Positions 1 to 64,000 of a stretch of DNA of 64,000 nt are shown here, in pieces. The DNA comes from Candidatus Kapaibacterium sp. (GTDB taxonomy: Bacteria > Bacteroidota > Ignavibacteria > Kapaibacteriales > UBA2268), in assembly GCA_013414795.1 (NCBI GenBank), contig CP058732.1, positions 1,161,744 through 1,225,743 of the forward strand. The letters are read 5' to 3'. The notes under the pieces are model-generated. The model ran no database searches. It saw nothing but the letters and a program-made list of their open reading frames with translations, and was not told the DNA's origin. The position numbers and the translations under genes are program-made. The stretch's first letter is position 1. Every line of letters begins with the position of its first letter.

Positions 1-147
1 CAAAGAAAAATTCGTTACAAATGGAAATGTCCACTTTATTTATATAGCGAAGAGAAAATAAGAGAACTTTTCAAAGATTTTCCACCAGAAAAAGTTCAGA
101 TTAAAAAAATTCAGCGGGACTACTTTGTTACTTTGCTCTTAGATTGA
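1..147 (+). CDS. 3' end of an upstream ORF (about 48 C-terminal codons, stop TGA at 145-147); product unknown
   Basis: Open frame 1 runs from the window edge to the TGA at 145-147. It is too short to assign a family. Confidence 0.3.
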   Translation, partial: QRKIRYKWKCPLYLYSEEKIRELFKDFPPEKVQIKKIQRDYFVTLLLD

Positions 148-155
148 GGGTTTTG

Positions 156-1055
156 CTAATTCCTCAAAAATAGCATTGCAATTCCAATAACTGCAAGAAA
201 GGCTCCAATTACTGATTGTATTGAAAAGCGTTCCTTTTGGATATATCTTGAAATAGGAAGCATAAAAATTGGTTGCAACGACATAATTGTGGCTGCAATT
301 CCAACATTGATGTGTGTAACTGCAATAAAACTAAATGTAATTCCAAGATAGGGTCCAATGATAGAACCAAGGACTAAAAGTCCAAGAGTTTTACCATTTG
401 CTAAATTTTTGAAAAAATCACCGTTTATTCTTTTCGAAAAGATACCAATCATAGTCAGCATTAAGAAAGCAGGAAAAATGCGATAAAAAGTAGCAGAGAG
501 AGGATGTATATCATTAATTTTGAATGCATATTTTGTTAGAATGAGCCCGCCAGCTTGACCAAGAGCAGAAAGGATTCCATAAATTATCCCTTTTGTTGTG
601 ATTTTGTATTGGGTAATTTCCTTACCATTTTGTTGGTATACAACGAGGGTGATTCCTGCAAAAGTTAAAATCATTCCAAAGATTCCAATGATTGAGATTA
701 CTTCACCAAAAGTAAAATAGGCGATAATTGCACCAAAAGCGGGATTGCTTGCCATCAGAATCATAGTGTACCTTGGTCCTATTTCTTTGAGAGATTTGAA
801 CAGGAATGTGTCTCCAAGTACCAAACCAACAAATGCACTTAAAATCAGATATATAAGTTGCAAGTTGGAAGTTTGCAATGAAATTCCAAATACTAAACAA
901 GTGAAAAACATTAGGATTGAGGAAATAAACAAGCGCGAGATGTTTAGATTGAAAGACCCTATCCTCTTCACAACAACAGAAAAGACGTAGGGGGAAAAAG
1001 ACCATAATATCGACGCTGCAAGAGCACTTAGTTCGCCTATAAGCATTTTTCGCAA
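156..1055 (-). CDS. EamA/DMT-superfamily transporter (10-TM membrane protein)
   Basis: 299 aa, highly hydrophobic throughout, with two repeated halves of multi-TM segments typical of EamA (RhaT-like) permeases. Confidence 0.7.
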   Translation of the reverse strand: MRKMLIGELSALAASILWSFSPYVFSVVVKRIGSFNLNISRLFISSILMFFTCLVFGISLQTSNLQLIYLILSAFVGLVLGDTFLFKSLKEIGPRYTMILMASNPAFGAIIAYFTFGEVISIIGIFGMILTFAGITLVVYQQNGKEITQYKITTKGIIYGILSALGQAGGLILTKYAFKINDIHPLSATFYRIFPAFLMLTMIGIFSKRINGDFFKNLANGKTLGLLVLGSIIGPYLGITFSFIAVTHINVGIAATIMSLQPIFMLPISRYIQKERFSIQSVIGAFLAVIGIAMLFLRN

Positions 1056-1141
1056 AAAAAAAGTACAAAATTAACTTATTATTGCGACTTTTTTTCTAAA
1101 TTTGTCATTGTCCTTTTTTTGTTTAATTAATCGAGGTAATT

Positions 1142-2314
1142 ATGGCAAGCGTTATTGTCTCTGCTGTTCGAACACCTATTGGTGCTTTTCTTGGTTCTCT
1201 TTCGAACTTCACAGCTCCACAACTTGGTTCAATTGTGATTCGCGAGGCTGTGAAGCGTGCTGGTGTCGAGCCGAGCGAAGTTAGCGAAGTAATTATGGGC
1301 GAGGTTTTGCAAGGTGGTGTTGGCCAGGCTCCCGCACGCCAGGCGGCTATTTATGCTGGTCTTCCAGTAAGTGTTCCTTGTATGACAATTAACAAAGTAT
1401 GTGGAAGTGGTTTGAAAGCAGTAATGCTTGCAGACCAGGCGATTAGATGTCAAGACGCAAAGATTGTCGTTGCTGGAGGTATGGAATCGATGTCCAACGC
1501 CCCCTATTTTGTAAAAAAGGCAAGAACTGGATTCAAAATGGGGAATGTTGAACTTATTGATTTGATGATTCACGATGGGTTGTGGGATGTTTACAATCAA
1601 ATTCATATGGGAAATGCAGGGGAATTGTGCGCAAGCGAATGCAATATTTCTCGCCAAGAGCAAGATGAATATGCAATTATGAGTTACAAGCGAGCCTTGG
1701 AAGCACAAGAGAAAGGATGGTTCGCCGAGGAGATTGTTCCCGTGGTGATTGAAGACAAAAAGGGTAATATTATTGTTGACAAAGATGAAGAGCCATCGAA
1801 AGTGAATTTTGAGAAGATACCGCAACTTAAACCTGTTTTCAAGAAAGATGGTACCGTTACCGCTGCGAATGCATCTTCGATTGACGACGGTGCTGCTGCT
1901 CTTGTGGTTATGGACGAAGAAGAGGCTAAAGCACGAGGAATTAAGCCATTAGCAAGGATTATTGCCCACGAATCCCACGCACAACAGCCAGATTGGTTCA
2001 CCACAGCCCCAGCAAAAGCAATTACCAAAGTTTGCCAGAAGGCTAGAATGAAAGTAGAAGATATTGACCTTTTCGAAATCAACGAAGCCTTTGCCGTCGT
2101 TCCGATTGTGACTTGTCGTGAATTGGGACTTCCTTACGACAAAGTAAATATACACGGCGGGGCTGTTTCGTTAGGGCACCCAATTGGAGCCTCTGGAGCT
2201 CGAGTTCTTACAACATTGATTTATGCTCTTAAAAAAGTTGGCAAAAAATACGGCTTGGCAACTCTTTGCATTGGTGGTGGCGAAGCCAGCGCTATGATTA
2301 TTGAAATGATATAA
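1142..2314 (+). CDS. acetyl-CoA C-acetyltransferase (thiolase II)
   Basis: 390 aa. N-terminus VIVSAVRTPIGAFLGSL, active-site-like NKVCGSGLKAV, and C-terminal GHPIGASGARVLTTL plus CIGGGEASAMIIE are classic thiolase signatures. A GAGGT Shine-Dalgarno lies 7 nt upstream. Confidence 0.9.
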   Translation: MASVIVSAVRTPIGAFLGSLSNFTAPQLGSIVIREAVKRAGVEPSEVSEVIMGEVLQGGVGQAPARQAAIYAGLPVSVPCMTINKVCGSGLKAVMLADQAIRCQDAKIVVAGGMESMSNAPYFVKKARTGFKMGNVELIDLMIHDGLWDVYNQIHMGNAGELCASECNISRQEQDEYAIMSYKRALEAQEKGWFAEEIVPVVIEDKKGNIIVDKDEEPSKVNFEKIPQLKPVFKKDGTVTAANASSIDDGAAALVVMDEEEAKARGIKPLARIIAHESHAQQPDWFTTAPAKAITKVCQKARMKVEDIDLFEINEAFAVVPIVTCRELGLPYDKVNIHGGAVSLGHPIGASGARVLTTLIYALKKVGKKYGLATLCIGGGEASAMIIEMI

Positions 2315-2429
2315 ATCCTATCAATTTCTTTCTATTTTGTTATAAATTGAAAATTCATATGTTGGCGCCTAACGAAATGAGCGTAATTAATATTAATTTT
2401 GTATTTTTGTTTCATAACTGTTGAGCAAT

Positions 2430-3461
2430 ATGAAAGCAAATGTAATAATTAAGAACGGCGGGCCAGAAGTTTTTGAATTCATTGAAAATTATCCAGAACC
2501 CAGCATTGGACACAACGATGTTCTTGTAAATGTAAAGTTTACAAGTCTCAATCGAGTTGATTTGCATCTTAGAAAAGGCTATCCAGGTTTGCAACTTGAG
2601 TTTCCCCACATACTTGGGGCTGACATTGCAGGAGTGGTTGTTGCCGTAGGCTCCAATGTTTCAAACTTTAAAGCGGGAGATAGAGTTGTTGCATATCCAA
2701 TTGTTTTGCCAAATGAATTAGACCCAAAATACAATGGAATGGAACATTTAAATGATAATTGGAAATACTTTGGAATGCATTTAAAAGGTTCTTACGCCCA
2801 ATTCGTTTCGGTTCCCGAGGTAAATCTTGTAAAACTTGACAATAGTAAAAGTTTTGAAGAGGCTTGCACATTGCCCGTTGCAGGCTTAACTGCTTATCAT
2901 TCTGTTGTTTCTGTGGGAAATTTGAAGGAAAATGATGTGTTCTTCTTTTGGGGTGGCTCGAGTGGTTTAGGTGCATTTGCAATTCAACTTGCCAAACTTC
3001 AAGGGGCTACTGTTATTACAACTGTGGGAAATGATAAAAAGCGTGCAGTTGTGGAATCACTCGGTGCCGATTATGTATTTAATCACCATAATGACGATGT
3101 AGTTTCGAATGTTTTGAAACTTTTCCCCAAAGGAGTGGATTTAGTTTTAGATTATGTTGGGAGCGCTACATTTGATAAGTCTTTGGCGATGTTGAGAAAA
3201 AATGGGAAGTTGTTGGTTTGCGGAATGATTACCTCGCCAGAAGTATCCTTGAATTTGCAAAGGTTTTACATCAGGCATTTGAATATTAGTGGCTTATATT
3301 TGGGGTCGCCATCCGAATTCAAAGCCCTTGTGAATTTGTTCAACGAAGGCAAAGTTCGACCAAGAATTGATAAAATATTTGATTTAAAGGACGCACCAAA
3401 AGCGCATAAGTATATGGAGTCTGGCGAGCACATTGGCAAAATTTTACTCGCTGTCGATTAA
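2430..3461 (+). CDS. zinc-type alcohol dehydrogenase-like / NADPH:quinone oxidoreductase (MDR superfamily)
   Basis: It starts MKANVIIKNGGPEVFEF, typical of quinone oxidoreductases. A Rossmann motif GGSSGLGAFAIQLAKLQGA is present. The track ORF begins at an upstream TTG (2421); the ATG at 2430 is the more likely start. Confidence 0.8.
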   Translation: MKANVIIKNGGPEVFEFIENYPEPSIGHNDVLVNVKFTSLNRVDLHLRKGYPGLQLEFPHILGADIAGVVVAVGSNVSNFKAGDRVVAYPIVLPNELDPKYNGMEHLNDNWKYFGMHLKGSYAQFVSVPEVNLVKLDNSKSFEEACTLPVAGLTAYHSVVSVGNLKENDVFFFWGGSSGLGAFAIQLAKLQGATVITTVGNDKKRAVVESLGADYVFNHHNDDVVSNVLKLFPKGVDLVLDYVGSATFDKSLAMLRKNGKLLVCGMITSPEVSLNLQRFYIRHLNISGLYLGSPSEFKALVNLFNEGKVRPRIDKIFDLKDAPKAHKYMESGEHIGKILLAVD

Positions 3462-3489
3462 TAAAATAAATCAAAAATGTTTGTATTTC

Positions 3490-3517
3490 GGAGGCAAGAT
3501 TGCCTCCTTTTTATTTT
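3490..3517 (+). terminator. rho-independent terminator downstream of the oxidoreductase gene
   Basis: Perfect hairpin GGAGGCAAGATTGCCTCC followed by TTTTTATTTT. Confidence 0.6.
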
Positions 3518-3626
3518 CTTAATCTAATTAAATTTATGGCACAAATTTTTCTTTTTAATTTTTCTGATATTTGTAATTCAATTAGTTAATGTAAGTGGTG
3601 ATTATTCGCCAAAATTTAAGTTTGTT

Positions 3627-6600
3627 ATGAATGATGGTAGTGAACTAAAAAATTTAGCCGTTCTGGTTTCGGATGGTAATCCCGAGAACCTTTTCTATAA
3701 GTTTGTTAATTTAGTGAAACAAACTGCTTTTAAAGAAAAGCACTTAAATATTTTTATCTTCATCCGTGATATTTCAGAAAAAAGCCTTATCGAAAAATAT
3801 TTACCACTTTTGCCAGATAAATCTGTTGAACTTTTTGATGTTAAAGAATTCAAAAATGTTTTATCAAAATCAATTAACACCGATTCTATTGGACTTGTAA
3901 CAATTTATTTTGGACAAATTAGTTTACGCCCCGATGCCATTGATTTGTTGTCTTCGTTTTTACAAAACAATAATTTCATTGATGGGGCATTTGCAGATAC
4001 AATCTTATCAATTGATAATCAAAATTATTTCGAGGTTGTCGAATCCAATTTCGCTTCCAATTTCCCTTTTGAGTTTAAGCAAATACCGAAAAATTCGAAA
4101 TTGCTACCAGAACTTTTTGTATTGAAGAAAGAAATTTTTTATAAATTCTTTGAAGACTATGATACAATTTCAAGTTTCAATGCACTTACTTTTGCTAACT
4201 TTCTTTGGGAAAACGAGTTCCAAATCGAAAAGTTAGATTCGATTTTGAGTTCGAAGCCTATCGATTTGTCTGATGGTTTAACAAATGAAAAAATAGAAAC
4301 CCCCATAAAAGAAAAGTGGCTTTTAGAAAGGTTGTCACAAAAATTTGGAAGCAACTCGATACGAACACTTTTTTACAATGAATTAAACAACCTTCCCTAC
4401 CATTTTTCCAATCCCTTTAATGATTTGGTTTCTGTTGTTGTTTTTGATGAAAGTAGAACAAATTCTGTTGAAAAAGAAGTAACACTTAATTCTTTAAAAT
4501 TTCAAAGCCACAGAAATATAGAGATTATTGAGTGCATAGTTGATGTCGATTCTATTTCGAGTGCTTGCAATTTTGTGTCATTGATTGCAAACGGGAAATA
4601 TTTGTTCTTTTTAAATGCTGGTGATGAAGTTTTTTCCAACACATTTGTTGTTTTGATAGAATTATTGAAAGAGAGAGAACAGATTGGTTATGTTTACTTC
4701 GATTATATTCAAGAACAAGAACAAAGAGTAGTAAGAAATTTAGATTTCAGTTTTGAAAAACTTAAAAAATTTAATTTTATACCACATTATCTTTCTTTCA
4801 ATCGTTCCATATTCTTGAAAGGAAATCATTTTGACGAAAGTTTACCATTTGCATATTCTTTTTGGGATTTGCTGTTAACATTGGGTGAAAAAGGAATTTT
4901 TGGGACAAGGTATTCCGAACCATTGTTAAAAGTAAAAAGGATTGGGTCAAATTTTGATACAAAGAATGCCCTTCTGGACGCAAATTATAAGGCAAAGATT
5001 GTTTTAAACCATAAAGACTTGTTCACTCCGATGCAATTCAATTGGGCGAAATCGACATTGGAAGGCGAAAATATGTATGATAATAGTAAGATTCCCATTG
5101 GAATCATTCCAAGCAATTCGCTTTTGACTAAAGTTATTGTAAATAAATATAAGGAGGATAAAGTGGATACTCGAAAGAAAATACTTTTTGTAATGTACGG
5201 ATGGAACGAAACTGGTGGAGGCACAATTTTCCCCAAAAATGTTGCGATTGAATTGGCAAAGCGTGGTTGGGATGTCTCTGTTTTCTATGCCTCTTTAAAG
5301 TACGATCCTGCAATGCCGTTGTATTCAATGGAAAGGAGCCAGGAAGGGGGCGTGAAATTGTATGGCTTGTACAATCGTCCCGCAGCGTTCATCGACCCCG
5401 AAAACCCAAGTCGAGAAACATCCGACCCAATGGTTGAACAAAGGTTTAAAGAAGTTTTGGATGAGGTTGAACCCGAAATTATTCATATTCACAATCTTCA
5501 CGGATTAAGTTTAAGTTTGCCGAAAATTGCAAAGGAAAAATTCAAAGTACCAATTGTCTATACGCCACACAACTATTTTTTGATTGACCCCAAGTTGTAT
5601 ATGATAAATTCGGATTTGACTCTTTGGAAAGATACTGACTTTTTTGCTAATTCAGAACTTGTCAAGCAATTTCCCGAAAAGCGAAAGGATTACGAAAGGA
5701 GGCAAGAACTTGCTAAACAAACTCTTCAAGATTATTTTGATTTGGTATTGGCTGTTTCCCGCAGGCAGAAAGAAATTCTTAAAGAGTTTGCTGGCAATGA
5801 CAAAAATATCATTGTAGTTCACCAGGCGAACAAAATAGTGGACAAACTATGGGAAGACGATAGATTAAGATTTGAAGTTCAAAGAAAAGTACCAAAAAAA
5901 GTTCGCTTTGGTTACATTGGTGGAGTGTTTCCAACCAAAGGAGTTCATAACATCGCAAAAGCCGCTCAATATTTTCTTCTTAGTGATATTGAATTCCATA
6001 TCTTTGGTTTTGTGGGTCAGAAGTATGCAGAACAACTTAATTCAATCGATAGAAAGAAAATGCTCCAATATCATAATGAATATTCTTATGAAAATCTAAT
6101 TTCCATTGCATCTGAAATCGATGTTGGAATAGTGCCGTCGATTTATGAAGATCCTGCTCCTCTTGTTTTGTTGGAAATGAACGCTATGCGATTGCCTGTG
6201 CTTGGGTCGAAAATTGGTGGTATTCCCGACTTCGTTGTTGACGGAGTAAATGGTTTTCTTTTCGAATATGATGATATAGATTCTTTGGTTTCTGCAATTC
6301 AATTTTGTTCATTAAATCCCGATGTTGTTGACTCAATTCGACAACAATTGGAACCAGTGCATTACTTTGTCGATTATGTTTCCCACGTTGAAAAAATTTA
6401 TCTTGATTTGATAGAAAAAAAGGTTAGAAATCCTAAAGATTATGAATTGATTATAACAACAAAACTGCTAAGGAAAAGAAAGGTTAGTGATATAACTTTC
6501 ACTCGCAGGGTTGAGCTGCCAGAAGAGTTTCAAGCAAATTTTGCCAATCTTGGATATGAACTTTTAGATTTGAGAAAGTTAGAGGAAAACGATGATTATT

Positions 6601-8660
6601 CAGTATATCAAGCAGAATTTATGGTGCCAAAAAGTATAACACTCGAAAAGTTTTTTGAAGAAATTGGAACAGAGGCGAAAAGTGAAACTTTTGAAGAAGT
6701 TGTTTCAAAAGAGTTTAATCTTTTTCAAGAAAGCGAAAGCCCTCAATTGGATGAAAAAGTATTTGAATTATCGGATTTGGAGGAAATTTTGTCACCAAAG
6801 GAGGAAATCAAAGAGGAGGTTCATTTTAAAATGTCTCAAAGCAAACATAATGTTGGAATTAAGATTGACAAGTCGAATTTTAAACCAGAATTGAATGTCG
6901 TTTGGGAAGGTTCTCAATTTGTTTACCATTCTCTTGCATTAATTAATCGTGAACATTGTTCGAATTTAATTGATACGAATCTTGTTGAAGTTACAATAGT
7001 ACCATATGAAGCCGATCAATTTCAACCACTTGGAAACCCTAAATACGAGAAGTTAGCCAAAATGGACATTCGGATAAAAGAAGAACCACCAGAATGGATA
7101 AAGAAATTACCATATCTTTGGGTTCGCCATCAATGGCCACCTAAAGCGGAACCACCGAAAGGAGCAAAATGGGTGATAATGCAACCTTGGGAATTTACAA
7201 CGCTACCCAAAAAATTTGTTGATATATTTATGCAAGCAGACGAATTGTGGGTGCCTTCGAACTTTACTCGACAAGCGTTCATCAATAGTGGTATTCCATT
7301 CAATAAAGTTCAAGTTGTGCCAAATGGTGTCGATCCAAATCTCTTCCAGCCAAAAGGTGCAAAATATAAACTTCCAACAGATAAGAAATTGAAATTTTTG
7401 TATGTTGGTGGGACGACATATCGTAAAGGATTTGATATTCTTTTGCAGAGTTATGTTAGTGCTTTTAGTTCAAAAGACGATGTTGTTCTTGTGGTCAAGG
7501 ATATGGGAACTGAATCTTTCTACAAGGGTCAAACGGCAGAAGAGATGATCAATCAAATCAAAGAAGATCCAAATTCCCCAGAGATTATTTACATAAAACA
7601 TTATTTAACCGAAGAAGAAATGGCAAGTCTGTATCGTGCTTGCGATGTTTTCGTTTCTCCCTATCGTGGGGAAGGATTCTCATTGCCAACACTCGAGGCA
7701 ATGGCTTGTGGGCTCCCAGTGATTGTTACCGAGGGTGGTTCAACCGAGGATTTTGTTCTTGACAGCTTTGCGTGGAAAATACCTTCATACAAAATTTCGA
7801 TTGGTACAATGATTGACAAAGATCCTTTGGTTGGGGAAGCGTTCTTGTTGGAGCCAGATGGTGATTTTCTATCTGGTTTAATGAAATCAATATATATGAA
7901 TCCCGCAGATATTGTTGTTCGGGGTATTTTAGCATCTTCTTATGCCAGAACAATTTGGACTTGGAATCGTTCAACTTTGAAACTCCTTTCCAGAATTGAT
8001 GCATTATTTGGAAAGGTTTTGTCTAAAAAAGCCAAGGATATCTTGGTCGATAGAATAGATGCTCAAATACTTCTTGGTAAAGCGGAATCATATTTTGCAG
8101 ATGGTCAACTTGCCGATGCCTATAAAGTTTATCAACAAATTGAAAACAGAATTGAGGAATTAAGTCCAAAATATAAGTTGTTCTACTATTTGCGAATTGC
8201 AGTGATAAACATTTTAAATCAAGATTTTGAGAATGCTTTACTTTATTTGAAGAGAGTTGATAATATTGAGAAAAATCAAATCGATAGTTTATATTTAAAG
8301 TCGAAGATTCTTTATCTGGAAAATAAACTTGTCGAGGCTCTTGAAAGTTACACTGAATTAGTTTCTCGTTGGAATTCCGAAAGGTTCAATTCTGTTATTG
8401 GCAACTCCCTTGACCAAATTCTTGTCGAAATGGCAGATTTAATGCTGATAATGAAAGATGTAGATAGTGCTTTGCAACTGTACACGAATGCAATTAAACT
8501 TAATGAAAAGAAACTTGAAGCCTATATCGGTTCTGCAAAATGTTTCATAGAAGTGAAAGATTACGAAGAAGCCAAAAGAATGCTTGATTGGGCATTGAAA
8601 ATTGAACCAGAAAACGAAGAAGCAAAGTCGCTACTTGATCAAGTGTTGGTTCAAAGTTAG
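3627..8660 (+). CDS. giant multidomain glycosyltransferase: N-terminal GT2-like domain, two GT4 (group 1) domains, C-terminal TPR repeats
   Basis: 1677 aa. The GT2-like region has VVVFDESRT...LNAGDEV. Two separate GT4 C-terminal signatures occur: EDPAPLVLLEMNAMRLPVLGSKIGGIPDFVVDGVNGFLFE and GEGFSLPTLEAMACGLPVIVTEGGSTEDFV. An acidic low-complexity linker separates the halves. The last ~230 aa carry TPR-like repeats (AYKVYQQ..., ALQLYTNAIKLNEKKLEAYIGSAKCF..., EEAKRMLDWALKIEPENEEA). Confidence 0.85.
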   Translation: MNDGSELKNLAVLVSDGNPENLFYKFVNLVKQTAFKEKHLNIFIFIRDISEKSLIEKYLPLLPDKSVELFDVKEFKNVLSKSINTDSIGLVTIYFGQISLRPDAIDLLSSFLQNNNFIDGAFADTILSIDNQNYFEVVESNFASNFPFEFKQIPKNSKLLPELFVLKKEIFYKFFEDYDTISSFNALTFANFLWENEFQIEKLDSILSSKPIDLSDGLTNEKIETPIKEKWLLERLSQKFGSNSIRTLFYNELNNLPYHFSNPFNDLVSVVVFDESRTNSVEKEVTLNSLKFQSHRNIEIIECIVDVDSISSACNFVSLIANGKYLFFLNAGDEVFSNTFVVLIELLKEREQIGYVYFDYIQEQEQRVVRNLDFSFEKLKKFNFIPHYLSFNRSIFLKGNHFDESLPFAYSFWDLLLTLGEKGIFGTRYSEPLLKVKRIGSNFDTKNALLDANYKAKIVLNHKDLFTPMQFNWAKSTLEGENMYDNSKIPIGIIPSNSLLTKVIVNKYKEDKVDTRKKILFVMYGWNETGGGTIFPKNVAIELAKRGWDVSVFYASLKYDPAMPLYSMERSQEGGVKLYGLYNRPAAFIDPENPSRETSDPMVEQRFKEVLDEVEPEIIHIHNLHGLSLSLPKIAKEKFKVPIVYTPHNYFLIDPKLYMINSDLTLWKDTDFFANSELVKQFPEKRKDYERRQELAKQTLQDYFDLVLAVSRRQKEILKEFAGNDKNIIVVHQANKIVDKLWEDDRLRFEVQRKVPKKVRFGYIGGVFPTKGVHNIAKAAQYFLLSDIEFHIFGFVGQKYAEQLNSIDRKKMLQYHNEYSYENLISIASEIDVGIVPSIYEDPAPLVLLEMNAMRLPVLGSKIGGIPDFVVDGVNGFLFEYDDIDSLVSAIQFCSLNPDVVDSIRQQLEPVHYFVDYVSHVEKIYLDLIEKKVRNPKDYELIITTKLLRKRKVSDITFTRRVELPEEFQANFANLGYELLDLRKLEENDDYSVYQAEFMVPKSITLEKFFEEIGTEAKSETFEEVVSKEFNLFQESESPQLDEKVFELSDLEEILSPKEEIKEEVHFKMSQSKHNVGIKIDKSNFKPELNVVWEGSQFVYHSLALINREHCSNLIDTNLVEVTIVPYEADQFQPLGNPKYEKLAKMDIRIKEEPPEWIKKLPYLWVRHQWPPKAEPPKGAKWVIMQPWEFTTLPKKFVDIFMQADELWVPSNFTRQAFINSGIPFNKVQVVPNGVDPNLFQPKGAKYKLPTDKKLKFLYVGGTTYRKGFDILLQSYVSAFSSKDDVVLVVKDMGTESFYKGQTAEEMINQIKEDPNSPEIIYIKHYLTEEEMASLYRACDVFVSPYRGEGFSLPTLEAMACGLPVIVTEGGSTEDFVLDSFAWKIPSYKISIGTMIDKDPLVGEAFLLEPDGDFLSGLMKSIYMNPADIVVRGILASSYARTIWTWNRSTLKLLSRIDALFGKVLSKKAKDILVDRIDAQILLGKAESYFADGQLADAYKVYQQIENRIEELSPKYKLFYYLRIAVINILNQDFENALLYLKRVDNIEKNQIDSLYLKSKILYLENKLVEALESYTELVSRWNSERFNSVIGNSLDQILVEMADLMLIMKDVDSALQLYTNAIKLNEKKLEAYIGSAKCFIEVKDYEEAKRMLDWALKIEPENEEAKSLLDQVLVQS

Positions 8661-8684
8661 TGTGAAAAAGATTTGAGATTTTGC

Positions 8685-8774
8685 GGAAAGGGAGGGATTC
8701 GAACCCTCGGTACGGCTTGTGACCGTACACACGATTTCCAGTCGTGCCAGTTCAGCCACTCCTGCACCTTTCCG
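8685..8774 (-). tRNA. tRNA-Ser (anticodon GGA), long variable arm, CCA not encoded
   Basis: The reverse complement gives acceptor stem GGAAAGG/CCTTTCC, anticodon stem-loop CACGA-CUGGAAA-UCGUG (anticodon GGA), a long variable arm, and T-arm GAGGGTTCGAATCCCTC. Confidence 0.85.
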
Positions 8775-8857
8775 AAACCTCAAAATTACGAATTTTTATT
8801 GAATTTTGTAACTTTATGGTACAAATTTTGTTTATTTTCTTTTGATAGATGCTATAT

Positions 8858-9928
8858 ATGAATAGAAGGAATTTTTTTGAATTTGCAACAGCAAGTGCAA
8901 TTCTACTCGGTGTTCAGAGAGGAACTTTCCTTTTATCCAAAGAGAAAGAAAGTCAATCATTTTATTTTCCCCCACCATTGTTGAAGAAGGGCTCGAAAGT
9001 AGTTTTCACCGCTCCCGGTAGTCCAGCGAATTTTTGGGAGGTGCGAAATCTTGCAAGTTTTTTTGTACGTAGAGGTTGCACAGTAGAATATGGGGAAACA
9101 ATCACCAAACGCGATAAAAAGTTTAGGTACTTGTCTCGTGACGACCAAACGCGTGCCGAAGAATTGATGCGTTTTTTCACGGACCCAGCTGTAAATTGCA
9201 TTGTTGCGGCTCGCGGAGGCTATGGTTCAATTCGAATACTGGATTTACTTGATTACGATTTGATTAGGCAGAATCCTAAGGTCTTCATTGGTTTTAGCGA
9301 TATTACGAGCCTTTTGAATGCAGTCCACAAAAAGGCTGGTTTTTTTACTTTCCACGGTCCAACTGGGAATTTTTCGCTTGATAGTTTCACTGCTAAGGCG
9401 CTCGAATCGATGTTGTTCGAGTTGGAAAACAAAACCAACAACCAATTGCGATACAAATTTTCTAAATCTGATATACTTGTAAATGGGGAATCAAGTGGTC
9501 GTCTTGTTGGAGGAAATTTGTCGAATTTAGTTTCATTACTTGGAACTGAGTTTGAGTTCGACACAAACGATAGTATTTTGTTTTTGGAAGAAATTTCCGA
9601 ACCGCCATACAAAATAGACAGAATGTTGAAGCAATTGGAACTTGCAGGAAAATTTAAAAATTGCAATGGGGTATTGCTTGGATATTTTGGTAAACTCGAT
9701 TCTCGCCGAAACTTTTATCCAGACTATTCTTTGACTTTGAGCGAAATCTTTCAAATGTACTTCAAAAAATATGATTTTCCAGTAATTTTCAACATACCTT
9801 TTGGACACAGTTCAAAATTTCTTACTTTTCCAATAGGCGCAATTGCAAAAATTTCTTCCAAAAATCTGGAATTTTCTGTAAATTTGTATGAAGTTCTTTC
9901 TGATAATGAAAATGTTTATAAAAAATAG
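8858..9928 (+). CDS. LD-carboxypeptidase (peptidase S66, LdcA/MccF-like) with a probable twin-arginine signal peptide
   Basis: The N-terminus MNRRNFFEFATASAILLG resembles a Tat motif (RRxFF). The S66 fold is indicated by VVFTAPGSPAN and IVAARGGYGSIRILDLLDY. The track ORF starts two codons upstream at 8849. Confidence 0.75.
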   Translation: MNRRNFFEFATASAILLGVQRGTFLLSKEKESQSFYFPPPLLKKGSKVVFTAPGSPANFWEVRNLASFFVRRGCTVEYGETITKRDKKFRYLSRDDQTRAEELMRFFTDPAVNCIVAARGGYGSIRILDLLDYDLIRQNPKVFIGFSDITSLLNAVHKKAGFFTFHGPTGNFSLDSFTAKALESMLFELENKTNNQLRYKFSKSDILVNGESSGRLVGGNLSNLVSLLGTEFEFDTNDSILFLEEISEPPYKIDRMLKQLELAGKFKNCNGVLLGYFGKLDSRRNFYPDYSLTLSEIFQMYFKKYDFPVIFNIPFGHSSKFLTFPIGAIAKISSKNLEFSVNLYEVLSDNENVYKK

Positions 9929-9937
9929 AGGGTTCAA

Positions 9938-12900
9938 ATGAAAAGGTCATTATTAGTGCTTGCAATATTGTTGCTATTTAGGCAGATTTTAATTTCACAG
10001 GAGGCAACTTTTTCGATTTCAGAAGTGGATGCAAGCCGTTTTCCTTTGATACGCTGTACTTTCATTGCTCTTGACGCAACTGGAAAAAGTTACACGGATT
10101 TAAAACCCAGCGACTTCGATGTTTTTGAACGCGGGAAAAATATGAACCCCACTGTAAACGTTGAGTGCAAGGATACATTGGTAGAACCTGCGGTTAGCAT
10201 CATTTTAATTGTCGACCAAAGCGAATCGATGCGATGGTTGAACGAGGCTGGAGAACAACGATGGAGTTGGGTTTTGAGAGGTGTGGAAGCATTCGTCAAC
10301 ACAATTAATTTCAAAACTGGTACAAAAGTTGGATTGATTTCATTCGGGCGAGTTGCATATAAAAGATGTGACTTCACCGATAATAAGCAGGAAATTCTTG
10401 ATTCGTTGAACAATACTGTAATTGGTGGTGGCACTCTTTACGACCCACCATTTTTGGATAGAATTAACGGTGCAATTACAATGTTTCTTAATGGCTCTCC
10501 TGACCCGCAAAAGCGACGAATTATTGTGTTTTTGACTGATGGTGAACCAAACGACCCACCTAAAACCGACTCAATTGTCAAGGAATTGCAAAGAATTAAT
10601 GCACAGGTGTACGCAATCACTCTTGCTATGCCAATGCATAAATCATTGGAAGAAATTTCATCGAAAACTGGCGGCAAGGCTTACAAAGTCGAAACCAAAC
10701 AAGAACTTGAAGACATTTATCGATTTATTGCTCTCGACATTCAAAAGAAACAACTTTGTCAACTTACTTGGGTTACAGATTATGGATGTGACAAACTTGA
10801 TTTAGTTAGACCAATTAAGATTACCTTCAAACGGCAGGCAGTAACAATTGAAAGAGATTATGTTGCACCAGATTACAGCATTGCAAAATTGCCAATCGAC
10901 GGAGCGATATTTGATTTTCTCGACCCAGCACCCAATACCTCCAATGATTTGGACATTACAATAACTGCACCAGTTGCTGATTACACTATCAATGACATAA
11001 AAATTATACCGTCCACTTATTACCAAGTGATAAATTGGGACGTTGGTGGTTCTGGAGGTGCCCCGCCTTTTGTTATTCCAGCAGGTGAATCCAGAACTAT
11101 TCGAGTGCGTTTCACTCAAGGAGCAGTGCGTTCATATCGAGAAGCAACTCTTTATATTGATGCCAAACCTTGCCCTGCACAAGTAAAACTAATCGGTGGA
11201 ATTTCCCAAGTTCGAATTATATCTCCAAATGGTGGCGAAATTTATTCAATATGTGATACAATTAATATTGTTTGGAGTGGTGTTGAAAGCGACAAGCCAA
11301 TCAATTTGTTCTACAGTACCGACGGCGGAAATAGTTGGCGACCTATTGCTTCTAATGTTAAGGGACTTTCCTATAAGTGGATACCTCCTGTTGGAGGAAA
11401 TAATCTTCGCATTCGTGCAACAGTTGCCCCAGTTTCAAACTATATTTGGGCAAAAGCAATTGGCGGAACAGAAGATGACTTTGGTAGAAGTATAGCAGTA
11501 ACTGAAGATAATTCCTACTTATACATTACTGGTTCTTTCTCTGGAACAATTGAATTTGAGAACAATAAGAAATTTACCAGTGCTGGCGGGTTGGATATCT
11601 TTGTTGCTAAGTATGATAGAGACGGAAACTTGATTTGGGTCCAAACTGCTGGAGGTTACGGAACGGATACTGCTGCTGGAATTTGTGTCGACCGTGCTGG
11701 TAATGCTTATGTTGTTGGTACCTGTCAACAGACAGCGACTTTTGGTTATATTTCGCCTAATATTCCTATTAAAGATGCTCCTTATTGTTTCATTGCTAAA
11801 TACCCCGCAAGTGGTTCAACACCCATTGTAACACTCATTGGTCCCGACCAGACTTATTCTAACTTTAAAGCCTGGGGACAGAAGATTAAATACAAAGTAA
11901 ATCAAGCACCAAATCCCGACGAGATTGTCATTTTAGGTGAATATGTTAATCAGATTCAAACAGTTTTATATTCACTCCCCAAAGTAACTGTCCCAACTAC
12001 TTTTACTGGTGTGTTGTATCCAGATATGACTATCAAATACACGCAAAAAGGTGGGACCGACGATGGAACTTTTTCAAAGAGTGTGGCATATGATGGAGTT
12101 GGCGACCGATATGAGGTAGGGACTTTCACTGGCACATTAGTAAGCGGAAACATTACAATAACCAGTAAAGGCAAGAATGATGTCTTTATCCGTAGATATG
12201 GTGGAAGCCCAGGTAGTCAAGACATAAGCGATACGGTATTTTCTATTCAAAACCCAGTATGGGTACTTGCAAGCAATAGTTATGATTTTGGAGACTGTAC
12301 AGTAGGCGACGTCAAGCCAGTTGTATTAGATGCGTACATTTGTAATCGAGGGAATGTTCCAATCGTCATAGCCAACACTGCTTTTATTGGCTCCAATCCA
12401 GCAGATTTTAGAATTGGTGCAACTCTAATAGGTAAACGATTAATGCCCGGTGATTGCATTCCAGTTGAATTAGCATTTGTTCCCAAGGATGTTGGCGCCA
12501 GAAATGCTCAACTTGTAATTACACCCGATTGTGGTTCAGAACTGGTTTTGAATTTGAGTGGATTTGGTGTTTGTACTGGCGAAGCACTTTCCAAAGTTAA
12601 TCTTGGACCCTCGAATTTAAGTGTGAAAGTAACCAAAACTATACAATGCATTTTTAAAAATACAAATCCCGCCTCAGTTCCAGTGAAATTTGTAATTTAT
12701 GGACCTAATGCTTCCGACTTTTCTATACCAATAAGCAGTTTAATTGTAAAACCCGGGGAATGTGTAGACCTTGATGTTTCATTCATTCCTTCTGGTGCTG
12801 GACTTCGTGTAGCATATCTCAAGTTTGAGTTGCCCCCGGGCTGTATCAATCCAGAAACTGAACTTAACGGTATTGGTGTTGATGCCGATATTGTGATTGA

Positions 12901-14539
12901 GCCGATTGATTGGAATGGTCGTAGGTTAAAGACTCAAAACGATACCGATTTAGTAATAATTAACCGAAGTTCTATTGCACAAAAACTTTTGGATATCCAA
13001 TTCCAAGATAACATCCCCAATTTTGAGTTTGTTAATAATCCACCAATTCCTTTGCCATACACTGTTCAAAGTGGTGATAGTATAAAAATTCCCATTCGTT
13101 TTACCCCCGAAGAAGAAGTTCAATACTCTAACACTCTCATCTTAAAGTTCGAAGGGCTTTTAAGCGACCTTTATGGTAATGTTCGTGGCGAGGGTATTCT
13201 TCCGAGAATTGAGTTAAAATGGACTTGCCTCGATGCAGTTAAACCCGGTGAACAGGGAATGGCTGAACTTGAAGTTTCAAATCCAAGTACAACTGCCGAT
13301 TTAGTAATTTATAAGATGGACTTCAAGTACAAAACTGGAGATTTTAATTGGGTTAATGGTGTTCCAACGAACGAGGTAATTCCAAAATCTTCCAGCAAAG
13401 TTTACGAAGTTTACTTTACTCCTCAAACTCCAGGTACTCGGGCCGATTTGATTGAAATTACGCACGACGCTGCCCCTGGTCCAGAAAAATATCCTCGGGT
13501 CGACACTACATTCGATGCTGAATGCGATGGACTTGGTTTGACTGCTGTGAAAACAATTGATTTTGGAAATAGCATTATTTGCGACGATAATGCTTACGAC
13601 TTGAAAGTTATCAATGATAGTTGGATAACACCTATTACTATCACAGGTTATGAAATAACTGGTTCGGGAAGCGAGGCATTCAGATTATTGGAGAATATGC
13701 CAATTGTAGTTCCGCCTTCTAATTTCGTTACCTTGAAATTGGTTTTTGATCCACAAGAAGCAAAAGACTATAATGCCGTCTTGACATTTAAAACCTCGAT
13801 AAATAGTGATATTGTAATTAATTTGACTGGAAAAGGTGTTTTACTCGACTTTTATTCTGATAATCCCGAATGGAAATTGGAACCGACGTTTTCCCGCAAT
13901 TTAAATGTAAAGGGAAGGATACCAAAATTATACAATGCTAACATTAATTCATTAGATTTAAATATTTACTATAATCCGAAGATGATTAGGATTGATACGA
14001 TACGTCCTTCGCCCTCGCTTCAAAATTGGGTTTGGGAACCTCCGACACTGGTCGAACGTGGCAAAGTGAATTTGAAAGGTAGCGGAAGCCTTGCAACTGG
14101 ATTTGACCTTGAATTGTTTACCATTGACTTTACTGTATTTCTTGGGGATGTTAAGGAGTCGACATTCGATATAGAAATGAAGAACAATGGCTGCCTTGCG
14201 CCGCTCGACATAGTTTCTAAAATCATAATTGCAAACGTTTGCTTTATCGATGGAAGATTGATAACACTTTCCGATACTCCTTATTTCATAACTTTGCCTG
14301 AACCCAATCCAGTAGTTGACAAAATCAACTTCAAGTTTGGCGTGGCTTTTGATGAACCAGTCAACGTTTCATTAATAAACATTTATGGACAAACCATTAA
14401 GACATTTGTCGACGAGAATTTAAAGGCCGGTATCTACGAAGTGAATAGCGATGTTTCGAACATTTCAAATGGCGTATATTATTTGAAACTCATTTCTGGT
14501 AGTTACCAAAAGATTTTGCCAATTATTATTGCAAAATAA
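9938..14539 (+). CDS. 1533-aa secreted multidomain protein: signal peptide, vWA domain, beta-propeller (SBBP-like) repeats, multiple Ig-like/ASH (choice-of-anchor-D-like) domains, T9SS C-terminal sorting domain
   Basis: The signal peptide is MKRSLLVLAILLLF. The vWA domain carries a MIDAS motif IVDQSESM. SBBP-like repeats include FGRSIAVTEDNSYLYITGSF and GGLDIFVAKYDRDGNLIWVQTAGG. Ig-like modules of the DFGxxxxG...I.N.G type are repeated. The C-terminal ~80 aa end ...GVYYLKLISGSYQKILPIIIAK, as in Por-secretion CTDs. Confidence 0.8.
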   Translation: MKRSLLVLAILLLFRQILISQEATFSISEVDASRFPLIRCTFIALDATGKSYTDLKPSDFDVFERGKNMNPTVNVECKDTLVEPAVSIILIVDQSESMRWLNEAGEQRWSWVLRGVEAFVNTINFKTGTKVGLISFGRVAYKRCDFTDNKQEILDSLNNTVIGGGTLYDPPFLDRINGAITMFLNGSPDPQKRRIIVFLTDGEPNDPPKTDSIVKELQRINAQVYAITLAMPMHKSLEEISSKTGGKAYKVETKQELEDIYRFIALDIQKKQLCQLTWVTDYGCDKLDLVRPIKITFKRQAVTIERDYVAPDYSIAKLPIDGAIFDFLDPAPNTSNDLDITITAPVADYTINDIKIIPSTYYQVINWDVGGSGGAPPFVIPAGESRTIRVRFTQGAVRSYREATLYIDAKPCPAQVKLIGGISQVRIISPNGGEIYSICDTINIVWSGVESDKPINLFYSTDGGNSWRPIASNVKGLSYKWIPPVGGNNLRIRATVAPVSNYIWAKAIGGTEDDFGRSIAVTEDNSYLYITGSFSGTIEFENNKKFTSAGGLDIFVAKYDRDGNLIWVQTAGGYGTDTAAGICVDRAGNAYVVGTCQQTATFGYISPNIPIKDAPYCFIAKYPASGSTPIVTLIGPDQTYSNFKAWGQKIKYKVNQAPNPDEIVILGEYVNQIQTVLYSLPKVTVPTTFTGVLYPDMTIKYTQKGGTDDGTFSKSVAYDGVGDRYEVGTFTGTLVSGNITITSKGKNDVFIRRYGGSPGSQDISDTVFSIQNPVWVLASNSYDFGDCTVGDVKPVVLDAYICNRGNVPIVIANTAFIGSNPADFRIGATLIGKRLMPGDCIPVELAFVPKDVGARNAQLVITPDCGSELVLNLSGFGVCTGEALSKVNLGPSNLSVKVTKTIQCIFKNTNPASVPVKFVIYGPNASDFSIPISSLIVKPGECVDLDVSFIPSGAGLRVAYLKFELPPGCINPETELNGIGVDADIVIEPIDWNGRRLKTQNDTDLVIINRSSIAQKLLDIQFQDNIPNFEFVNNPPIPLPYTVQSGDSIKIPIRFTPEEEVQYSNTLILKFEGLLSDLYGNVRGEGILPRIELKWTCLDAVKPGEQGMAELEVSNPSTTADLVIYKMDFKYKTGDFNWVNGVPTNEVIPKSSSKVYEVYFTPQTPGTRADLIEITHDAAPGPEKYPRVDTTFDAECDGLGLTAVKTIDFGNSIICDDNAYDLKVINDSWITPITITGYEITGSGSEAFRLLENMPIVVPPSNFVTLKLVFDPQEAKDYNAVLTFKTSINSDIVINLTGKGVLLDFYSDNPEWKLEPTFSRNLNVKGRIPKLYNANINSLDLNIYYNPKMIRIDTIRPSPSLQNWVWEPPTLVERGKVNLKGSGSLATGFDLELFTIDFTVFLGDVKESTFDIEMKNNGCLAPLDIVSKIIIANVCFIDGRLITLSDTPYFITLPEPNPVVDKINFKFGVAFDEPVNVSLINIYGQTIKTFVDENLKAGIYEVNSDVSNISNGVYYLKLISGSYQKILPIIIAK

Positions 14540-14542
14540 TTT

Positions 14543-15337
14543 ATGGAAAAGTTCATTGTGATTGCAGGTCCCTGTGTAGTTGAAAGCAGGGACCTTTTGT
14601 TTGAGGTTGCAGAGCATTTTCGCTCGATTGTCAAGGAGTTCGATATCGATTTTTACTTCAAATCATCTTATAGAAAGGCAAATCGTACCAGTATCAAATC
14701 CTTTGTGAGTATTGGGGACGAGGTTGCCTTGGAGTATTTATCTGAAGTTCGGGAGAAATTTGGTTATAAGATACTTTCAGATGTTCATACTCCGCAAGAA
14801 GCCGAAAGATATTCCAAGTACCTTGACGTAATACAAATTCCTGCTTTCCTTTGCAGGCAAACAGACTTACTCCTTTCTGCGGGTAAAAGTGGTAAAATAG
14901 TAAATATCAAGAAGGGGCAGTTTGTTGCTCCCTGGGATATTTTGAAAGCATATGAAAAAGTGAAAAGCACAGGTAACGACAATGTTTGGATTACTGAAAG
15001 AGGCACTTTCTTTGGCTACAATGACCTGGTAGTAGACTTTCGTTCACTTTTAATTATTCGAAATGCTGGTTGTCCAGTGATTTTTGATGCAACACATTCA
15101 TTGCAAAGACCTTCCATTGGGGAGCAATCTGGGGGTTTCCGTGAATTTATCTTTCCGCTTGCTCGTGCTTCTGCAGTTGTTGGTATTGATGGTTTGTTCT
15201 TTGAAACCCATCCTCGACCGTCCGAGGCTTTGAGCGATTCGGCTACGCAACTTCCCCTTCAATTTGCAAAGGAATTGATTTACCAAGTTATTGAATTGAG
15301 GAACAAAGTAAATTCGTTCAATGAACCAAAATTTTAA
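14543..15337 (+). CDS. kdsA: 3-deoxy-8-phosphooctulonate synthase (KDO8P synthase)
   Basis: 264 aa. MEKFIVIAGPCVVES, the QIPAFLCRQTDLL motif and the DATHSLQ motif are hallmark KdsA residues. Confidence 0.9.
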   Translation: MEKFIVIAGPCVVESRDLLFEVAEHFRSIVKEFDIDFYFKSSYRKANRTSIKSFVSIGDEVALEYLSEVREKFGYKILSDVHTPQEAERYSKYLDVIQIPAFLCRQTDLLLSAGKSGKIVNIKKGQFVAPWDILKAYEKVKSTGNDNVWITERGTFFGYNDLVVDFRSLLIIRNAGCPVIFDATHSLQRPSIGEQSGGFREFIFPLARASAVVGIDGLFFETHPRPSEALSDSATQLPLQFAKELIYQVIELRNKVNSFNEPKF

Positions 15338-15728
15338 AAAATTTTTGTTTATTCTACTAATTATTGGTGCAAATTTCATTTTCTCTTGTGATGTTGAAGA
15401 ATGTCCTTGCTCTTCGTCTGTGATTTATGGTACTTGGTCGGGGGAAGCCAAACAGAATGATTTTGAATGCTACATAAGGTTATTTTTAAATACAAATAAT
15501 TCTAATTTAGAAGGGAGTGGAACTTTATATTTAATGCATAATGGAATAAAATACGAAAATCAAGTTACTTGCGGTGGTAGTTTTGTTAGCAACAAAATCG
15601 TTTTCAAAATAAATGAAATCGATTCTCTCTTCTACGAGGGATTGTTAAATGCACGTAGGGATACAATTTTTGGAAATCTTTTCTTTTTGGGCGATAAGTT
15701 ATCTTTAAACCTTCAAAGGCTTCAATGA
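15321..15728 (+). CDS. small hypothetical lipoprotein
   Basis: 135 aa. N-terminal signal with a lipobox-like FIFSC. No recognisable domain. It overlaps the end of kdsA by 17 nt. Confidence 0.4.
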   Translation: MNQNFKKFLFILLIIGANFIFSCDVEECPCSSSVIYGTWSGEAKQNDFECYIRLFLNTNNSNLEGSGTLYLMHNGIKYENQVTCGGSFVSNKIVFKINEIDSLFYEGLLNARRDTIFGNLFFLGDKLSLNLQRLQ

Positions 15729-16718
15729 TTTGATAATCTTTTTTTCTATTGCTTCCGAAAGTCGTAGAGCCTGGGAAGCATCAAACGCAGAAACGGGTAT
15801 TTGTTCGCCGTACAAAATTGCACGGAAGAATGAATTATGTTCATCTACTATTGCATTTCCTTGCTCTGCCTCGATTTTTTCGAAGTATATGTTTACTTTT
15901 TTCGGTGATTCATTTATATTTCCTAACATAAATGCGAATCCACCATTTGAAACTGTATCGGAATTATCTTGTATCTTATAAATTTCAACGCTTTGGTTTG
16001 CGAAATCAATTGAGAAATAGGCTTGCTTTTGGAAGAAACGCATCTTTCGCATTGGCTTTGCAGAAATTCTCGAGGCCGTGAGATTTGCAACTGCTCCATT
16101 TTCGAATTCTATTCTTGCGTTTGCAATATCAATTGTATCGGTTAAGACAGGAACTCCATTTGCGTGTATTCTTTTAACTTTCGATTTCACCAGCCAAAGT
16201 ACAATGTCCAAATCGTGTATCATCAAGTCTGAAATTACTGATACGTCAATTGCTCTTGGCTTGAATTGACTCAAGCGATGTGATTCAATGAAGAGTGGTT
16301 CTGGTTTATATTTCATAACGGATTTCAATGCTGGATTGAAACGTTCCACGTGTCCAACTTGAATTATAACATTTTTAGTTTTTCCAAGTTCAATTATCCT
16401 TAAAGCCTCTTTATATTTGGCTGTGATAGGTTTTTCGATGAAACAATGAATTGAATGGGTTAAAAAATACTTTGCAATTTCAAAATGTGTTGTTGTGGGA
16501 GAAGAAATGATTACCGCTTCGGAATTTTTAGCCACTTCTTCAAAAGAAAAAAACACCCTACAACCCAATTCATTTGCAAGTTGTTTGCTTTTGTTGATGT
16601 CACTATCGTAAATTCCAACAAGTTCGCAATATTCATTATTGAGAAGGAGTTTTGTGTGGATTGTTCCAAGATGACCAACTCCAATCACTGAAACTTTAAC
16701 TTTTTTGGCTTTTTCCAT
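15705..16718 (-). CDS. Gfo/Idh/MocA family NAD(P)-dependent oxidoreductase
   Basis: The N-terminal Rossmann KVSVIGVGHLGTIHTKLL, followed by ELVGIYDSD...SFEEV...AVIISSPTTTH and the EKP motif, are characteristic of this family. Confidence 0.8.
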   Translation of the reverse strand: MEKAKKVKVSVIGVGHLGTIHTKLLLNNEYCELVGIYDSDINKSKQLANELGCRVFFSFEEVAKNSEAVIISSPTTTHFEIAKYFLTHSIHCFIEKPITAKYKEALRIIELGKTKNVIIQVGHVERFNPALKSVMKYKPEPLFIESHRLSQFKPRAIDVSVISDLMIHDLDIVLWLVKSKVKRIHANGVPVLTDTIDIANARIEFENGAVANLTASRISAKPMRKMRFFQKQAYFSIDFANQSVEIYKIQDNSDTVSNGGFAFMLGNINESPKKVNIYFEKIEAEQGNAIVDEHNSFFRAILYGEQIPVSAFDASQALRLSEAIEKKIIKSLKPLKV

Positions 16719-16724
16719 AGGTAT

Positions 16725-17213
16725 CTATTCAATTAACTTTGGTCGATTTTCTATTTCATATTGGTAATCTATTTCAATTGCGAAATCTTTTGCATTTTTC
16801 TTTGCAATTTTATCTGCTTTTTCGTTAAATTCATTACCGCTATGTCCTTCGACCCATTTGAATTTAACATTTACAAAGTTAAGCAGAAAATGCAGTTTCT
16901 GCCAAAGGTCAATATTTAGCACTTTTGTTTTGTTTGAAGTTAGCCAGCCATTTTTAACCCAACGCTCGAGCCAATGTTCGTTAATTGCCTTCGTGATTAG
17001 TTGAGAATCTGTGTAAATTGTTGCATTTTCGATGCTATTATTTTTTATAAAGTTTAAGGCTTCGATCACAGCAAGAAGTTCCATTCGGTTGTTGGTTGTC
17101 CTTCGAAATCCTTTTGCCAAAATAATTTCTTGTTCTGTAAATAATATTATCACCGCAAATCCACCTTTGCCAGGATTGCCCAATGATGTTCCGTCAGTAT
17201 AAATTTCAACCAT
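16725..17213 (-). CDS. rnhA: ribonuclease HI
   Basis: 162 aa. MVEIYTDGTSLGNPGKGGFAVIIL, TNNRMELLAVIEAL and IYTDSQ give the RNase H catalytic DEDD arrangement. Confidence 0.85.
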   Translation of the reverse strand: MVEIYTDGTSLGNPGKGGFAVIILFTEQEIILAKGFRRTTNNRMELLAVIEALNFIKNNSIENATIYTDSQLITKAINEHWLERWVKNGWLTSNKTKVLNIDLWQKLHFLLNFVNVKFKWVEGHSGNEFNEKADKIAKKNAKDFAIEIDYQYEIENRPKLIE

Positions 17214-17298
17214 ATTTTAAAAATTTGCAATTTGTAACTTTGCAATTTCGCATAAAAATATTAAATTGCTTTTATGTAAAACTTTTTATAGGTGCATT

Positions 17299-17976
17299 AT
17301 GTTGAAATTAACATATCTCAGCCATTCGACTTTTATGCTCGACGATGGTTCTCACAAATTAATCATCGACCCATTCATCACTGGGAATCCAACTTGCCCT
17401 ATTAAAGTCGAAGATGTAAAAGTGAATTTTGTAGTGTTAACCCACGCACACGGCGACCACCTTGGCGATGCCTTTACTATTGCCAAAAATAACGACGCCC
17501 TTGTTATTGCGGTAAATGAACTCGCTAATTATGCTGCAGAAAATGGATGCAAAGCACACAATATGCACATTGGTGGAGGATTTAATTTTCCATTTGGCAG
17601 ACTGAAATTTACAATTGCACATCACGGGTCTTCGTCCCCCGATGGTCGATATATGGGCGAGCCTGCTGGCGTTGTAATTAAGATGGGCGGCAAAACGGTT
17701 TACCACACTGGTGATACTGGATTATTCCTTGATATGAAATTGATTGGTGAACTTGACAAGATTGATATTTTCCTTGTTCCAATTGGTGATAATTTTACTA
17801 TGGGTATCGATGATGCAGTTAAAGCAGTAGAATTTGTCAACCCAGAGTTGACCATTCCAATGCACTACAACACATTTCCAGTGATCCCAGCAGATCCAAA
17901 TGAATTCAAGAAGAAAGTGGAAAGCATTGGCAAAAAGTGCCGTGTAATGGAATTTGGAGAGACTATAGAATTTTAA
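17299..17976 (+). CDS. UPF0173-type metal-dependent hydrolase (MBL fold)
   Basis: It starts MLKLTYLSHSTFML and has an HAHGDH metal-binding motif. The track ORF begins at an upstream TTG (17266); the ATG at 17299 is preferred. Confidence 0.75.
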   Translation: MLKLTYLSHSTFMLDDGSHKLIIDPFITGNPTCPIKVEDVKVNFVVLTHAHGDHLGDAFTIAKNNDALVIAVNELANYAAENGCKAHNMHIGGGFNFPFGRLKFTIAHHGSSSPDGRYMGEPAGVVIKMGGKTVYHTGDTGLFLDMKLIGELDKIDIFLVPIGDNFTMGIDDAVKAVEFVNPELTIPMHYNTFPVIPADPNEFKKKVESIGKKCRVMEFGETIEF

Positions 17977-17996
17977 ATAATAACAATTAAAAAATT

Positions 17997-18024
17997 AGGG
18001 GCTCGCCAAGAGCCCCTTGTTTTA
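17997..18024. terminator. bidirectional rho-independent terminator between convergent genes
   Basis: GGGGCTCGCCAAGAGCCCC hairpin flanked by A-run on one side and T-run on the other. Confidence 0.6.
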
Positions 18025-18035
18025 TTCAAATTGAT

Positions 18036-19846
18036 TTATTTGATAATTAATATGGATTGAGAATTTAAGCCTTGCAAAGACTCAATTACTAAATGATAAA
18101 CACCCGACGGTAGTTCTTTGCAATTAATTTTTATTGTTTCGGCAGAGTAGGGATCAATCGAGATTCTTTGAACAATTTCTCCAAGCCTATTGTAAATATT
18201 AATTACCCTCGGTAAAGAATTTGAAATTTGGCTAATCTTAATTTCAATTGCTTGTTCGATTTCATTGTAGAAAGCGAGGTTATTACTTGAAAATTGCTTT
18301 TCTTCGACTGAAACAAAGCCTTCAACTTCGCCTTGAAGTTCAATATAGAAACTACTATTGTTTTTAGCATTTGTTGTTACTTTGATTCGCCCATAATAAA
18401 CTCGCTCTTCTTGGGTTGCAGCGGAAAATCTCACTTTGACTTTGAATGAATCGTTTGGCTCGATATAAATAGGAGTTTGTAAAACTTGGGCAAAGTCGAA
18501 TCTTTGATGGTCTTGGTAAGTAGTATCAATTTCGAACTCTGATATTTCCAGTGTTTTATCACCCACATTTTTCAACACAAGTTCAATGATTTTACTTGTC
18601 GGTTTTTTCACTTTTCCAAAATCAATTTTGTTCTCGGGGAAGTTAGTTTCGAGAATTGGTCCTTTGGCTTCAATACCGCCACCATAACCCCAAACTTCAA
18701 GATAGTAGTATTCGTTGTTAAGTGCATTTGTTTTGATAGAGATTGATCCTTTGTAGGCGATTTTTTCTTTGGGAGTAAATTTAACTGTAAAAGTATACTT
18801 TTCGCCTCGCTTCAATGTTACTGGTTTGGTGATTTTGCCTGAAATTATTTCAAAAACATCGTCTGGATTTTCCCAAAAATCAATTTCTTCGATTACCAAG
18901 TTTAATTTTCCTGTGCTTGTTATCGTAACTTGTATTGTATCCGATTTACCTGGTTGGATTTCCCCGAAATCAACAATATTCGGGTCGATATCATATGCTG
19001 CACCGTCGGGGGCAATATTTCCTTTGAGCCAAGTCATAGCACGGGCGAGTTGGTAGCCGCGGGGAATATCCCCGGCAAATGCCTCGAAACCAATAGACCA
19101 GAAACATAGCCGTGCTGTTCCCCATTCTGTCCGTATTCCCACAATTGTGTCGTTGGGATAGTCATTATTTTTTCTAATAAAATGATCAACTGGGTGAAAC
19201 TTTGTTGGATCTTTTGATTTGAATACATCAAAAGCAAGATAGATTGCAAGGGGCCACCAAACTTCTTGACCAGTATTAAAGCCCATATTACACCATTTAA
19301 TGATAGATTGTCCTACTGGATCCCCGAACGCACCACGCACGTTGAAACTCCAGTACTGAATTTCGTTACCGGATTGTCGGCTAACGAAAACTCGCGTAAG
19401 ATACTCGATGCCAAGTGTGTCGGAAAGGAATTTTTGAACTTCGGGGTTTAAGTCGCCTCCTTGTGGATTAAATGCATAATAAAGCACATTCCTGCCTATT
19501 ATCAAACAGTTTTTGCCCGCAGCAATCATTTGTCTGATAGCGTTGAGAACGCTTGCATTTCCGACTTTGGTGTTGAGTTTGTTGTCTCCTAAAAGAAAGA
19601 TTGCTACGTCGAAGTCTGTGAGTTTGTATTTCTGCAAAGTTGCATCGTTAAATGGTTCCCGAACGACGTAAGGAGCAATGTCGGGCATATATGTCGGGTC
19701 GGTTAAGTAAATCCAATAGGCACTGTCTACGAAATTTTTTTGCTCGAGGTTGTCGAAAAGTATATACTTGGGCTGTTCAGCGGAAAGGTTTCGAAAAGTG
19801 ATTGCAAGTATTGACACCAATAATAGTACTAATCCTTTCTTCATAT
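18036..19846 (-). CDS. secreted T9SS cargo protein: signal peptide, uncharacterised ~280-aa N-terminal domain (shared with the upstream neighbour), two Ig-like/ASH domains, T9SS C-terminal sorting domain
   Basis: The likely start is MKKGLVLLLVSILAITF at 19844-19846, preceded by GGAGG. The track ORF extends to 19904. Ig-like modules include DFGEIQPGKSDTIQVTITSTG and DFGKVKKPTSKIIELVLKNVG. The CTD ends ...LPSGVYHLVIESLQGLNSQSILIIK. Confidence 0.7.
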
Positions 19847-19861
19847 TAACCTCCTCGTTGT

Positions 19862-19906
19862 TTTTAAAACAAAAAAGGCTGCCACCCAAGGATTTGGATG
19901 GCAACC
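19862..19906 (-). terminator. rho-independent terminator after the upstream T9SS cargo gene (minus-strand orientation)
   Basis: On the minus strand GGUUGCCAUCCAAAUCCUUGGGUGGCAGCC can form a hairpin (with G-U pairs) followed by UUUUUUGUUUU. It sits in the 20-80 nt gap between the two tandem cargo genes. Confidence 0.5.
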
Positions 19907-19924
19907 TCGGACCTTTTGGTAATA

Positions 19925-22729
19925 TTATTTAACAATAACAATTGGAATGTATTGTACTTCATCTCCTAACTGAATTCTCAAATTGTAATGACCACTGGGC
20001 AAGTTGGAAACGGAGAATTTCTCGATTGAATTTCCTTGGGCAAAACTTCCAACTTTCAAATTCTCGATGAGTGTGCCTTTCAGATCAAATATTTGAATAG
20101 TTGCGTTGCTGGTACCAGTTTCGGGAGAATTGACTACAAGCGTTAATTCATCGTTCACTGGTAACGGTGTGACTCGTATTTGAGTACCATTGGAGAACTT
20201 GGTTTTTGCGACAGAGCCAGCAACTTCTCCTTCGCCGGTAAGAGGAATATTCAGCGTAGGTTCGTTGTTAGCATTCGAAGTAATTCGAAGAATTGCATTG
20301 TAAGTCTTTGCTTCGGTTGGCGTAAAGAGAATACTGAGTGTAAGAGTTTCCCCAGGACCAAGTTCAACAGGCAAAGTTGGCATATTCATAATTGAAAAGA
20401 CACCGGGATTATTGACGATTTGTATGTTGGTTATTTGAAGGTCGGCAAGTCCAGTATTTGTTATGTCAACGTCTGCAACTTTTGAATTTTGTGTCGCACC
20501 TTTGCCAAAATTCACTTCGGTTTTGTTTGCTGAGATAAGGGGAACATTGCCAGCAACTCCAATTCCATCGAGCGAGATTAGTTCGTCTGGTGAGTTCTTT
20601 GCGTTGGATTTGATGACAATGGAAGAAGTATACGAAACTGCTTCATCCTTCGGGGTGAAAGATACAGTGACAGTGTATTTCTGATTTGGTTGAATAGTTA
20701 AGGGCAATGTTGGTGGGTTAACAATGTTAAAGACTTCTTCGGGATCGAAATCTCTATCAACATACAATTCGGTTATAATTAGTGGCTCGTCACCAGTGTT
20801 CGAAATATCGAATGTTTTTGTTGCGGTCGTACCAACAATTACTTCTTCGAAATCAATTGCTGTAGCGCTCAAAGTGATTTGTGGACCAATTTTCGTTGTT
20901 GGTTTGTTGAGAAGCCATTCGATAATTTTTGAAATGAACCCATTTCTGCGGGTTGGGTCTGCAATTGCTTCAAAGCCTGATGTCAAGTAGACTATTCTTG
21001 CGTCTCCATTTGTTACGCGCACGCCACCGTATGCGGTAGGATTGTTGTCGTAGTAAATAATAGGTTTCGTGTTGTTATTATTTGTTATTCCAAGAATGTC
21101 GGTATAGACAATATAGTAAGGATGGGAACTTTGGTTATATTGGTTCATAGTTAAACTGATACCGTTGCCAATGGGGTCACCACTTACTCCATTTGCAGGA
21201 TATGAATTTACGGCGGTAATTTGCCCACTACTGTTTACAGTAACTCGAAGTACCGGATTTTGGGCTTGGTTAATAAATAACTTGTTGGAATAAAAGTCTC
21301 TCGCGGTTTGTGAACCTTGGGTACCTTGGGAAAAAGCAAGGTCAACTTCAGAGGTTAGAAGAATGCTTTTACCAGAGGAAATCATCGAATTAAGCGCAGT
21401 AAACAAAGGAGTACTTTCAGCAAAATACCCACCAAGAACACCTCGTGTCCAAAAACTAAAACCAAAGACAGCAAGATCGAAATTTGGCACAGGATAATTG
21501 TTTAAAATATCCATTGCGAACGGAAGAAGTGCTGCATCATTGGCGTATTTTGTCATATTAAGGATTCCCTGGTAGGCGAAACTGGCGCTTGGGGAATTCG
21601 AAAGTACGTAAAATGCATATTTTGTGTCTTCTGTTAAAGCATAGAAATATCCACTTGACACTTCGTAGGGCGTTTGCACATTTGGAGTGAAATCAACACC
21701 AATAACTGCAAATTCTGCTTTTGTCCCGCTTTTGAGGGTTACTTTTACTTGTTGTGTTTGGTTGGGTTGCAATATTAATTGTTGTGTATTTAATGTTGCT
21801 TGCCAGCCAGATGGAATATAACTTGTAGATGTGTTAATTGCTGCATTGACACGCAGTAATTCATTACTTGGGTTTGTTACATTGAATGTGTATTCCAATT
21901 GTCCTTTTCGCGGTATGGTTAAAAATGGATTGTCTGCGGTTAAATTAACTTTTGCCACTTTAAGATTCTGTGCTGCTTGGAGAACTTCTTGCGTTTGGTC
22001 ATCTTGAATGAATGCAACAACGTAAATTTGCGAGGCTTTCCAAGAAGATTTAATTGAGTAATTAAAGGTATATGTTTGGTTGGAGCCAGCGTTTAAATTT
22101 AAAGTTGTTCCGTTTGCGTCGGGTAACATTGTTCGAGCAACCCAGAAAAATTCTTTTTCTCCGTTTGTACCGGGAGGAGTAGGATATGAAATGTAATATT
22201 CAACGACTGCAACTCGCAGTTTTTTCCCCACAAGAGATTGTGAAGTGTTAATGGTTACGTTTACAGTGCATTGAGAACCACTTCGCGTTTCTGCAACTTG
22301 AAGTGTAATTGGGGATGTTGTCCCACGATATTTGTCCACTTCGTTTTTTATTGCAACAGTGTCGCCTGCGGCACCTTCATACCAGTTGCCTGTTGGGGGC
22401 AGAGCCATTTTTCCGTTAACACGTACCTCGGGGACCCCTTGTTGGTCAATGCCATAATATTTTATTCTTGCAGTGTTCATAGCAGTATTTTCAAGGTACA
22501 TTGGGTCATTGCCTCCGGGCCACCAAGCGTGGTAAATCAGGGGTATAACATCAGAAAAGTTGTTACGGATAAAGGCTTGGAAAGAAGGATTTTGGGCTGC
22601 GCAAGGTCCGCAACTAGTATTTGTTGCTTCTTCAATCAACACTTTGCGTGGGGAATCTGCGAATGCGTCGAATTTTGGAACTAAAATGATAAATGAGAGC
22701 AAAGAAAAGAAGAACAAGAACTTTTTCAT
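19925..22729 (-). CDS. secreted T9SS cargo protein: signal peptide, thioredoxin-like/Omp28-like N-terminal domain with a CGPC motif, central domain paralogous to the downstream neighbour, Ig-like domains, T9SS C-terminal sorting domain
   Basis: 934 aa. Signal peptide MKKFLFFFSLLSFIIL. The N-terminal motif is EEATNTSCGPCA. The central region (FDLAVFGF...SGKSILLTSEVDLAF...SGDPIGNG...GDARIVYLTSGFEAIAD) aligns with 18036-19846 (FDVAIFLL...AGKNCLIIGRNVLYYAF...FGDPVGQS...GTARLCFWSIGFEAFAG). The CTD ends ...LPSGHYNLRIQLGDEVQYIPIVIVK. Confidence 0.75.
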   Translation of the reverse strand: MKKFLFFFSLLSFIILVPKFDAFADSPRKVLIEEATNTSCGPCAAQNPSFQAFIRNNFSDVIPLIYHAWWPGGNDPMYLENTAMNTARIKYYGIDQQGVPEVRVNGKMALPPTGNWYEGAAGDTVAIKNEVDKYRGTTSPITLQVAETRSGSQCTVNVTINTSQSLVGKKLRVAVVEYYISYPTPPGTNGEKEFFWVARTMLPDANGTTLNLNAGSNQTYTFNYSIKSSWKASQIYVVAFIQDDQTQEVLQAAQNLKVAKVNLTADNPFLTIPRKGQLEYTFNVTNPSNELLRVNAAINTSTSYIPSGWQATLNTQQLILQPNQTQQVKVTLKSGTKAEFAVIGVDFTPNVQTPYEVSSGYFYALTEDTKYAFYVLSNSPSASFAYQGILNMTKYANDAALLPFAMDILNNYPVPNFDLAVFGFSFWTRGVLGGYFAESTPLFTALNSMISSGKSILLTSEVDLAFSQGTQGSQTARDFYSNKLFINQAQNPVLRVTVNSSGQITAVNSYPANGVSGDPIGNGISLTMNQYNQSSHPYYIVYTDILGITNNNNTKPIIYYDNNPTAYGGVRVTNGDARIVYLTSGFEAIADPTRRNGFISKIIEWLLNKPTTKIGPQITLSATAIDFEEVIVGTTATKTFDISNTGDEPLIITELYVDRDFDPEEVFNIVNPPTLPLTIQPNQKYTVTVSFTPKDEAVSYTSSIVIKSNAKNSPDELISLDGIGVAGNVPLISANKTEVNFGKGATQNSKVADVDITNTGLADLQITNIQIVNNPGVFSIMNMPTLPVELGPGETLTLSILFTPTEAKTYNAILRITSNANNEPTLNIPLTGEGEVAGSVAKTKFSNGTQIRVTPLPVNDELTLVVNSPETGTSNATIQIFDLKGTLIENLKVGSFAQGNSIEKFSVSNLPSGHYNLRIQLGDEVQYIPIVIVK

Positions 22730-22847
22730 ATAGACCTCCTTAATATAATAACATAAAATTTATTAAAACAAAACATTAACAATTCAAAAGTTTCAAAAGT
22801 TACAAATTAAAGAATTTAATTTAATAAAAAAGTTCATAATAAAAAAA

Positions 22848-22944
22848 GAGCCAAGTCTTCTATGCTCTTCAAGTCCAAGCTGACCGTTGCTTCCTTCCGG
22901 ACCTGGCGGGGTTGGGCTTGGCTTGAAAGCATAGGACCTGGCCC
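22848..22944 (-). ncRNA. ffs: signal recognition particle RNA (small bacterial 4.5S type)
   Basis: The minus-strand transcript GGGCCAGGUCCUAUGCUUUCAAGCCAAGC...CCAGGUCCGGAAGGAAGCAACGGUCAGCUUGGACUUGAAGAGCAUAGAAGACUUGGCUC contains the conserved domain IV motif GGUCCGGAAGGAAGCA. Its 5' and 3' ends pair (GGGCCAGGUC with GACUUGGCUC) into the long helix, and a U7 tail follows. Confidence 0.75.
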
Positions 22945-23057
22945 AGTACAAAATTACAAAATTTTTACAAATAACTTATCGTATTCTTAAGATTACCTGC
23001 CTATTAAGTAAAACTCTTGGCTAAAAGTTGAATTTTTATTAATTTTGCATTCGACAA

Positions 23058-23131
<74 letters not shown>

Positions 23132-23134
23132 GCT

Positions 23135-24007
23135 TCAGTTGTTCTTAATTTTCTTGGTATCTCGAAGATTTGGCAATTCTTTTTTGATTTCTGCTGGTGT
23201 CAAAATAATGGGTTTCTTTTCTTGCTCGGTTGTAGGTTTGGGTTTCGGAGTGGGTTCTATATAATATTTATCGCGAGTAATAACTATGTTTTTAATTGCA
23301 ACTTTTCCTTTTGCAAGCGGGGGTAATTCAATTCCATCACGTTTGATAATTACTCCACCTGCATTTCCAAGAGTAAATCTAAAAAAACTTCCCGCTTTCC
23401 ATTCTTTTGAATTGTTCGGATAAAGTACAAGTTTTTCCGAAATAGCATTGTCTATAACCATATTTACCCAAACGGTATCCTTGGCAAAAAATTCCAGTTT
23501 GATACTATCTTGTCCTTTTGGAATGAAAGGTATTCCCTTTGTTTCACCTTTAACTATGAAAGTATCGGTTATAGTAGGATTTTCGATTGGTTTTTGCTCT
23601 TCTTCTTGGTAGAATAAAGTAAAGTAGAGAATAGCAACAAAAGAAAGAAAAATTGCTGCATAAATAAAATAGAGTGCTTTATTTAGTTGCTCGGGAGTGT
23701 ATTTTATCTTTTTTCTCTTGTTAAATAATTTGTCCGATATTATATCATCTTCTGGGCTTTCAATATGTTTTTTCTCTTTGCCAAATATTTTATTCAATTC
23801 GTCTTTGAAATCTTCAACATTTAATCCCAGAAACTTTAAATATTCTTTTGTGAAAGAAAGCATATAAACTTTGGGCAGGTATTGAAAATTTCCTTCTTCT
23901 ATAGCTTTCAGCACATTGATACGAATTTTTGTTGCATTCGCAATTTCCTCGAACGAAAGTCCTCGGTTCTCTCTCGTCTTTTTAATTATTTCGGAAATAT
24001 TTTCCAT
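23135..24007 (-). CDS. RodZ-like membrane protein with N-terminal XRE-type helix-turn-helix domain
   Basis: The N-terminus IKKTRENRGLSFEEIANATKIRINVLKAIEEGNF is the RodZ/XRE HTH. A single TM segment (LYFIYAAIFLSFVAILYF) and a C-terminal periplasmic domain follow. Confidence 0.65.
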   Translation of the reverse strand: MENISEIIKKTRENRGLSFEEIANATKIRINVLKAIEEGNFQYLPKVYMLSFTKEYLKFLGLNVEDFKDELNKIFGKEKKHIESPEDDIISDKLFNKRKKIKYTPEQLNKALYFIYAAIFLSFVAILYFTLFYQEEEQKPIENPTITDTFIVKGETKGIPFIPKGQDSIKLEFFAKDTVWVNMVIDNAISEKLVLYPNNSKEWKAGSFFRFTLGNAGGVIIKRDGIELPPLAKGKVAIKNIVITRDKYYIEPTPKPKPTTEQEKKPIILTPAEIKKELPNLRDTKKIKNN

Positions 24008-24054
24008 CCATTTAACTTATTTTTGCAACTTTATCAATACAAAAATATAAACAA

Positions 24055-25083
24055 ATGAGATTTCTTTTGCAAAGGTTCTTTTTTTTATTTATTATGTTTA
24101 TCATACAGTTACGTTTTTTTGCTTTTTCTCAAAGCAATTCAGACTCGACCTCTTTAAAAAATCGTTCATATCGTATAGCCGATAAACCCTTTCACACAAT
24201 TTCTGGAAATTCCATAAATGAAACAACAAAAATCAAGCCAATTCCAACAGCAATTTTTACTGGAACTTATGCCGGAATTTTTGTCCTTCAGCACATTGGA
24301 CAGATGAACACAATTTGGAAGAATAGAGGAAATTTTCATTTCGCCGAAGATGGTAAATACGCTTTGTACATTGATAAGGCTGGGCATTTCTATGGGACTT
24401 TTCTAACTTCTTATGTCCTTTCTCAAAGCTTGATTGAATGTGGATTTAGTTATAATTTGGCAACGGGCATTGGTGGGTTGCTTGGTCTTGGTTACACGAC
24501 TTACGTGGAAATACTCGATGGCTTTGCAACCGATTGGGGTTTTTCTCCCAGCGATTTTTACGCTGATGTTGGTGGTGCTTTGTTCTTCTACCTTTACTCC
24601 TATGTGCCTTTTTTTCAAAATTTTACCCCGAAATTTATGTACTTTCCACCTCGTTGGTTCAATGCATTTTCACGAAAACCCTCGAAGATGTTCATTGATG
24701 ATTACAGTTCGCACACTTTTTGGATAAGTATAAATATTCACAATTTATTACCAAATGATTGGAAAAAACATTATCCGAAATGGCTCGATTTATCGATTGG
24801 GGTTGCTGTTAGGAATTTGTGCGACCCTTTGAATCCATCGAACAATTGCAATCCTCAAATATCCGAGCCGATATATTCTTATGTTTGGGGAAATCCCAAA
24901 TTAATCATTGCACTTGATTACGACCTTGTAAAATTACTTCCCGATGGTGCTCCTTTTTGGAATTGGCTAAAACAATCCTTGAACTACTTCAAGTTGCCAA
25001 GTCCAGCGCTTGAAATTGGACATCCAACTCGTTTCTACTTGTTATATCCCTTCCCTTTGAAATTAGGTTCGCTTAAATTCTAA
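24055..25083 (+). CDS. hypothetical secreted protein
   Basis: 342 aa. Hydrophobic N-terminal signal. Rich in aromatic and Gly residues. No confident family assignment from sequence alone. Confidence 0.4.
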   Translation: MRFLLQRFFFLFIMFIIQLRFFAFSQSNSDSTSLKNRSYRIADKPFHTISGNSINETTKIKPIPTAIFTGTYAGIFVLQHIGQMNTIWKNRGNFHFAEDGKYALYIDKAGHFYGTFLTSYVLSQSLIECGFSYNLATGIGGLLGLGYTTYVEILDGFATDWGFSPSDFYADVGGALFFYLYSYVPFFQNFTPKFMYFPPRWFNAFSRKPSKMFIDDYSSHTFWISINIHNLLPNDWKKHYPKWLDLSIGVAVRNLCDPLNPSNNCNPQISEPIYSYVWGNPKLIIALDYDLVKLLPDGAPFWNWLKQSLNYFKLPSPALEIGHPTRFYLLYPFPLKLGSLKF

Positions 25084-25109
25084 TCCCTTTTTGTTAACTT
25101 TGCTTTTAA

Positions 25110-25931
25110 GTGTTTTATGAATTGAGAAAAATTAATTTACAAGACCAGGATTTAGCCTATATTGATTCACCCAAGAATCAAAAACCTCCACTATTGTCCA
25201 AACCTATTATAAGCGTTATTATTCCCGTGTTTGAAGAAGGGAAAATTTTACCAAAAACCTTGTCCAATTATCAAGTTGATTTGTTATGGAAATTCAATGC
25301 TGAACTGATTATTAGCGACGGAGGTAGCACAGACAACACTGTTGAGATTGCTAAGTTATTCTCCGATAAGATTGTCTTGCATAATTCAAAGAGAAAGCAG
25401 ACAATTGCAGAAGGAAGGAATCGAGGTGCAGAAATAGCCTTGGGCGATGTTCTTGTTTTCCTTAACGGTGATACAATTCCCCACGATGTAGAGAAATTCT
25501 TTGAATATGTATTCAATTGGGCGAAAAGTGATAGCAAAGAGGTTGCTCTTGCGGTTAAAGTGAAAAGTTTTCCCGAAGAAGAAATATGGAAAGATAAAAT
25601 CTTCTATTTTCTCCATAACAACTATGTTCGATTTTTGAATTTCATTGGTTTGGGAATGGGTAGGGGCGAATGCCAAATTATTCGCAAAGAGGCTTTTTGG
25701 AAAGTTGGAGGATATAATCCAGAAATCATTGCTGGTGAAGATTTCGACTTGTATAGAAGATTGGCAAAAATTGGCAAGATAAAATTTGTTGATGAAATCT
25801 GGGTATATGAATCTCCTCGAAGGTTTCGAAAGTATGGATATCTTCGTACAATTCTTAAATGGATTCTAAACGGAATTTATGTAATGCTCTATGGACGTTC
25901 CTATTCTAATGATTGGGAACCAGTTAGATGA
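25110..25931 (+). CDS. family 2 glycosyltransferase
   Basis: The GT2 nucleotide-binding region is ISVIIPVFEEG...IISDGGSTDNTVEIA, and the DxD-like region is LNGDT. Confidence 0.75.
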   Translation: MFYELRKINLQDQDLAYIDSPKNQKPPLLSKPIISVIIPVFEEGKILPKTLSNYQVDLLWKFNAELIISDGGSTDNTVEIAKLFSDKIVLHNSKRKQTIAEGRNRGAEIALGDVLVFLNGDTIPHDVEKFFEYVFNWAKSDSKEVALAVKVKSFPEEEIWKDKIFYFLHNNYVRFLNFIGLGMGRGECQIIRKEAFWKVGGYNPEIIAGEDFDLYRRLAKIGKIKFVDEIWVYESPRRFRKYGYLRTILKWILNGIYVMLYGRSYSNDWEPVR

Positions 25932-25953
25932 ATGGTCAATCCAGAGGTAACCT

Positions 25954-28900
25954 ATGAATAGGTACTTTGGTGTATGTATCGGAGCCTCGACAATTACTTT
26001 TGTAGAAATTTCCTCGAATAGCAAAGATAAATGGGAAATTGAGCAAGTCCACTCCTTTCAACACAATGGCTTGCCAAGACAAGTATTCACCGAAAAACTC
26101 AAACTGCTTAATCCGAAAAAGTTTCCGACTGTTGTAACTGGTAGAAAAATTAGAAATGTGCTTAAACTACCGACTATTTCCGAGGTCGAAGCAGTCGAAA
26201 CTGCATTTAAGTCGCTTTTTAGTAATAAAAGTGATTTTAAAGCAATTTCCTCGCTGGGAAGCGAAACTTTTATTGTTTATGTTTTAGATAAAAATGGAAA
26301 CATTGTTGATGTCGTAACTCGCAATCAATGTGCTTCTGGGACAGGTGAGTTTTTCCTTCAACAATTGAAAAGAATGAACATAAACATAGATGAATTGCAT
26401 AAATTTCAAAATAACGTAACTCCTTTTAAAGTTTCTGGACGTTGTTCTGTGTTTTGCAAATCCGACTGTACCCACGCTTTGAACAAAGGAGTACCCAAAG
26501 AAGAAGTTCTTGCTGGCTTGGCAATGATGATGGCAGACAAAGTCGAGGAATTGTTGCACAAAGTTGACAAAGGCAAAATACTTTTGATTGGTGGGGTTAC
26601 ACAAAACAAACTTGTCTTGAAGTACTTAATCGAAAAGGAATACGATGTTGTAATTCCCGAAGAAGCGACCTATTTCGAAGCCCTCGGTGCAGCAATATTT
26701 TGTTTGCAAAACAATGTTCATTCCAATTTTGACTTTGATAATCTATTTTCAAATCATACCAGTTCATTTATTTTCCATAAGCCGTTAAGTGAGTATAAAC
26801 ATCTTGTTGAATTTAAGGCTTTTGAGCGAGGAAAAGCAAAGGACGGGGATGTTTGCATTGTTGGTCTTGACGTTGGGTCGACAACAACCAAAGGTGTTGT
26901 CCTTCGAGTTGATGATTGCAAAATACTTGCCTCGTCGTACATTTACACACACGGGGAGCCAATTAAAGCCGCTCGAAAAGTTTACGCCGAACTTGCAGAA
27001 CAAATAGGCTCGACGAAAATCAAAATAATTGGCTTGGGAACAACGGGTTCGGGTCGACAGGTTACTGGATTACACGCATTAACCAAAGGTGTGTTCAACG
27101 AAATCATTGCACACGCAACTGCTGCTATTTATTTCGACCCAAATGTTGATACAATCTTTGAAATTGGCGGTCAAGACGCAAAGTACACTTATCTTGTAAA
27201 TCGGGTTCCTGCTGATTATGCAATGAACGAGGCTTGTTCGGCTGGCACTGGCTCCTTCATCGAGGAAAGTGCATTTGAGTCGCTGGGAATTAAAACTCAC
27301 GAAATTGAGAAAATTGCGTTTCAATCGAAAAACCCACCAAATTTCAGCGACCAGTGTGCTGCGTTTATAAGTTCAGACATTAAAACTGCTCAAAACGAAA
27401 ACATTCCACGAGAAGATATTGTGGCTGGCTTGGTGTATTCTGTTTGTTTAAACTACATTAATCGGGTAAAGGGGAATAGGCAGATTGGTAATGTAGTCTT
27501 TATGCAGGGTGGCGTTTGCTACAACAGAGCCATCCCTGTTGCAATGGCTGGTTTGGTCGGAAAGAAAATAATTGTACCCCCCGAGCCAGGTCTGATGGGA
27601 GCCTTTGGGGTTGCTCTCCAAGTAAAAGAAAAAATTGAACTTGGTTTGTTGGAACCGCAGGAATTTTCTTTAGAAGAACTTGCTCAAAGAGAAGTAACAT
27701 ACAAGACGCCTTTTATCTGTATGGGCGGAAAAGAGAAATGCGACTTGCGTTGCCAGATAAATCGAATAGTAGTAAACGGGAAAACTTATCCCTTTGGTGG
27801 TGCTTGCAACAAATTCTATAATTTGCTTTATAATAAAAATTACAATATTGAAGAATACGATTTTATTGCCAAGCGAAATTCATTGCTTTATGAGTATTCC
27901 CGTCAAGAGGAAAGAAAAGATTCTCTTGGAACGATTGGTATCAATTTATCATATCATACGTTTACAATTTTACCTTTGCTTTCCACATTTTTCAATGGCA
28001 TTGGCTACAAAGTTGTTTTGCCAGATGAACCCGACCCACGTGGTTTCGACCGTGAACACACAAGTTTCTGTTTCCCCGCACAAATTTCATTATGTATGTT
28101 TCAAAATTTGCTGGATAAAAACCCAGACTACTATTTCCTTCCAGAAATTTTCGAAATGTGGACTGCCGAGGATGAACCTCAAAGACTGGATTTCAATAGT
28201 AGTTGCGTGTTTGTAAGTGGCGAACCGTTCTATTTGAAACAAGCATTCAAAGATTATAACATTTCAGACAAAATAATTTCACTCTATTTAAACTTTGCAA
28301 ATGGTTTCGACAAAGAAAAAGGCAAATTTGTTGAGATTGCGAAAAAATTGGGTGTCGATAAAGAAATTGCAGAGAAAGCATTTAATGATGCTATTGAAAA
28401 GCAAATGCAATTTTTCAATCGTTTGGAGGAGGAAGGAGCCAAATTCCTTGACTTTTTGAAAGAGAACCCAGACAAATTTGCTGTCGTTTTGGTTGGAAGA
28501 CCCTACAACTCTTTCACCTCGTTTACAAACAAAGGTATTCCCCAAAAGTTTGCAAGTCGTGGTGTTTACATTATTCCTTATGAATTTCTTTCGTTTAAAA
28601 ATTACAAACTTGACGAAAGCCAGTTTTGGGAAGCAGGGAAGAAAATACTCAAAACAGCAAAAGCAATTCGAGACAATGAACAACTTTTCCCAGTTTATAT
28701 TACAAATTTCTCTTGCGGACCAGATTCAATGTTAATTCCGCAATTTCGAAAAATAATTGGAACAAGACCTTCGCTTACGTTGGAACTGGACCAACACACT
28801 GCAGACGCAGGAATAAACACTCGAATTGATGCTTTTCTTGATATTGTCGACAATTTCCGTGCAGTTAAAAATCAAATTAAGCACAAGGCGGGTGAATTTC

Positions 28901-30273
28901 GCATTGCAGAAATTCAATTTGATGGGGACGATTCATTCTTTGTTTGTTCCGATGGACGAAGAATTCCGCTTCGAAGCAAAGAAATTGATGTATTGATTCC
29001 ATCGATGGGGGACCTTGCCGCCCCTCTTTTCGCTGCAACACTGCGTGGTCTTGGATTCAACGCCAAACCGATGCCCGAAAGCAACCCAGAAATTTTGAAA
29101 CTTGCTCGTAGTGTTTCTACGGGGAAGGAATGCCTTCCGCTTCTTCTTCTGGTCGGTCATTTATTGAATTATATCGAAAATCTTTGGGATAGAAAACAAA
29201 AGATTGCCTACTTCATTGTCCAGGGAGCAGGAAATTGTCGTTTGGGACAATATCCAGTGTTCATTCGCAACTTGATTCGTGACCGCAAGATTCCCGACGT
29301 TGCCACACTTGTTTTGATGAACGAGGATGGTTTTGCTGGGCTTGGTAGCGATTTTGCACTTCGTGGTATACAAGCAATTATTGCAAGCGATGTTCTCGAT
29401 GATATTAGGAGTGCGATTCTTGCAAATGCTGTTAATCCAGAAGAAGGAATTGAAATTTTCCACCAGGAATATCAGAAATTACTTTTGGCATTTGAACATC
29501 AGCCTAAAAAAATTTACAAAGCCTTAAAAGATTTTGCACTGACAATAAGAAAGAAAGTTCCCTCGAAAGTTCCAATCCAAAAAGCCAAATATATTGCACT
29601 CGTTGGTGAAATTTATGTTCGCCGAGACCATTTTGCACATCGCTACTTAAATAAATATTTTGCTTCGAAAGGTTTTGTTTTGAAAGATGCCTACATTAGC
29701 GAATGGATTTTCTATGTGGATTATTTGTTGAAACTTAAATTGCTTGAACCAGATACCGATTTTCGCAAGAAATTGGAACGCTGGACACGTGTCCTTTTTA
29801 TGAGAATAGCCGAACACAAGATAAAGAAAAATTTAGCACTTTCTGGCTATTACGAATATTCAAGAACTCTTATCGAGCCAATATTAAATCACAGCAAGCA
29901 TTTGATTCCATTAGAATATAAAGGCGAACCAGGGCTCACATTGGGAATTGCTTTAAAAGATATTCTGGAGAAGTATTGCGGGGTTGTAAATGTTGGTCCA
30001 TTCGGTTGTATGCCAACCAGGTTAGCCGAAGCGGTAAGTGTTCCAGAAATGAAAGTGCAAAACAAAATTACAGCAAGGAAAATGAACAATCCAGCATTCG
30101 ATTTGCCACTGTTTGTCGATAGGGAAATGCCATTACCATTTTTGACAATAGAAAGCGATGGAAATCCTTATCCGCAAGTAATTGAAGCGAAATTGGAGTC
30201 CTTTGTATTAAAAGCCGAAAAAGTAGCTAATTTGATGGAAAAAATTAAAATGAATGGAAAATATAAAGGTTAA
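25954..30273 (+). CDS. 1439-aa fusion protein: two BadF/BadG/BcrA/BcrD-type ATPase (acyl-CoA dehydratase activase, HgdC-like) domains followed by a 2-hydroxyacyl-CoA dehydratase (HgdB/D-component-like) region
   Basis: The first ASKHA ATPase domain has N-terminal FGVCIGASTITFVEI. The second has CIVGLDVGSTTTKGVVL...IFEIGGQDAKYTY...FMQGGVCYNRAIPVAMAGLVGKKIIVPPEPGLMGAFGVAL. The C-terminal ~850 aa have repeated dehydratase-subunit-like halves with conserved Cys (FSCGPDS, GAGNCRLGQY, GPFGCMP). Confidence 0.75.
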   Translation: MNRYFGVCIGASTITFVEISSNSKDKWEIEQVHSFQHNGLPRQVFTEKLKLLNPKKFPTVVTGRKIRNVLKLPTISEVEAVETAFKSLFSNKSDFKAISSLGSETFIVYVLDKNGNIVDVVTRNQCASGTGEFFLQQLKRMNINIDELHKFQNNVTPFKVSGRCSVFCKSDCTHALNKGVPKEEVLAGLAMMMADKVEELLHKVDKGKILLIGGVTQNKLVLKYLIEKEYDVVIPEEATYFEALGAAIFCLQNNVHSNFDFDNLFSNHTSSFIFHKPLSEYKHLVEFKAFERGKAKDGDVCIVGLDVGSTTTKGVVLRVDDCKILASSYIYTHGEPIKAARKVYAELAEQIGSTKIKIIGLGTTGSGRQVTGLHALTKGVFNEIIAHATAAIYFDPNVDTIFEIGGQDAKYTYLVNRVPADYAMNEACSAGTGSFIEESAFESLGIKTHEIEKIAFQSKNPPNFSDQCAAFISSDIKTAQNENIPREDIVAGLVYSVCLNYINRVKGNRQIGNVVFMQGGVCYNRAIPVAMAGLVGKKIIVPPEPGLMGAFGVALQVKEKIELGLLEPQEFSLEELAQREVTYKTPFICMGGKEKCDLRCQINRIVVNGKTYPFGGACNKFYNLLYNKNYNIEEYDFIAKRNSLLYEYSRQEERKDSLGTIGINLSYHTFTILPLLSTFFNGIGYKVVLPDEPDPRGFDREHTSFCFPAQISLCMFQNLLDKNPDYYFLPEIFEMWTAEDEPQRLDFNSSCVFVSGEPFYLKQAFKDYNISDKIISLYLNFANGFDKEKGKFVEIAKKLGVDKEIAEKAFNDAIEKQMQFFNRLEEEGAKFLDFLKENPDKFAVVLVGRPYNSFTSFTNKGIPQKFASRGVYIIPYEFLSFKNYKLDESQFWEAGKKILKTAKAIRDNEQLFPVYITNFSCGPDSMLIPQFRKIIGTRPSLTLELDQHTADAGINTRIDAFLDIVDNFRAVKNQIKHKAGEFRIAEIQFDGDDSFFVCSDGRRIPLRSKEIDVLIPSMGDLAAPLFAATLRGLGFNAKPMPESNPEILKLARSVSTGKECLPLLLLVGHLLNYIENLWDRKQKIAYFIVQGAGNCRLGQYPVFIRNLIRDRKIPDVATLVLMNEDGFAGLGSDFALRGIQAIIASDVLDDIRSAILANAVNPEEGIEIFHQEYQKLLLAFEHQPKKIYKALKDFALTIRKKVPSKVPIQKAKYIALVGEIYVRRDHFAHRYLNKYFASKGFVLKDAYISEWIFYVDYLLKLKLLEPDTDFRKKLERWTRVLFMRIAEHKIKKNLALSGYYEYSRTLIEPILNHSKHLIPLEYKGEPGLTLGIALKDILEKYCGVVNVGPFGCMPTRLAEAVSVPEMKVQNKITARKMNNPAFDLPLFVDREMPLPFLTIESDGNPYPQVIEAKLESFVLKAEKVANLMEKIKMNGKYKG

Positions 30274-30275
30274 CT

Positions 30276-31268
30276 ATGGGAACTACTTACAAGCAGTCGG
30301 GTGTGGACATCGAGGCAGGGGAGAAAACTGTCGAACGAATTAAATCGCTTGTGAAATCTACTTACAACGAGCGAGTACTTTCTGAAATTGGTTTGTTTGG
30401 CGGGTTCTACGATGCAAAATTTCCAGAGTTCGAACATCCAGTTTTAATTTCCAGCACTGATGGTGTTGGAACAAAGTTGAAAATTGCTTTTATGATGAAC
30501 AAACACGATACAATTGGTCAATGCCTTGTCAATCATTGTGTTAATGATATTTTAACGGCTGGTGCAAAGCCTTTGTTCTTCCTCGACTATTTTGCAATGG
30601 GAAAACTGGACGTTGACGTGGCGTATGAAGTAATTAGGGGTTTAGTAATTGCATGCAAAGAAAACAATTGTGCTTTGATTGGGGGAGAAACCGCTGAAAT
30701 GCCCTCGTTTTATGCGGAAGGGGAGTATGATATTTCTGGTACTATTGTTGGTGTAGTAGAAAAATCGAAAATAATCAACGGTTCGAAGATTGCTTCTAGT
30801 GATGTTTTAATTGGGCTGGCTTCCAATGGCTTGCATACAAATGGATATTCCCTTGCTCGAAAAGTCTTGCTTGCGAAATATAAAATCGACCAATATGTGG
30901 AAGAACTTGGTACAACTCTTGGCGAAGAATTGTTGAAAATCCACAAGAGTTATTACCGTTCGATTTATTCATTAGTTCAAGAAGGTCTTATCAACGGTAT
31001 TTCACATATTACTGGTGGAGGGATATTGGGAAACACCAAGCGAATAATTCCCAATGGCTTAACATTGAAAGTTGATTGGAACAGTTGGGAAATGCCACCA
31101 ATTTTTCGTCTCATTCAAAAACTTGGAGATGTTCCAGAAGAAGAAATGCGAACTGTTTTCAATTTGGGTATTGGCTTGATTCTTGTCGTTTCGAAAAGCA
31201 ATGTAGATAAAGTTTTAAATTTTATAGAAGGAAAAGAAAAGTATTTCATAATTGGGGAAGTTGTGTAG
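30276..31268 (+). CDS. purM: phosphoribosylformylglycinamidine cyclo-ligase (AIR synthetase)
   Basis: 330 aa. MGTTYKQSGVDIEAGEK, ISSTDGVGTKLKIAF and HITGGG are the PurM signatures. It follows the preceding stop by 2 nt. Confidence 0.9.
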   Translation: MGTTYKQSGVDIEAGEKTVERIKSLVKSTYNERVLSEIGLFGGFYDAKFPEFEHPVLISSTDGVGTKLKIAFMMNKHDTIGQCLVNHCVNDILTAGAKPLFFLDYFAMGKLDVDVAYEVIRGLVIACKENNCALIGGETAEMPSFYAEGEYDISGTIVGVVEKSKIINGSKIASSDVLIGLASNGLHTNGYSLARKVLLAKYKIDQYVEELGTTLGEELLKIHKSYYRSIYSLVQEGLINGISHITGGGILGNTKRIIPNGLTLKVDWNSWEMPPIFRLIQKLGDVPEEEMRTVFNLGIGLILVVSKSNVDKVLNFIEGKEKYFIIGEVV

Positions 31269-31965
31269 TTCTGTGCGTTTTAGCAAGCGATTTCAATGCC
31301 AAGAACAAAAGAAGAATAGTTAAAACAATTATAAGACCAGCCCAGAACCAATTCGGAAGAAAAAGATTGCGTGCAACTATTTCAGTATCGGATGCTAATG
31401 ACGATTCATTTACATTTCCACTTTTGGCAAATAAATATCCCAAACTTAAGTACACGCTCATAAATGCTTGTATTCCAATAAATTGAGAAGTTACGATTTG
31501 AGATTTTGTCCAATTTGAAATTGAAATAAAAAATATTATCACTGATAGAAAAAGCAAGAAGAAGAAACCAAAGGTAGAACGTACCCACAGCAATGTAGAA
31601 ACAAACAAAGCAGTGCTCGAAAGAAACAAAAGGAGGCGTGTGCGGGGTATATTTTTTGTGGATGTTAAATATAAATACCCAAGCAAAGGCGGAAGAAGTG
31701 GACCACTTATTGCAATTAATGCATTTCCCAGATTTCCAAGTGAACCGCTATTTGATAGTGTTGCAATTCCGCTTCCGTCGGGGAAAATTTGGATTTTGGA
31801 TATCCCCCCGCCCAGAAGTAAAGCCATTATTCCGTGTCCCATTTCGTGGAACCAAGTACTTATTATTATAAATGGATATAGGAAAATATTCAAAATTGGG
31901 AATTGCATAAAAATAATATTTACCGCAATCAAACTCAATGCTAACTGAATTGGCGACTTTTTCAT
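31246..31965 (-). CDS. polytopic membrane protein with intramembrane HExxH motif (M50-like metalloprotease family)
   Basis: 239 aa with several TM helices. The motif WFHEMGHGIMALLLGG lies in a hydrophobic segment. Its 3' end overlaps convergent purM by 23 nt. Confidence 0.45.
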   Translation of the reverse strand: MKKSPIQLALSLIAVNIIFMQFPILNIFLYPFIIISTWFHEMGHGIMALLLGGGISKIQIFPDGSGIATLSNSGSLGNLGNALIAISGPLLPPLLGYLYLTSTKNIPRTRLLLFLSSTALFVSTLLWVRSTFGFFFLLFLSVIIFFISISNWTKSQIVTSQFIGIQAFMSVYLSLGYLFAKSGNVNESSLASDTEIVARNLFLPNWFWAGLIIVLTILLLFLALKSLAKTHRTTQLPQL

Positions 31966-33686
31966 AAACCTAAAGAATTTATTTCGGAAATTAATTTTTT
32001 TGCGTTTTCGATTGCAAATTCAGAAACCATCTCTCCACTTAACAATCGAGCAATTTCAATTATCCTTTCTGTTTCGGACAGACTTCTTGCAGTAATTTCG
32101 AAATTTCCGTTCTTTTCTTTCTTTTCAATCAAAATGGTATGGTTCCCAGCGGAAGCAATTTGGGGTAAGTGTGTGATTGCAATGATTTGATGATTTTGTG
32201 CAATTTTTTTCATCAGTTGGGCAGTCATCGATGCAATTTTTCCACTAATGCCAACATCGATTTCATCGAATATCATAGTAGGAAATTTGTAATGTTCTGC
32301 TGAAATGCTTTTCAATGCAAGCATCAAGCGGGAAAGTTCTCCGCCAGAAGCAATATTGTCCAAAGGTTGGGGTTTCGAGGCTGGATTTGTTGAAATGAGA
32401 AACTCAATTCTATCGATACCATTTGGGTTCAACTTTACATTTTTCCCTTCGATTTCAATTGTCAAATCTTTAATATCGCTGTTACTTGATTCTTCAAATG
32501 TGCTCGATACTTGGAAGATAACGTTTTTCATTCCAAGCGTTTCGAGTATTTCAGGTATTTTGTCTTCGAGGGTTTGAATGCCTTCGAGCCGTTTATTGTG
32601 AATTTCCACTGCGATGCTTTTGATTTGTTCTTTTAGGTGCAAAATTTCATTTCTAATATTCTTTATTTCATCTTCAAGGGAGTATGTGGAAAGAATCATC
32701 TTTTGAAGTCGCTCTTTTTCCACGAAAATGTTCTCGTAGGAAAGATACTTCTTTTCAAGATACTTTAACTCGGAAAGCCTTGTCCGAAGATTGTTTATGT
32801 ATTCGGGGTCGTATTCGATGTCGATGAATTTTTTTTGTAATTCAGTTGAGATTTCAGTAATACTTTCGAGCACTGTCTCCAATTGATTTACCAAATCTTC
32901 CAAAGATTTGTCATATTTGAGTAAAGTCTCTAACTTTTTGATAGCAAATGAAATATTATCGACAACCGACCTGTCGGATCTATAGATGATTTCATTAACT
33001 TCGTTTAAAGTGTTGTTGATTATTTCTATGTTTTCCAGTTTTTTCAACTGCTGTTCGATGGTTTCAAGTTCTTCGGGTTGTGGATTAATTCGAAGTAGTT
33101 CTTGCAATTCAAAATCCACTTTTTCCTTTTCCTTTTGCATTAAAATCAAATCTTGTTCAAGTCTGGTTAAAGTATCGATTTTTTCTTCGAGTTGTTTTTT
33201 CATTTGTTTGTATTTTTCGAGTAATTCTTCTGTATTGGATATGCTGTCCAAAAGTTGGATTTGAAACTTGGGTAATAGTAGTTGTTGATGTGTATGCTGA
33301 CCGTGAAAATCAACAAGATAGTCTCCGATTTCCTTGATAACTGTCAGTGGATAGGGTGTATCGTTTAAGAAGCAACGTGAAGTTCCTCGTGTGCTTATTT
33401 CACGACGCAAAATAAATGTATTACCAATGACATTTTCAGTATCTTTTACGATGGAGTTTATGATATTTGGATTTTCGACGGAAAAAGTTGCTTCGACGAT
33501 TGCTTTGGTTTCCCCGCTTTTGACCAAATCGGGCGAGGTTCTTTCGCCAAGAGTTGTCAACAATGCATCAATAACAATAGACTTTCCCGCCCCTGTTTCG
33601 CCAAGGAAAATATTTAACCCATCTTTAAATTCTAGATATATTTCCCCAATTAATGCAAAGTTCTTGATGTATAGGCTTTGAAGCAT
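31962..33686 (-). CDS. recN: DNA repair protein RecN
   Basis: 574 aa. The N-terminal Walker A is LQSLYIKNFALIGEIYLEFKDGLNIFLGETGAGKSIVIDAL. A long coiled coil follows. The C-terminal ABC signature is GGELSRLMLAL with Walker B IFDEID. Confidence 0.9.
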   Translation of the reverse strand: MLQSLYIKNFALIGEIYLEFKDGLNIFLGETGAGKSIVIDALLTTLGERTSPDLVKSGETKAIVEATFSVENPNIINSIVKDTENVIGNTFILRREISTRGTSRCFLNDTPYPLTVIKEIGDYLVDFHGQHTHQQLLLPKFQIQLLDSISNTEELLEKYKQMKKQLEEKIDTLTRLEQDLILMQKEKEKVDFELQELLRINPQPEELETIEQQLKKLENIEIINNTLNEVNEIIYRSDRSVVDNISFAIKKLETLLKYDKSLEDLVNQLETVLESITEISTELQKKFIDIEYDPEYINNLRTRLSELKYLEKKYLSYENIFVEKERLQKMILSTYSLEDEIKNIRNEILHLKEQIKSIAVEIHNKRLEGIQTLEDKIPEILETLGMKNVIFQVSSTFEESSNSDIKDLTIEIEGKNVKLNPNGIDRIEFLISTNPASKPQPLDNIASGGELSRLMLALKSISAEHYKFPTMIFDEIDVGISGKIASMTAQLMKKIAQNHQIIAITHLPQIASAGNHTILIEKKEKNGNFEITARSLSETERIIEIARLLSGEMVSEFAIENAKKLISEINSLGL

Positions 33687-33728
33687 TTTTTTTGAAAAAA
33701 TATCATTAACTTACAAATTTAATAAAAG

Positions 33729-34340
33729 TTGTTGTTGAGGATGGCTTTTTCGTTTTTCTTTCGTGACCATTTTATTTTGGATAGGCTCGCAGATATTCTT
33801 TCGAAAGACATTTTTGGGCAAAAAGAAATTAAAATTTGGGATGCTGGCTGTGCTCTCGGTCAAGAACCTTTTACTTTTGCCATACTTCTTTCTGAAAAAG
33901 TTGGCTATTTCACTTTTAAAAAGGTTAAAATTTTTGCTTCCGATATTGACGAAACTGGGGAATATCAAAAAACAATTGAAAATGGAATTTATCCATATCA
34001 AGACCTTTCACGTATTCCAAAAGATATTTTTGAAAAATATTTTACAAAAGTGAGCGAAGACAAATATAGGATTGTTTCAGAAATTCACACACGAGTTAAG
34101 TTTGTAAAACATAATCTTCTTGGTCTAAACCCTTTCGAATCTAACTTTGATGCTATTATTTGCAAAAATGTACTACTACATTTTTCCTATTTAGAAAGGG
34201 TTAAAGTTTTACAAATGTTTTACAATACTCTTAAAGATGGAAAATATTTAGCATTGGAGCAAACTCAAAAAATTCCAACAGAACTTGTAGATAAATTCAA
34301 GCAAGTGTTTAGTGATGTAACAATTTACAAAAAAGTCTGA
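33729..34340 (+). CDS. CheR-type SAM-dependent methyltransferase domain protein (catalytic domain only)
   Basis: FFRD...IWDAGCALGQEPFTFAILL matches the CheR methyltransferase motif (FFRD...IWSAGCSTGEEPYS). It is only ~200 aa and lacks the N-terminal helical domain. No other che genes are nearby. Confidence 0.6.
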   Translation: MLLRMAFSFFFRDHFILDRLADILSKDIFGQKEIKIWDAGCALGQEPFTFAILLSEKVGYFTFKKVKIFASDIDETGEYQKTIENGIYPYQDLSRIPKDIFEKYFTKVSEDKYRIVSEIHTRVKFVKHNLLGLNPFESNFDAIICKNVLLHFSYLERVKVLQMFYNTLKDGKYLALEQTQKIPTELVDKFKQVFSDVTIYKKV

Positions 34341-34939
34341 TGAGAATCATAACCTTGCCGTTCAACCCAAGCAAATACTCTTGCAATGTTTATTATGTTC
34401 TTGGCGATTGGAATCGTTTACAAGATGTGAACACTTTGATTGACGCTGGAACAGACGATTTTGTGATTCCTCATATCGAAAAGGTTTCAACTGGCGTCGG
34501 ACAGAAAAAAGTTTCCCAAGTTATAATCACCCACGAACATTTCGACCACAAAGGAGGACTAAAGTATTTAAAGGAAAGGTTCAACCCGATTGTTTATGCT
34601 TTTAACAAGAGTGATTTGGTCGATATTCAAATACAAGACGGGATGGAAATATTGGTTGGGGACAGAAAAGCAATTCTTCTTCATACTCCTGGTCATTCAA
34701 ACGATTCTGTCAGCGTGTATATTCCCGAAGAAGGTGTCCTTTTTTCTGGCGATTTGCCAGTTATGATTCACTCTTATAAAGATACGTTTACTTTAAGTTT
34801 TCTTAATACATTGGAAAAACTTTCTCAATTGGATATAAGGGATATATATCCTGGACACGGCAACCCAATCATTGGTAATGGCTTACAAGTTTTAAAAAGA
34901 AGTTTAGAATTTGTGAAATTGTCTAAAATTATCCAGTAA
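34340..34939 (+). CDS. MBL-fold metallo-hydrolase
   Basis: 199 aa. ITHEHFDHKGG metal-binding motif; later HTPGHS. Confidence 0.7.
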   Translation: MRIITLPFNPSKYSCNVYYVLGDWNRLQDVNTLIDAGTDDFVIPHIEKVSTGVGQKKVSQVIITHEHFDHKGGLKYLKERFNPIVYAFNKSDLVDIQIQDGMEILVGDRKAILLHTPGHSNDSVSVYIPEEGVLFSGDLPVMIHSYKDTFTLSFLNTLEKLSQLDIRDIYPGHGNPIIGNGLQVLKRSLEFVKLSKIIQ

Positions 34940-35612
34940 AACTTTGGTCTTGCTCTTCTCCAAAATCAATTTTTAAAGTTAGTTCTTGCTGTTTACTCTT
35001 TGCCTCAATTAAAGTGCGAATTTCTTCAAGGTTTGGTAATTCAGACAAGTTGTTCAAACCAAAAGTTTTAAGAAATTCTATTGTCACACCATACATAAAT
35101 GGTCGTCCGATAGTTTCTTTTCTACCAACAATTTTTATTAAATTCCTTTCGAGAAGCGTGTTCAAAATTTCGCTGGTATTCGTTCCTCGTATTTCTTCAA
35201 TCTCTGGTCTGGTGATTGGTTGCTTGTAGGCAATAATAGCCAAAGTTTCAAGCATTGCTTTGGAAAACCTTTTCTTGTGTTTAAACTGTGGAAGAGAACC
35301 AAGGATTTTACCAAATTCCTTTTTCGTTGCAAAGGTGTAACCGTTTGCAACTTGAATAATTTGGTATGGTCGATTTGTTATTTCCAAATCTGAATTTATT
35401 TCTTCAATCAATGAAGTTAAGTATTCCTCGAAATTTGAAATTTCTTCGATAGCGTTGTTCGATTTTTTTGTTTTAAAACTTGTAAAATCGAGTTTTTTAT
35501 CAATGATATCAATAATGTTTTCTAATGAAAGCGGCAGTTCGCTTGCAAAAATCAAAGTTTCGACTATCTGCTTTTGAGTTTCTTTGTCTAAAGATAGAAA
35601 ATCCGTTTGCAT
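34929..35612 (-). CDS. scpB: segregation and condensation protein B
   Basis: ScpB winged-helix motifs: ETLAIIAYKQPITRPEIEEIRG and ETIGRPFMYGVT. Confidence 0.85.
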   Translation of the reverse strand: MQTDFLSLDKETQKQIVETLIFASELPLSLENIIDIIDKKLDFTSFKTKKSNNAIEEISNFEEYLTSLIEEINSDLEITNRPYQIIQVANGYTFATKKEFGKILGSLPQFKHKKRFSKAMLETLAIIAYKQPITRPEIEEIRGTNTSEILNTLLERNLIKIVGRKETIGRPFMYGVTIEFLKTFGLNNLSELPNLEEIRTLIEAKSKQQELTLKIDFGEEQDQSFTG

Positions 35613-35613
35613 A

Positions 35614-36339
35614 TTAGTTTCTTTGGAAATTTGATGTTAAAAACAAGAAAATGTCCATTTCTTGGTCGGCTTGATAAGCATAAAGAATCTTTTGTTTGAT
35701 TAATTCCAAAATAGCAACGAAATAAAGAACAAGCACTGGCTTCGAGGCTCCGATGCAAAGTTTACGAAAAGAAATTTGTCGTTCAGTTTGTAGAACTTGT
35801 AGAATATTTGCCATAGCATCTTCAAGTTTATATTCCGTGGTTTTAATCTCGTGAATTACTTCTTTTTCATGTTTAGTTACCAATTCGTAGAATGCTTTTG
35901 CCAGGTCGTAAACTGTTGCTGGCTTGAATGTTTTCAATTTGGATGAAATTTCTGAAATTTCGCTTTCATATATTCCACGGAAATAAACATCTTGCATTCG
36001 TTCCAGATTTGTTTCAAGAAATTGGCTGACTTCCTTGTAGACTTGATATTCTATAAGTTGCTGGACAAGTCCACTTCGCGGGTCCTCGACAATTCCTTCG
36101 CTTTCTTGTTTTTCTATTGGTAAAAGCATTTTTGCTTTGATTTCCATTAATGTTGAAGCCATAACAAGGAATTCGCTCGCTACTTCTATATCAAGTTCTT
36201 GAAGCATATTTAAGTAATTTAAAAACTCATCCGTTATTCTTGCAATAGGGATATCGTAGATGTTTATCTCATCTCGTTTTATGAAATACAATAGCAAATC
36301 CAAAGGACCTTCGAATATCGGAAGAACAATTTTGTACAT
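35614..36339 (-). CDS. scpA: segregation and condensation protein A
   Basis: MYKIVLPIFEGPLDLLLYFIKRDEINIYDIPIARIT is the kleisin ScpA N-terminus. It lies immediately upstream of scpB. Confidence 0.85.
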   Translation of the reverse strand: MYKIVLPIFEGPLDLLLYFIKRDEINIYDIPIARITDEFLNYLNMLQELDIEVASEFLVMASTLMEIKAKMLLPIEKQESEGIVEDPRSGLVQQLIEYQVYKEVSQFLETNLERMQDVYFRGIYESEISEISSKLKTFKPATVYDLAKAFYELVTKHEKEVIHEIKTTEYKLEDAMANILQVLQTERQISFRKLCIGASKPVLVLYFVAILELIKQKILYAYQADQEMDIFLFLTSNFQRN

Positions 36340-36455
36340 TGGTTCCTCGTTGTAAAAACAAATTTACAAAACTAATTTTTTTTCTTTATTTTCTAAAAAA
36401 TTGTGAACAACTAAAATTTTTTTATATTAATTTCGTAATTTGATTTAGTTTAAGT

Positions 36456-36884
36456 TTGTTTGAAATGAGACGAGTATTAATTGCGATTCTGTTGTCTTTC
36501 TCTGTACTGATACTTTATGCCGTCGATGCTTACATCGAAAGTATTAATGCCACTTCTAATGGAAAAGACATAACAATTGAATTTAAAACAATCAATGAGA
36601 AAAATATTTCTCTTTTCGAAATCGAACGTTCTGTGAATAATGGTAATTTCAAAAAAATTACTTCTTTAATTCCCAAAGGCTATCCAACAACTTATAAATA
36701 TGTTGACCAGGAAGCCTTTTTGAAAGGTGGCGAAGAAGAAAAAACGACAGCAAACAACTATTCCTATAGAGTTAAAATCATACTTAAAGACAATACCTAT
36801 TTGTATTCCAATTTTGTAAATGTTGCTCATAAAGTTAATGGCATTTACCGAACCTGGGGAATGATAAAAGAAATGTTTAGGTAG
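36456..36884 (+). CDS. small hypothetical secreted protein
   Basis: 142 aa. N-terminal signal LIAILLSFSVLILYA. No family assigned. Confidence 0.35.
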   Translation: MFEMRRVLIAILLSFSVLILYAVDAYIESINATSNGKDITIEFKTINEKNISLFEIERSVNNGNFKKITSLIPKGYPTTYKYVDQEAFLKGGEEEKTTANNYSYRVKIILKDNTYLYSNFVNVAHKVNGIYRTWGMIKEMFR

Positions 36885-36896
36885 AACTTTATCCTT

Positions 36897-38540
36897 ATGA
36901 AAATCAATAGATTTTTCCTTTCTTTGTTATTTTATTTTATCACGATTTTTCCAATCTTTGCACACGATGACATTAAATGCCTAACTTTTCCCATCAGAAA
37001 AAACGAAAAGTTGAAGGAGCAAATTCAAAGCATAGTTAATTTTGATTCTACTGGTAGACCCAAAAATCAATGCGTTGCAATTTCCCCTAATCGACTTTTT
37101 GCTGTTCACTACGATACCTCGGGTCCGAACAAAGTCCCGTCTCTTGATGTCAATCACAACGGAATTCCCGATTATGTCGACTCGGCTTTGTATTATTTGG
37201 AGCGTGCGTATTATTTTTATGTTGATACACTTGGTTTCGACCCACCACCGACGGATAGTGGAAGAGGTGGCGGGGATGAATATGACTTTTACCTCTGGGA
37301 AATTGGAAATGGATTCTACAAGGAAGTCGCCTATGGTTGGACTGTTTGCGACCTGGAAATCAAAACTCCAAATATTTACTCTAAATATGCTTGCTTTTCT
37401 GTGATTGATAATGACTACAGTCCAAATGATACAACTTTTTTCACTTCTGGGAATAAAAGACAAACTTATAGAGAAACTGGCTATCTTGGGCTGAAAATAA
37501 CCACTGCACACGAACTGCACCATTTGTTCCAATTTGGCTATGGCGATCCTCTCTTTCCATCAATCAATGAGATGACGAGTACGTTTATGGAATGGCGGGT
37601 TTGGCCCGAAACAAAGGATTACCTGCAATTTGTTAAAAGTTTGTTCAGCGATTTCTCCAAATATATTCTTTCCGACCCGACCTATTACGTTGGTTATCGG
37701 TATGCAATTTTTTTACAGTATATTCAAAAAAGATTTGGTGACCAACCGATTGTCGAACTTTGGCGTAACATTGGCAGAGGAAACAATCCAATGCTTTCGC
37801 TTGAACTTGCTTTAAAACAAAAAGGAAGTTCACTTTCAGAATCAGTTGCAAACTTTTTGCCTTATATATATTATTCTGGAACAAATTTCAAACCAAATTA
37901 TCTTCCAAATGCAGAACTTTTCCCTCCAATAAAATACAATTATGAAAATGTTTTCGACGGTTCGCTATTACTTTCGCAAAGATTGAAACCGCTCGAAATT
38001 CGACCATTGCGTATTTTTTTCCCAGCAGAAGACCCAGAAACGCTCGACGACACTCTTGTTATTCTTCTTGCTAACATCGATTCTAAAAACGCTATTCAAC
38101 AATTTTTAGATTCCTTAAAAGAGTGTACAATCGTTCTTTCTAAAACAAATTCAAGCGGAATTCAACTTTACCCAAGAGAAATTTATTACGATTTGCTTGG
38201 CGAAAAAAATCTTTTTGCCGATTCTTTGTACTTGAGTTTTGGATATAAGACATATTCAATTTCCTATGCTTTTCCAAATCCTTGGAGAAGAGGCAAAGAA
38301 CCAATATCTTTCCCCGTCCCCGATAAAGTTAGTTTAAAAGATGTTGTTGACTTTCGTATCTATGACTCCCATCTTCAAGAGATACCATTACCAACAAGTA
38401 AGCAAAATGTTTCAATTGTGGATAAAAGAAGGGTAATTCATTTCGATACATTTCCGATTGAACTTTCCTCTGGTGTGTACTTTTTCAAAGTCAAATTTGA
38501 GGATAGCGAAGTTTTTGGCAAATTTTCCGTTATTTACTAA
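36897..38540 (+). CDS. secreted putative zinc metalloprotease (HExxH) with T9SS-type C-terminal domain
   Basis: Signal peptide FLSLLFYFITIFPIFA. Zincin-like motif HELHHLFQFGYGD. The C-terminal ~70 aa end ...SSGVYFFKVKFEDSEVFGKFSVIY, resembling a Por-secretion CTD. Confidence 0.5.
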   Translation: MKINRFFLSLLFYFITIFPIFAHDDIKCLTFPIRKNEKLKEQIQSIVNFDSTGRPKNQCVAISPNRLFAVHYDTSGPNKVPSLDVNHNGIPDYVDSALYYLERAYYFYVDTLGFDPPPTDSGRGGGDEYDFYLWEIGNGFYKEVAYGWTVCDLEIKTPNIYSKYACFSVIDNDYSPNDTTFFTSGNKRQTYRETGYLGLKITTAHELHHLFQFGYGDPLFPSINEMTSTFMEWRVWPETKDYLQFVKSLFSDFSKYILSDPTYYVGYRYAIFLQYIQKRFGDQPIVELWRNIGRGNNPMLSLELALKQKGSSLSESVANFLPYIYYSGTNFKPNYLPNAELFPPIKYNYENVFDGSLLLSQRLKPLEIRPLRIFFPAEDPETLDDTLVILLANIDSKNAIQQFLDSLKECTIVLSKTNSSGIQLYPREIYYDLLGEKNLFADSLYLSFGYKTYSISYAFPNPWRRGKEPISFPVPDKVSLKDVVDFRIYDSHLQEIPLPTSKQNVSIVDKRRVIHFDTFPIELSSGVYFFKVKFEDSEVFGKFSVIY

Positions 38541-38596
38541 TACATCCCTTTGGTTGAGAGCATATTTCGTAATTTTGCTTTTTTTAAGATAAGAAA

Positions 38597-39328
38597 ATGG
38601 TTACTTTAAATGTTAACGTAGACCATATTGCTACCTTGCGACAAGCACGCGGTGGAAACGAGCCCGACCCAGTGGCTGCTGCGGTAATCTGTGAACTTGC
38701 GGGCGCCAATGGAATAGTGTGCCACTTACGTGAAGACCGACGACACATTCAAGACCGCGATGTTGAATTGCTTCGCCAAGTAGTTTCGACAAAACTCGAC
38801 CTTGAAATGGCTGCTGTGGAGGAAATAATTAACATTGCATTAAGAATTAAGCCCGACCTTGTAACGATTGTTCCCGAAAAGCGTATGGAATTGACAACAG
38901 AAGGTGGGCTCGATGTTGCAAAAGATATTCCTCGATTCAAAGAACTTGTCGCAAGAATGCACCAAAGCGGGATTGAAGTTAGTTTCTTTATTGAACCAGA
39001 ATTAAAGCAAATAGATGCAGTGCTTGAGACTGGAGCGGAAATTGTTGAACTTCATACTGGCGTTTATTCAAATTTGAGGGACATAAAGCAAATCAAATTA
39101 GAACTTGAACGATTGAAAAAAGCGGCAGATTATGCAAAAAATTCTGGTTTGAGAGTTGTTGCTGGTCATGGATTAAATTATCGCAACGTTTTCGACATCT
39201 GTCTTATTTCATCGATTGAGGAATTAAGCATTGGACATTCTATTATTTCCCGAGCCGCTTTCGTTGGTTTGGAGCGGGCAGTTCGGGAAATGATTGATGC
39301 AATAAATTATGCTGTTCTATCAAGGTAG
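38597..39328 (+). CDS. pdxJ: pyridoxine 5'-phosphate synthase
   Basis: [35 protein letters not shown] and GLNYRNV are hallmark PdxJ motifs. Confidence 0.9.
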
Positions 39329-39334
39329 CCTTAA

Positions 39335-41272
39335 ATGTGTGGTATAGTCGGGGTTCTATCATTTAATAAAACTAAACAAAGCAGTATTGTTAACCCCGAC
39401 ATACTCAAAAAAATGTCCGATGTGATTTACCATCGAGGTCCCGATAGCAACGGGATTTGGGTTTCGAAAGAATTCGAGTGTGGTTTTGCTTTTCGCCGTC
39501 TTTCGATTATCGATTTAACTCCCGCTGGCAACCAACCAATGAGTACTTCTGATTTCAGCGTTACAATTGTTTTCAATGGTGAAATCTATAATTATTTGCA
39601 AATCCGCGAGGAATTGAAACAAAAAGGCTATTCGTTTCGCTCTCGAACCGATACCGAGGTAATACTTTACGGATACAAAGAGTGGGGAACATCAATTGTC
39701 AAGAAGTTATCTGGAATGTTTGCTTTTGTTCTTTGGGACGAAGAAAGGAAACTTCTTTTTGGAGCACGCGATAGGCTTGGAAAGAAACCCTTATATTATT
39801 TCCGCAATTCTGATTGCTTTATTTTCGCTTCTGAAATAAAATCATTAATTCTCCACCCTTTGTTGCAAAAAGAAATTAACATTGATGAAATAGGTAATTA
39901 TTTAAATTTTGGGACAAGTTCCAACCGAGCAACGTTGTTCAAAAATATTTTTAAAATACCGCCATCACATTTTTTTACTCTCGATTCAAAGGGAAATTTT
40001 AATATCGAACGCTATTGGAATCCCTTTGTTTTGGGAATAAACACAGAAATTAATGAAAATGATGCAAAGAATGAGATAATCAATCTCCTTCGGGTTGCCA
40101 TAAAAGACAGAATGATGAGCGATGTACCATTTGGTGTATTCTTAAGTGGTGGAATTGATTCGAGTTTGAATGTTGCATTAATGTCCGAGTTGATGGACCG
40201 ACCAGTTGATACTTTTACTGTTGGGTTCAAGGAGTTGCAAAAGTACAATGAATTGGAATATGCCCGCAAAATTGTTGAAATTTTCCGAACAAACCACCAC
40301 GAAATACTTATTGATAGTAAAGATGCATTCGAGGTACTATATGATTTAGTCTGGTACGAAGACGAACCAAATGCCGACCCAGTCTGCATTCCGCTTTATT
40401 TTTTAAGTAAACTTACTCGTTCCTCTGGAACGATTGTCGTACAAGTTGGCGAAGGAAGCGACGAGCAATTTGTTGGATACAACTGGTTGCTTCGTGATTA
40501 CAAATTTTACCACACTTTTTGGAAGTTTTTCGTTTCTTTGCCAAAGTTTTTGCGAAAATCAATTTACGAAACTTCCAAGCCATTTTTAAAAGCAATCAAT
40601 CAGCATCTTCCATTGGATTTTATTCGAAGAGCCACCCAAGACGAGGAATACTATTGGAGCGGAATTTCAATTTTTCCACCCGAAGAGATGAGAGTACTTT
40701 TAAAAAAGAAATTTCAATGGATTGCTGAAAAACCTTGGGAGTATGTTGGCGATTTACTTGCCAATGCAACTAAATTAAGTCAAGGCAATTTGAATTTCTT
40801 GCAATGGGTTCTGTTCGCCGAAATTTCCCAAAGATTGCCCGAACTTCTATTAATGCGAGTGGATAAGATGGGAATGGCAAATAGCATCGAAGCGAGAGTG
40901 CCTTTTCTCGACTACCGTTTAATTGAATTCACTATGTCTTTGCCCGAGAAGTTGAAAGTCCCAAATGGGAAAACAACGAAATATTTGTTGAAAAAAGCTG
41001 TGGAGGGAATTCTTCCCGATGAGATAATTTATCGCAAGAAACAAGGTTTTTGGGCTCCAATTAATGAATGGTTGCGAAACGAGTGGTTCGAATTTGCCTC
41101 CGCCCGCATAAATAATTCTAATTTATTCAAAAACCTATTTGAAGAAAAATATTTGAATTTTATTTTGAATCAACACAAAAATGGCAAAGGGAAGTACGGT
41201 TTTAGAATTTTTACTCTTTTAAATCTTGCTCTTTGGTACGAAAAGTTTTTCGACAATCAAAAAATTGAGTAA
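39335..41272 (+). CDS. asnB: asparagine synthase (glutamine-hydrolysing)
   Basis: 645 aa. The N-terminal MCGIVG provides the Ntn amidotransferase Cys. The PP-loop is SGGIDSS. Confidence 0.9.
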   Translation: MCGIVGVLSFNKTKQSSIVNPDILKKMSDVIYHRGPDSNGIWVSKEFECGFAFRRLSIIDLTPAGNQPMSTSDFSVTIVFNGEIYNYLQIREELKQKGYSFRSRTDTEVILYGYKEWGTSIVKKLSGMFAFVLWDEERKLLFGARDRLGKKPLYYFRNSDCFIFASEIKSLILHPLLQKEINIDEIGNYLNFGTSSNRATLFKNIFKIPPSHFFTLDSKGNFNIERYWNPFVLGINTEINENDAKNEIINLLRVAIKDRMMSDVPFGVFLSGGIDSSLNVALMSELMDRPVDTFTVGFKELQKYNELEYARKIVEIFRTNHHEILIDSKDAFEVLYDLVWYEDEPNADPVCIPLYFLSKLTRSSGTIVVQVGEGSDEQFVGYNWLLRDYKFYHTFWKFFVSLPKFLRKSIYETSKPFLKAINQHLPLDFIRRATQDEEYYWSGISIFPPEEMRVLLKKKFQWIAEKPWEYVGDLLANATKLSQGNLNFLQWVLFAEISQRLPELLLMRVDKMGMANSIEARVPFLDYRLIEFTMSLPEKLKVPNGKTTKYLLKKAVEGILPDEIIYRKKQGFWAPINEWLRNEWFEFASARINNSNLFKNLFEEKYLNFILNQHKNGKGKYGFRIFTLLNLALWYEKFFDNQKIE

Positions 41273-41301
41273 TTCTAATTTTGTTACCTATCTATTTATT
41301 C

Positions 41302-41925
41302 TCAAAAAATATGTTTTATTGTTTGGATAAAGTATTCAACAATATTTGGAAACATAACGATTGTAATGACAAGACCCCAAACTGCTCCCCAAAAATGTGC
41401 TTCGTGGTTGATATTCGTCGAATGATATTTTGAAGCATAAACGCAATAGCCAAGATAGATTAATGCAAAAATAGGTGCGGGAATCCCGATTGGGATAAAA
41501 AACATATATATTCTTGATGTTGGATAGAACAAAATAAAACTGAAAAGAACTCCTGCTATTGCCCCAGAAGCACCAAGCGAGTAATAATTTGGATTGTCTT
41601 TGTTTTTAACAATTGATGGAATCGAAGCAACTATTCCAGCGGTTATGAAAACCAAAGCGAAACGTTCGCTACCAATTGCAAACTCGAGTTGGGGAGCAAA
41701 AAAGTAAAAGGTCAATGCGTTGAATAGTAAATGCATCCAATCGAGGTGAATAAAAATATGTGTAACGATTTGATAGTATTTTCTATAATGAACAGTCGAA
41801 TATGGATTTAGGGAAAACTTTATTAAGATTTGGTTTGGCGAGCCAAACCCAATCAAACTCGAAACAATAATTATTGCCAAAATGGTTAGTGAAACTGGCG
41901 AATCAAGTAAATTCATAAGCAACAA
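41302..41925 (-). CDS. rhomboid-family intramembrane serine protease
   Basis: Six TM helices. The GASGAIAGVLF motif (GxSG) and a downstream His in TM6 are present. Confidence 0.75.
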   Translation of the reverse strand: MLLMNLLDSPVSLTILAIIIVSSLIGFGSPNQILIKFSLNPYSTVHYRKYYQIVTHIFIHLDWMHLLFNALTFYFFAPQLEFAIGSERFALVFITAGIVASIPSIVKNKDNPNYYSLGASGAIAGVLFSFILFYPTSRIYMFFIPIGIPAPIFALIYLGYCVYASKYHSTNINHEAHFWGAVWGLVITIVMFPNIVEYFIQTIKHIF

Positions 41926-41943
41926 ACAAATTTTGTTAGAAAA

Positions 41944-43491
41944 CTAACACTTATGCAAGTTTCTATGCATTATTCTTCTGGATTCGATTAGTCTTTCCTC
42001 CTCGGGCAATGAAATTAAGCGAGAGTTCAAATCTTTGTCGTTTTCGGAAAGGAGAATCTTTGCATAGTAGTCGATAACTTTTGGTGGAAAAATGCCATCC
42101 CGTTCGTAATGATGTCGCTTTTGAAGAAGTTTCTCCGCAGATTCCACGCAACTTTTGCCAAGCACTTCCAAATCCTTTTGTAATGAATTTGGGTCATCCG
42201 TAACTTTGTAATGTTCAGCCAGTTGCAAAGAACGTTGTGGATTGCTCAATCCCCATTCTATTGCTAAAATTAAGCCAGAAAGTATAAGATGTATTAAAGC
42301 ACTACCATCTGGACTTCTAAATTCAATTGTTTGACGGTTGTCTTCATATTCCAACGTTTCGGTTTCTTGTGGATTTATTTTTTTTGCAAGGTTATTTGCT
42401 TTCGTCCAAGCCAAAGGAATTCTAATGAGCGAACTTCTATTCGACGGACTCCAACAAACTTTTGTTGGTGCTTCTTGACCTGGGACTAGGCGGAGGTAGG
42501 AAGCAGCGACTGTATTACCAAATGCAGTTAGGCTTGGTGCATAGTGGCAAAGTCCACCGATAGCCATCAAAGCCTCTTGGGATAAATTACCGCTTGGGTC
42601 TAATAGTATGTTTTTGCCATTCTTTGTCAAAGCAAGATGGAAATGCAGACCATTGCCAGCGTGTCCTGGGTCGATTTTTGGGAAAAATGTTGCAATGGAA
42701 TTGTATTGGTATGCAACGTTTCGAATAATCCAGGTTGAAAGAACAAGGTCGTAGGCAAGTTCTTCAATATCTGTTAAGTGAAATTCAATTTCAACTTGTT
42801 CTGCAGATTTTCCGCTCAATTCGGGAATTTCGCTCTGTATATTTTCAATGTAACCAACTTCGTTGTGAGAGTATTTTATTGAATTTGTAATCTTTGCAAT
42901 AATTGAGGCAATTTCGCTGACGATATGCGTTGTTTTCGCAAAGGGCGGACTGCTATGGTAACCTTGTTGTTTGCCCAAAATATACATTCTTTTGGGCATA
43001 TCGTAAATTAGATAGAATTCCAATTCCCCCAAGGCTTTTAAATTCAAACCAGTTTTGGATTTGAAATATTCATTTGCCCTTGCAAGAATGTTGTCTGGAG
43101 TGAAATTTGCTGGAATTCCATCTTTATCAAAAAAGCGACAGAAGAAATCCAAACTTTTGTTGTCAAATGGATTAATAAATGCACTTTTGTAAATTGGAAC
43201 GACATAGAGGTCGGAAGAACCAACTTCGACAATTCCCTTGAACAAAGAGGAGCCATCAACACGTTCACCGTCGGCAAGTACTGATTCAACTTGGAACTTG
43301 TTTTGTATTGGGATTTGCATTTGACGTGGCTTGCCGTCGGAGGCAACATAATGGAAAGTTATTCTTTCAAGTTGTAAAGTTTGGATAACTTTTAAAAAAT
43401 CTTTTCTTGTCCATTCATTTTTGGGTTTTCCAGTGATTGCTGATATTTGATTTTCTAAAACAAAATATAAATTTGTATTTTGCATAACCAT
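41944..43491 (-). CDS. glutamine synthetase family protein
   Basis: GS catalytic motifs GNGLHFHLAL and NRSSLIRIPL are present, with an N-terminal beta-grasp domain. At 515 aa its length is atypical. Confidence 0.7.
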   Translation of the reverse strand: MVMQNTNLYFVLENQISAITGKPKNEWTRKDFLKVIQTLQLERITFHYVASDGKPRQMQIPIQNKFQVESVLADGERVDGSSLFKGIVEVGSSDLYVVPIYKSAFINPFDNKSLDFFCRFFDKDGIPANFTPDNILARANEYFKSKTGLNLKALGELEFYLIYDMPKRMYILGKQQGYHSSPPFAKTTHIVSEIASIIAKITNSIKYSHNEVGYIENIQSEIPELSGKSAEQVEIEFHLTDIEELAYDLVLSTWIIRNVAYQYNSIATFFPKIDPGHAGNGLHFHLALTKNGKNILLDPSGNLSQEALMAIGGLCHYAPSLTAFGNTVAASYLRLVPGQEAPTKVCWSPSNRSSLIRIPLAWTKANNLAKKINPQETETLEYEDNRQTIEFRSPDGSALIHLILSGLILAIEWGLSNPQRSLQLAEHYKVTDDPNSLQKDLEVLGKSCVESAEKLLQKRHHYERDGIFPPKVIDYYAKILLSENDKDLNSRLISLPEEERLIESRRIMHRNLHKC

Positions 43492-43557
43492 TTAGAAACT
43501 TTTGTTCAACAAAAAAAGCAAGTTATGTAAAAAAAATAAAACAAAGGCTTATAATAA

Positions 43558-43926
43558 ATGGATTTGTTACAAATTCGTGAATATTGCCTTTCTAAACCTT
43601 TTGCTGTCGAGGATTTCCCTTTCGACGAAGAAACACTTGTCTTCAAAGTCTTTGGGAAAATGTTTGCCCTTGTTGATTTGTATTCAATCCCAGCGTGGAT
43701 GAATTTGAAAGTTCCTCCAGAGGATGTGGTTTACCTTGTAGAAAGGTATGACTTTATAAAACCAGGCTATCATATGAACAAAAAGTACTGGATTACTGTC
43801 CAAATCGTCGATAATATCTCGGACAATTTCTTAATGAATTTGATTGACACTTCGTATAACGAGGTGGTCAAAAAGTTGGCCAAATTTAGACAAAAGTTAA
43901 TCGAGGAAAGTTTGAAGAATGGTTAA
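43558..43926 (+). CDS. MmcQ/YjbR-family protein
   Basis: 122 aa. CLSKPFAVEDFPFDEETLVFKVFGKMFAL...KPGYHMNKKYWITV resembles YjbR/MmcQ proteins. Confidence 0.6.
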   Translation: MDLLQIREYCLSKPFAVEDFPFDEETLVFKVFGKMFALVDLYSIPAWMNLKVPPEDVVYLVERYDFIKPGYHMNKKYWITVQIVDNISDNFLMNLIDTSYNEVVKKLAKFRQKLIEESLKNG

Positions 43927-44929
43927 TCAAAGCGAAAGAGAATATTTAGCAGAAAAAATAAAAGAACATTTGGGCTGGAAGGTTAATCCTCTGCGAATTA
44001 AAATATTTACAGATACATCTGATTGGATGCGAATTGCCAGAGGAGACATTATTAGATTGAACTGTGGCGACTATCTTGTAAAGGGCAATATGCGAGAGCC
44101 AAGGTTTGGAATTGATGACCAGCCGAAATATTGGGTTTTCAATGCAATTGATTTAAAAGATAATTCAGAGAAAATAATTAAAACGGTATTTCACGAGGAA
44201 TTTTATGCTCATATTGGATTTTTAAGGATTCGTTGCTACCGAAACCCCGAAAAAGAAGGCGAAGTTCTGAAAATCGTTCAAGGGGACAAAAGATTTATGC
44301 AAGGATTTGTGTGTTTTGATGAAAAGGGCAATGCTGTGCGAATAATTGATTTCATCAAAGGTACCTCCTTTTTTAATTTTGTTCCAATGATAAATAAGAA
44401 CCACGAGGAGTATTTCTTCGAGGATTTGCCATATATTCTTTGGAAATTGAAAGAATCGTTCGAAGCGATTAATTTTTTGCACGAACACAAACTGTGTCAC
44501 GGCGATATACGAAACGACCATATTATAGTTGAAACCGAAACTGGGCTTTATCGTTGGATTGACTTTGACCTTATGCAAGATGTTTCCGACTTCGACCTTT
44601 GGAGTTGTGGTAATATTGTTTCTTACGCTGTTGCCAAGGGTTTGAAAACATTCGACCAAGTGCTTAAAGGCAATGAGTTTCCAAATGAAGTTAAATTAAG
44701 TTTGACCGCGGAGGATGCCTCGGCATTTTACAATTATCGAATTATGAATCTTAAAAAGTTATATCCTTATATCCCAATAAAATTGAACAAAATACTTCTT
44801 CATTTTACGATGAAGCCTATTGCTTTTTACAACAATATCCGTGAATTTTTGGAGGATTACACGGAAATGCTCGAAACAGAATTTCCAATAAAGGATAAAA
44901 CAAATATTGTTAAAAGAGATGAGAAATGA
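43919..44929 (+). CDS. protein-kinase-like fold protein of uncertain activity
   Basis: The catalytic-loop-like motif LCHGDIRNDHIIV and a DFG-like WIDFDL are present. It overlaps the upstream gene by 8 nt and the downstream HK start by ATGA. Confidence 0.5.
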   Translation: MVNQSEREYLAEKIKEHLGWKVNPLRIKIFTDTSDWMRIARGDIIRLNCGDYLVKGNMREPRFGIDDQPKYWVFNAIDLKDNSEKIIKTVFHEEFYAHIGFLRIRCYRNPEKEGEVLKIVQGDKRFMQGFVCFDEKGNAVRIIDFIKGTSFFNFVPMINKNHEEYFFEDLPYILWKLKESFEAINFLHEHKLCHGDIRNDHIIVETETGLYRWIDFDLMQDVSDFDLWSCGNIVSYAVAKGLKTFDQVLKGNEFPNEVKLSLTAEDASAFYNYRIMNLKKLYPYIPIKLNKILLHFTMKPIAFYNNIREFLEDYTEMLETEFPIKDKTNIVKRDEK

Positions 44930-46755
44930 ATGCAATTATCATCGGTGGTGGTAAAGGTTGCTATGCGATATTAAAGTTACTTCGAGAGAAGCCAATCAAG
45001 GAATTGAATTTGCAAGTGCTTGGTGTTGTCGATATCAATCCAGAAGCAGAAGGTTTGAAATATGCTAAAGAATTGGGTTTGAAAACATTTTCAAACTATA
45101 AAGAAGCATTGAATTCTTTGGATGTAGAGGTTGTAATTGAATTAACTGGTAACAACGAATTCGTGAAAAAATTAAAACAAGAGTTAAGCCCAGAAATAAA
45201 ATTAATAGAACACTCGATTGCTCATATTTTCTGGGATTTAATGTATGCACACGAGGAACTCGATAAAAAAATAGAGGATTTACAAAGGCTTGAAAAAGTT
45301 ATCGAAAACGATAATGTTTTCTTGAAGTCAATCTTCGATAGTTTTCAAGATTTAACAGTAGTTATGGATTTAGAACAGCGAATTACTCGGGCAAACAAAG
45401 CCTTTTGCGAATTTGTGGGTTTACCAGAAGAGAAAGTGATTGGGCAAAAATGTTATCATTTATTGGAGATTGCTGAAATAAATTGTGATAAAAAAGGTTT
45501 GGAAGAAATAATTAATTACATCAAAGAAACAAAAAAACCGCATACGATGGTTCATTACTCTGCACAGCCAAAAGAATCTTATTGGGAAGTAACTCGTTCT
45601 CCTATTTTTGATGTACAAGGCGAAGTGAAGTTTATTCTATCTAACTGGCATAGGATAACAGAACTTGTGTATTTAAAGCGGGAAGTTGAAACGCTTGAAC
45701 AAAAATTGAAGAGTTTTATTAATAATGCCCAAGACTGGATTAGTATGAAAAACCTTAATGGTGAATACATTCTTGTAAATCCAGTTATTGCAAAAGCATT
45801 TGGAAAGCAACCAGAGGACTTTATTGGGAAAAAACCAGAAGATGTTTTACCAATGAAAATTGCACAAACCGTGAAAGCACACGACAGCGAAGTTCTTCGC
45901 ACGGGGAAAGCAATCCTTTACGACGAAACTATTACGCTTAACGGGGAAGAACATTATTTTCGTATGCTTCGGTTTCCACTTACCGATTCCCAAGGTAAAA
46001 TCATCGGAACTTGTACGATTGGACGGGATGCAACGAACGAAATTCAATTAATGGAGAAATTGGTGCAAAGCGAAAAACTTGTTGCTCTTGGAAAACTTGC
46101 CGCAGGCGTTGCCCACGAAATCAATAATCCGCTTACTGGAATTCTTTCTTATGCAGAGAGTATTTCAGAAGAATTGGACAAGGACAATCCATTGCAAGAA
46201 GACATTGCAATTATTATTCGTGAAACGCTACGCTGTCGGGATATTGTTCGAAATCTCCTCGATTTTGCAAAGCAAAGCACACCCAAATTCGAAATAGTAA
46301 ATCCAAATTCAATTATTAAACAATCGTTAGATTTGATCAGCCGTTTACCACAGTTTAAGGATATTGAAATCGAAGTCCTTCTCGATGAAAAAGTTCCCCA
46401 GATAAAAGCCGATGCAAAGCAAATACAGCAAGTCATACTCAATTTCTTGATAAACGCTGCTGATGCTATGAAATACAAGGGAAAGATAACTATATCGACC
46501 GAATATTATCGCCAGCAAAAGAAGTGTATCATTTCGGTTGAGGATACTGGTCCTGGTATCCCAGAAAATCTAATGGACAAAATTTTCGAGCCATTTTTCT
46601 CGACCAAAAGTACAAGTGGTTTAGGACTGGCTGTGAGTTGGGGAATTATCGAGCGACACCACGGAACAATTGAGGTCGACACTGCACCATCGGGGGGTGC
46701 AATATTTAGGATACTTCTCCCAGCATATTTTGAAATTGTTGATAAATTGGAATAA
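44926..46755 (+). CDS. cytoplasmic sensor histidine kinase: N-terminal Rossmann (Gfo/Idh/MocA-like NAD(P)-binding) domain, two PAS domains, HisKA, HATPase_c
   Basis: N-terminal IIIGGGKGCYAILKLL...LQVLGVVDINPEAEGLKYAKELGL...SNYKEAL...VEVVIELTGNNEF. The H-box is VAHEINNPLTGI, and the ATP lid has DTGPGIP and GLGLAV. No TM segments. Confidence 0.85.
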   Translation: MNAIIIGGGKGCYAILKLLREKPIKELNLQVLGVVDINPEAEGLKYAKELGLKTFSNYKEALNSLDVEVVIELTGNNEFVKKLKQELSPEIKLIEHSIAHIFWDLMYAHEELDKKIEDLQRLEKVIENDNVFLKSIFDSFQDLTVVMDLEQRITRANKAFCEFVGLPEEKVIGQKCYHLLEIAEINCDKKGLEEIINYIKETKKPHTMVHYSAQPKESYWEVTRSPIFDVQGEVKFILSNWHRITELVYLKREVETLEQKLKSFINNAQDWISMKNLNGEYILVNPVIAKAFGKQPEDFIGKKPEDVLPMKIAQTVKAHDSEVLRTGKAILYDETITLNGEEHYFRMLRFPLTDSQGKIIGTCTIGRDATNEIQLMEKLVQSEKLVALGKLAAGVAHEINNPLTGILSYAESISEELDKDNPLQEDIAIIIRETLRCRDIVRNLLDFAKQSTPKFEIVNPNSIIKQSLDLISRLPQFKDIEIEVLLDEKVPQIKADAKQIQQVILNFLINAADAMKYKGKITISTEYYRQQKKCIISVEDTGPGIPENLMDKIFEPFFSTKSTSGLGLAVSWGIIERHHGTIEVDTAPSGGAIFRILLPAYFEIVDKLE

Positions 46756-46757
46756 AT

Positions 46758-47534
46758 ATGGAAAATAGTAAAATCAAAATTTTAGTTATAGACGATGAGC
46801 AAATTGTACTCGATAGTATAAAACGTCTTTTGAAAAAGGACGAAAATTATATTATCGAAACTGCACTTTCAGCAATGGAAGGTTTAGCAAAAGTTGATGA
46901 GTTCAAACCAAATGTCATTCTCACTGATTTGATGATGCCAGAAATTGATGGCTTGGAATTGCTGAAAAAAGTTAAAGAAAAGGACGAAAAGATTTTTGTG
47001 ATAATGATTACTGGCTATGCAACAATTAATACAGCACTTCAAGCGATGCAACTTGGGGCTTTCGACTACATTGCAAAGCCATTTACTCGTGAAGAGTTGA
47101 GACGAGTCATTGAAAGGGCTGCAAGTTTGGTTGAAGTGCAAAAAACTTCTCAAATTAAGTCTCCATTGCAAAATGAAATTATTGGAAATATTCAAGGAAT
47201 TGGTCAATATTCTTGGTTGATGATGAATGACGAAGGGCTTGTCGTTTTGGGTGTCGAAAGAGCTTTTCTTTATTCAGTGGGAAAAATACAAACTGTGTAT
47301 TTGCCATCTGCTGGGGACGAAATTAGGCAAGGTAGCGTTTTTTTCCAAATATTTTCTTCGGATTTGCGTACCCAATCGATTTATTCTCCTCTTTCGGGTA
47401 CTGTTGTCGAAGTAAATGAAAAAGTTTTGGCTAATCCAGAACTCGCAGCACTCGACCCTTATGGCGAAGGTTGGTTGATTAAAATAAAACCAAGCAACTT
47501 TGAAGATGATATGAAAACACTTGGATTACTTTGA
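46758..47534 (+). CDS. response regulator: CheY-like receiver domain fused to a glycine-cleavage-H-protein-like (lipoyl-domain fold) C-terminal domain lacking the lipoyl-lysine
   Basis: The receiver has KILVIDDE...ILTDLMMPEIDG...KPF. The C-terminus SIYSPLSGTVVEVNEKVLANPELAALDPYGEGWLIKIKPSNFEDDMKTL aligns with GcvH (...VKAASDIYAPVSGEVVEVN...SPELVNSDPYGEGWIFKIK), but Leu replaces the lipoylated Lys. Confidence 0.8.
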   Translation: MENSKIKILVIDDEQIVLDSIKRLLKKDENYIIETALSAMEGLAKVDEFKPNVILTDLMMPEIDGLELLKKVKEKDEKIFVIMITGYATINTALQAMQLGAFDYIAKPFTREELRRVIERAASLVEVQKTSQIKSPLQNEIIGNIQGIGQYSWLMMNDEGLVVLGVERAFLYSVGKIQTVYLPSAGDEIRQGSVFFQIFSSDLRTQSIYSPLSGTVVEVNEKVLANPELAALDPYGEGWLIKIKPSNFEDDMKTLGLL

Positions 47535-48585
47535 TTTTATGAAAGAAGCAATACTTTATGAAGTAATAGATGACAATACTAAAGAAGTTGAATGTAAACT
47601 TTGCAGTCATTATTGTAAGATAAAAAATAACTATGGTGGAATATGCCGAGTGCGTTTCAATCACAATGGAGTTCTCTATTCCTATACTTATGGAAAGGTA
47701 GATGGGGTTGCAATCGACCCAATCGAAAAAAAGCCATTCTATCATTTTAAACCAAAGAGCAGAGTCTTGTCGTTCGGAACCCCTGGATGCAATTTCAAAT
47801 GTGCAAATTGTCAAAATAGTTATCTTTCACAATCAATTAAATTGAAGCCAGACCATTTGCTTGTCCAAGAAACTATACCACCAGAGGAGATTGTAAGACT
47901 TGCAGAAAAGTATGATGTCGATGGAATTTCGTATACATATTCTGAACCAACAATTTTCTTTGAATATGCAAGGGATATCATCTTGAAATGCAAAGAAAAT
48001 CCAGGAACCAGGAATTTAGTACATCTTTTCGTTTCGAATGGATATTTCAGCAAGGAAATGCTACAAATTGTTGTCGAAGAACAACTACTTGATGCTATTA
48101 ATATAGACTTAAAATTTATTGACGACCAAAAATATTTAAAGATAACTGGTGGACATCTTAAGCCTGTTTTGGATAGTATTGAACGGGTATTTTCGGCAAA
48201 CATTCATATGGAGATAATCAATCTTGTCATTCCTGGAGAAAACGATACCGACGAGTCTTTCTCGAAAATTTCTGAATTTATTGCAAATTTGTCGAAAGAT
48301 ATTCCTTTGCATTTCAGCAGATTTTATCCTCAATACAAAATGACAACCAAGACGCCGACGCCCTATTCGACATTAATCCGTGCAAAGGAAATTGCGGAGT
48401 CCTACGGTTTAAACTTCGTTTATATTGGAAACACTGATATTCCAAATGCTGAAAATACATATTGTCCCAATTGCAAATTTTTAGTTGTTGAACGTGAAAG
48501 ATATTTAACAAATGTAAATTATTTTGTGGAAAATGGGAAAGCAAAATGTCCAAAATGTTTAGAAACATTGCCTATAGTTGTTTAG
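47521..48585 (+). CDS. AmmeMemoRadiSam-system-type radical SAM enzyme (PFL-activase-like)
   Basis: The N-terminal AILYEVIDDNTKEVECKLCSHYCKIKNNYGGICRVRFNHNGVLY has a Cys-rich zinc-ribbon-like segment. The radical SAM cluster motif GTPGCNFKCANCQNSYLS (Cx3Cx2C) is present. Confidence 0.8.
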   Translation: MDYFDFMKEAILYEVIDDNTKEVECKLCSHYCKIKNNYGGICRVRFNHNGVLYSYTYGKVDGVAIDPIEKKPFYHFKPKSRVLSFGTPGCNFKCANCQNSYLSQSIKLKPDHLLVQETIPPEEIVRLAEKYDVDGISYTYSEPTIFFEYARDIILKCKENPGTRNLVHLFVSNGYFSKEMLQIVVEEQLLDAINIDLKFIDDQKYLKITGGHLKPVLDSIERVFSANIHMEIINLVIPGENDTDESFSKISEFIANLSKDIPLHFSRFYPQYKMTTKTPTPYSTLIRAKEIAESYGLNFVYIGNTDIPNAENTYCPNCKFLVVERERYLTNVNYFVENGKAKCPKCLETLPIVV

Positions 48586-49733
48586 TGATTGTTCTGTTTT
48601 ACCTTTTGATGGTTAGTAAAAGCGGAACATTATATGCCCAATGGCCTGCGATGAAGACAGATGCAGATAGTCTTGTGCGGTTGGGTGCAGACTACATTTA
48701 CAATATGGAATTTGATAAAGCCGAACAGTGCTTCAAGCAAGTTATAGAAAAATATCCAGAACTTCCCGCTGGATATTTTTTGAATGCAATGGTGGATTGG
48801 TGGAAAATTGTTGCATTTCGCAATTCCCAAGAATTCGACAAGTCTTTTCTTGAAAAAATTGACCGAACAATCCAAGTTTGCGACAGAATACTCGATACTA
48901 ATGAATTCGAATTGAGTGCTTTGTTTTTCAAAGGCGGTGCGATTGGATATCGAGGTCGATATCACGCAATTCGTGAAAACTGGTTTCGTGCTGCCAACGA
49001 TGGTTATTCGGGTTTTAAAATATTGACGAAATGTCTTGAAATTGCCCCAAACAATTACGACATTATGCTTGGTACTGGTGTTTATAACTATTTCGCCGAG
49101 GTTCTTCCTTCGGAAAATCCCGCTTTAAAACCATTGATGCTTTTTCTTCCCAAAGGTGATAGAAAACTTGGAATATTACAACTTCAAGCCTCGGCAAAAT
49201 ATGCTCGATATGCAAATGTCGAGGCAAAATTGGTGTTGTTGCAAATTTTTAACGATTTCGAAAAAGATTACTATTCTGCATACACAATTGCAAAGGAATT
49301 AGTTGAGAAATATCCCAACAATCCAGTTTTTCAGCGATATTATGGTAGGACGCTTGTCTCGCTCTACTATCTTGACGAATGGGAAAAGCATTGGAAAATG
49401 ATACTTAATTGGTACGAGCAAAAAAAGCCTGGTTTCGATGTTGCAACTGCCAGAGAGGCAATGTATTACATTGGCAGTGCTTTGTTTGAACAAGGACGCT
49501 ACGACGAGGCTTTATCATATTTCTACAAATGTGATGAATTTTCACGTAAGTTAGATAAGAATGGTCCTTCGGCTTTTATGATTTACCTAAACTTAAAAGT
49601 TGGAAAAATATACGACCTTCAAGGTAAACGAAATTATGCAATTATGCAATATAACAAGGTCCTTTCTTGGAAAAATTATCGAGATTCCCACGAACAAGCA
49701 AAAAAATACCTCCAAACTCCATATACAAGGTAG
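48555..49733 (+). CDS. secreted TPR-repeat protein
   Basis: A signal-like N-terminus (IAYSCLVIVLFYLLMVSKSGTLYAQ) is followed by TPR-like helical repeats. The start is uncertain (48546, 48555 or 48609), and it overlaps the rSAM gene end. Confidence 0.6.
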   Translation: MFRNIAYSCLVIVLFYLLMVSKSGTLYAQWPAMKTDADSLVRLGADYIYNMEFDKAEQCFKQVIEKYPELPAGYFLNAMVDWWKIVAFRNSQEFDKSFLEKIDRTIQVCDRILDTNEFELSALFFKGGAIGYRGRYHAIRENWFRAANDGYSGFKILTKCLEIAPNNYDIMLGTGVYNYFAEVLPSENPALKPLMLFLPKGDRKLGILQLQASAKYARYANVEAKLVLLQIFNDFEKDYYSAYTIAKELVEKYPNNPVFQRYYGRTLVSLYYLDEWEKHWKMILNWYEQKKPGFDVATAREAMYYIGSALFEQGRYDEALSYFYKCDEFSRKLDKNGPSAFMIYLNLKVGKIYDLQGKRNYAIMQYNKVLSWKNYRDSHEQAKKYLQTPYTR

Positions 49734-49770
49734 ATTTTTTAATTTTGAAATTTTGCAAAATTTTTTTCCG

Positions 49771-51012
49771 ATGGTAAGACTTTTACTATGCTTTTTGATT
49801 TTGTGTATTAGTTGCACGACCGAAGTTTTTCCCAAGGTTGGCTACCAACAAAAAATTCTTCTTGGTATTGATGTTTTAGTTCGTGATGATTTTAAAATAC
49901 TTTATGGGAAAAGAGTTGGGTTGCTAACGAATTCGGCAAGCCGTTCTTCATCGAAAAAAATGACTGTGGAGTATTTCGTAAACAATCCCAAATTTACTTT
50001 AAATGCAATTTTCACCCCAGAACACGGATTTTTTACAACCGTTCCTGCTGGCAAGTATGTTCCCGACGATAGCCTATATGGGGTTCCAATCTTTTCGCTT
50101 TATGGAAATAATCGAAAACCAACTCCCTACCAAATGTCTCTGGTTGATATCGTTGTTGTAGATTTGCAAGATATAGGAGTACGTTCCTATACTTTTATTA
50201 GCACTCTTTACAAAGTTATGGAAGCCTGTGCAGATGCAAATATTCCGCTCGTTATACTGGACCGTCCCAATCCGCTTGGTGGAAATCTTGTTGATGGCAA
50301 TGTGCTTGAACCGCAATGGGCTTCATTTGTGGGAATTGTTCCAATTCCATATTTGCACGGCTGTACTATTGGCGAAATTGCTTTTATGATAAATGAAGAA
50401 GGCTGGCTGAAATCCAACGGAGTAACGAAAAAGTGTGATTTAACTATTGTTAAGATGGAAAACTGGAAGCGACAAATGAATTGGGAGGATACCAATTTGG
50501 AATGGTTCCAAACTTCACCCAACATAAAGAGTGTTGACGCTATACGTGGGATTGCTATGTTTGGTGTGCTTGGCGAGTTGGGACTTTTTAATTTAGGTGT
50601 TGGTACTGACTTGCCCTTCCAAGTTTTTTCAATTCGAAATGTGAATGTGAAAAAGTTGGAAAAGTTAGTTTCTGAATTAAAGTTTGATGGCGTTGCTTTC
50701 ATAAATAAAGAGAAACAAAAGCATTTAGAAAAAGAGCACAATAGTTTTTTGATTAAGTTTGCAAAAAACAAAGAATGTAAATACTATACTTTTGGTATGA
50801 CTTTGTTGTTTGAAATTCGGAAGGCTTTTCCACATTTATTTTCTTATGAACGACTTAAGTCGAGAAGAATAGAAATGTTCAAAAAAGTAACTGGAACAAG
50901 CGTTTTGTTCGATAGTTTAATTCAAGGAGATGAAACCGAATACTTTAATTATTTAAACAAAGGATTGGATGAATTTTTAAAACTTCGCTCTAAATATCTA
51001 TTATATAAATAG
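49771..51012 (+). CDS. DUF1343-family protein (NamZ-like exo-beta-N-acetylmuramidase family)
   Basis: The signal or lipoprotein start is MVRLLLCFLILCISC. The family motifs are DIGVRSYTFISTL and LVILDRPNPLGG. The track ORF starts at 49600 inside the previous gene, so 49771 is preferred. Confidence 0.7.
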   Translation: MVRLLLCFLILCISCTTEVFPKVGYQQKILLGIDVLVRDDFKILYGKRVGLLTNSASRSSSKKMTVEYFVNNPKFTLNAIFTPEHGFFTTVPAGKYVPDDSLYGVPIFSLYGNNRKPTPYQMSLVDIVVVDLQDIGVRSYTFISTLYKVMEACADANIPLVILDRPNPLGGNLVDGNVLEPQWASFVGIVPIPYLHGCTIGEIAFMINEEGWLKSNGVTKKCDLTIVKMENWKRQMNWEDTNLEWFQTSPNIKSVDAIRGIAMFGVLGELGLFNLGVGTDLPFQVFSIRNVNVKKLEKLVSELKFDGVAFINKEKQKHLEKEHNSFLIKFAKNKECKYYTFGMTLLFEIRKAFPHLFSYERLKSRRIEMFKKVTGTSVLFDSLIQGDETEYFNYLNKGLDEFLKLRSKYLLYK

Positions 51013-51020
51013 GGATAGCA

Positions 51021-53174
51021 TTGGCTAAACTTTGGCAAGTTAGAAGGGTTCCGTTAAAAATTACAATTAACAAAATTGTTGAAAAAATTTACAATGCGTT
51101 TCATCCAAAAAGTGAACAAGATTTTTACAAAAAATACTTTGTAGATTTACAAAATTTAAGACCTTTTAAAAAACTCGAAACTGGTTATTTCGGAATAATA
51201 GATAAATCTTTGCTGGTTGAAAAGAAAGACTTGATTGAATTTCTGGGAAATCAAATTCTTGAACATAAATTTAATCTGCTTGGTACGGGTTGGATAAATC
51301 GTAACCACATTCAGAACTTTGAAGAAATAATAAATATTCTGCCAGAATTCTATCGAGAAAATTCACGGAAACTATTTGGCTATCTTAACGCAAGAAATTA
51401 CAAACCAATAAATTATTGGAATGACCCGAAAAGTGGTTACCTTTGGGAACCAAAGTTTTACAAAAAAATTAGTATTCTGCTCGGTTCCGATATAAAACAA
51501 CCTTGGGAACTTGGGAGAATGCAACATTTACCAATTTTGGCTTATTGCTATTTTCTTTTCCAAAACGATGTGGTTCACTCGAGGAAATTTTTAGATGAGT
51601 TCCAAAGCCAAATCATTGATTTCATTGCAACAAATCCTGTGGGATATACTGTTCAATGGCTTTCTCCAATGGATGTTGGCATTCGTGTTTCAAATTGGCT
51701 TTTTGCATACGATTTGTTTTCCGATTTGGGAGCCGAATTTGACCAGAACTTCTTGGATGTTTTTATGCAAAGTATTTTCGAACACATTGAATTTGTTCTG
51801 GATAATTTAGAATGGTCTGGTGGTCTTCGAGGTAACCACTATTTTGCAAACATAACTTCTTTGCTATTTGCTTGTTCTTACTTACCATTTAGTGACTATT
51901 CGACCTCAATTTTGGCATTTGCGATAAACGAACTTATATCCGAAACGCTTTATCAATTTCTTCCCGATGGCGGAAACTTCGAGGCTTCTACCTATTATCA
52001 TATCCAAGTTGTTGAAATGTTGCTTGTTTCTTTATACCTTATTCAATCTTATGAACGAAGCCGACTTTACGACTTGAACGAGTTTTTGAAATTGAAAGGG
52101 AATATAATATTTGGAAAAAGAAATTTTAAACCATCCAAATTTTCAATCGACTTGGTTAATAATCGAATTTTGTATCCAAATGAATTTTTAGAACGATTGT
52201 ATAGAGTTGTAAAATTCACTCATTCGATTTTCCAAACAAACGACAAATTCATTCAAATTGGCGATAGCGACAGTGGTTTTTTCCTTCGCCCGTATTACTT
52301 TTTTGATAATTTTAAAGTTAATGGCGAAATTTTCGAGGAAGTTCAAAGAAGACCTTTCCTCTACGAGTTAATAAATTCATTGAGTGAAAACAATTGCAAA
52401 GGTAAATCTCTTGTCTTGAAAAATTCATTGAAACATTCTTTCAATCTACCAAAAAGTGAAATAGTTATTTTTCGTAAAGTATTTCCCTTCGTTGATTTTG
52501 GTTTGTTTGTGATTAAATCTGCTGAATTCGAGTTGTTTCTCCGTTGTGGTAGCATTGGACAACAAGGAAAAGGTGGGCACTCCCACAACGACCAGTTGTC
52601 TTTTGTGTTGTGTGTAAAAGGAAAGGAATTTTTTGTTGACCCAGGAATGTACTGTTATACTTGTTCAGAAAAAGAGAGAAATAAATATCGTTCCGTGCAT
52701 ATGCATAACACGCTTGCTATTGAGGATGAAGAACAAAATCTATGGAAAGTTGGGGACACAGAAAATCTTTTTTGGATTTACAAACATCGCACAAAAGCTA
52801 AGGCATCTAAAATATTTGATGATTTAATCAAAATGCAACATTTTGCATATACAAAGCCACACATTAGAATAATATCTTATGAACCCGAGCGAATTGTTTT
52901 CACAGACACTTTAAATTCGAAAAAAGATAAAATTCTTTACTTCCATCTTCATCCAAATGTTGATATTACAATTAAGAATGATATTTTTATATTAACTAAT
53001 GAGCAAGTAACAATCAAACTTCGACTTCCAGAAGCAAGTTTTGAAGTAAAGAATTATGATTATTGCCCACAGTATGGGGTAAAATTAAGAGCAAGTAAGA
53101 TTGCAGTTCGTTCCAATGAGCGTTGTTTACAATGGTTTATTGATTTTGGCATTGAAAACGAAGAACCCACCTAA
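51021..53174 (+). CDS. heparinase II/III-like family protein (no signal peptide)
   Basis: 717 aa. The C-terminal region GSIGQQGKGGHSHNDQLSFVLCVKGKEFFVDPGMY resembles the heparinase II/III-like GHxHxD motif. The N-terminal part is alpha-helical toroid-like. Confidence 0.55.
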   Translation: MAKLWQVRRVPLKITINKIVEKIYNAFHPKSEQDFYKKYFVDLQNLRPFKKLETGYFGIIDKSLLVEKKDLIEFLGNQILEHKFNLLGTGWINRNHIQNFEEIINILPEFYRENSRKLFGYLNARNYKPINYWNDPKSGYLWEPKFYKKISILLGSDIKQPWELGRMQHLPILAYCYFLFQNDVVHSRKFLDEFQSQIIDFIATNPVGYTVQWLSPMDVGIRVSNWLFAYDLFSDLGAEFDQNFLDVFMQSIFEHIEFVLDNLEWSGGLRGNHYFANITSLLFACSYLPFSDYSTSILAFAINELISETLYQFLPDGGNFEASTYYHIQVVEMLLVSLYLIQSYERSRLYDLNEFLKLKGNIIFGKRNFKPSKFSIDLVNNRILYPNEFLERLYRVVKFTHSIFQTNDKFIQIGDSDSGFFLRPYYFFDNFKVNGEIFEEVQRRPFLYELINSLSENNCKGKSLVLKNSLKHSFNLPKSEIVIFRKVFPFVDFGLFVIKSAEFELFLRCGSIGQQGKGGHSHNDQLSFVLCVKGKEFFVDPGMYCYTCSEKERNKYRSVHMHNTLAIEDEEQNLWKVGDTENLFWIYKHRTKAKASKIFDDLIKMQHFAYTKPHIRIISYEPERIVFTDTLNSKKDKILYFHLHPNVDITIKNDIFILTNEQVTIKLRLPEASFEVKNYDYCPQYGVKLRASKIAVRSNERCLQWFIDFGIENEEPT

Positions 53175-53185
53175 ACGGTGGGTTC
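53163..53185. terminator. hairpin (possible bidirectional terminator) between convergent genes
   Basis: GAACCCACC-TAAAC-GGTGGGTTC perfect 9-bp stem that overlaps the stop codon of the heparinase-like gene. The U-tract is weak. Confidence 0.4.
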
Positions 53186-53214
53186 CTCTAATTGAGTGAA
53201 GTAATTTAAATTAA

Positions 53215-54501
53215 TTAAACCCAACCACGAAGTTTTACAGCCTCGGCAACTCTTGAAATAGCAATCATATATGCAGCGTCACGCATATAGACACCCTGCT
53301 TAATCGCAAGGTCCAGCACTGAATGATAGGCGCTTGTCATCTTTTGGTCGAGTTTGGTTAAAACTTCTTCCTTCGTCCAGAAATAGTTCATATTGCATTG
53401 AACTTGTTCGAAATAGGAACAGGTAACTCCACCAGCGTTGCACAAGAAGTCTGGAATGACGTGAATGTTCTTTGCCTTGAGTACCTCGTCTGCTTCTGGT
53501 GTTGTTGGACCATTGGCACCTTCGGCAATAATCTTTACAGTGGGTTTAATCAATTGCACTGTATCTTTGTTGATTTGGTTTTCCAAAGCGGCGGGGACCA
53601 AAATATCCACTTCTTGCTCAATCCAAGCATTGCCAGGAAGCAATTCAAAGCCAAGTTCTTTGGCTTTTTCTTTATCGATTTCCCCAAATTTGTTGGTAAT
53701 GCTCTTGAGTTGTTCGAAATTAATACCGTCTTTCTTTAGGAAGGTAATTGCCCGCTGTTCTTTTGGATCCCAGGAAGATACAGCAATGGCGGTTCCGCCC
53801 AACTTTGTATACAATTCAAGAGCGTATTGGCTAACATTACCAAAACCTTGAAAACTAGCCGTTGTCTTTTTAATATCAATTCCTAAATGTTTTAGGGCTT
53901 CGCGAACGGTGTAAATTACACCATAGCCTGTTGCCTCGGTACGCCCGAGAGAACCGCCCAGACCTAATGGCTTACCAGTGATGAATCCAGGGGCTTTAAT
54001 TCCAGTGATTTTCTCATATTCATCCAGCATCCAAATCATATGTTGTGCGTTGGTCATAACGTCTGGTGCTGGAACGTCTTGCAATGGTCCGACGTTTCGA
54101 GCAATTTGGCGAACCCAGCCACGGCAAATTAGTTCTTGCTCTCGGAGTGAAAGATGGTGTGGGTCGCAGACAACTCCGCCCTTGCCACCACCCAAGGGAA
54201 TGTCGACCACAGCAGTTTTCCAGGTCATCCACATTGCAAGAGCACGCACAGTATCGATTGTTTCGTTGGGGTGGAAACGAATTCCGCCTTTCGCTGGTCC
54301 GCGAGCATCACTGTGTTGAACGCGGAAGCCACGGAAGACTTTGTAAGTACCATCATCCATTCGAACTGGAATGTTGAATTGGTATTCTCGGTCTGGCCAA
54401 CGCAGTAGATCACGTGTTGCTTGGTCAAGACCTAACTTATCGGCAACAGCATCAAATTGTCGCTGTGCCATATGAAATGGATTGAAACCCTCTGTTGACA
54501 T
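53215..54501 (-). CDS. gdhA: NAD(P)-specific glutamate dehydrogenase
   Basis: 428 aa. The Glu/Leu/Phe/Val dehydrogenase signature region is GGGKGG...K, and the Rossmann motif is GFGNVSQ. GC content (~50 %) is conspicuously higher than in the neighbouring genes. Confidence 0.9.
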   Translation of the reverse strand: MSTEGFNPFHMAQRQFDAVADKLGLDQATRDLLRWPDREYQFNIPVRMDDGTYKVFRGFRVQHSDARGPAKGGIRFHPNETIDTVRALAMWMTWKTAVVDIPLGGGKGGVVCDPHHLSLREQELICRGWVRQIARNVGPLQDVPAPDVMTNAQHMIWMLDEYEKITGIKAPGFITGKPLGLGGSLGRTEATGYGVIYTVREALKHLGIDIKKTTASFQGFGNVSQYALELYTKLGGTAIAVSSWDPKEQRAITFLKKDGINFEQLKSITNKFGEIDKEKAKELGFELLPGNAWIEQEVDILVPAALENQINKDTVQLIKPTVKIIAEGANGPTTPEADEVLKAKNIHVIPDFLCNAGGVTCSYFEQVQCNMNYFWTKEEVLTKLDQKMTSAYHSVLDLAIKQGVYMRDAAYMIAISRVAEAVKLRGWV

Positions 54502-54537
54502 AGTAATTTCTCCGTTAATTGTTAATACAAATCAAAT

Positions 54538-54558
54538 AACTTCGAATTAATCGAAGTT
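54538..54558. promoter_or_regulatory. perfect 8-bp inverted repeat AACTTCGA-N5-TCGAAGTT about 37 nt upstream of gdhA, a candidate operator
   Basis: Read directly from the sequence. It lies in the 303-bp AT-rich divergent gdhA/ilvE intergenic region. Confidence 0.35.
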
Positions 54559-54804
54559 AAAAGTGCAAATTAAGAAAAAAAGTTTTCCTCAAATAGATAG
54601 AATTTCAATATTTATGAGTTCTGTAAAAGTTTGTTAATTTTTGTGTTGTTTTTGATTTCTCTTAAAATGCTTTATGTTTGAAAATCTCTTGATATATATT
54701 CAAATCATCTACTCAACATTTCTAAATACAATTTTAATTATTACTTCTGTATTTAGTTTTTTTTTTGTAAAATTATTTTTCGTAAATATTTCTTTGGTGA
54801 AAAA

Positions 54805-55875
54805 ATGGGAATAGTTATTGAGAAAGCAACTGAAACTCGTTATGATTCAATTGATTGGAAGAATTTAGGATTTGGTCGGTATTTTGCCGACCATATGTTT
54901 ATAAGTTTTTACAAAGATGGGAAATGGGACGAGGGAAAAATTGTTCCCTACGGACCAATTTGTTTTGAACCAGCGATGATGACTCTTCACTATGGTCAAA
55001 CCATTTTCGAAGGTTTAAAGGCTTACTATGATGTCAATGGAGGTGTAAATCTTTTTCGCCCAGATATGAATGCGAAAAGGATGAATAACTCTGCCGAGCG
55101 TCTTTGCATTCCAAAATTTGACGAAAAGAAATTTGTCGAGGCAATTATTGAGCTTGTAAAATTAGACAACAAGTTCGTTCCAAAAGTAAAAGGCGAATCG
55201 CTTTACATTCGTCCTGTGTGTTTTGGGAGCAGTTCGTTCTTGGGAGTTCATCCTTCGAGCGAATATACGTTTATTATTATGACTTCACCCGTGGCTTCTT
55301 ATTATCCTGAAGGATTGAATCCAGTGAAGATTTTAATTGAAGACCAGTTTGTGCGTGCCGTTCGGGGAGGCCTTGGGAACGCAAAAACTGCTGCGAATTA
55401 TGCCGCCTCGCTTTATGCGGGACATAAAGCAAAAGAAAAGGGATTTTCCCAAGTTCTTTGGCTTGATGGAATTCAACACGAGTTCGTTGATGAAGTTGGA
55501 GCAATGAACATTATGTTTGTAATCGACGATATTTTGATTACTCCACCATTAAGCCAAGGCTCTATTTTGCCTGGGGTTACACGCGATTCGGTTCTTATTT
55601 TAGCAAGAGAAATGGGAATTAAAGTTCAGGAGCGTTCTATCAAAATTCAGGAAGTTCTCGAAGCATATGAAAGGGGAACTTTGCAGGAGGTTTTTGGTAC
55701 TGGGACTGCTGCAACAATTTCGCCTGTTGGCAAATTGTATTACAAAGACAAAGAAATGATTATCAATAATAATCAAATTGGTCCGATAGCCCAAAAAATG
55801 TATGATACATTAACAGGTTTACAGCACGGCTTAATAAAAGATACTCACAATTGGATTATTCATATTGATATTTAA
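54805..55875 (+). CDS. ilvE: branched-chain amino acid aminotransferase
   Basis: 356 aa. The fold-type IV PLP enzyme is indicated by conserved ...EGLKAY..., the Lys region, and C-terminal GTGTAATISPVG. Confidence 0.9.
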   Translation: MGIVIEKATETRYDSIDWKNLGFGRYFADHMFISFYKDGKWDEGKIVPYGPICFEPAMMTLHYGQTIFEGLKAYYDVNGGVNLFRPDMNAKRMNNSAERLCIPKFDEKKFVEAIIELVKLDNKFVPKVKGESLYIRPVCFGSSSFLGVHPSSEYTFIIMTSPVASYYPEGLNPVKILIEDQFVRAVRGGLGNAKTAANYAASLYAGHKAKEKGFSQVLWLDGIQHEFVDEVGAMNIMFVIDDILITPPLSQGSILPGVTRDSVLILAREMGIKVQERSIKIQEVLEAYERGTLQEVFGTGTAATISPVGKLYYKDKEMIINNNQIGPIAQKMYDTLTGLQHGLIKDTHNWIIHIDI

Positions 55876-55938
55876 TTTTTATTTTACAATTAAAGAAATT
55901 TTTCTTCGATTATACTTTTTTAAACAATTTGGTGAGGT

Positions 55939-56637
55939 ATGAAGAGGAACATTGCTTCCTTCGAGAATCCTTCTGTTGCATTAGCATTACAAGACTACAT
56001 CCGCAAAACATACTTGTGGATGTTTGCTGGCTTGGTTGTTTCGGGACTTACCGCCTGGTTTACCTTCACTTCTTCTATTTTTATGGCATTTGTTGCAAAC
56101 CCTGCTTCTTTGTTTATACTATTCCTTGCAGAGTTAGGGCTGGTTTGGTATCTTTCTGCGAGAGTAATGAGATTGCAAGCATCGACTGCGGCTTTCTTGT
56201 TTTTGTTGTACTCGTTCTTAAATGGTCTAACTCTTTCCTTGATTTTTGCGGTTTTCGCAAGTGCTACGATTCAAAATGTGTTTTTCACAACTGCTGCCTT
56301 GTTTGCTGCGATGAGTTTCTTTGGGTATACAACCAAAAGAGATTTGACAAGTTGGGGTAGTTTCTTGTTTATGGGTTTAATTGGCATTATCATTGCAACT
56401 TTGATAAATATTTTCATTGCCAGTTCCGCATTGGATTTTGCTATTTCTTTGATTGGGGTTTTTATTTTCGTTGGATTGACGGCATACGACACCCAAAAAA
56501 TCAAAGAAATGTTTTATGAATTGAGTGATGACAGTTCTGCTTTAGGTAAGTACTCAATTCTCGCTGCTTTGACTTTGTATTTGGACTTCATAAACCTATT
56601 CTTGTTCTTGTTGAGATTGTTTGGGCGACGTGAGTAA
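55939..56637 (+). CDS. Bax inhibitor-1/YccA family membrane protein
   Basis: 232 aa and 7 TM helices. The N-terminus FENPSVALALQDYIRKTYLWMFAGLVVSGLTAW is typical of this family. Confidence 0.8.
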   Translation: MKRNIASFENPSVALALQDYIRKTYLWMFAGLVVSGLTAWFTFTSSIFMAFVANPASLFILFLAELGLVWYLSARVMRLQASTAAFLFLLYSFLNGLTLSLIFAVFASATIQNVFFTTAALFAAMSFFGYTTKRDLTSWGSFLFMGLIGIIIATLINIFIASSALDFAISLIGVFIFVGLTAYDTQKIKEMFYELSDDSSALGKYSILAALTLYLDFINLFLFLLRLFGRRE

Positions 56638-57035
56638 TGGATATTTTTAGTAATCCAATTTCTTTAATTGAATACGCAAATTCAGAACTTACTGCTGGAA
56701 ATTACTCCAAAGTAATAGAAGTTTTAGAGGAGGGAATTCAACTTTACGATGAATTCCCTCTTCTTTTTCTTCTTCTTGCACGTGCGTATTTCGAAATAGA
56801 TGATGTTGAAAATGCCAGGAAAACGATTCAAGTAGCGTTGGAGAAATTTCCTTTTAACAAGAGTTTACAGCAATTTTACGATGAGTTGCAAACAAAAGCA
56901 AAGAGTTTTTCTGTTACAGAAGAAAATCATAGCCACAAAAATATTAATTCAATTATCTTTCCTTTTAGAAAAACTTCTTCGGGACTTTTTGCAAATAGAC
57001 TGCTTTTGACAAAGTCTTTTTTACATCAATTTTGA
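56637..57035 (+). CDS. hypothetical TPR-like protein
   Basis: 132 aa, helical, with a TPR-like segment (ARAYFEIDDVENARKTIQVALEKFP). It is start-stop coupled to the preceding gene. Confidence 0.3.
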   Translation: MDIFSNPISLIEYANSELTAGNYSKVIEVLEEGIQLYDEFPLLFLLLARAYFEIDDVENARKTIQVALEKFPFNKSLQQFYDELQTKAKSFSVTEENHSHKNINSIIFPFRKTSSGLFANRLLLTKSFLHQF

Positions 57036-57114
57036 TTCCCTTCATTTATTACTTGATATTTATAACTCCTAATTCCCCAAGCCTTCTTAATTTTGTGTTT
57101 TTTTCTGAAACTAA

Positions 57115-58197
57115 ATGAAGATAGTTGCTTGTTGCTTAAAGTATGAATACGGCGACCCAACACGTGGTTTAAGTTTTGAATACTACAATTTCTTGGATAC
57201 ACTTATCAAAATGGAAAATGGTAAGCATACCGTTATTCATTTTCCATTCGACGAATTCTACAAAAGCCTTGGACGCAATAAAATGAACGAAAAGTTAGTT
57301 GAGGTTGTTAAAGAACACAAGCCCGATTTGGTCTTCTTTTTTTTATTTAATGATGAGTTCAGAAAAGACGCACTTTTGTACATCAAGAACGAATTGGGGA
57401 TTCCTACATTCAACTGGTTTGCCGATGACCATTGGCGTTTTTATAATTTTAGTCGTTTTTGGGCTCCAATGTTTTCCTATGTTGCAACAACAGATTCCCA
57501 AGCAATTAAGAGATATCACAAGTATGGAATTTACAATGTGATAAAGTCTCAATGGGCGGTCAACCATTTTTTGTACAAAGTACCAGATGATTTCAATTTT
57601 GATGATGAACCCAAATTTTCGGTTACATTTGTTGGGCAAAAGCATAGCAACAGAGCCACTTTGATAAGTTTCTTGAAACAAAATGGCATAGATGTGCAAT
57701 GTTTTGGTAGGGGATGGGATAGCGGAAGAGTATCTTTTGAAAAAATGCTTGAAATATTTCGAACTTCAAGAATAAATTTAAATTTCAGTAACTCTTCGGG
57801 AAGTTTCCGTTTGAGAAGTCTGGCGACATTGTTCCTAACCAGAAGAATTGATATGAAAATTAGGCTTAACCGACTCGATAGATTGCATTTACATACTTTG
57901 TCGTTTTATAATCGTTTTACAAAAAGACAAATTAAGGGGCGTGTATTCGAAATTCCTGGCTCTGGAGGTTTCCTTTTAACCCAAGATGCTGATAATTTAA
58001 GAGATTATTATGTGGATGGTAAAGAAATAGCCATTTTCGACAATCAGAAGGATTTGCTCGAACAAGTGAAATTCTATCTCAACAATGAGACTTTGCGAAA
58101 GGAAATTGCTTATAACGGTTACCATAGAACATTACGTGAACATACATATGAGCAAAGATTTAAGGAAATTTTCAAACAAATTGGTTTAAAAGATTAG
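57115..58197 (+). CDS. CgeB-family glycosyltransferase (GT1-like, DUF3880-type)
   Basis: The C-terminal EIPGSGGFLLTQDADNLRDYYVDGKEIAIFDNQKDLLEQVKFYLNNETLRKEIAYNGYHRTLREHTYEQRF is characteristic of the CgeB family. Confidence 0.65.
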   Translation: MKIVACCLKYEYGDPTRGLSFEYYNFLDTLIKMENGKHTVIHFPFDEFYKSLGRNKMNEKLVEVVKEHKPDLVFFFLFNDEFRKDALLYIKNELGIPTFNWFADDHWRFYNFSRFWAPMFSYVATTDSQAIKRYHKYGIYNVIKSQWAVNHFLYKVPDDFNFDDEPKFSVTFVGQKHSNRATLISFLKQNGIDVQCFGRGWDSGRVSFEKMLEIFRTSRINLNFSNSSGSFRLRSLATLFLTRRIDMKIRLNRLDRLHLHTLSFYNRFTKRQIKGRVFEIPGSGGFLLTQDADNLRDYYVDGKEIAIFDNQKDLLEQVKFYLNNETLRKEIAYNGYHRTLREHTYEQRFKEIFKQIGLKD

Positions 58198-58206
58198 GTT
58201 AGTGTT

Positions 58207-58896
58207 ATGAAAGTACATCTTGGTTGTGGAAATAAGTATCTTGAAGGATATGTAAATATAGACCTTCCGCCAAGCGAACACACAGTGATGGAAGTCAAGG
58301 CAGATATGTTTGCCGATATTCGAACGCTTGAATTTCCAGAGAATTCAATCGAGGAAGTAAGGTTACACCATCTCTTTGAGCATTTCACACGAGCGGAAGC
58401 ATTGAAATTGCTTGTGCGATGGCGAAAATGGCTTAAAGTTGGCGGTATTCTCCATATTCAAACACCAGATTTTGCCGCTTGTGCACTGAAATATTTGTAT
58501 GCACCAATTAGATTAAGATTAAAACTTGGTCGCCACATATTTGGTTCGCAAGAGGCTCGTTGGGCGAACCATTTAGATTTTTGGGACAAAAAGAAATTTA
58601 AGTTTGTTTTAAAGAAATTAGGCTACGATATCGTCAAAATCAAACGCTATTGCAATTCTTTCCACAAACATTATTCGAAAATTCCATTTTCTGCTTTAAT
58701 TGGTGAACTTATTCCCGAAAAGATTTATCAAAAGTATGGTGGGTACAAACTCCCCGATATTGTTGTTTTTGCAAGAAAAAATGAACGAGAGATTAACTAC
58801 GATGAAGTCGTCGAAGAAATTCTTGAAACATATCTCATAGGTAAAGAAGATAGAAAGATGTTGGAAGTTTGGATGAATGAATATAGGAATATGTAG
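58207..58896 (+). CDS. class I SAM-dependent methyltransferase
   Basis: Motif I-like VHLGCGNKYLEGYVNID, and later WLKVGGILHIQTPDF. It follows the CgeB-like gene by 9 nt. Confidence 0.55.
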   Translation: MKVHLGCGNKYLEGYVNIDLPPSEHTVMEVKADMFADIRTLEFPENSIEEVRLHHLFEHFTRAEALKLLVRWRKWLKVGGILHIQTPDFAACALKYLYAPIRLRLKLGRHIFGSQEARWANHLDFWDKKKFKFVLKKLGYDIVKIKRYCNSFHKHYSKIPFSALIGELIPEKIYQKYGGYKLPDIVVFARKNEREINYDEVVEEILETYLIGKEDRKMLEVWMNEYRNM

Positions 58897-58944
58897 CGAT
58901 TCTCCATTTTTTTCAATTTTGGTCGATAAGATAATTGTACAAGT

Positions 58945-59346
58945 TTGGGTATAATGGAAGTTCAATTTGAATTGGAATTAAAGTTTGAAAAATCAGTGAT
59001 TTTCACGTATTTTATTTCTGAACAGAGGAACATCAAAAATACCGAGCCACCGAAAGAAGAAGACAAATTTGATTTGAACGATGTTTGGGATGCAGTAGAT
59101 AGCATTTTCGATTTAGGAGATTCAAATTTTTTCAGTTGGTTGCGACTAAACGAGGAGGAGCAAAGGAAGTTTTGGGAAATTGTGAGCAAACTCATAAAAG
59201 CGGGAATTATCGGCTATCGATATTATGATGTGAATGGGCATTTGGAAAGGCATTTCATCGAGTGGGAAATTGCAAACCCAAGATTGCAAAACGCAAAAGT
59301 AAAATATATTGACAAGAGGCAATATTCAAGGGATTGGCTCGTTTAA
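58945..59346 (+). CDS. hypothetical protein
   Basis: 133 aa with no recognisable motif. Its position in the operon is its only support. Confidence 0.3.
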   Translation: MGIMEVQFELELKFEKSVIFTYFISEQRNIKNTEPPKEEDKFDLNDVWDAVDSIFDLGDSNFFSWLRLNEEEQRKFWEIVSKLIKAGIIGYRYYDVNGHLERHFIEWEIANPRLQNAKVKYIDKRQYSRDWLV

Positions 59347-59368
59347 TTTTATTTAAATTTACCGAGAG

Positions 59369-60031
59369 TTGAAAGGTTTTCTTGCTGTTGCTTACAAAGA
59401 TTTGCAAATTGAATTCCGTAACAGGTATACCTTAACTACAACTATCCTTTTTACTTTAATTTCAACTACAATTGTCAACTTTAGTATACCTTCGAATTTA
59501 ATTCAAACCCAAGTTTATTCTGGTATGCTCTGGATTGTAATCTTCTTTGCCTCGATGACTGGAATGATGCGAGCCTTCGTAAGCGAGGAAGAAAAAGGCA
59601 CGACGCTACTGTTGAAAATGCTTTCGACACCATACGCAGTTTTTTTCGGTAAATTCCTTTTCAATCTCCTTATTTCTATTCTTGTCAATTTGACTTCGAT
59701 TCTAATGTTTATGCTGTTTTTTGATAAAATTTCTATTAAATATTTTCATTTGTTTGCGTTAACGATGCTTGTTGCGGGAATTGGTATTGCTGGTTGTTCT
59801 ACAATAATCGGAGCAATCGTCTCACGGGCAAATGTTAAAGGGGCACTTTTTCCGATATTATCACTTCCAATTTTAATACCTTTGCTAATGGTTGGTATCG
59901 AAGCCACACAATTTTCGATTGTAGGTAAGGACTTGAAATTGATTTTGCAGGACAATATTGTGATTTTTGCCTATTCTGGGCTCTTGATAACTCTTTCCTC
60001 TTTGCTTTTTGAATTTGTTTGGAAAGAATAA
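59369..60031 (+). CDS. CcmB-like ABC-2 transporter permease (heme exporter B family)
   Basis: 220 aa and six TM segments. RAFVSEEEKGTTLLLKMLSTP parallels the CcmB segment ERLFRDDLQDGSLEQLMLLP. No ccmA or ccmC lies adjacent. Confidence 0.5.
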   Translation: MKGFLAVAYKDLQIEFRNRYTLTTTILFTLISTTIVNFSIPSNLIQTQVYSGMLWIVIFFASMTGMMRAFVSEEEKGTTLLLKMLSTPYAVFFGKFLFNLLISILVNLTSILMFMLFFDKISIKYFHLFALTMLVAGIGIAGCSTIIGAIVSRANVKGALFPILSLPILIPLLMVGIEATQFSIVGKDLKLILQDNIVIFAYSGLLITLSSLLFEFVWKE

Positions 60032-60073
60032 AAATTTGCTTTTTATTTTTAATTTTGTAAGTTTTTTAATTAA

Positions 60074-61978
60074 TTGCAGATACAAATGAGGAAATGGCGA
60101 ATTGAAGATTCGATTGAACTTTACAACATAAAAGGTTGGGGTTTAGATTACTTCAACATAAACGAAAAGGGCAATCTGGTTGTAACTCCTTCGAAGAATG
60201 GGGTTCAAATTGATTTAAAAGAGTTAGTCGACGAATTGATTCTTCGGGATGTTTCGCTTCCAATTTTGGTTCGCTTCCCCGATATATTGGATTCCAGAAT
60301 TGAAACAATTACTCGATGTTTCGAGGATGCTTCAAGAGAATTTGGTTTTAAGGGTAACTACTATAATGTTTATCCAATTAAAGTGAACCAAGTTCGCCCA
60401 GTTGTAGAGGAAATAATGCGATATGGCAAAAAGTATAACATTGGGTTGGAGGCTGGTTCGAAACCCGAACTTCATGTTGTGCTCGCAGTTGCAAGTTCTC
60501 CAGATTCTCTTGTTATATGCAATGGATACAAGGACGAAAGTTTTATTGAACTTGCTCTTCTTGCCCAAAAGATGGGCAGAAAAGTATTTGTTGTGATAGA
60601 AAAATTTAATGAGTTGAAACTGCTGATTTCTCTGGCAAAAAGGTTGAAAATTAAACCGAATATAGGTGTTCGAATCAAACTGTCGACTCAAGGAAGTGGA
60701 AAATGGGAAGACTCTGCTGGGGATAAAAGCAAATTTGGTTTAACATCGAGCGAACTAATTGAAGCAATTGAATATCTTAAAAGCAATAAAATGCTCGACG
60801 CATTTAAACTGATTCATTTCCATATCGGTAGCCAGGTTACAAATATTCGAATGATAAAAAACGCATTGCGTGAATGTTCCCAATTCTATGTCCAATTGCG
60901 TAAACTAAACTGTAATATTGAATATGTTGATATAGGTGGTGGTCTTGGGGTAGATTACGACGGAACTCGTTCATTTAGTCCAAGTAGTATCAATTATACA
61001 ATTAAAGAATATGTTGATGATGCTGTTTATATGTTAAAAGAAGCCTGCGATAGGAATAATCTTCCCCACCCGAATATCATTACTGAATCTGGTCGTTCAC
61101 TTACAGCACATCATTCTGTTCTAATCTTCAATGTGTTGGAAGCAACATCAAATCCACGATGGGATTACGATAGCGATGAAATTCTGGAAACAGACCACGA
61201 GAACGTAAAAGAACTGTTCAATCTGCTGGAAAATGTGAATTCGACTAACATCCTTGAAACCTGGCACGACGCACAACAAATTCGAGAAGACTCTCTCGAT
61301 TTATTCAGTCTTGGACTTTTGGATTTGCAAACACGGGCAAAAGTCGAAAAGTTGTTCTGGACAGTGGCTTACGAAATTTACCAAATTGCCCTTGAAATGA
61401 AACATATGCCAGACGAACTTCGTCCGCTCTCAAGAATGCTCGCCGACAAATACTTCTGTAATTTTTCGCTCTTTCAATCTTTGCCAGATTCTTGGGCAAT
61501 CGACCAGGTGTTTCCAATTGTTCCAATTCATAGATTGAACGAAAAGCCAACCAGATTTGCCACTCTTCACGATATCACTTGCGATTCCGATGGTAAGATA
61601 GATAATTTTATCGGTACAAAGAATTATGCTCATTATTTGCCAGTTCACGAACTGAAACCCAACGAGCCATATTACATCGGCGTCTTTCTTGTTGGAGCAT
61701 ATCAAGAAATACTTGGCGATTTACACAACCTTTTTGGCGATACTAATGCTGTGCACGTTGTTGCCGAAGATGATAGTTACAAAATTGTTCAAGTAATCGA
61801 TGGAGAGACTGTTGCCGAGGTTCTGGATTATGTTCAATATGACTCGAAAAGACTTGTTCGAACAATTGAAACCTGGGTGACAGCCGCAGTAAAAGAAGGC
61901 AAAATTTCGCCCCAAGAAGGAAAGGAGTTCCTTTCCAATTACCGTTCTGGATTGTATGGTTACACTTATTTGGAGTAG
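60074..61978 (+). CDS. speA: biosynthetic arginine decarboxylase
   Basis: 634 aa. The N-terminus WRIEDSIELYNIKGWGLDYFNINEKGNLVV, the PLP-Lys region YPIKVNQ and later GGGLGVDYDG are SpeA hallmarks. Confidence 0.9.
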   Translation: MQIQMRKWRIEDSIELYNIKGWGLDYFNINEKGNLVVTPSKNGVQIDLKELVDELILRDVSLPILVRFPDILDSRIETITRCFEDASREFGFKGNYYNVYPIKVNQVRPVVEEIMRYGKKYNIGLEAGSKPELHVVLAVASSPDSLVICNGYKDESFIELALLAQKMGRKVFVVIEKFNELKLLISLAKRLKIKPNIGVRIKLSTQGSGKWEDSAGDKSKFGLTSSELIEAIEYLKSNKMLDAFKLIHFHIGSQVTNIRMIKNALRECSQFYVQLRKLNCNIEYVDIGGGLGVDYDGTRSFSPSSINYTIKEYVDDAVYMLKEACDRNNLPHPNIITESGRSLTAHHSVLIFNVLEATSNPRWDYDSDEILETDHENVKELFNLLENVNSTNILETWHDAQQIREDSLDLFSLGLLDLQTRAKVEKLFWTVAYEIYQIALEMKHMPDELRPLSRMLADKYFCNFSLFQSLPDSWAIDQVFPIVPIHRLNEKPTRFATLHDITCDSDGKIDNFIGTKNYAHYLPVHELKPNEPYYIGVFLVGAYQEILGDLHNLFGDTNAVHVVAEDDSYKIVQVIDGETVAEVLDYVQYDSKRLVRTIETWVTAAVKEGKISPQEGKEFLSNYRSGLYGYTYLE

Positions 61979-62547
61979 TGATGGAAGGCAAAATACCAAC
62001 ACGTGAAGAGGCACTCGAATTATTTTTGAAATACAACAAGAGTGAATCATTAATAAAACACGGAAAGGCTGTCGAAGGAGTTATGCGTTACATTGCTAAA
62101 AAACTCGGCGAAGATGAGGAACTATGGGGAATTGTCGGGTTAGTGCACGACCTGGATTATGAAATGTATCCAGACCAACATTGCCAGATGACTAAAAAGA
62201 TATTGGAAGAGAAAGGCTGGCATTCGACATTGATACGAGCAGTTCTTTCCCACGCCTGGGGCTTCTGTACAGATGTCGAACCTAAATCCTTAATGGAAAA
62301 ATATCTTTACGCAATAGATGAACTCACAGGGTTAATAACTGCTGTGGCTCTTGTTCGTCCCTCCAAAAGTATAGCCGATGTTGAAGTTAAATCAGTAAAA
62401 AAGAAATGGAAAGAGAAGAACTTTGCCGCTGGTGCCAATAGGGAAGTAATTCAAAAAGGAGCAGAAATGTTGGGAATTTCCCTCGACGAATTAATCCAAC
62501 TGACAATTGATGGTATGAAAACAGTCGCAAATGATATCGGTCTATAA
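61978..62547 (+). CDS. HD-domain phosphohydrolase
   Basis: H...HD motif: KHGKAVEGVMRYIA...GLVHDLDYE. It overlaps the speA stop (ATGA-type coupling). Confidence 0.7.
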   Translation: MMEGKIPTREEALELFLKYNKSESLIKHGKAVEGVMRYIAKKLGEDEELWGIVGLVHDLDYEMYPDQHCQMTKKILEEKGWHSTLIRAVLSHAWGFCTDVEPKSLMEKYLYAIDELTGLITAVALVRPSKSIADVEVKSVKKKWKEKNFAAGANREVIQKGAEMLGISLDELIQLTIDGMKTVANDIGL

Positions 62548-62574
62548 ATTCCACAATCCATTTCGAGGTAACTA

Positions 62575-63906
62575 ATGATTGTTGCAAAATTTGGTGGAAC
62601 ATCAGTTGCAAATGCCATTGCAATTGAACAAGTAAAAAATATTCTGTCCAAAAAGGAAAAGAAAACATTTGTTGTCGTTTCTGCTTTTGCTGGTGTTACC
62701 GATTTACTCCTTCGAATTACTAATTTAATAAAAAATAAAGATAAGAATTACCACCAGGAAATCGAGTCTTTGTTTAAAAGGCACTATGAAGTTGTTGAAC
62801 AATTAAGATTGAACCCAAATGTAGTAAATTTCCTTGACCAAAGCAAGCACGAATTCCAGATGATTGCAAATGCCTTGGTTGTTCTTGGGGAAATCACTCC
62901 ACGTTCCGTCGATTTGATTTTAAGTTATGGAGAAATATTATCCTCGCAAATAATCTATGCATATTTGAAATCACAAGGCTTTGATATTAATTTTGTCGAC
63001 CCAAGAGCGATTATCAAAACGGATGCGAATTTCACTTGTGCGGAAGTGGATGTGGTCGCAACAGAAACACAAATTCGAAACTACCTGGCTGGCAATTCTG
63101 CTTTCCAATTTCACATAACTGGTGGCTTTGTTGGTTCAACATTAGACGGATTTACAACAACTTTGGGGCGTGGTGGTTCTGATTATTCTGCTTCAATAAT
63201 TGCCTCTGTCATAAGTGCGGAAGAACTTGAAATTTGGACTGATGTCGACGGGATTATGACTTGCGACCCAAATTTTGTTCCAAATGCAAAACTTTTGGAA
63301 CAGGTTTCCTACAAAGAGGCTTCGGAAATGGCAATATTTGGAGCAAAAGTATTACATCCAAAAACAATTTACCCAGCGATTAAGAAAAAGATACCAGTTT
63401 TCGTTAAAAATACCTTTAACCCAGAAGGAAAATGTACTTTTATCACCTCCTACAACTCCAAAGAGAAGAAAGCAAAAGCCATTGCTTTTAGGAAAAACGT
63501 CACAGTGATTAATATAATTTCGAGTCAAATGCTTGGGACATATGGATTTCTTTCGAAAGTTTTTAAAGTTTTCGAAAAATTCGAAACCGAAGTCGATTTA
63601 GTCTCTACTTCCGAAGTTAGCATTTCTTTAACTATCGAAAACTTGGCATTTCTGTCCAAAATCGTTAAGGCATTGAAAGAATTTTCTGATGTAGAAGTAA
63701 TACAAAAGTGTGTAATTGTGTCGGTGATTGGCGAGGGAATTAAAAATTCCACAAAGGTGGCAAAACGAATTTTTTCCGCCATCGATGGAATAAATGTTCT
63801 TATGGTAAGTATGGGAGCCTCGGATATTAATTTCAGCATTGTTGTCCGTGAAAATGATTTTGAAAAAGTAGTTAAACTTTTGCATAAAGAATTTTTTGAA
63901 CAATAA
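62575..63906 (+). CDS. lysC: aspartate kinase
   Basis: MIVAKFGGTSVANA is the N-terminus of the amino-acid kinase fold. A C-terminal ACT-domain region is present. Confidence 0.9.
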   Translation: MIVAKFGGTSVANAIAIEQVKNILSKKEKKTFVVVSAFAGVTDLLLRITNLIKNKDKNYHQEIESLFKRHYEVVEQLRLNPNVVNFLDQSKHEFQMIANALVVLGEITPRSVDLILSYGEILSSQIIYAYLKSQGFDINFVDPRAIIKTDANFTCAEVDVVATETQIRNYLAGNSAFQFHITGGFVGSTLDGFTTTLGRGGSDYSASIIASVISAEELEIWTDVDGIMTCDPNFVPNAKLLEQVSYKEASEMAIFGAKVLHPKTIYPAIKKKIPVFVKNTFNPEGKCTFITSYNSKEKKAKAIAFRKNVTVINIISSQMLGTYGFLSKVFKVFEKFETEVDLVSTSEVSISLTIENLAFLSKIVKALKEFSDVEVIQKCVIVSVIGEGIKNSTKVAKRIFSAIDGINVLMVSMGASDINFSIVVRENDFEKVVKLLHKEFFEQ

Positions 63907-63918
63907 GGAACGGAATCA

Positions 63919-64000
63919 ATGGATTTCATCGGTAATGTCGACGTAAAATCGCTTGCAACGGAATTTGGTACTCCTTTATATGTTTACGATAGACAAAAGA
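63919..64000 (+). CDS. lysA: diaminopimelate decarboxylase, N-terminal fragment (continues past window end)
   Basis: MDFIGNVDVKSLATEFGTPLYVYDRQK matches the LysA N-terminus. It is truncated by the window edge. Confidence 0.7.
   Translation, partial: MDFIGNVDVKSLATEFGTPLYVYDRQK

Follow-up and report, generated by a model that had tools for sequence, protein, structure and literature searches.

Organization of the locus

The window, that is, the whole 64-kb stretch of DNA analysed, carries on its + strand a tight co-directional array in the order YjbR, kinase-like protein, PAS histidine kinase, REC-GcvH-like regulator, radical SAM enzyme (rSAM), TPR protein, NamZ and heparinase II/III-like protein. 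A YjbR/MmcQ family protein opens the array (43558..43926; PF04237, E = 3.6e-26) and is followed by a protein-kinase-like protein of 336 amino acids (43919..44929), which matches PF00069 weakly (E = 4e-5, under the gathering score) and whose stop overlaps the histidine kinase start by 4 nt. The sensor histidine kinase (44926..46755) has two PAS domains, HisKA, HATPase_c and a weak Rossmann-like N-terminus by Pfam and NCBIfam matches, with no transmembrane domain detected in it. Next comes the response regulator (46758..47534), a receiver (PF00072, E = 5.6e-31) joined to a GcvH-like domain (PF01597, E = 1e-21). Downstream of the rSAM gene lie the TPR protein (48546..49733; TPR Pfam matches), which is probably exported given its hydrophobic N-terminus, the NamZ-family (DUF1343) protein (49771..51012; PF07075 and PF20732 in precomputed gene calls) and, last in the array, the heparinase II/III-like protein (51021..53174; PF16889, PF07940). 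With the kinase and regulator just before the rSAM and the TPR gene just after it, the locus agrees with the first-pass annotation, which had placed the rSAM gene within a two-component-system operon.

Spacing between the cassette genes ranges from -40 to +37 nt, and a terminator scan of 43300-53400 returned no strong + strand terminator in the array upstream of 53160. The sole strong hairpin in that interval, a GC-rich stem of 12 pairs (53160..53188), sits between the array and a convergent glutamate dehydrogenase gene and is the probable end of the array transcript. Sites found by a sigma-70 promoter scan were no more frequent than in shuffled sequence, the sigma-70 model itself being doubtful for a Bacteroidota-type organism.

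The rSAM open reading frame spans 47521-48585 on the + strand (354 amino acids), where TTG 47521 is a mechanical ORF start only. The true start is likely ATG 47539, giving a predicted protein of 348 amino acids (47539..48585; supported by TIGR04337, the junction DNA and an AF2 model), because NCBI calls this start at the identical locus in GCA_037478895.1 and close homologues are 346-348 amino acids long. The DNA at the junction places this ATG 4 nt past the TGA stop of the regulator. At the other end, the TPR gene begins inside the rSAM gene, the two sharing 40 nt, and this overlap is kept in loci L005, L175 and L089 (31-40 nt).

Family membership of the radical SAM enzyme

Both cysteine motifs that had been reported for this frame are present. 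In numbering from the TTG start (47521), the N-terminal four-Cys cluster (Cys25, 28, 32 and 42; CKLCSHYC...GGICRVRFN; 47593..47646) is a predicted metal or auxiliary Fe-S site, metal binding being inferred, and the CX3CX2C radical SAM motif for the [4Fe-4S] cluster that cleaves SAM (Cys90, 94 and 97; GCNFKCANCQN; 47788..47811) is supported by the family alignment and by PF04055 (E = 6e-19). All seven of these cysteines occur in 164/164 aligned family members. A third cluster near the C-terminus, which the earlier account did not mention, is a CxxC...CxxC pair (Cys315, 318, 343 and 346; 48463..48558) that the family alignment also contains, its cysteines being kept in 143-162 of the 164 members; the model shapes it as a zinc-ribbon-like beta module with a beta-strand segment at 315-336. 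The window rSAM thus has 11 of the 11 family-conserved cysteines, i.e. all three clusters.

Among curated NCBIfam models, the best-scoring for the window rSAM is the AmmeMemoRadiSam model TIGR04337 (303.2 bits against a cutoff of 220), a match that cannot be put down to chance at E = 2e-90. The runner-up, the pyruvate formate-lyase activase (PflA) model TIGR02493, reaches 49.8 bits against a cutoff of 231.75, the PFLE_PFLC model 43.9 bits against 174.35, and the protein falls far under every cutoff of the BssD, YjjW, CutD, NrdG and MoaA models. The first-pass annotation had proposed this family from the motifs and suggested scoring it against PflA and other activases; with the AmmeMemoRadiSam model on top, no generic activase ahead of it and every cysteine cluster in place, the proposal holds. 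Close orthologs already bear the AmmeMemoRadiSam name at NCBI, and JGI calls some homologues 'pyruvate formate lyase activating enzyme'.

Conservation extends well beyond the cysteines. Of 66 columns that are at least 90% conserved among 37 partner-adjacent rSAMs (those flanked by AMMECR1 or Memo), the window rSAM retains 65, the sole exception being an isoleucine replaced by leucine. In a neighbour-joining tree the rSAMs of the cassette clade nest within an Ignavibacteria/Kapabacteria clade, which together with Micrarchaeota forms a distinct subclade. TIGR04337 scores follow this division: partner-flanked bacterial members reach 352-370 bits, and members of the subclade 273-311, comprising the clade of the window (291-311), solitary sister members (309-311) and an archaeal member that has Memo at a distance of 6 kb (273). 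Relative to the TIGR04337 family, a hypothetical equivalog, the window rSAM is therefore alike in its above-cutoff score, three cysteine clusters, length and architecture, but differs in the lower scores of its subclade, in the absence of AMMECR1 and Memo within 64 kb and in its setting in a clade-specific two-component operon. A diverged paralog with a new function is rejected by the tree and by the residue conservation. Judged by sequence, the protein clearly belongs to the AmmeMemoRadiSam type of radical SAM enzymes; it is a textbook representative of this known, functionally uncharacterised family and an ordinary ortholog of its lineage.

The predicted fold deserves separate mention. The AF2 model (pLDDT 94.5) has a PflA-like core, and its top Foldseek match is PflA 3cb8 (E = 2.4e-15, TM 0.78 on PflA, rmsd 2.3 A), so that the best superposition of the modelled core is with pyruvate formate-lyase activase holding a bound peptide substrate. 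PflA (PDB 3c8f/3cb8; TIGR02493) shares with the window rSAM the partial TIM-barrel radical SAM core and the CX3CX2C motif, and by analogy the window enzyme probably takes hydrogen from a protein-borne site as well. The two differ in that identity is 18%, the window rSAM lies under the PflA cutoff, and it adds an N-terminal four-Cys beta domain of about 75 residues and a C-terminal CxxC...CxxC module of about 45 residues. That the protein is really a generic PflA-like activase of a glycyl-radical enzyme, wrongly placed in the AmmeMemoRadiSam family, is scarcely credible. PflA is the closest solved structure by sequence (E = 1e-6) as well as by fold, and the JGI name points the same way; however, the alignment spans only residues 83-298, leaving the N- and C-terminal cysteine modules without a counterpart in PflA, and neither the Pfam-scanned window ORFs nor the precomputed gene calls hold a PFL-like or Gly_radical domain. 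The score of this protein on the PflA model, and on the remaining activase models, excludes a generic activase despite the similar fold.

The REC-GcvH-like regulator

The regulator beside the rSAM has the receiver-domain features of a two-component response regulator. In an alignment of 16 family members, the acidic pocket, phospho-acceptor Asp, Thr and Lys of its receiver (D12, D13, D57, T85 and K107) are invariant, and a histidine kinase is paired with the regulator in every locus examined. Its second domain aligns with canonical GcvH (PF01597; T. maritima 2ka7/1zko) over a stretch of some 97 residues that takes in the motifs SPLSG..VEVN and DPYGEGW, but is fused to a receiver and has lost the ESVKA lipoylation motif: the segment I-F-S-S-D-L-R replaces E-S-V-K-A, the lipoyl-lysine position is Asp202, and the resulting FSxDLR (F199, S200, D202, L203 and R204) is invariant across the same alignment. 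Because of this replacement, the domain presumably serves in signalling output or interaction and is no lipoyl carrier.

An rSAM gene adjoining a gene for a GcvH-fold domain recalls lipoyl synthase (LipA), which acts on octanoyl-GcvH. The resemblance goes no further, in that Asp stands at the lipoyl-lysine position throughout the GcvH-like family and LipA is only a distant structural match of the rSAM (rank 36, E = 7e-7); likewise, no lipoyl synthase model in NCBIfam matches the rSAM at E <= 0.01. Given that the lysine is lost across the whole family, the GcvH-like domain is rejected as a lipoyl-type substrate. Further, kinase and REC-GcvH-like pairs occur in Zixibacteria and other Bacteroidota without an rSAM. 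The suggestion in the first-pass annotation that this domain may be the rSAM substrate is weakened by the family-wide loss of the lysine and by the occurrence of the family without an rSAM in other phyla.

Conservation of the cassette

Within the Kapaibacterium-related clade, the six genes from histidine kinase through heparinase-like protein are retained down to 63% rSAM identity. The cassette is present at identities of 82% (L005), 77% (L008), 75% (L092) and 63% (L089), both flanks being different in L089, and is missing at 61%, 58%, 57% and 56%. The heparinase-like gene is kept in the cassette at 46-57% identity, and the NamZ gene is also conserved. In sister lineages the rSAM is not accompanied by the signalling genes; its neighbours there are an unrelated protein of about 510 amino acids plus DUF5723, or an acetyltransferase plus YjeF. 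The TPR protein is rejected as a partner conserved across the wider lineage, the downstream protein of about 510 amino acids in sisters being unrelated to it (BLASTP E = 1.5). The TPR protein had been offered as the other possible substrate of the rSAM, an idea that sits poorly with its not being a conserved partner outside the clade.

AMMECR1 and Memo partners

The absence of AMMECR1 and Memo from the 64-kb window, asserted in the first-pass annotation, stands. NCBIfam models the AMMECR1-like partner, system protein A, as TIGR04335 and the Memo-like partner, system protein B, as TIGR04336. Local HMMs built from NCBIfam-verified seeds, which gave 180-450 bits on positive controls, found neither in all six frames (best E 0.22), and no AMMECR1 or Memo domain came up when the mid-sized and large window ORFs were scanned against curated Pfam. 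Partners hidden in an unannotated frame of the window are rejected by the same searches.

Such absence is, however, what most relatives display. Among the 55 related loci whose flanks reach 5 kb or more on each side, 17 have a partner within 10 kb (31%; 11/36 in genomes and 6/19 in metagenomes), so that about 69% are without either. Even where a partner is found, both occur together in only 10 of 19 partner-positive genome loci, about half having one of the two. An rSAM without neighbouring partners is thus the commonest arrangement of the family. From the missing partners the first-pass annotation had concluded that one of two things must hold, uncoupling of the system or recruitment of the enzyme to another substrate; the unlinked state itself is real, but the premise that it is unusual fails, and the either/or inference is weakened accordingly, absent neighbours being usual in related loci.

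The closer lineage is uniform in this respect, with no partner within 10 kb at any of nine Ignavibacteria/Kapabacteria loci (L005-L008, L088, L089, L092, L172 and L173) and none adjacent to rSAMs of 56-63% identity in the loci examined and a metagenome scan. Memo does occur in the sister group, Micrarchaeota, where the genes bear the annotation system protein B and are often unlinked. A heterologous search with Memo from Micrarchaeota, the nearest partner-bearing lineage, gave named matches that were all archaeal, a negative that calibration shows to be uninformative.

Function of the unlinked enzyme

On balance the rSAM is probably an ordinary, vertically inherited TIGR04337 enzyme that works with AMMECR1-like and Memo-like partners encoded elsewhere, in which case sharing an operon need not mean sharing a substrate. 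The enzyme would cleave SAM reductively to a 5'-deoxyadenosyl radical, which, by analogy with PflA, may take hydrogen from a substrate that is protein-borne or held by a partner, the rSAM acting together with AMMECR1-like and Memo-like proteins from other sites in the genome. In the ancestor of the clade, the rSAM gene would have landed between an existing histidine kinase/REC-GcvH-like pair and a TPR-NamZ-heparinase-like block, and it is now probably co-transcribed with those genes; shared transcription of the rSAM and its neighbours need not imply a common substrate. Several observations count against this account. The TIGR04337 scores of the clade (291-311 bits) lie below those of partner-flanked bacterial members (352-370), none of the nine lineage loci has a partner nearby, and the tight conserved junctions of the rSAM gene with its two neighbours, regulator and TPR, are as compatible with a functional tie as with mere co-transcription.

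The same lower scores, the distinct subclade with Micrarchaeota and the want of a partner within 10 kb at the nine loci or in the 64-kb window would also make sense if Ignavibacteria/Kapabacteria had lost AMMECR1 and Memo altogether, leaving the rSAM to act alone or with unrelated partners on an ancestral or similar substrate. The finding of no bacterial Memo close to that of Micrarchaeota might be added, although the calibration leaves that negative uninformative. Such true uncoupling is nonetheless unlikely: scattered partner genes are the family norm, the sister Micrarchaeota have Memo, often unlinked, and an unchanged role is what the retention of 65 of 66 conserved columns points to. Less likely again is recruitment, in which the rSAM of this clade would modify, or be controlled by, one of two neighbours: the REC-GcvH-like regulator, or the TPR protein, to which it is translationally coupled. 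The 4-nt gap to the regulator, the conserved overlap of 31-40 nt between the rSAM and TPR genes and the survival of the six-gene block to 63% rSAM identity though both flanks changed are all consistent with it, and the PflA-like fold of the model suggests that the substrate is a protein or peptide. Yet Asp replaces the lipoyl-lysine, and the F-S-x-D-L-R segment is just as invariant in lineages without an adjacent rSAM; lipoyl synthase is only the 36th structural match; the rSAM has no clade-specific change at conserved positions; sister rSAMs adjoin quite different genes; and the TPR protein is apparently exported, while radical SAM enzymes are typically cytoplasmic. It is equally improbable that the rSAM was captured into the operon of the signalling pair and functionally tied to it, so that the phosphorylated GcvH-like domain would gate its activity, or the enzyme would modify that domain or the TPR protein, with AMMECR1 and Memo dispensed with. 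No evidence for a new rSAM substrate was found.

Implications

The AmmeMemoRadiSam system includes homologues of two human proteins, AMMECR1 and MEMO1, and a genomic context hinting at its substrate would be valuable, the more so as the searched literature contained only incidental mentions of the system and no biochemical function for it. Were the capture reading true, it would provide the first experimentally tractable handle on the role of this radical SAM family. The window locus offers no convincing substrate hint, because it holds a canonical enzyme in the commonest unlinked arrangement beside a signalling module that is independent elsewhere. The finding is largely ordinary, the rSAM family being known and the unlinked arrangement its commonest, and its practical lesson is that absent neighbours are no signal in scans for the AmmeMemoRadiSam rSAM family. 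Mildly useful by-products are the conserved clade-specific operon and the widespread family of REC-GcvH-like regulators, on which nothing was found in the searched literature. The Zixibacteria locus L090 also has a counterpart of the protein-kinase-like gene upstream of its histidine kinase-response regulator pair.

Family assignment and gene start

The radical SAM enzyme is a typical representative of an established family, and its interpretation as the product of an unusual event is unsupported. The first-pass annotation assigned it to the AmmeMemoRadiSam family on its cysteine motifs, and that call is borne out: the 354-aa open reading frame at 47521-48585 (+) carries the quoted motifs, and its best NCBIfam match is TIGR04337 (AmmeMemoRadiSam system radical SAM enzyme), at 303 bits against a cutoff of 220. 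A generic activase as best match is ruled out, the next model, PflA, reaching 49.8 against a cutoff of 231.75 and BssD, MoaA, YjjW and the general glycyl-radical activase subfamily lying far under theirs; the family assignment therefore stands. TIGR04337 scores are 352-370 bits for members whose genes demonstrably have those of system proteins A and B beside them, 309-311 for solitary members of the Ignavibacteria type, 291 for the most distant relative sharing the enzyme's gene cassette, and 273 for a Micrarchaeota member with a Memo gene 6 kb off. Among the 66 columns of a 164-member family alignment that are at least 90% conserved in the 37 partner-adjacent members, 65 are kept in the window enzyme, the sole exception being a conservative change of I to L. 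Its cysteines comprise an N-terminal four (25, 28, 32 and 42), the CX3CX2C cluster (90, 94 and 97) and a C-terminal CxxC...CxxC pair (315, 318, 343 and 346). Public annotation already gives close orthologs the AmmeMemoRadiSam name, and the exact protein is also found on several Logan-assembled metagenome contigs.

The start of the gene is better placed at ATG 47539. TTG 47521 is simply the first possible, mechanical start, and overlaps the preceding regulator gene by 14 nt; in the DNA of the junction the regulator's TGA stop (47532-47534) is followed by the ATG, which is also the start in the NCBI annotation of the identical locus in GCA_037478895.1 (348 aa). Close homologues are 346-348 aa long.

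Phylogenetic position and predicted chemistry

In a neighbour-joining tree the enzyme and its cassette-bearing relatives nest inside an Ignavibacteria/Kapabacteria clade that is sister to a Micrarchaeota pair. By this nesting it is the ordinary ortholog of its lineage; an extra, diverged copy is ruled out. Enzymes of the Ignavibacteria/Kapabacteria clade are 47-54% identical to those of Micrarchaeota (DPANN archaea; loci L010 and L093) versus ~43% to those of Bacteroidia, a greater closeness that suggests an old inter-domain transfer of the gene.

Modelling with AlphaFold2 from 43 homologues gave a confident structure (mean pLDDT 94.5, pTM 0.92). The best superposition of its core is on pyruvate formate-lyase activase with SAM and peptide substrate (3cb8; E = 2.4e-15, TM 0.78 normalised to PflA, rmsd 2.3 A), with NifB, viperin, SuiB and MoaA well behind and lipoyl synthase 36th among the structural matches; no member of the family has a solved structure. 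The modelled core fold resembles that of PflA, and the present enzyme adds two four-cysteine modules. It would be expected to cleave SAM reductively and to abstract hydrogen from a protein-borne or partner-held substrate. No description of the chemistry of the AmmeMemoRadiSam system was found in the literature searched, where the one pertinent lead was a citation of Burroughs et al. 2019 for 'Memo-Ammecr1 systems'.

Partner genes

Neighbour genes were clustered across 80 species-representative loci carrying relatives of the enzyme, which recovered AMMECR1-like and Memo-like genes, Memo-AMMECR1 fusions among them, verified by NCBIfam as TIGR04335 and TIGR04336. Local HMMs built from these verified seeds (positive controls, 180-450 bits) found no match to either partner when all 64 kb were searched in six frames (best E = 0.22), and Pfam scans of its mid-sized and large ORFs agreed, so the absence of both partners from the window is confirmed. 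The first reading took this absence to mean that the system had been uncoupled or the enzyme recruited to another substrate. The absence of neighbours stands; its reading as an unusual event does not, since, where the radical SAM gene has 5 kb or more of sequence on both sides, either partner lies within 10 kb at only ~31% of loci (11 of 36 genome loci, 6 of 19 metagenome loci). Both partners are present in only 10 of the 19 genome loci having any. Adjacency varies by clade, being seen in Anaerolineae, several Bacteroidia and others and lacking in most archaeal and many bacterial clades, and neither partner occurs within 10 kb at any of nine loci of the Ignavibacteria/Kapabacteria lineage. The enzyme is thus in the family's most frequent genomic state.

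Unlinked partners are probably present elsewhere in the genome, because dispersal is the norm for the family and the sister Micrarchaeota carry Memo genes; the same two points make true loss an unlikely account of the empty neighbourhood. In a search for a Kapabacteria Memo, with the Memo of Micrarchaeota L010 (from the closest lineage that has a partner) as query, the named hits among the top 120 were archaeal throughout. The identity floor of that list is ~41%, whereas by calibration radical SAM enzymes 45-50% identical have Memo partners averaging only 36%, so this result says nothing on whether such a Memo exists.

Memo-AMMECR1 fusions of 470-560 aa are common beside the radical SAM gene in Anaerolineae, Bacteroidales and others (L055 11135-12574; L039 9671-12595; L040, L045, L052, L056, L078). 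Enzymes from Anaerolineae are extended at the N-terminus by ~100 aa (total length 449 aa in L039).

Operon context and the signalling pair

Placement of the gene within a two-component-system operon, as originally proposed, is upheld. The array is co-directional throughout (+) with almost no intergenic space: YjbR (43558-43926) overlaps a protein-kinase-like gene (43919-44929) by 8 nt, which overlaps a PAS-PAS-HisKA-HATPase kinase gene (44926-46755) by 4 nt; a 2-nt gap precedes the REC+GcvH-like regulator (46758-47534) and a 4-nt gap the radical SAM gene (47539-48585), whose end is overlapped by 40 nt by a TPR protein gene (48546-49733); NamZ (49771-51012) follows after 37 nt and a heparinase II/III-like gene (51021-53174) closes the array after 8 nt. 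The only strong hairpin (53160-53188) lies 3' of this last gene. Relatives at 82%, 77%, 75% and 63% radical SAM identity keep the whole block that runs from the kinase to the heparinase-like gene, the last of them with both flanks different, and the overlap with the TPR gene (31-40 nt) is also retained. Tight spacing, a hairpin only at the array's end and conservation of block and overlap make co-transcription likely.

The adjacent GcvH-like domain had been put forward as a possible substrate; no positive support for any modification by the radical SAM enzyme emerged. In an alignment with T. maritima GcvH, the Asp of I-F-S-S-D-L-R in the regulator takes the place of the lipoyl-lysine in E-S-V-K-A; unlike GcvH, the regulator also has a receiver domain. 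Across 16 regulator-family members from several phyla, F199, S200, D202, L203 and R204 are invariant, FSxDLR thus replacing ESVKA, as are receiver residues D12, D13, D57, T85 and K107. This marks the domain as conserved and non-lipoylatable, and presumably as the output module of a receiver that is functional. The signature is identical with or without an adjacent radical SAM gene, which, together with Asp for lysine, argues against a lipoyl-synthase-like relationship. Nothing on this regulator family was found in the literature searched.

Nor is the linkage of the enzyme to the two-component system deep. Radical SAM neighbourhoods at 61%, 58%, 57% and 56% identity are unrelated to the window's, one having an acetyltransferase and YjeF. 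Conversely, the regulator belongs to a large family (1,432 matches at E <= 1e-5), and its relatives from Bacteroidota, Ignavibacteriota and Zixibacteria share 55-60% identity with it. A PAS histidine kinase of ~603-609 aa accompanies the regulator at each locus examined (L090, L091, L177-L181). At three such loci outside the clade, where the kinase has ~603-605 aa, no radical SAM gene lies beside the pair, and the kinase-like protein is also present in one. The enzyme without the pair and the pair without the enzyme indicate that the two are independent and came to lie side by side in a single clade. What remains of interest is an operon that is specific to this clade and includes a REC-GcvH-like signalling pair of wide distribution, and a small chance that the operon reflects a functional tie.

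Four lineages at 56-58% identity share a second arrangement that recurs around a solitary enzyme: downstream of the radical SAM gene come a protein of ~503-514 aa and then a DUF5723 protein (L007 11450-14430; L088 11267-14361; L172 8612-11646; L173 11136-14100). The middle protein has no Pfam match in these Ignavibacteria/Bacteroidota loci and no relation to the window's TPR protein.

The protein-kinase-like protein (~320-336 aa) gives only a weak PF00069 signal. Its gene lies directly upstream of the kinase-regulator pair both in the Kapabacteria clade (43919-44929 in the window; L005 6378-7388) and in Zixibacteria L090 (5192-6157), which makes the protein a possible third member of the signalling module, conserved along with the pair. 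The N-terminus of the histidine kinase (44926-45230) contains a GGGxG-type Rossmann-like segment with a weak GFO_IDH_MocA match (E = 0.004, under threshold); with no transmembrane domain detected, this hints that the protein may sense redox state or nucleotides in the cytoplasm. The L089 ortholog, at 508 aa, is ~100 aa shorter.

Other proteins of the window

A 1,439-aa protein (25954-30273) joins BcrAD/BadFG-type ATPase domains to DUF2229, a 'CoA enzyme activase' domain. It looks like a fused form of the activators that serve 2-hydroxyacyl-CoA dehydratase-like enzymes, no dehydratase being noted nearby. Three large Ig-like/ASH repeat-rich proteins (9938-14539, 18036-19904 and 19925-22729), one also with a VWA domain, end in Por_Secre_tail sorting domains, which mark them as type IX secretion cargo. 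A 1,677-aa protein (3627-8660) combines two GT4-type glycosyltransferase modules with a C-terminal TPR region.
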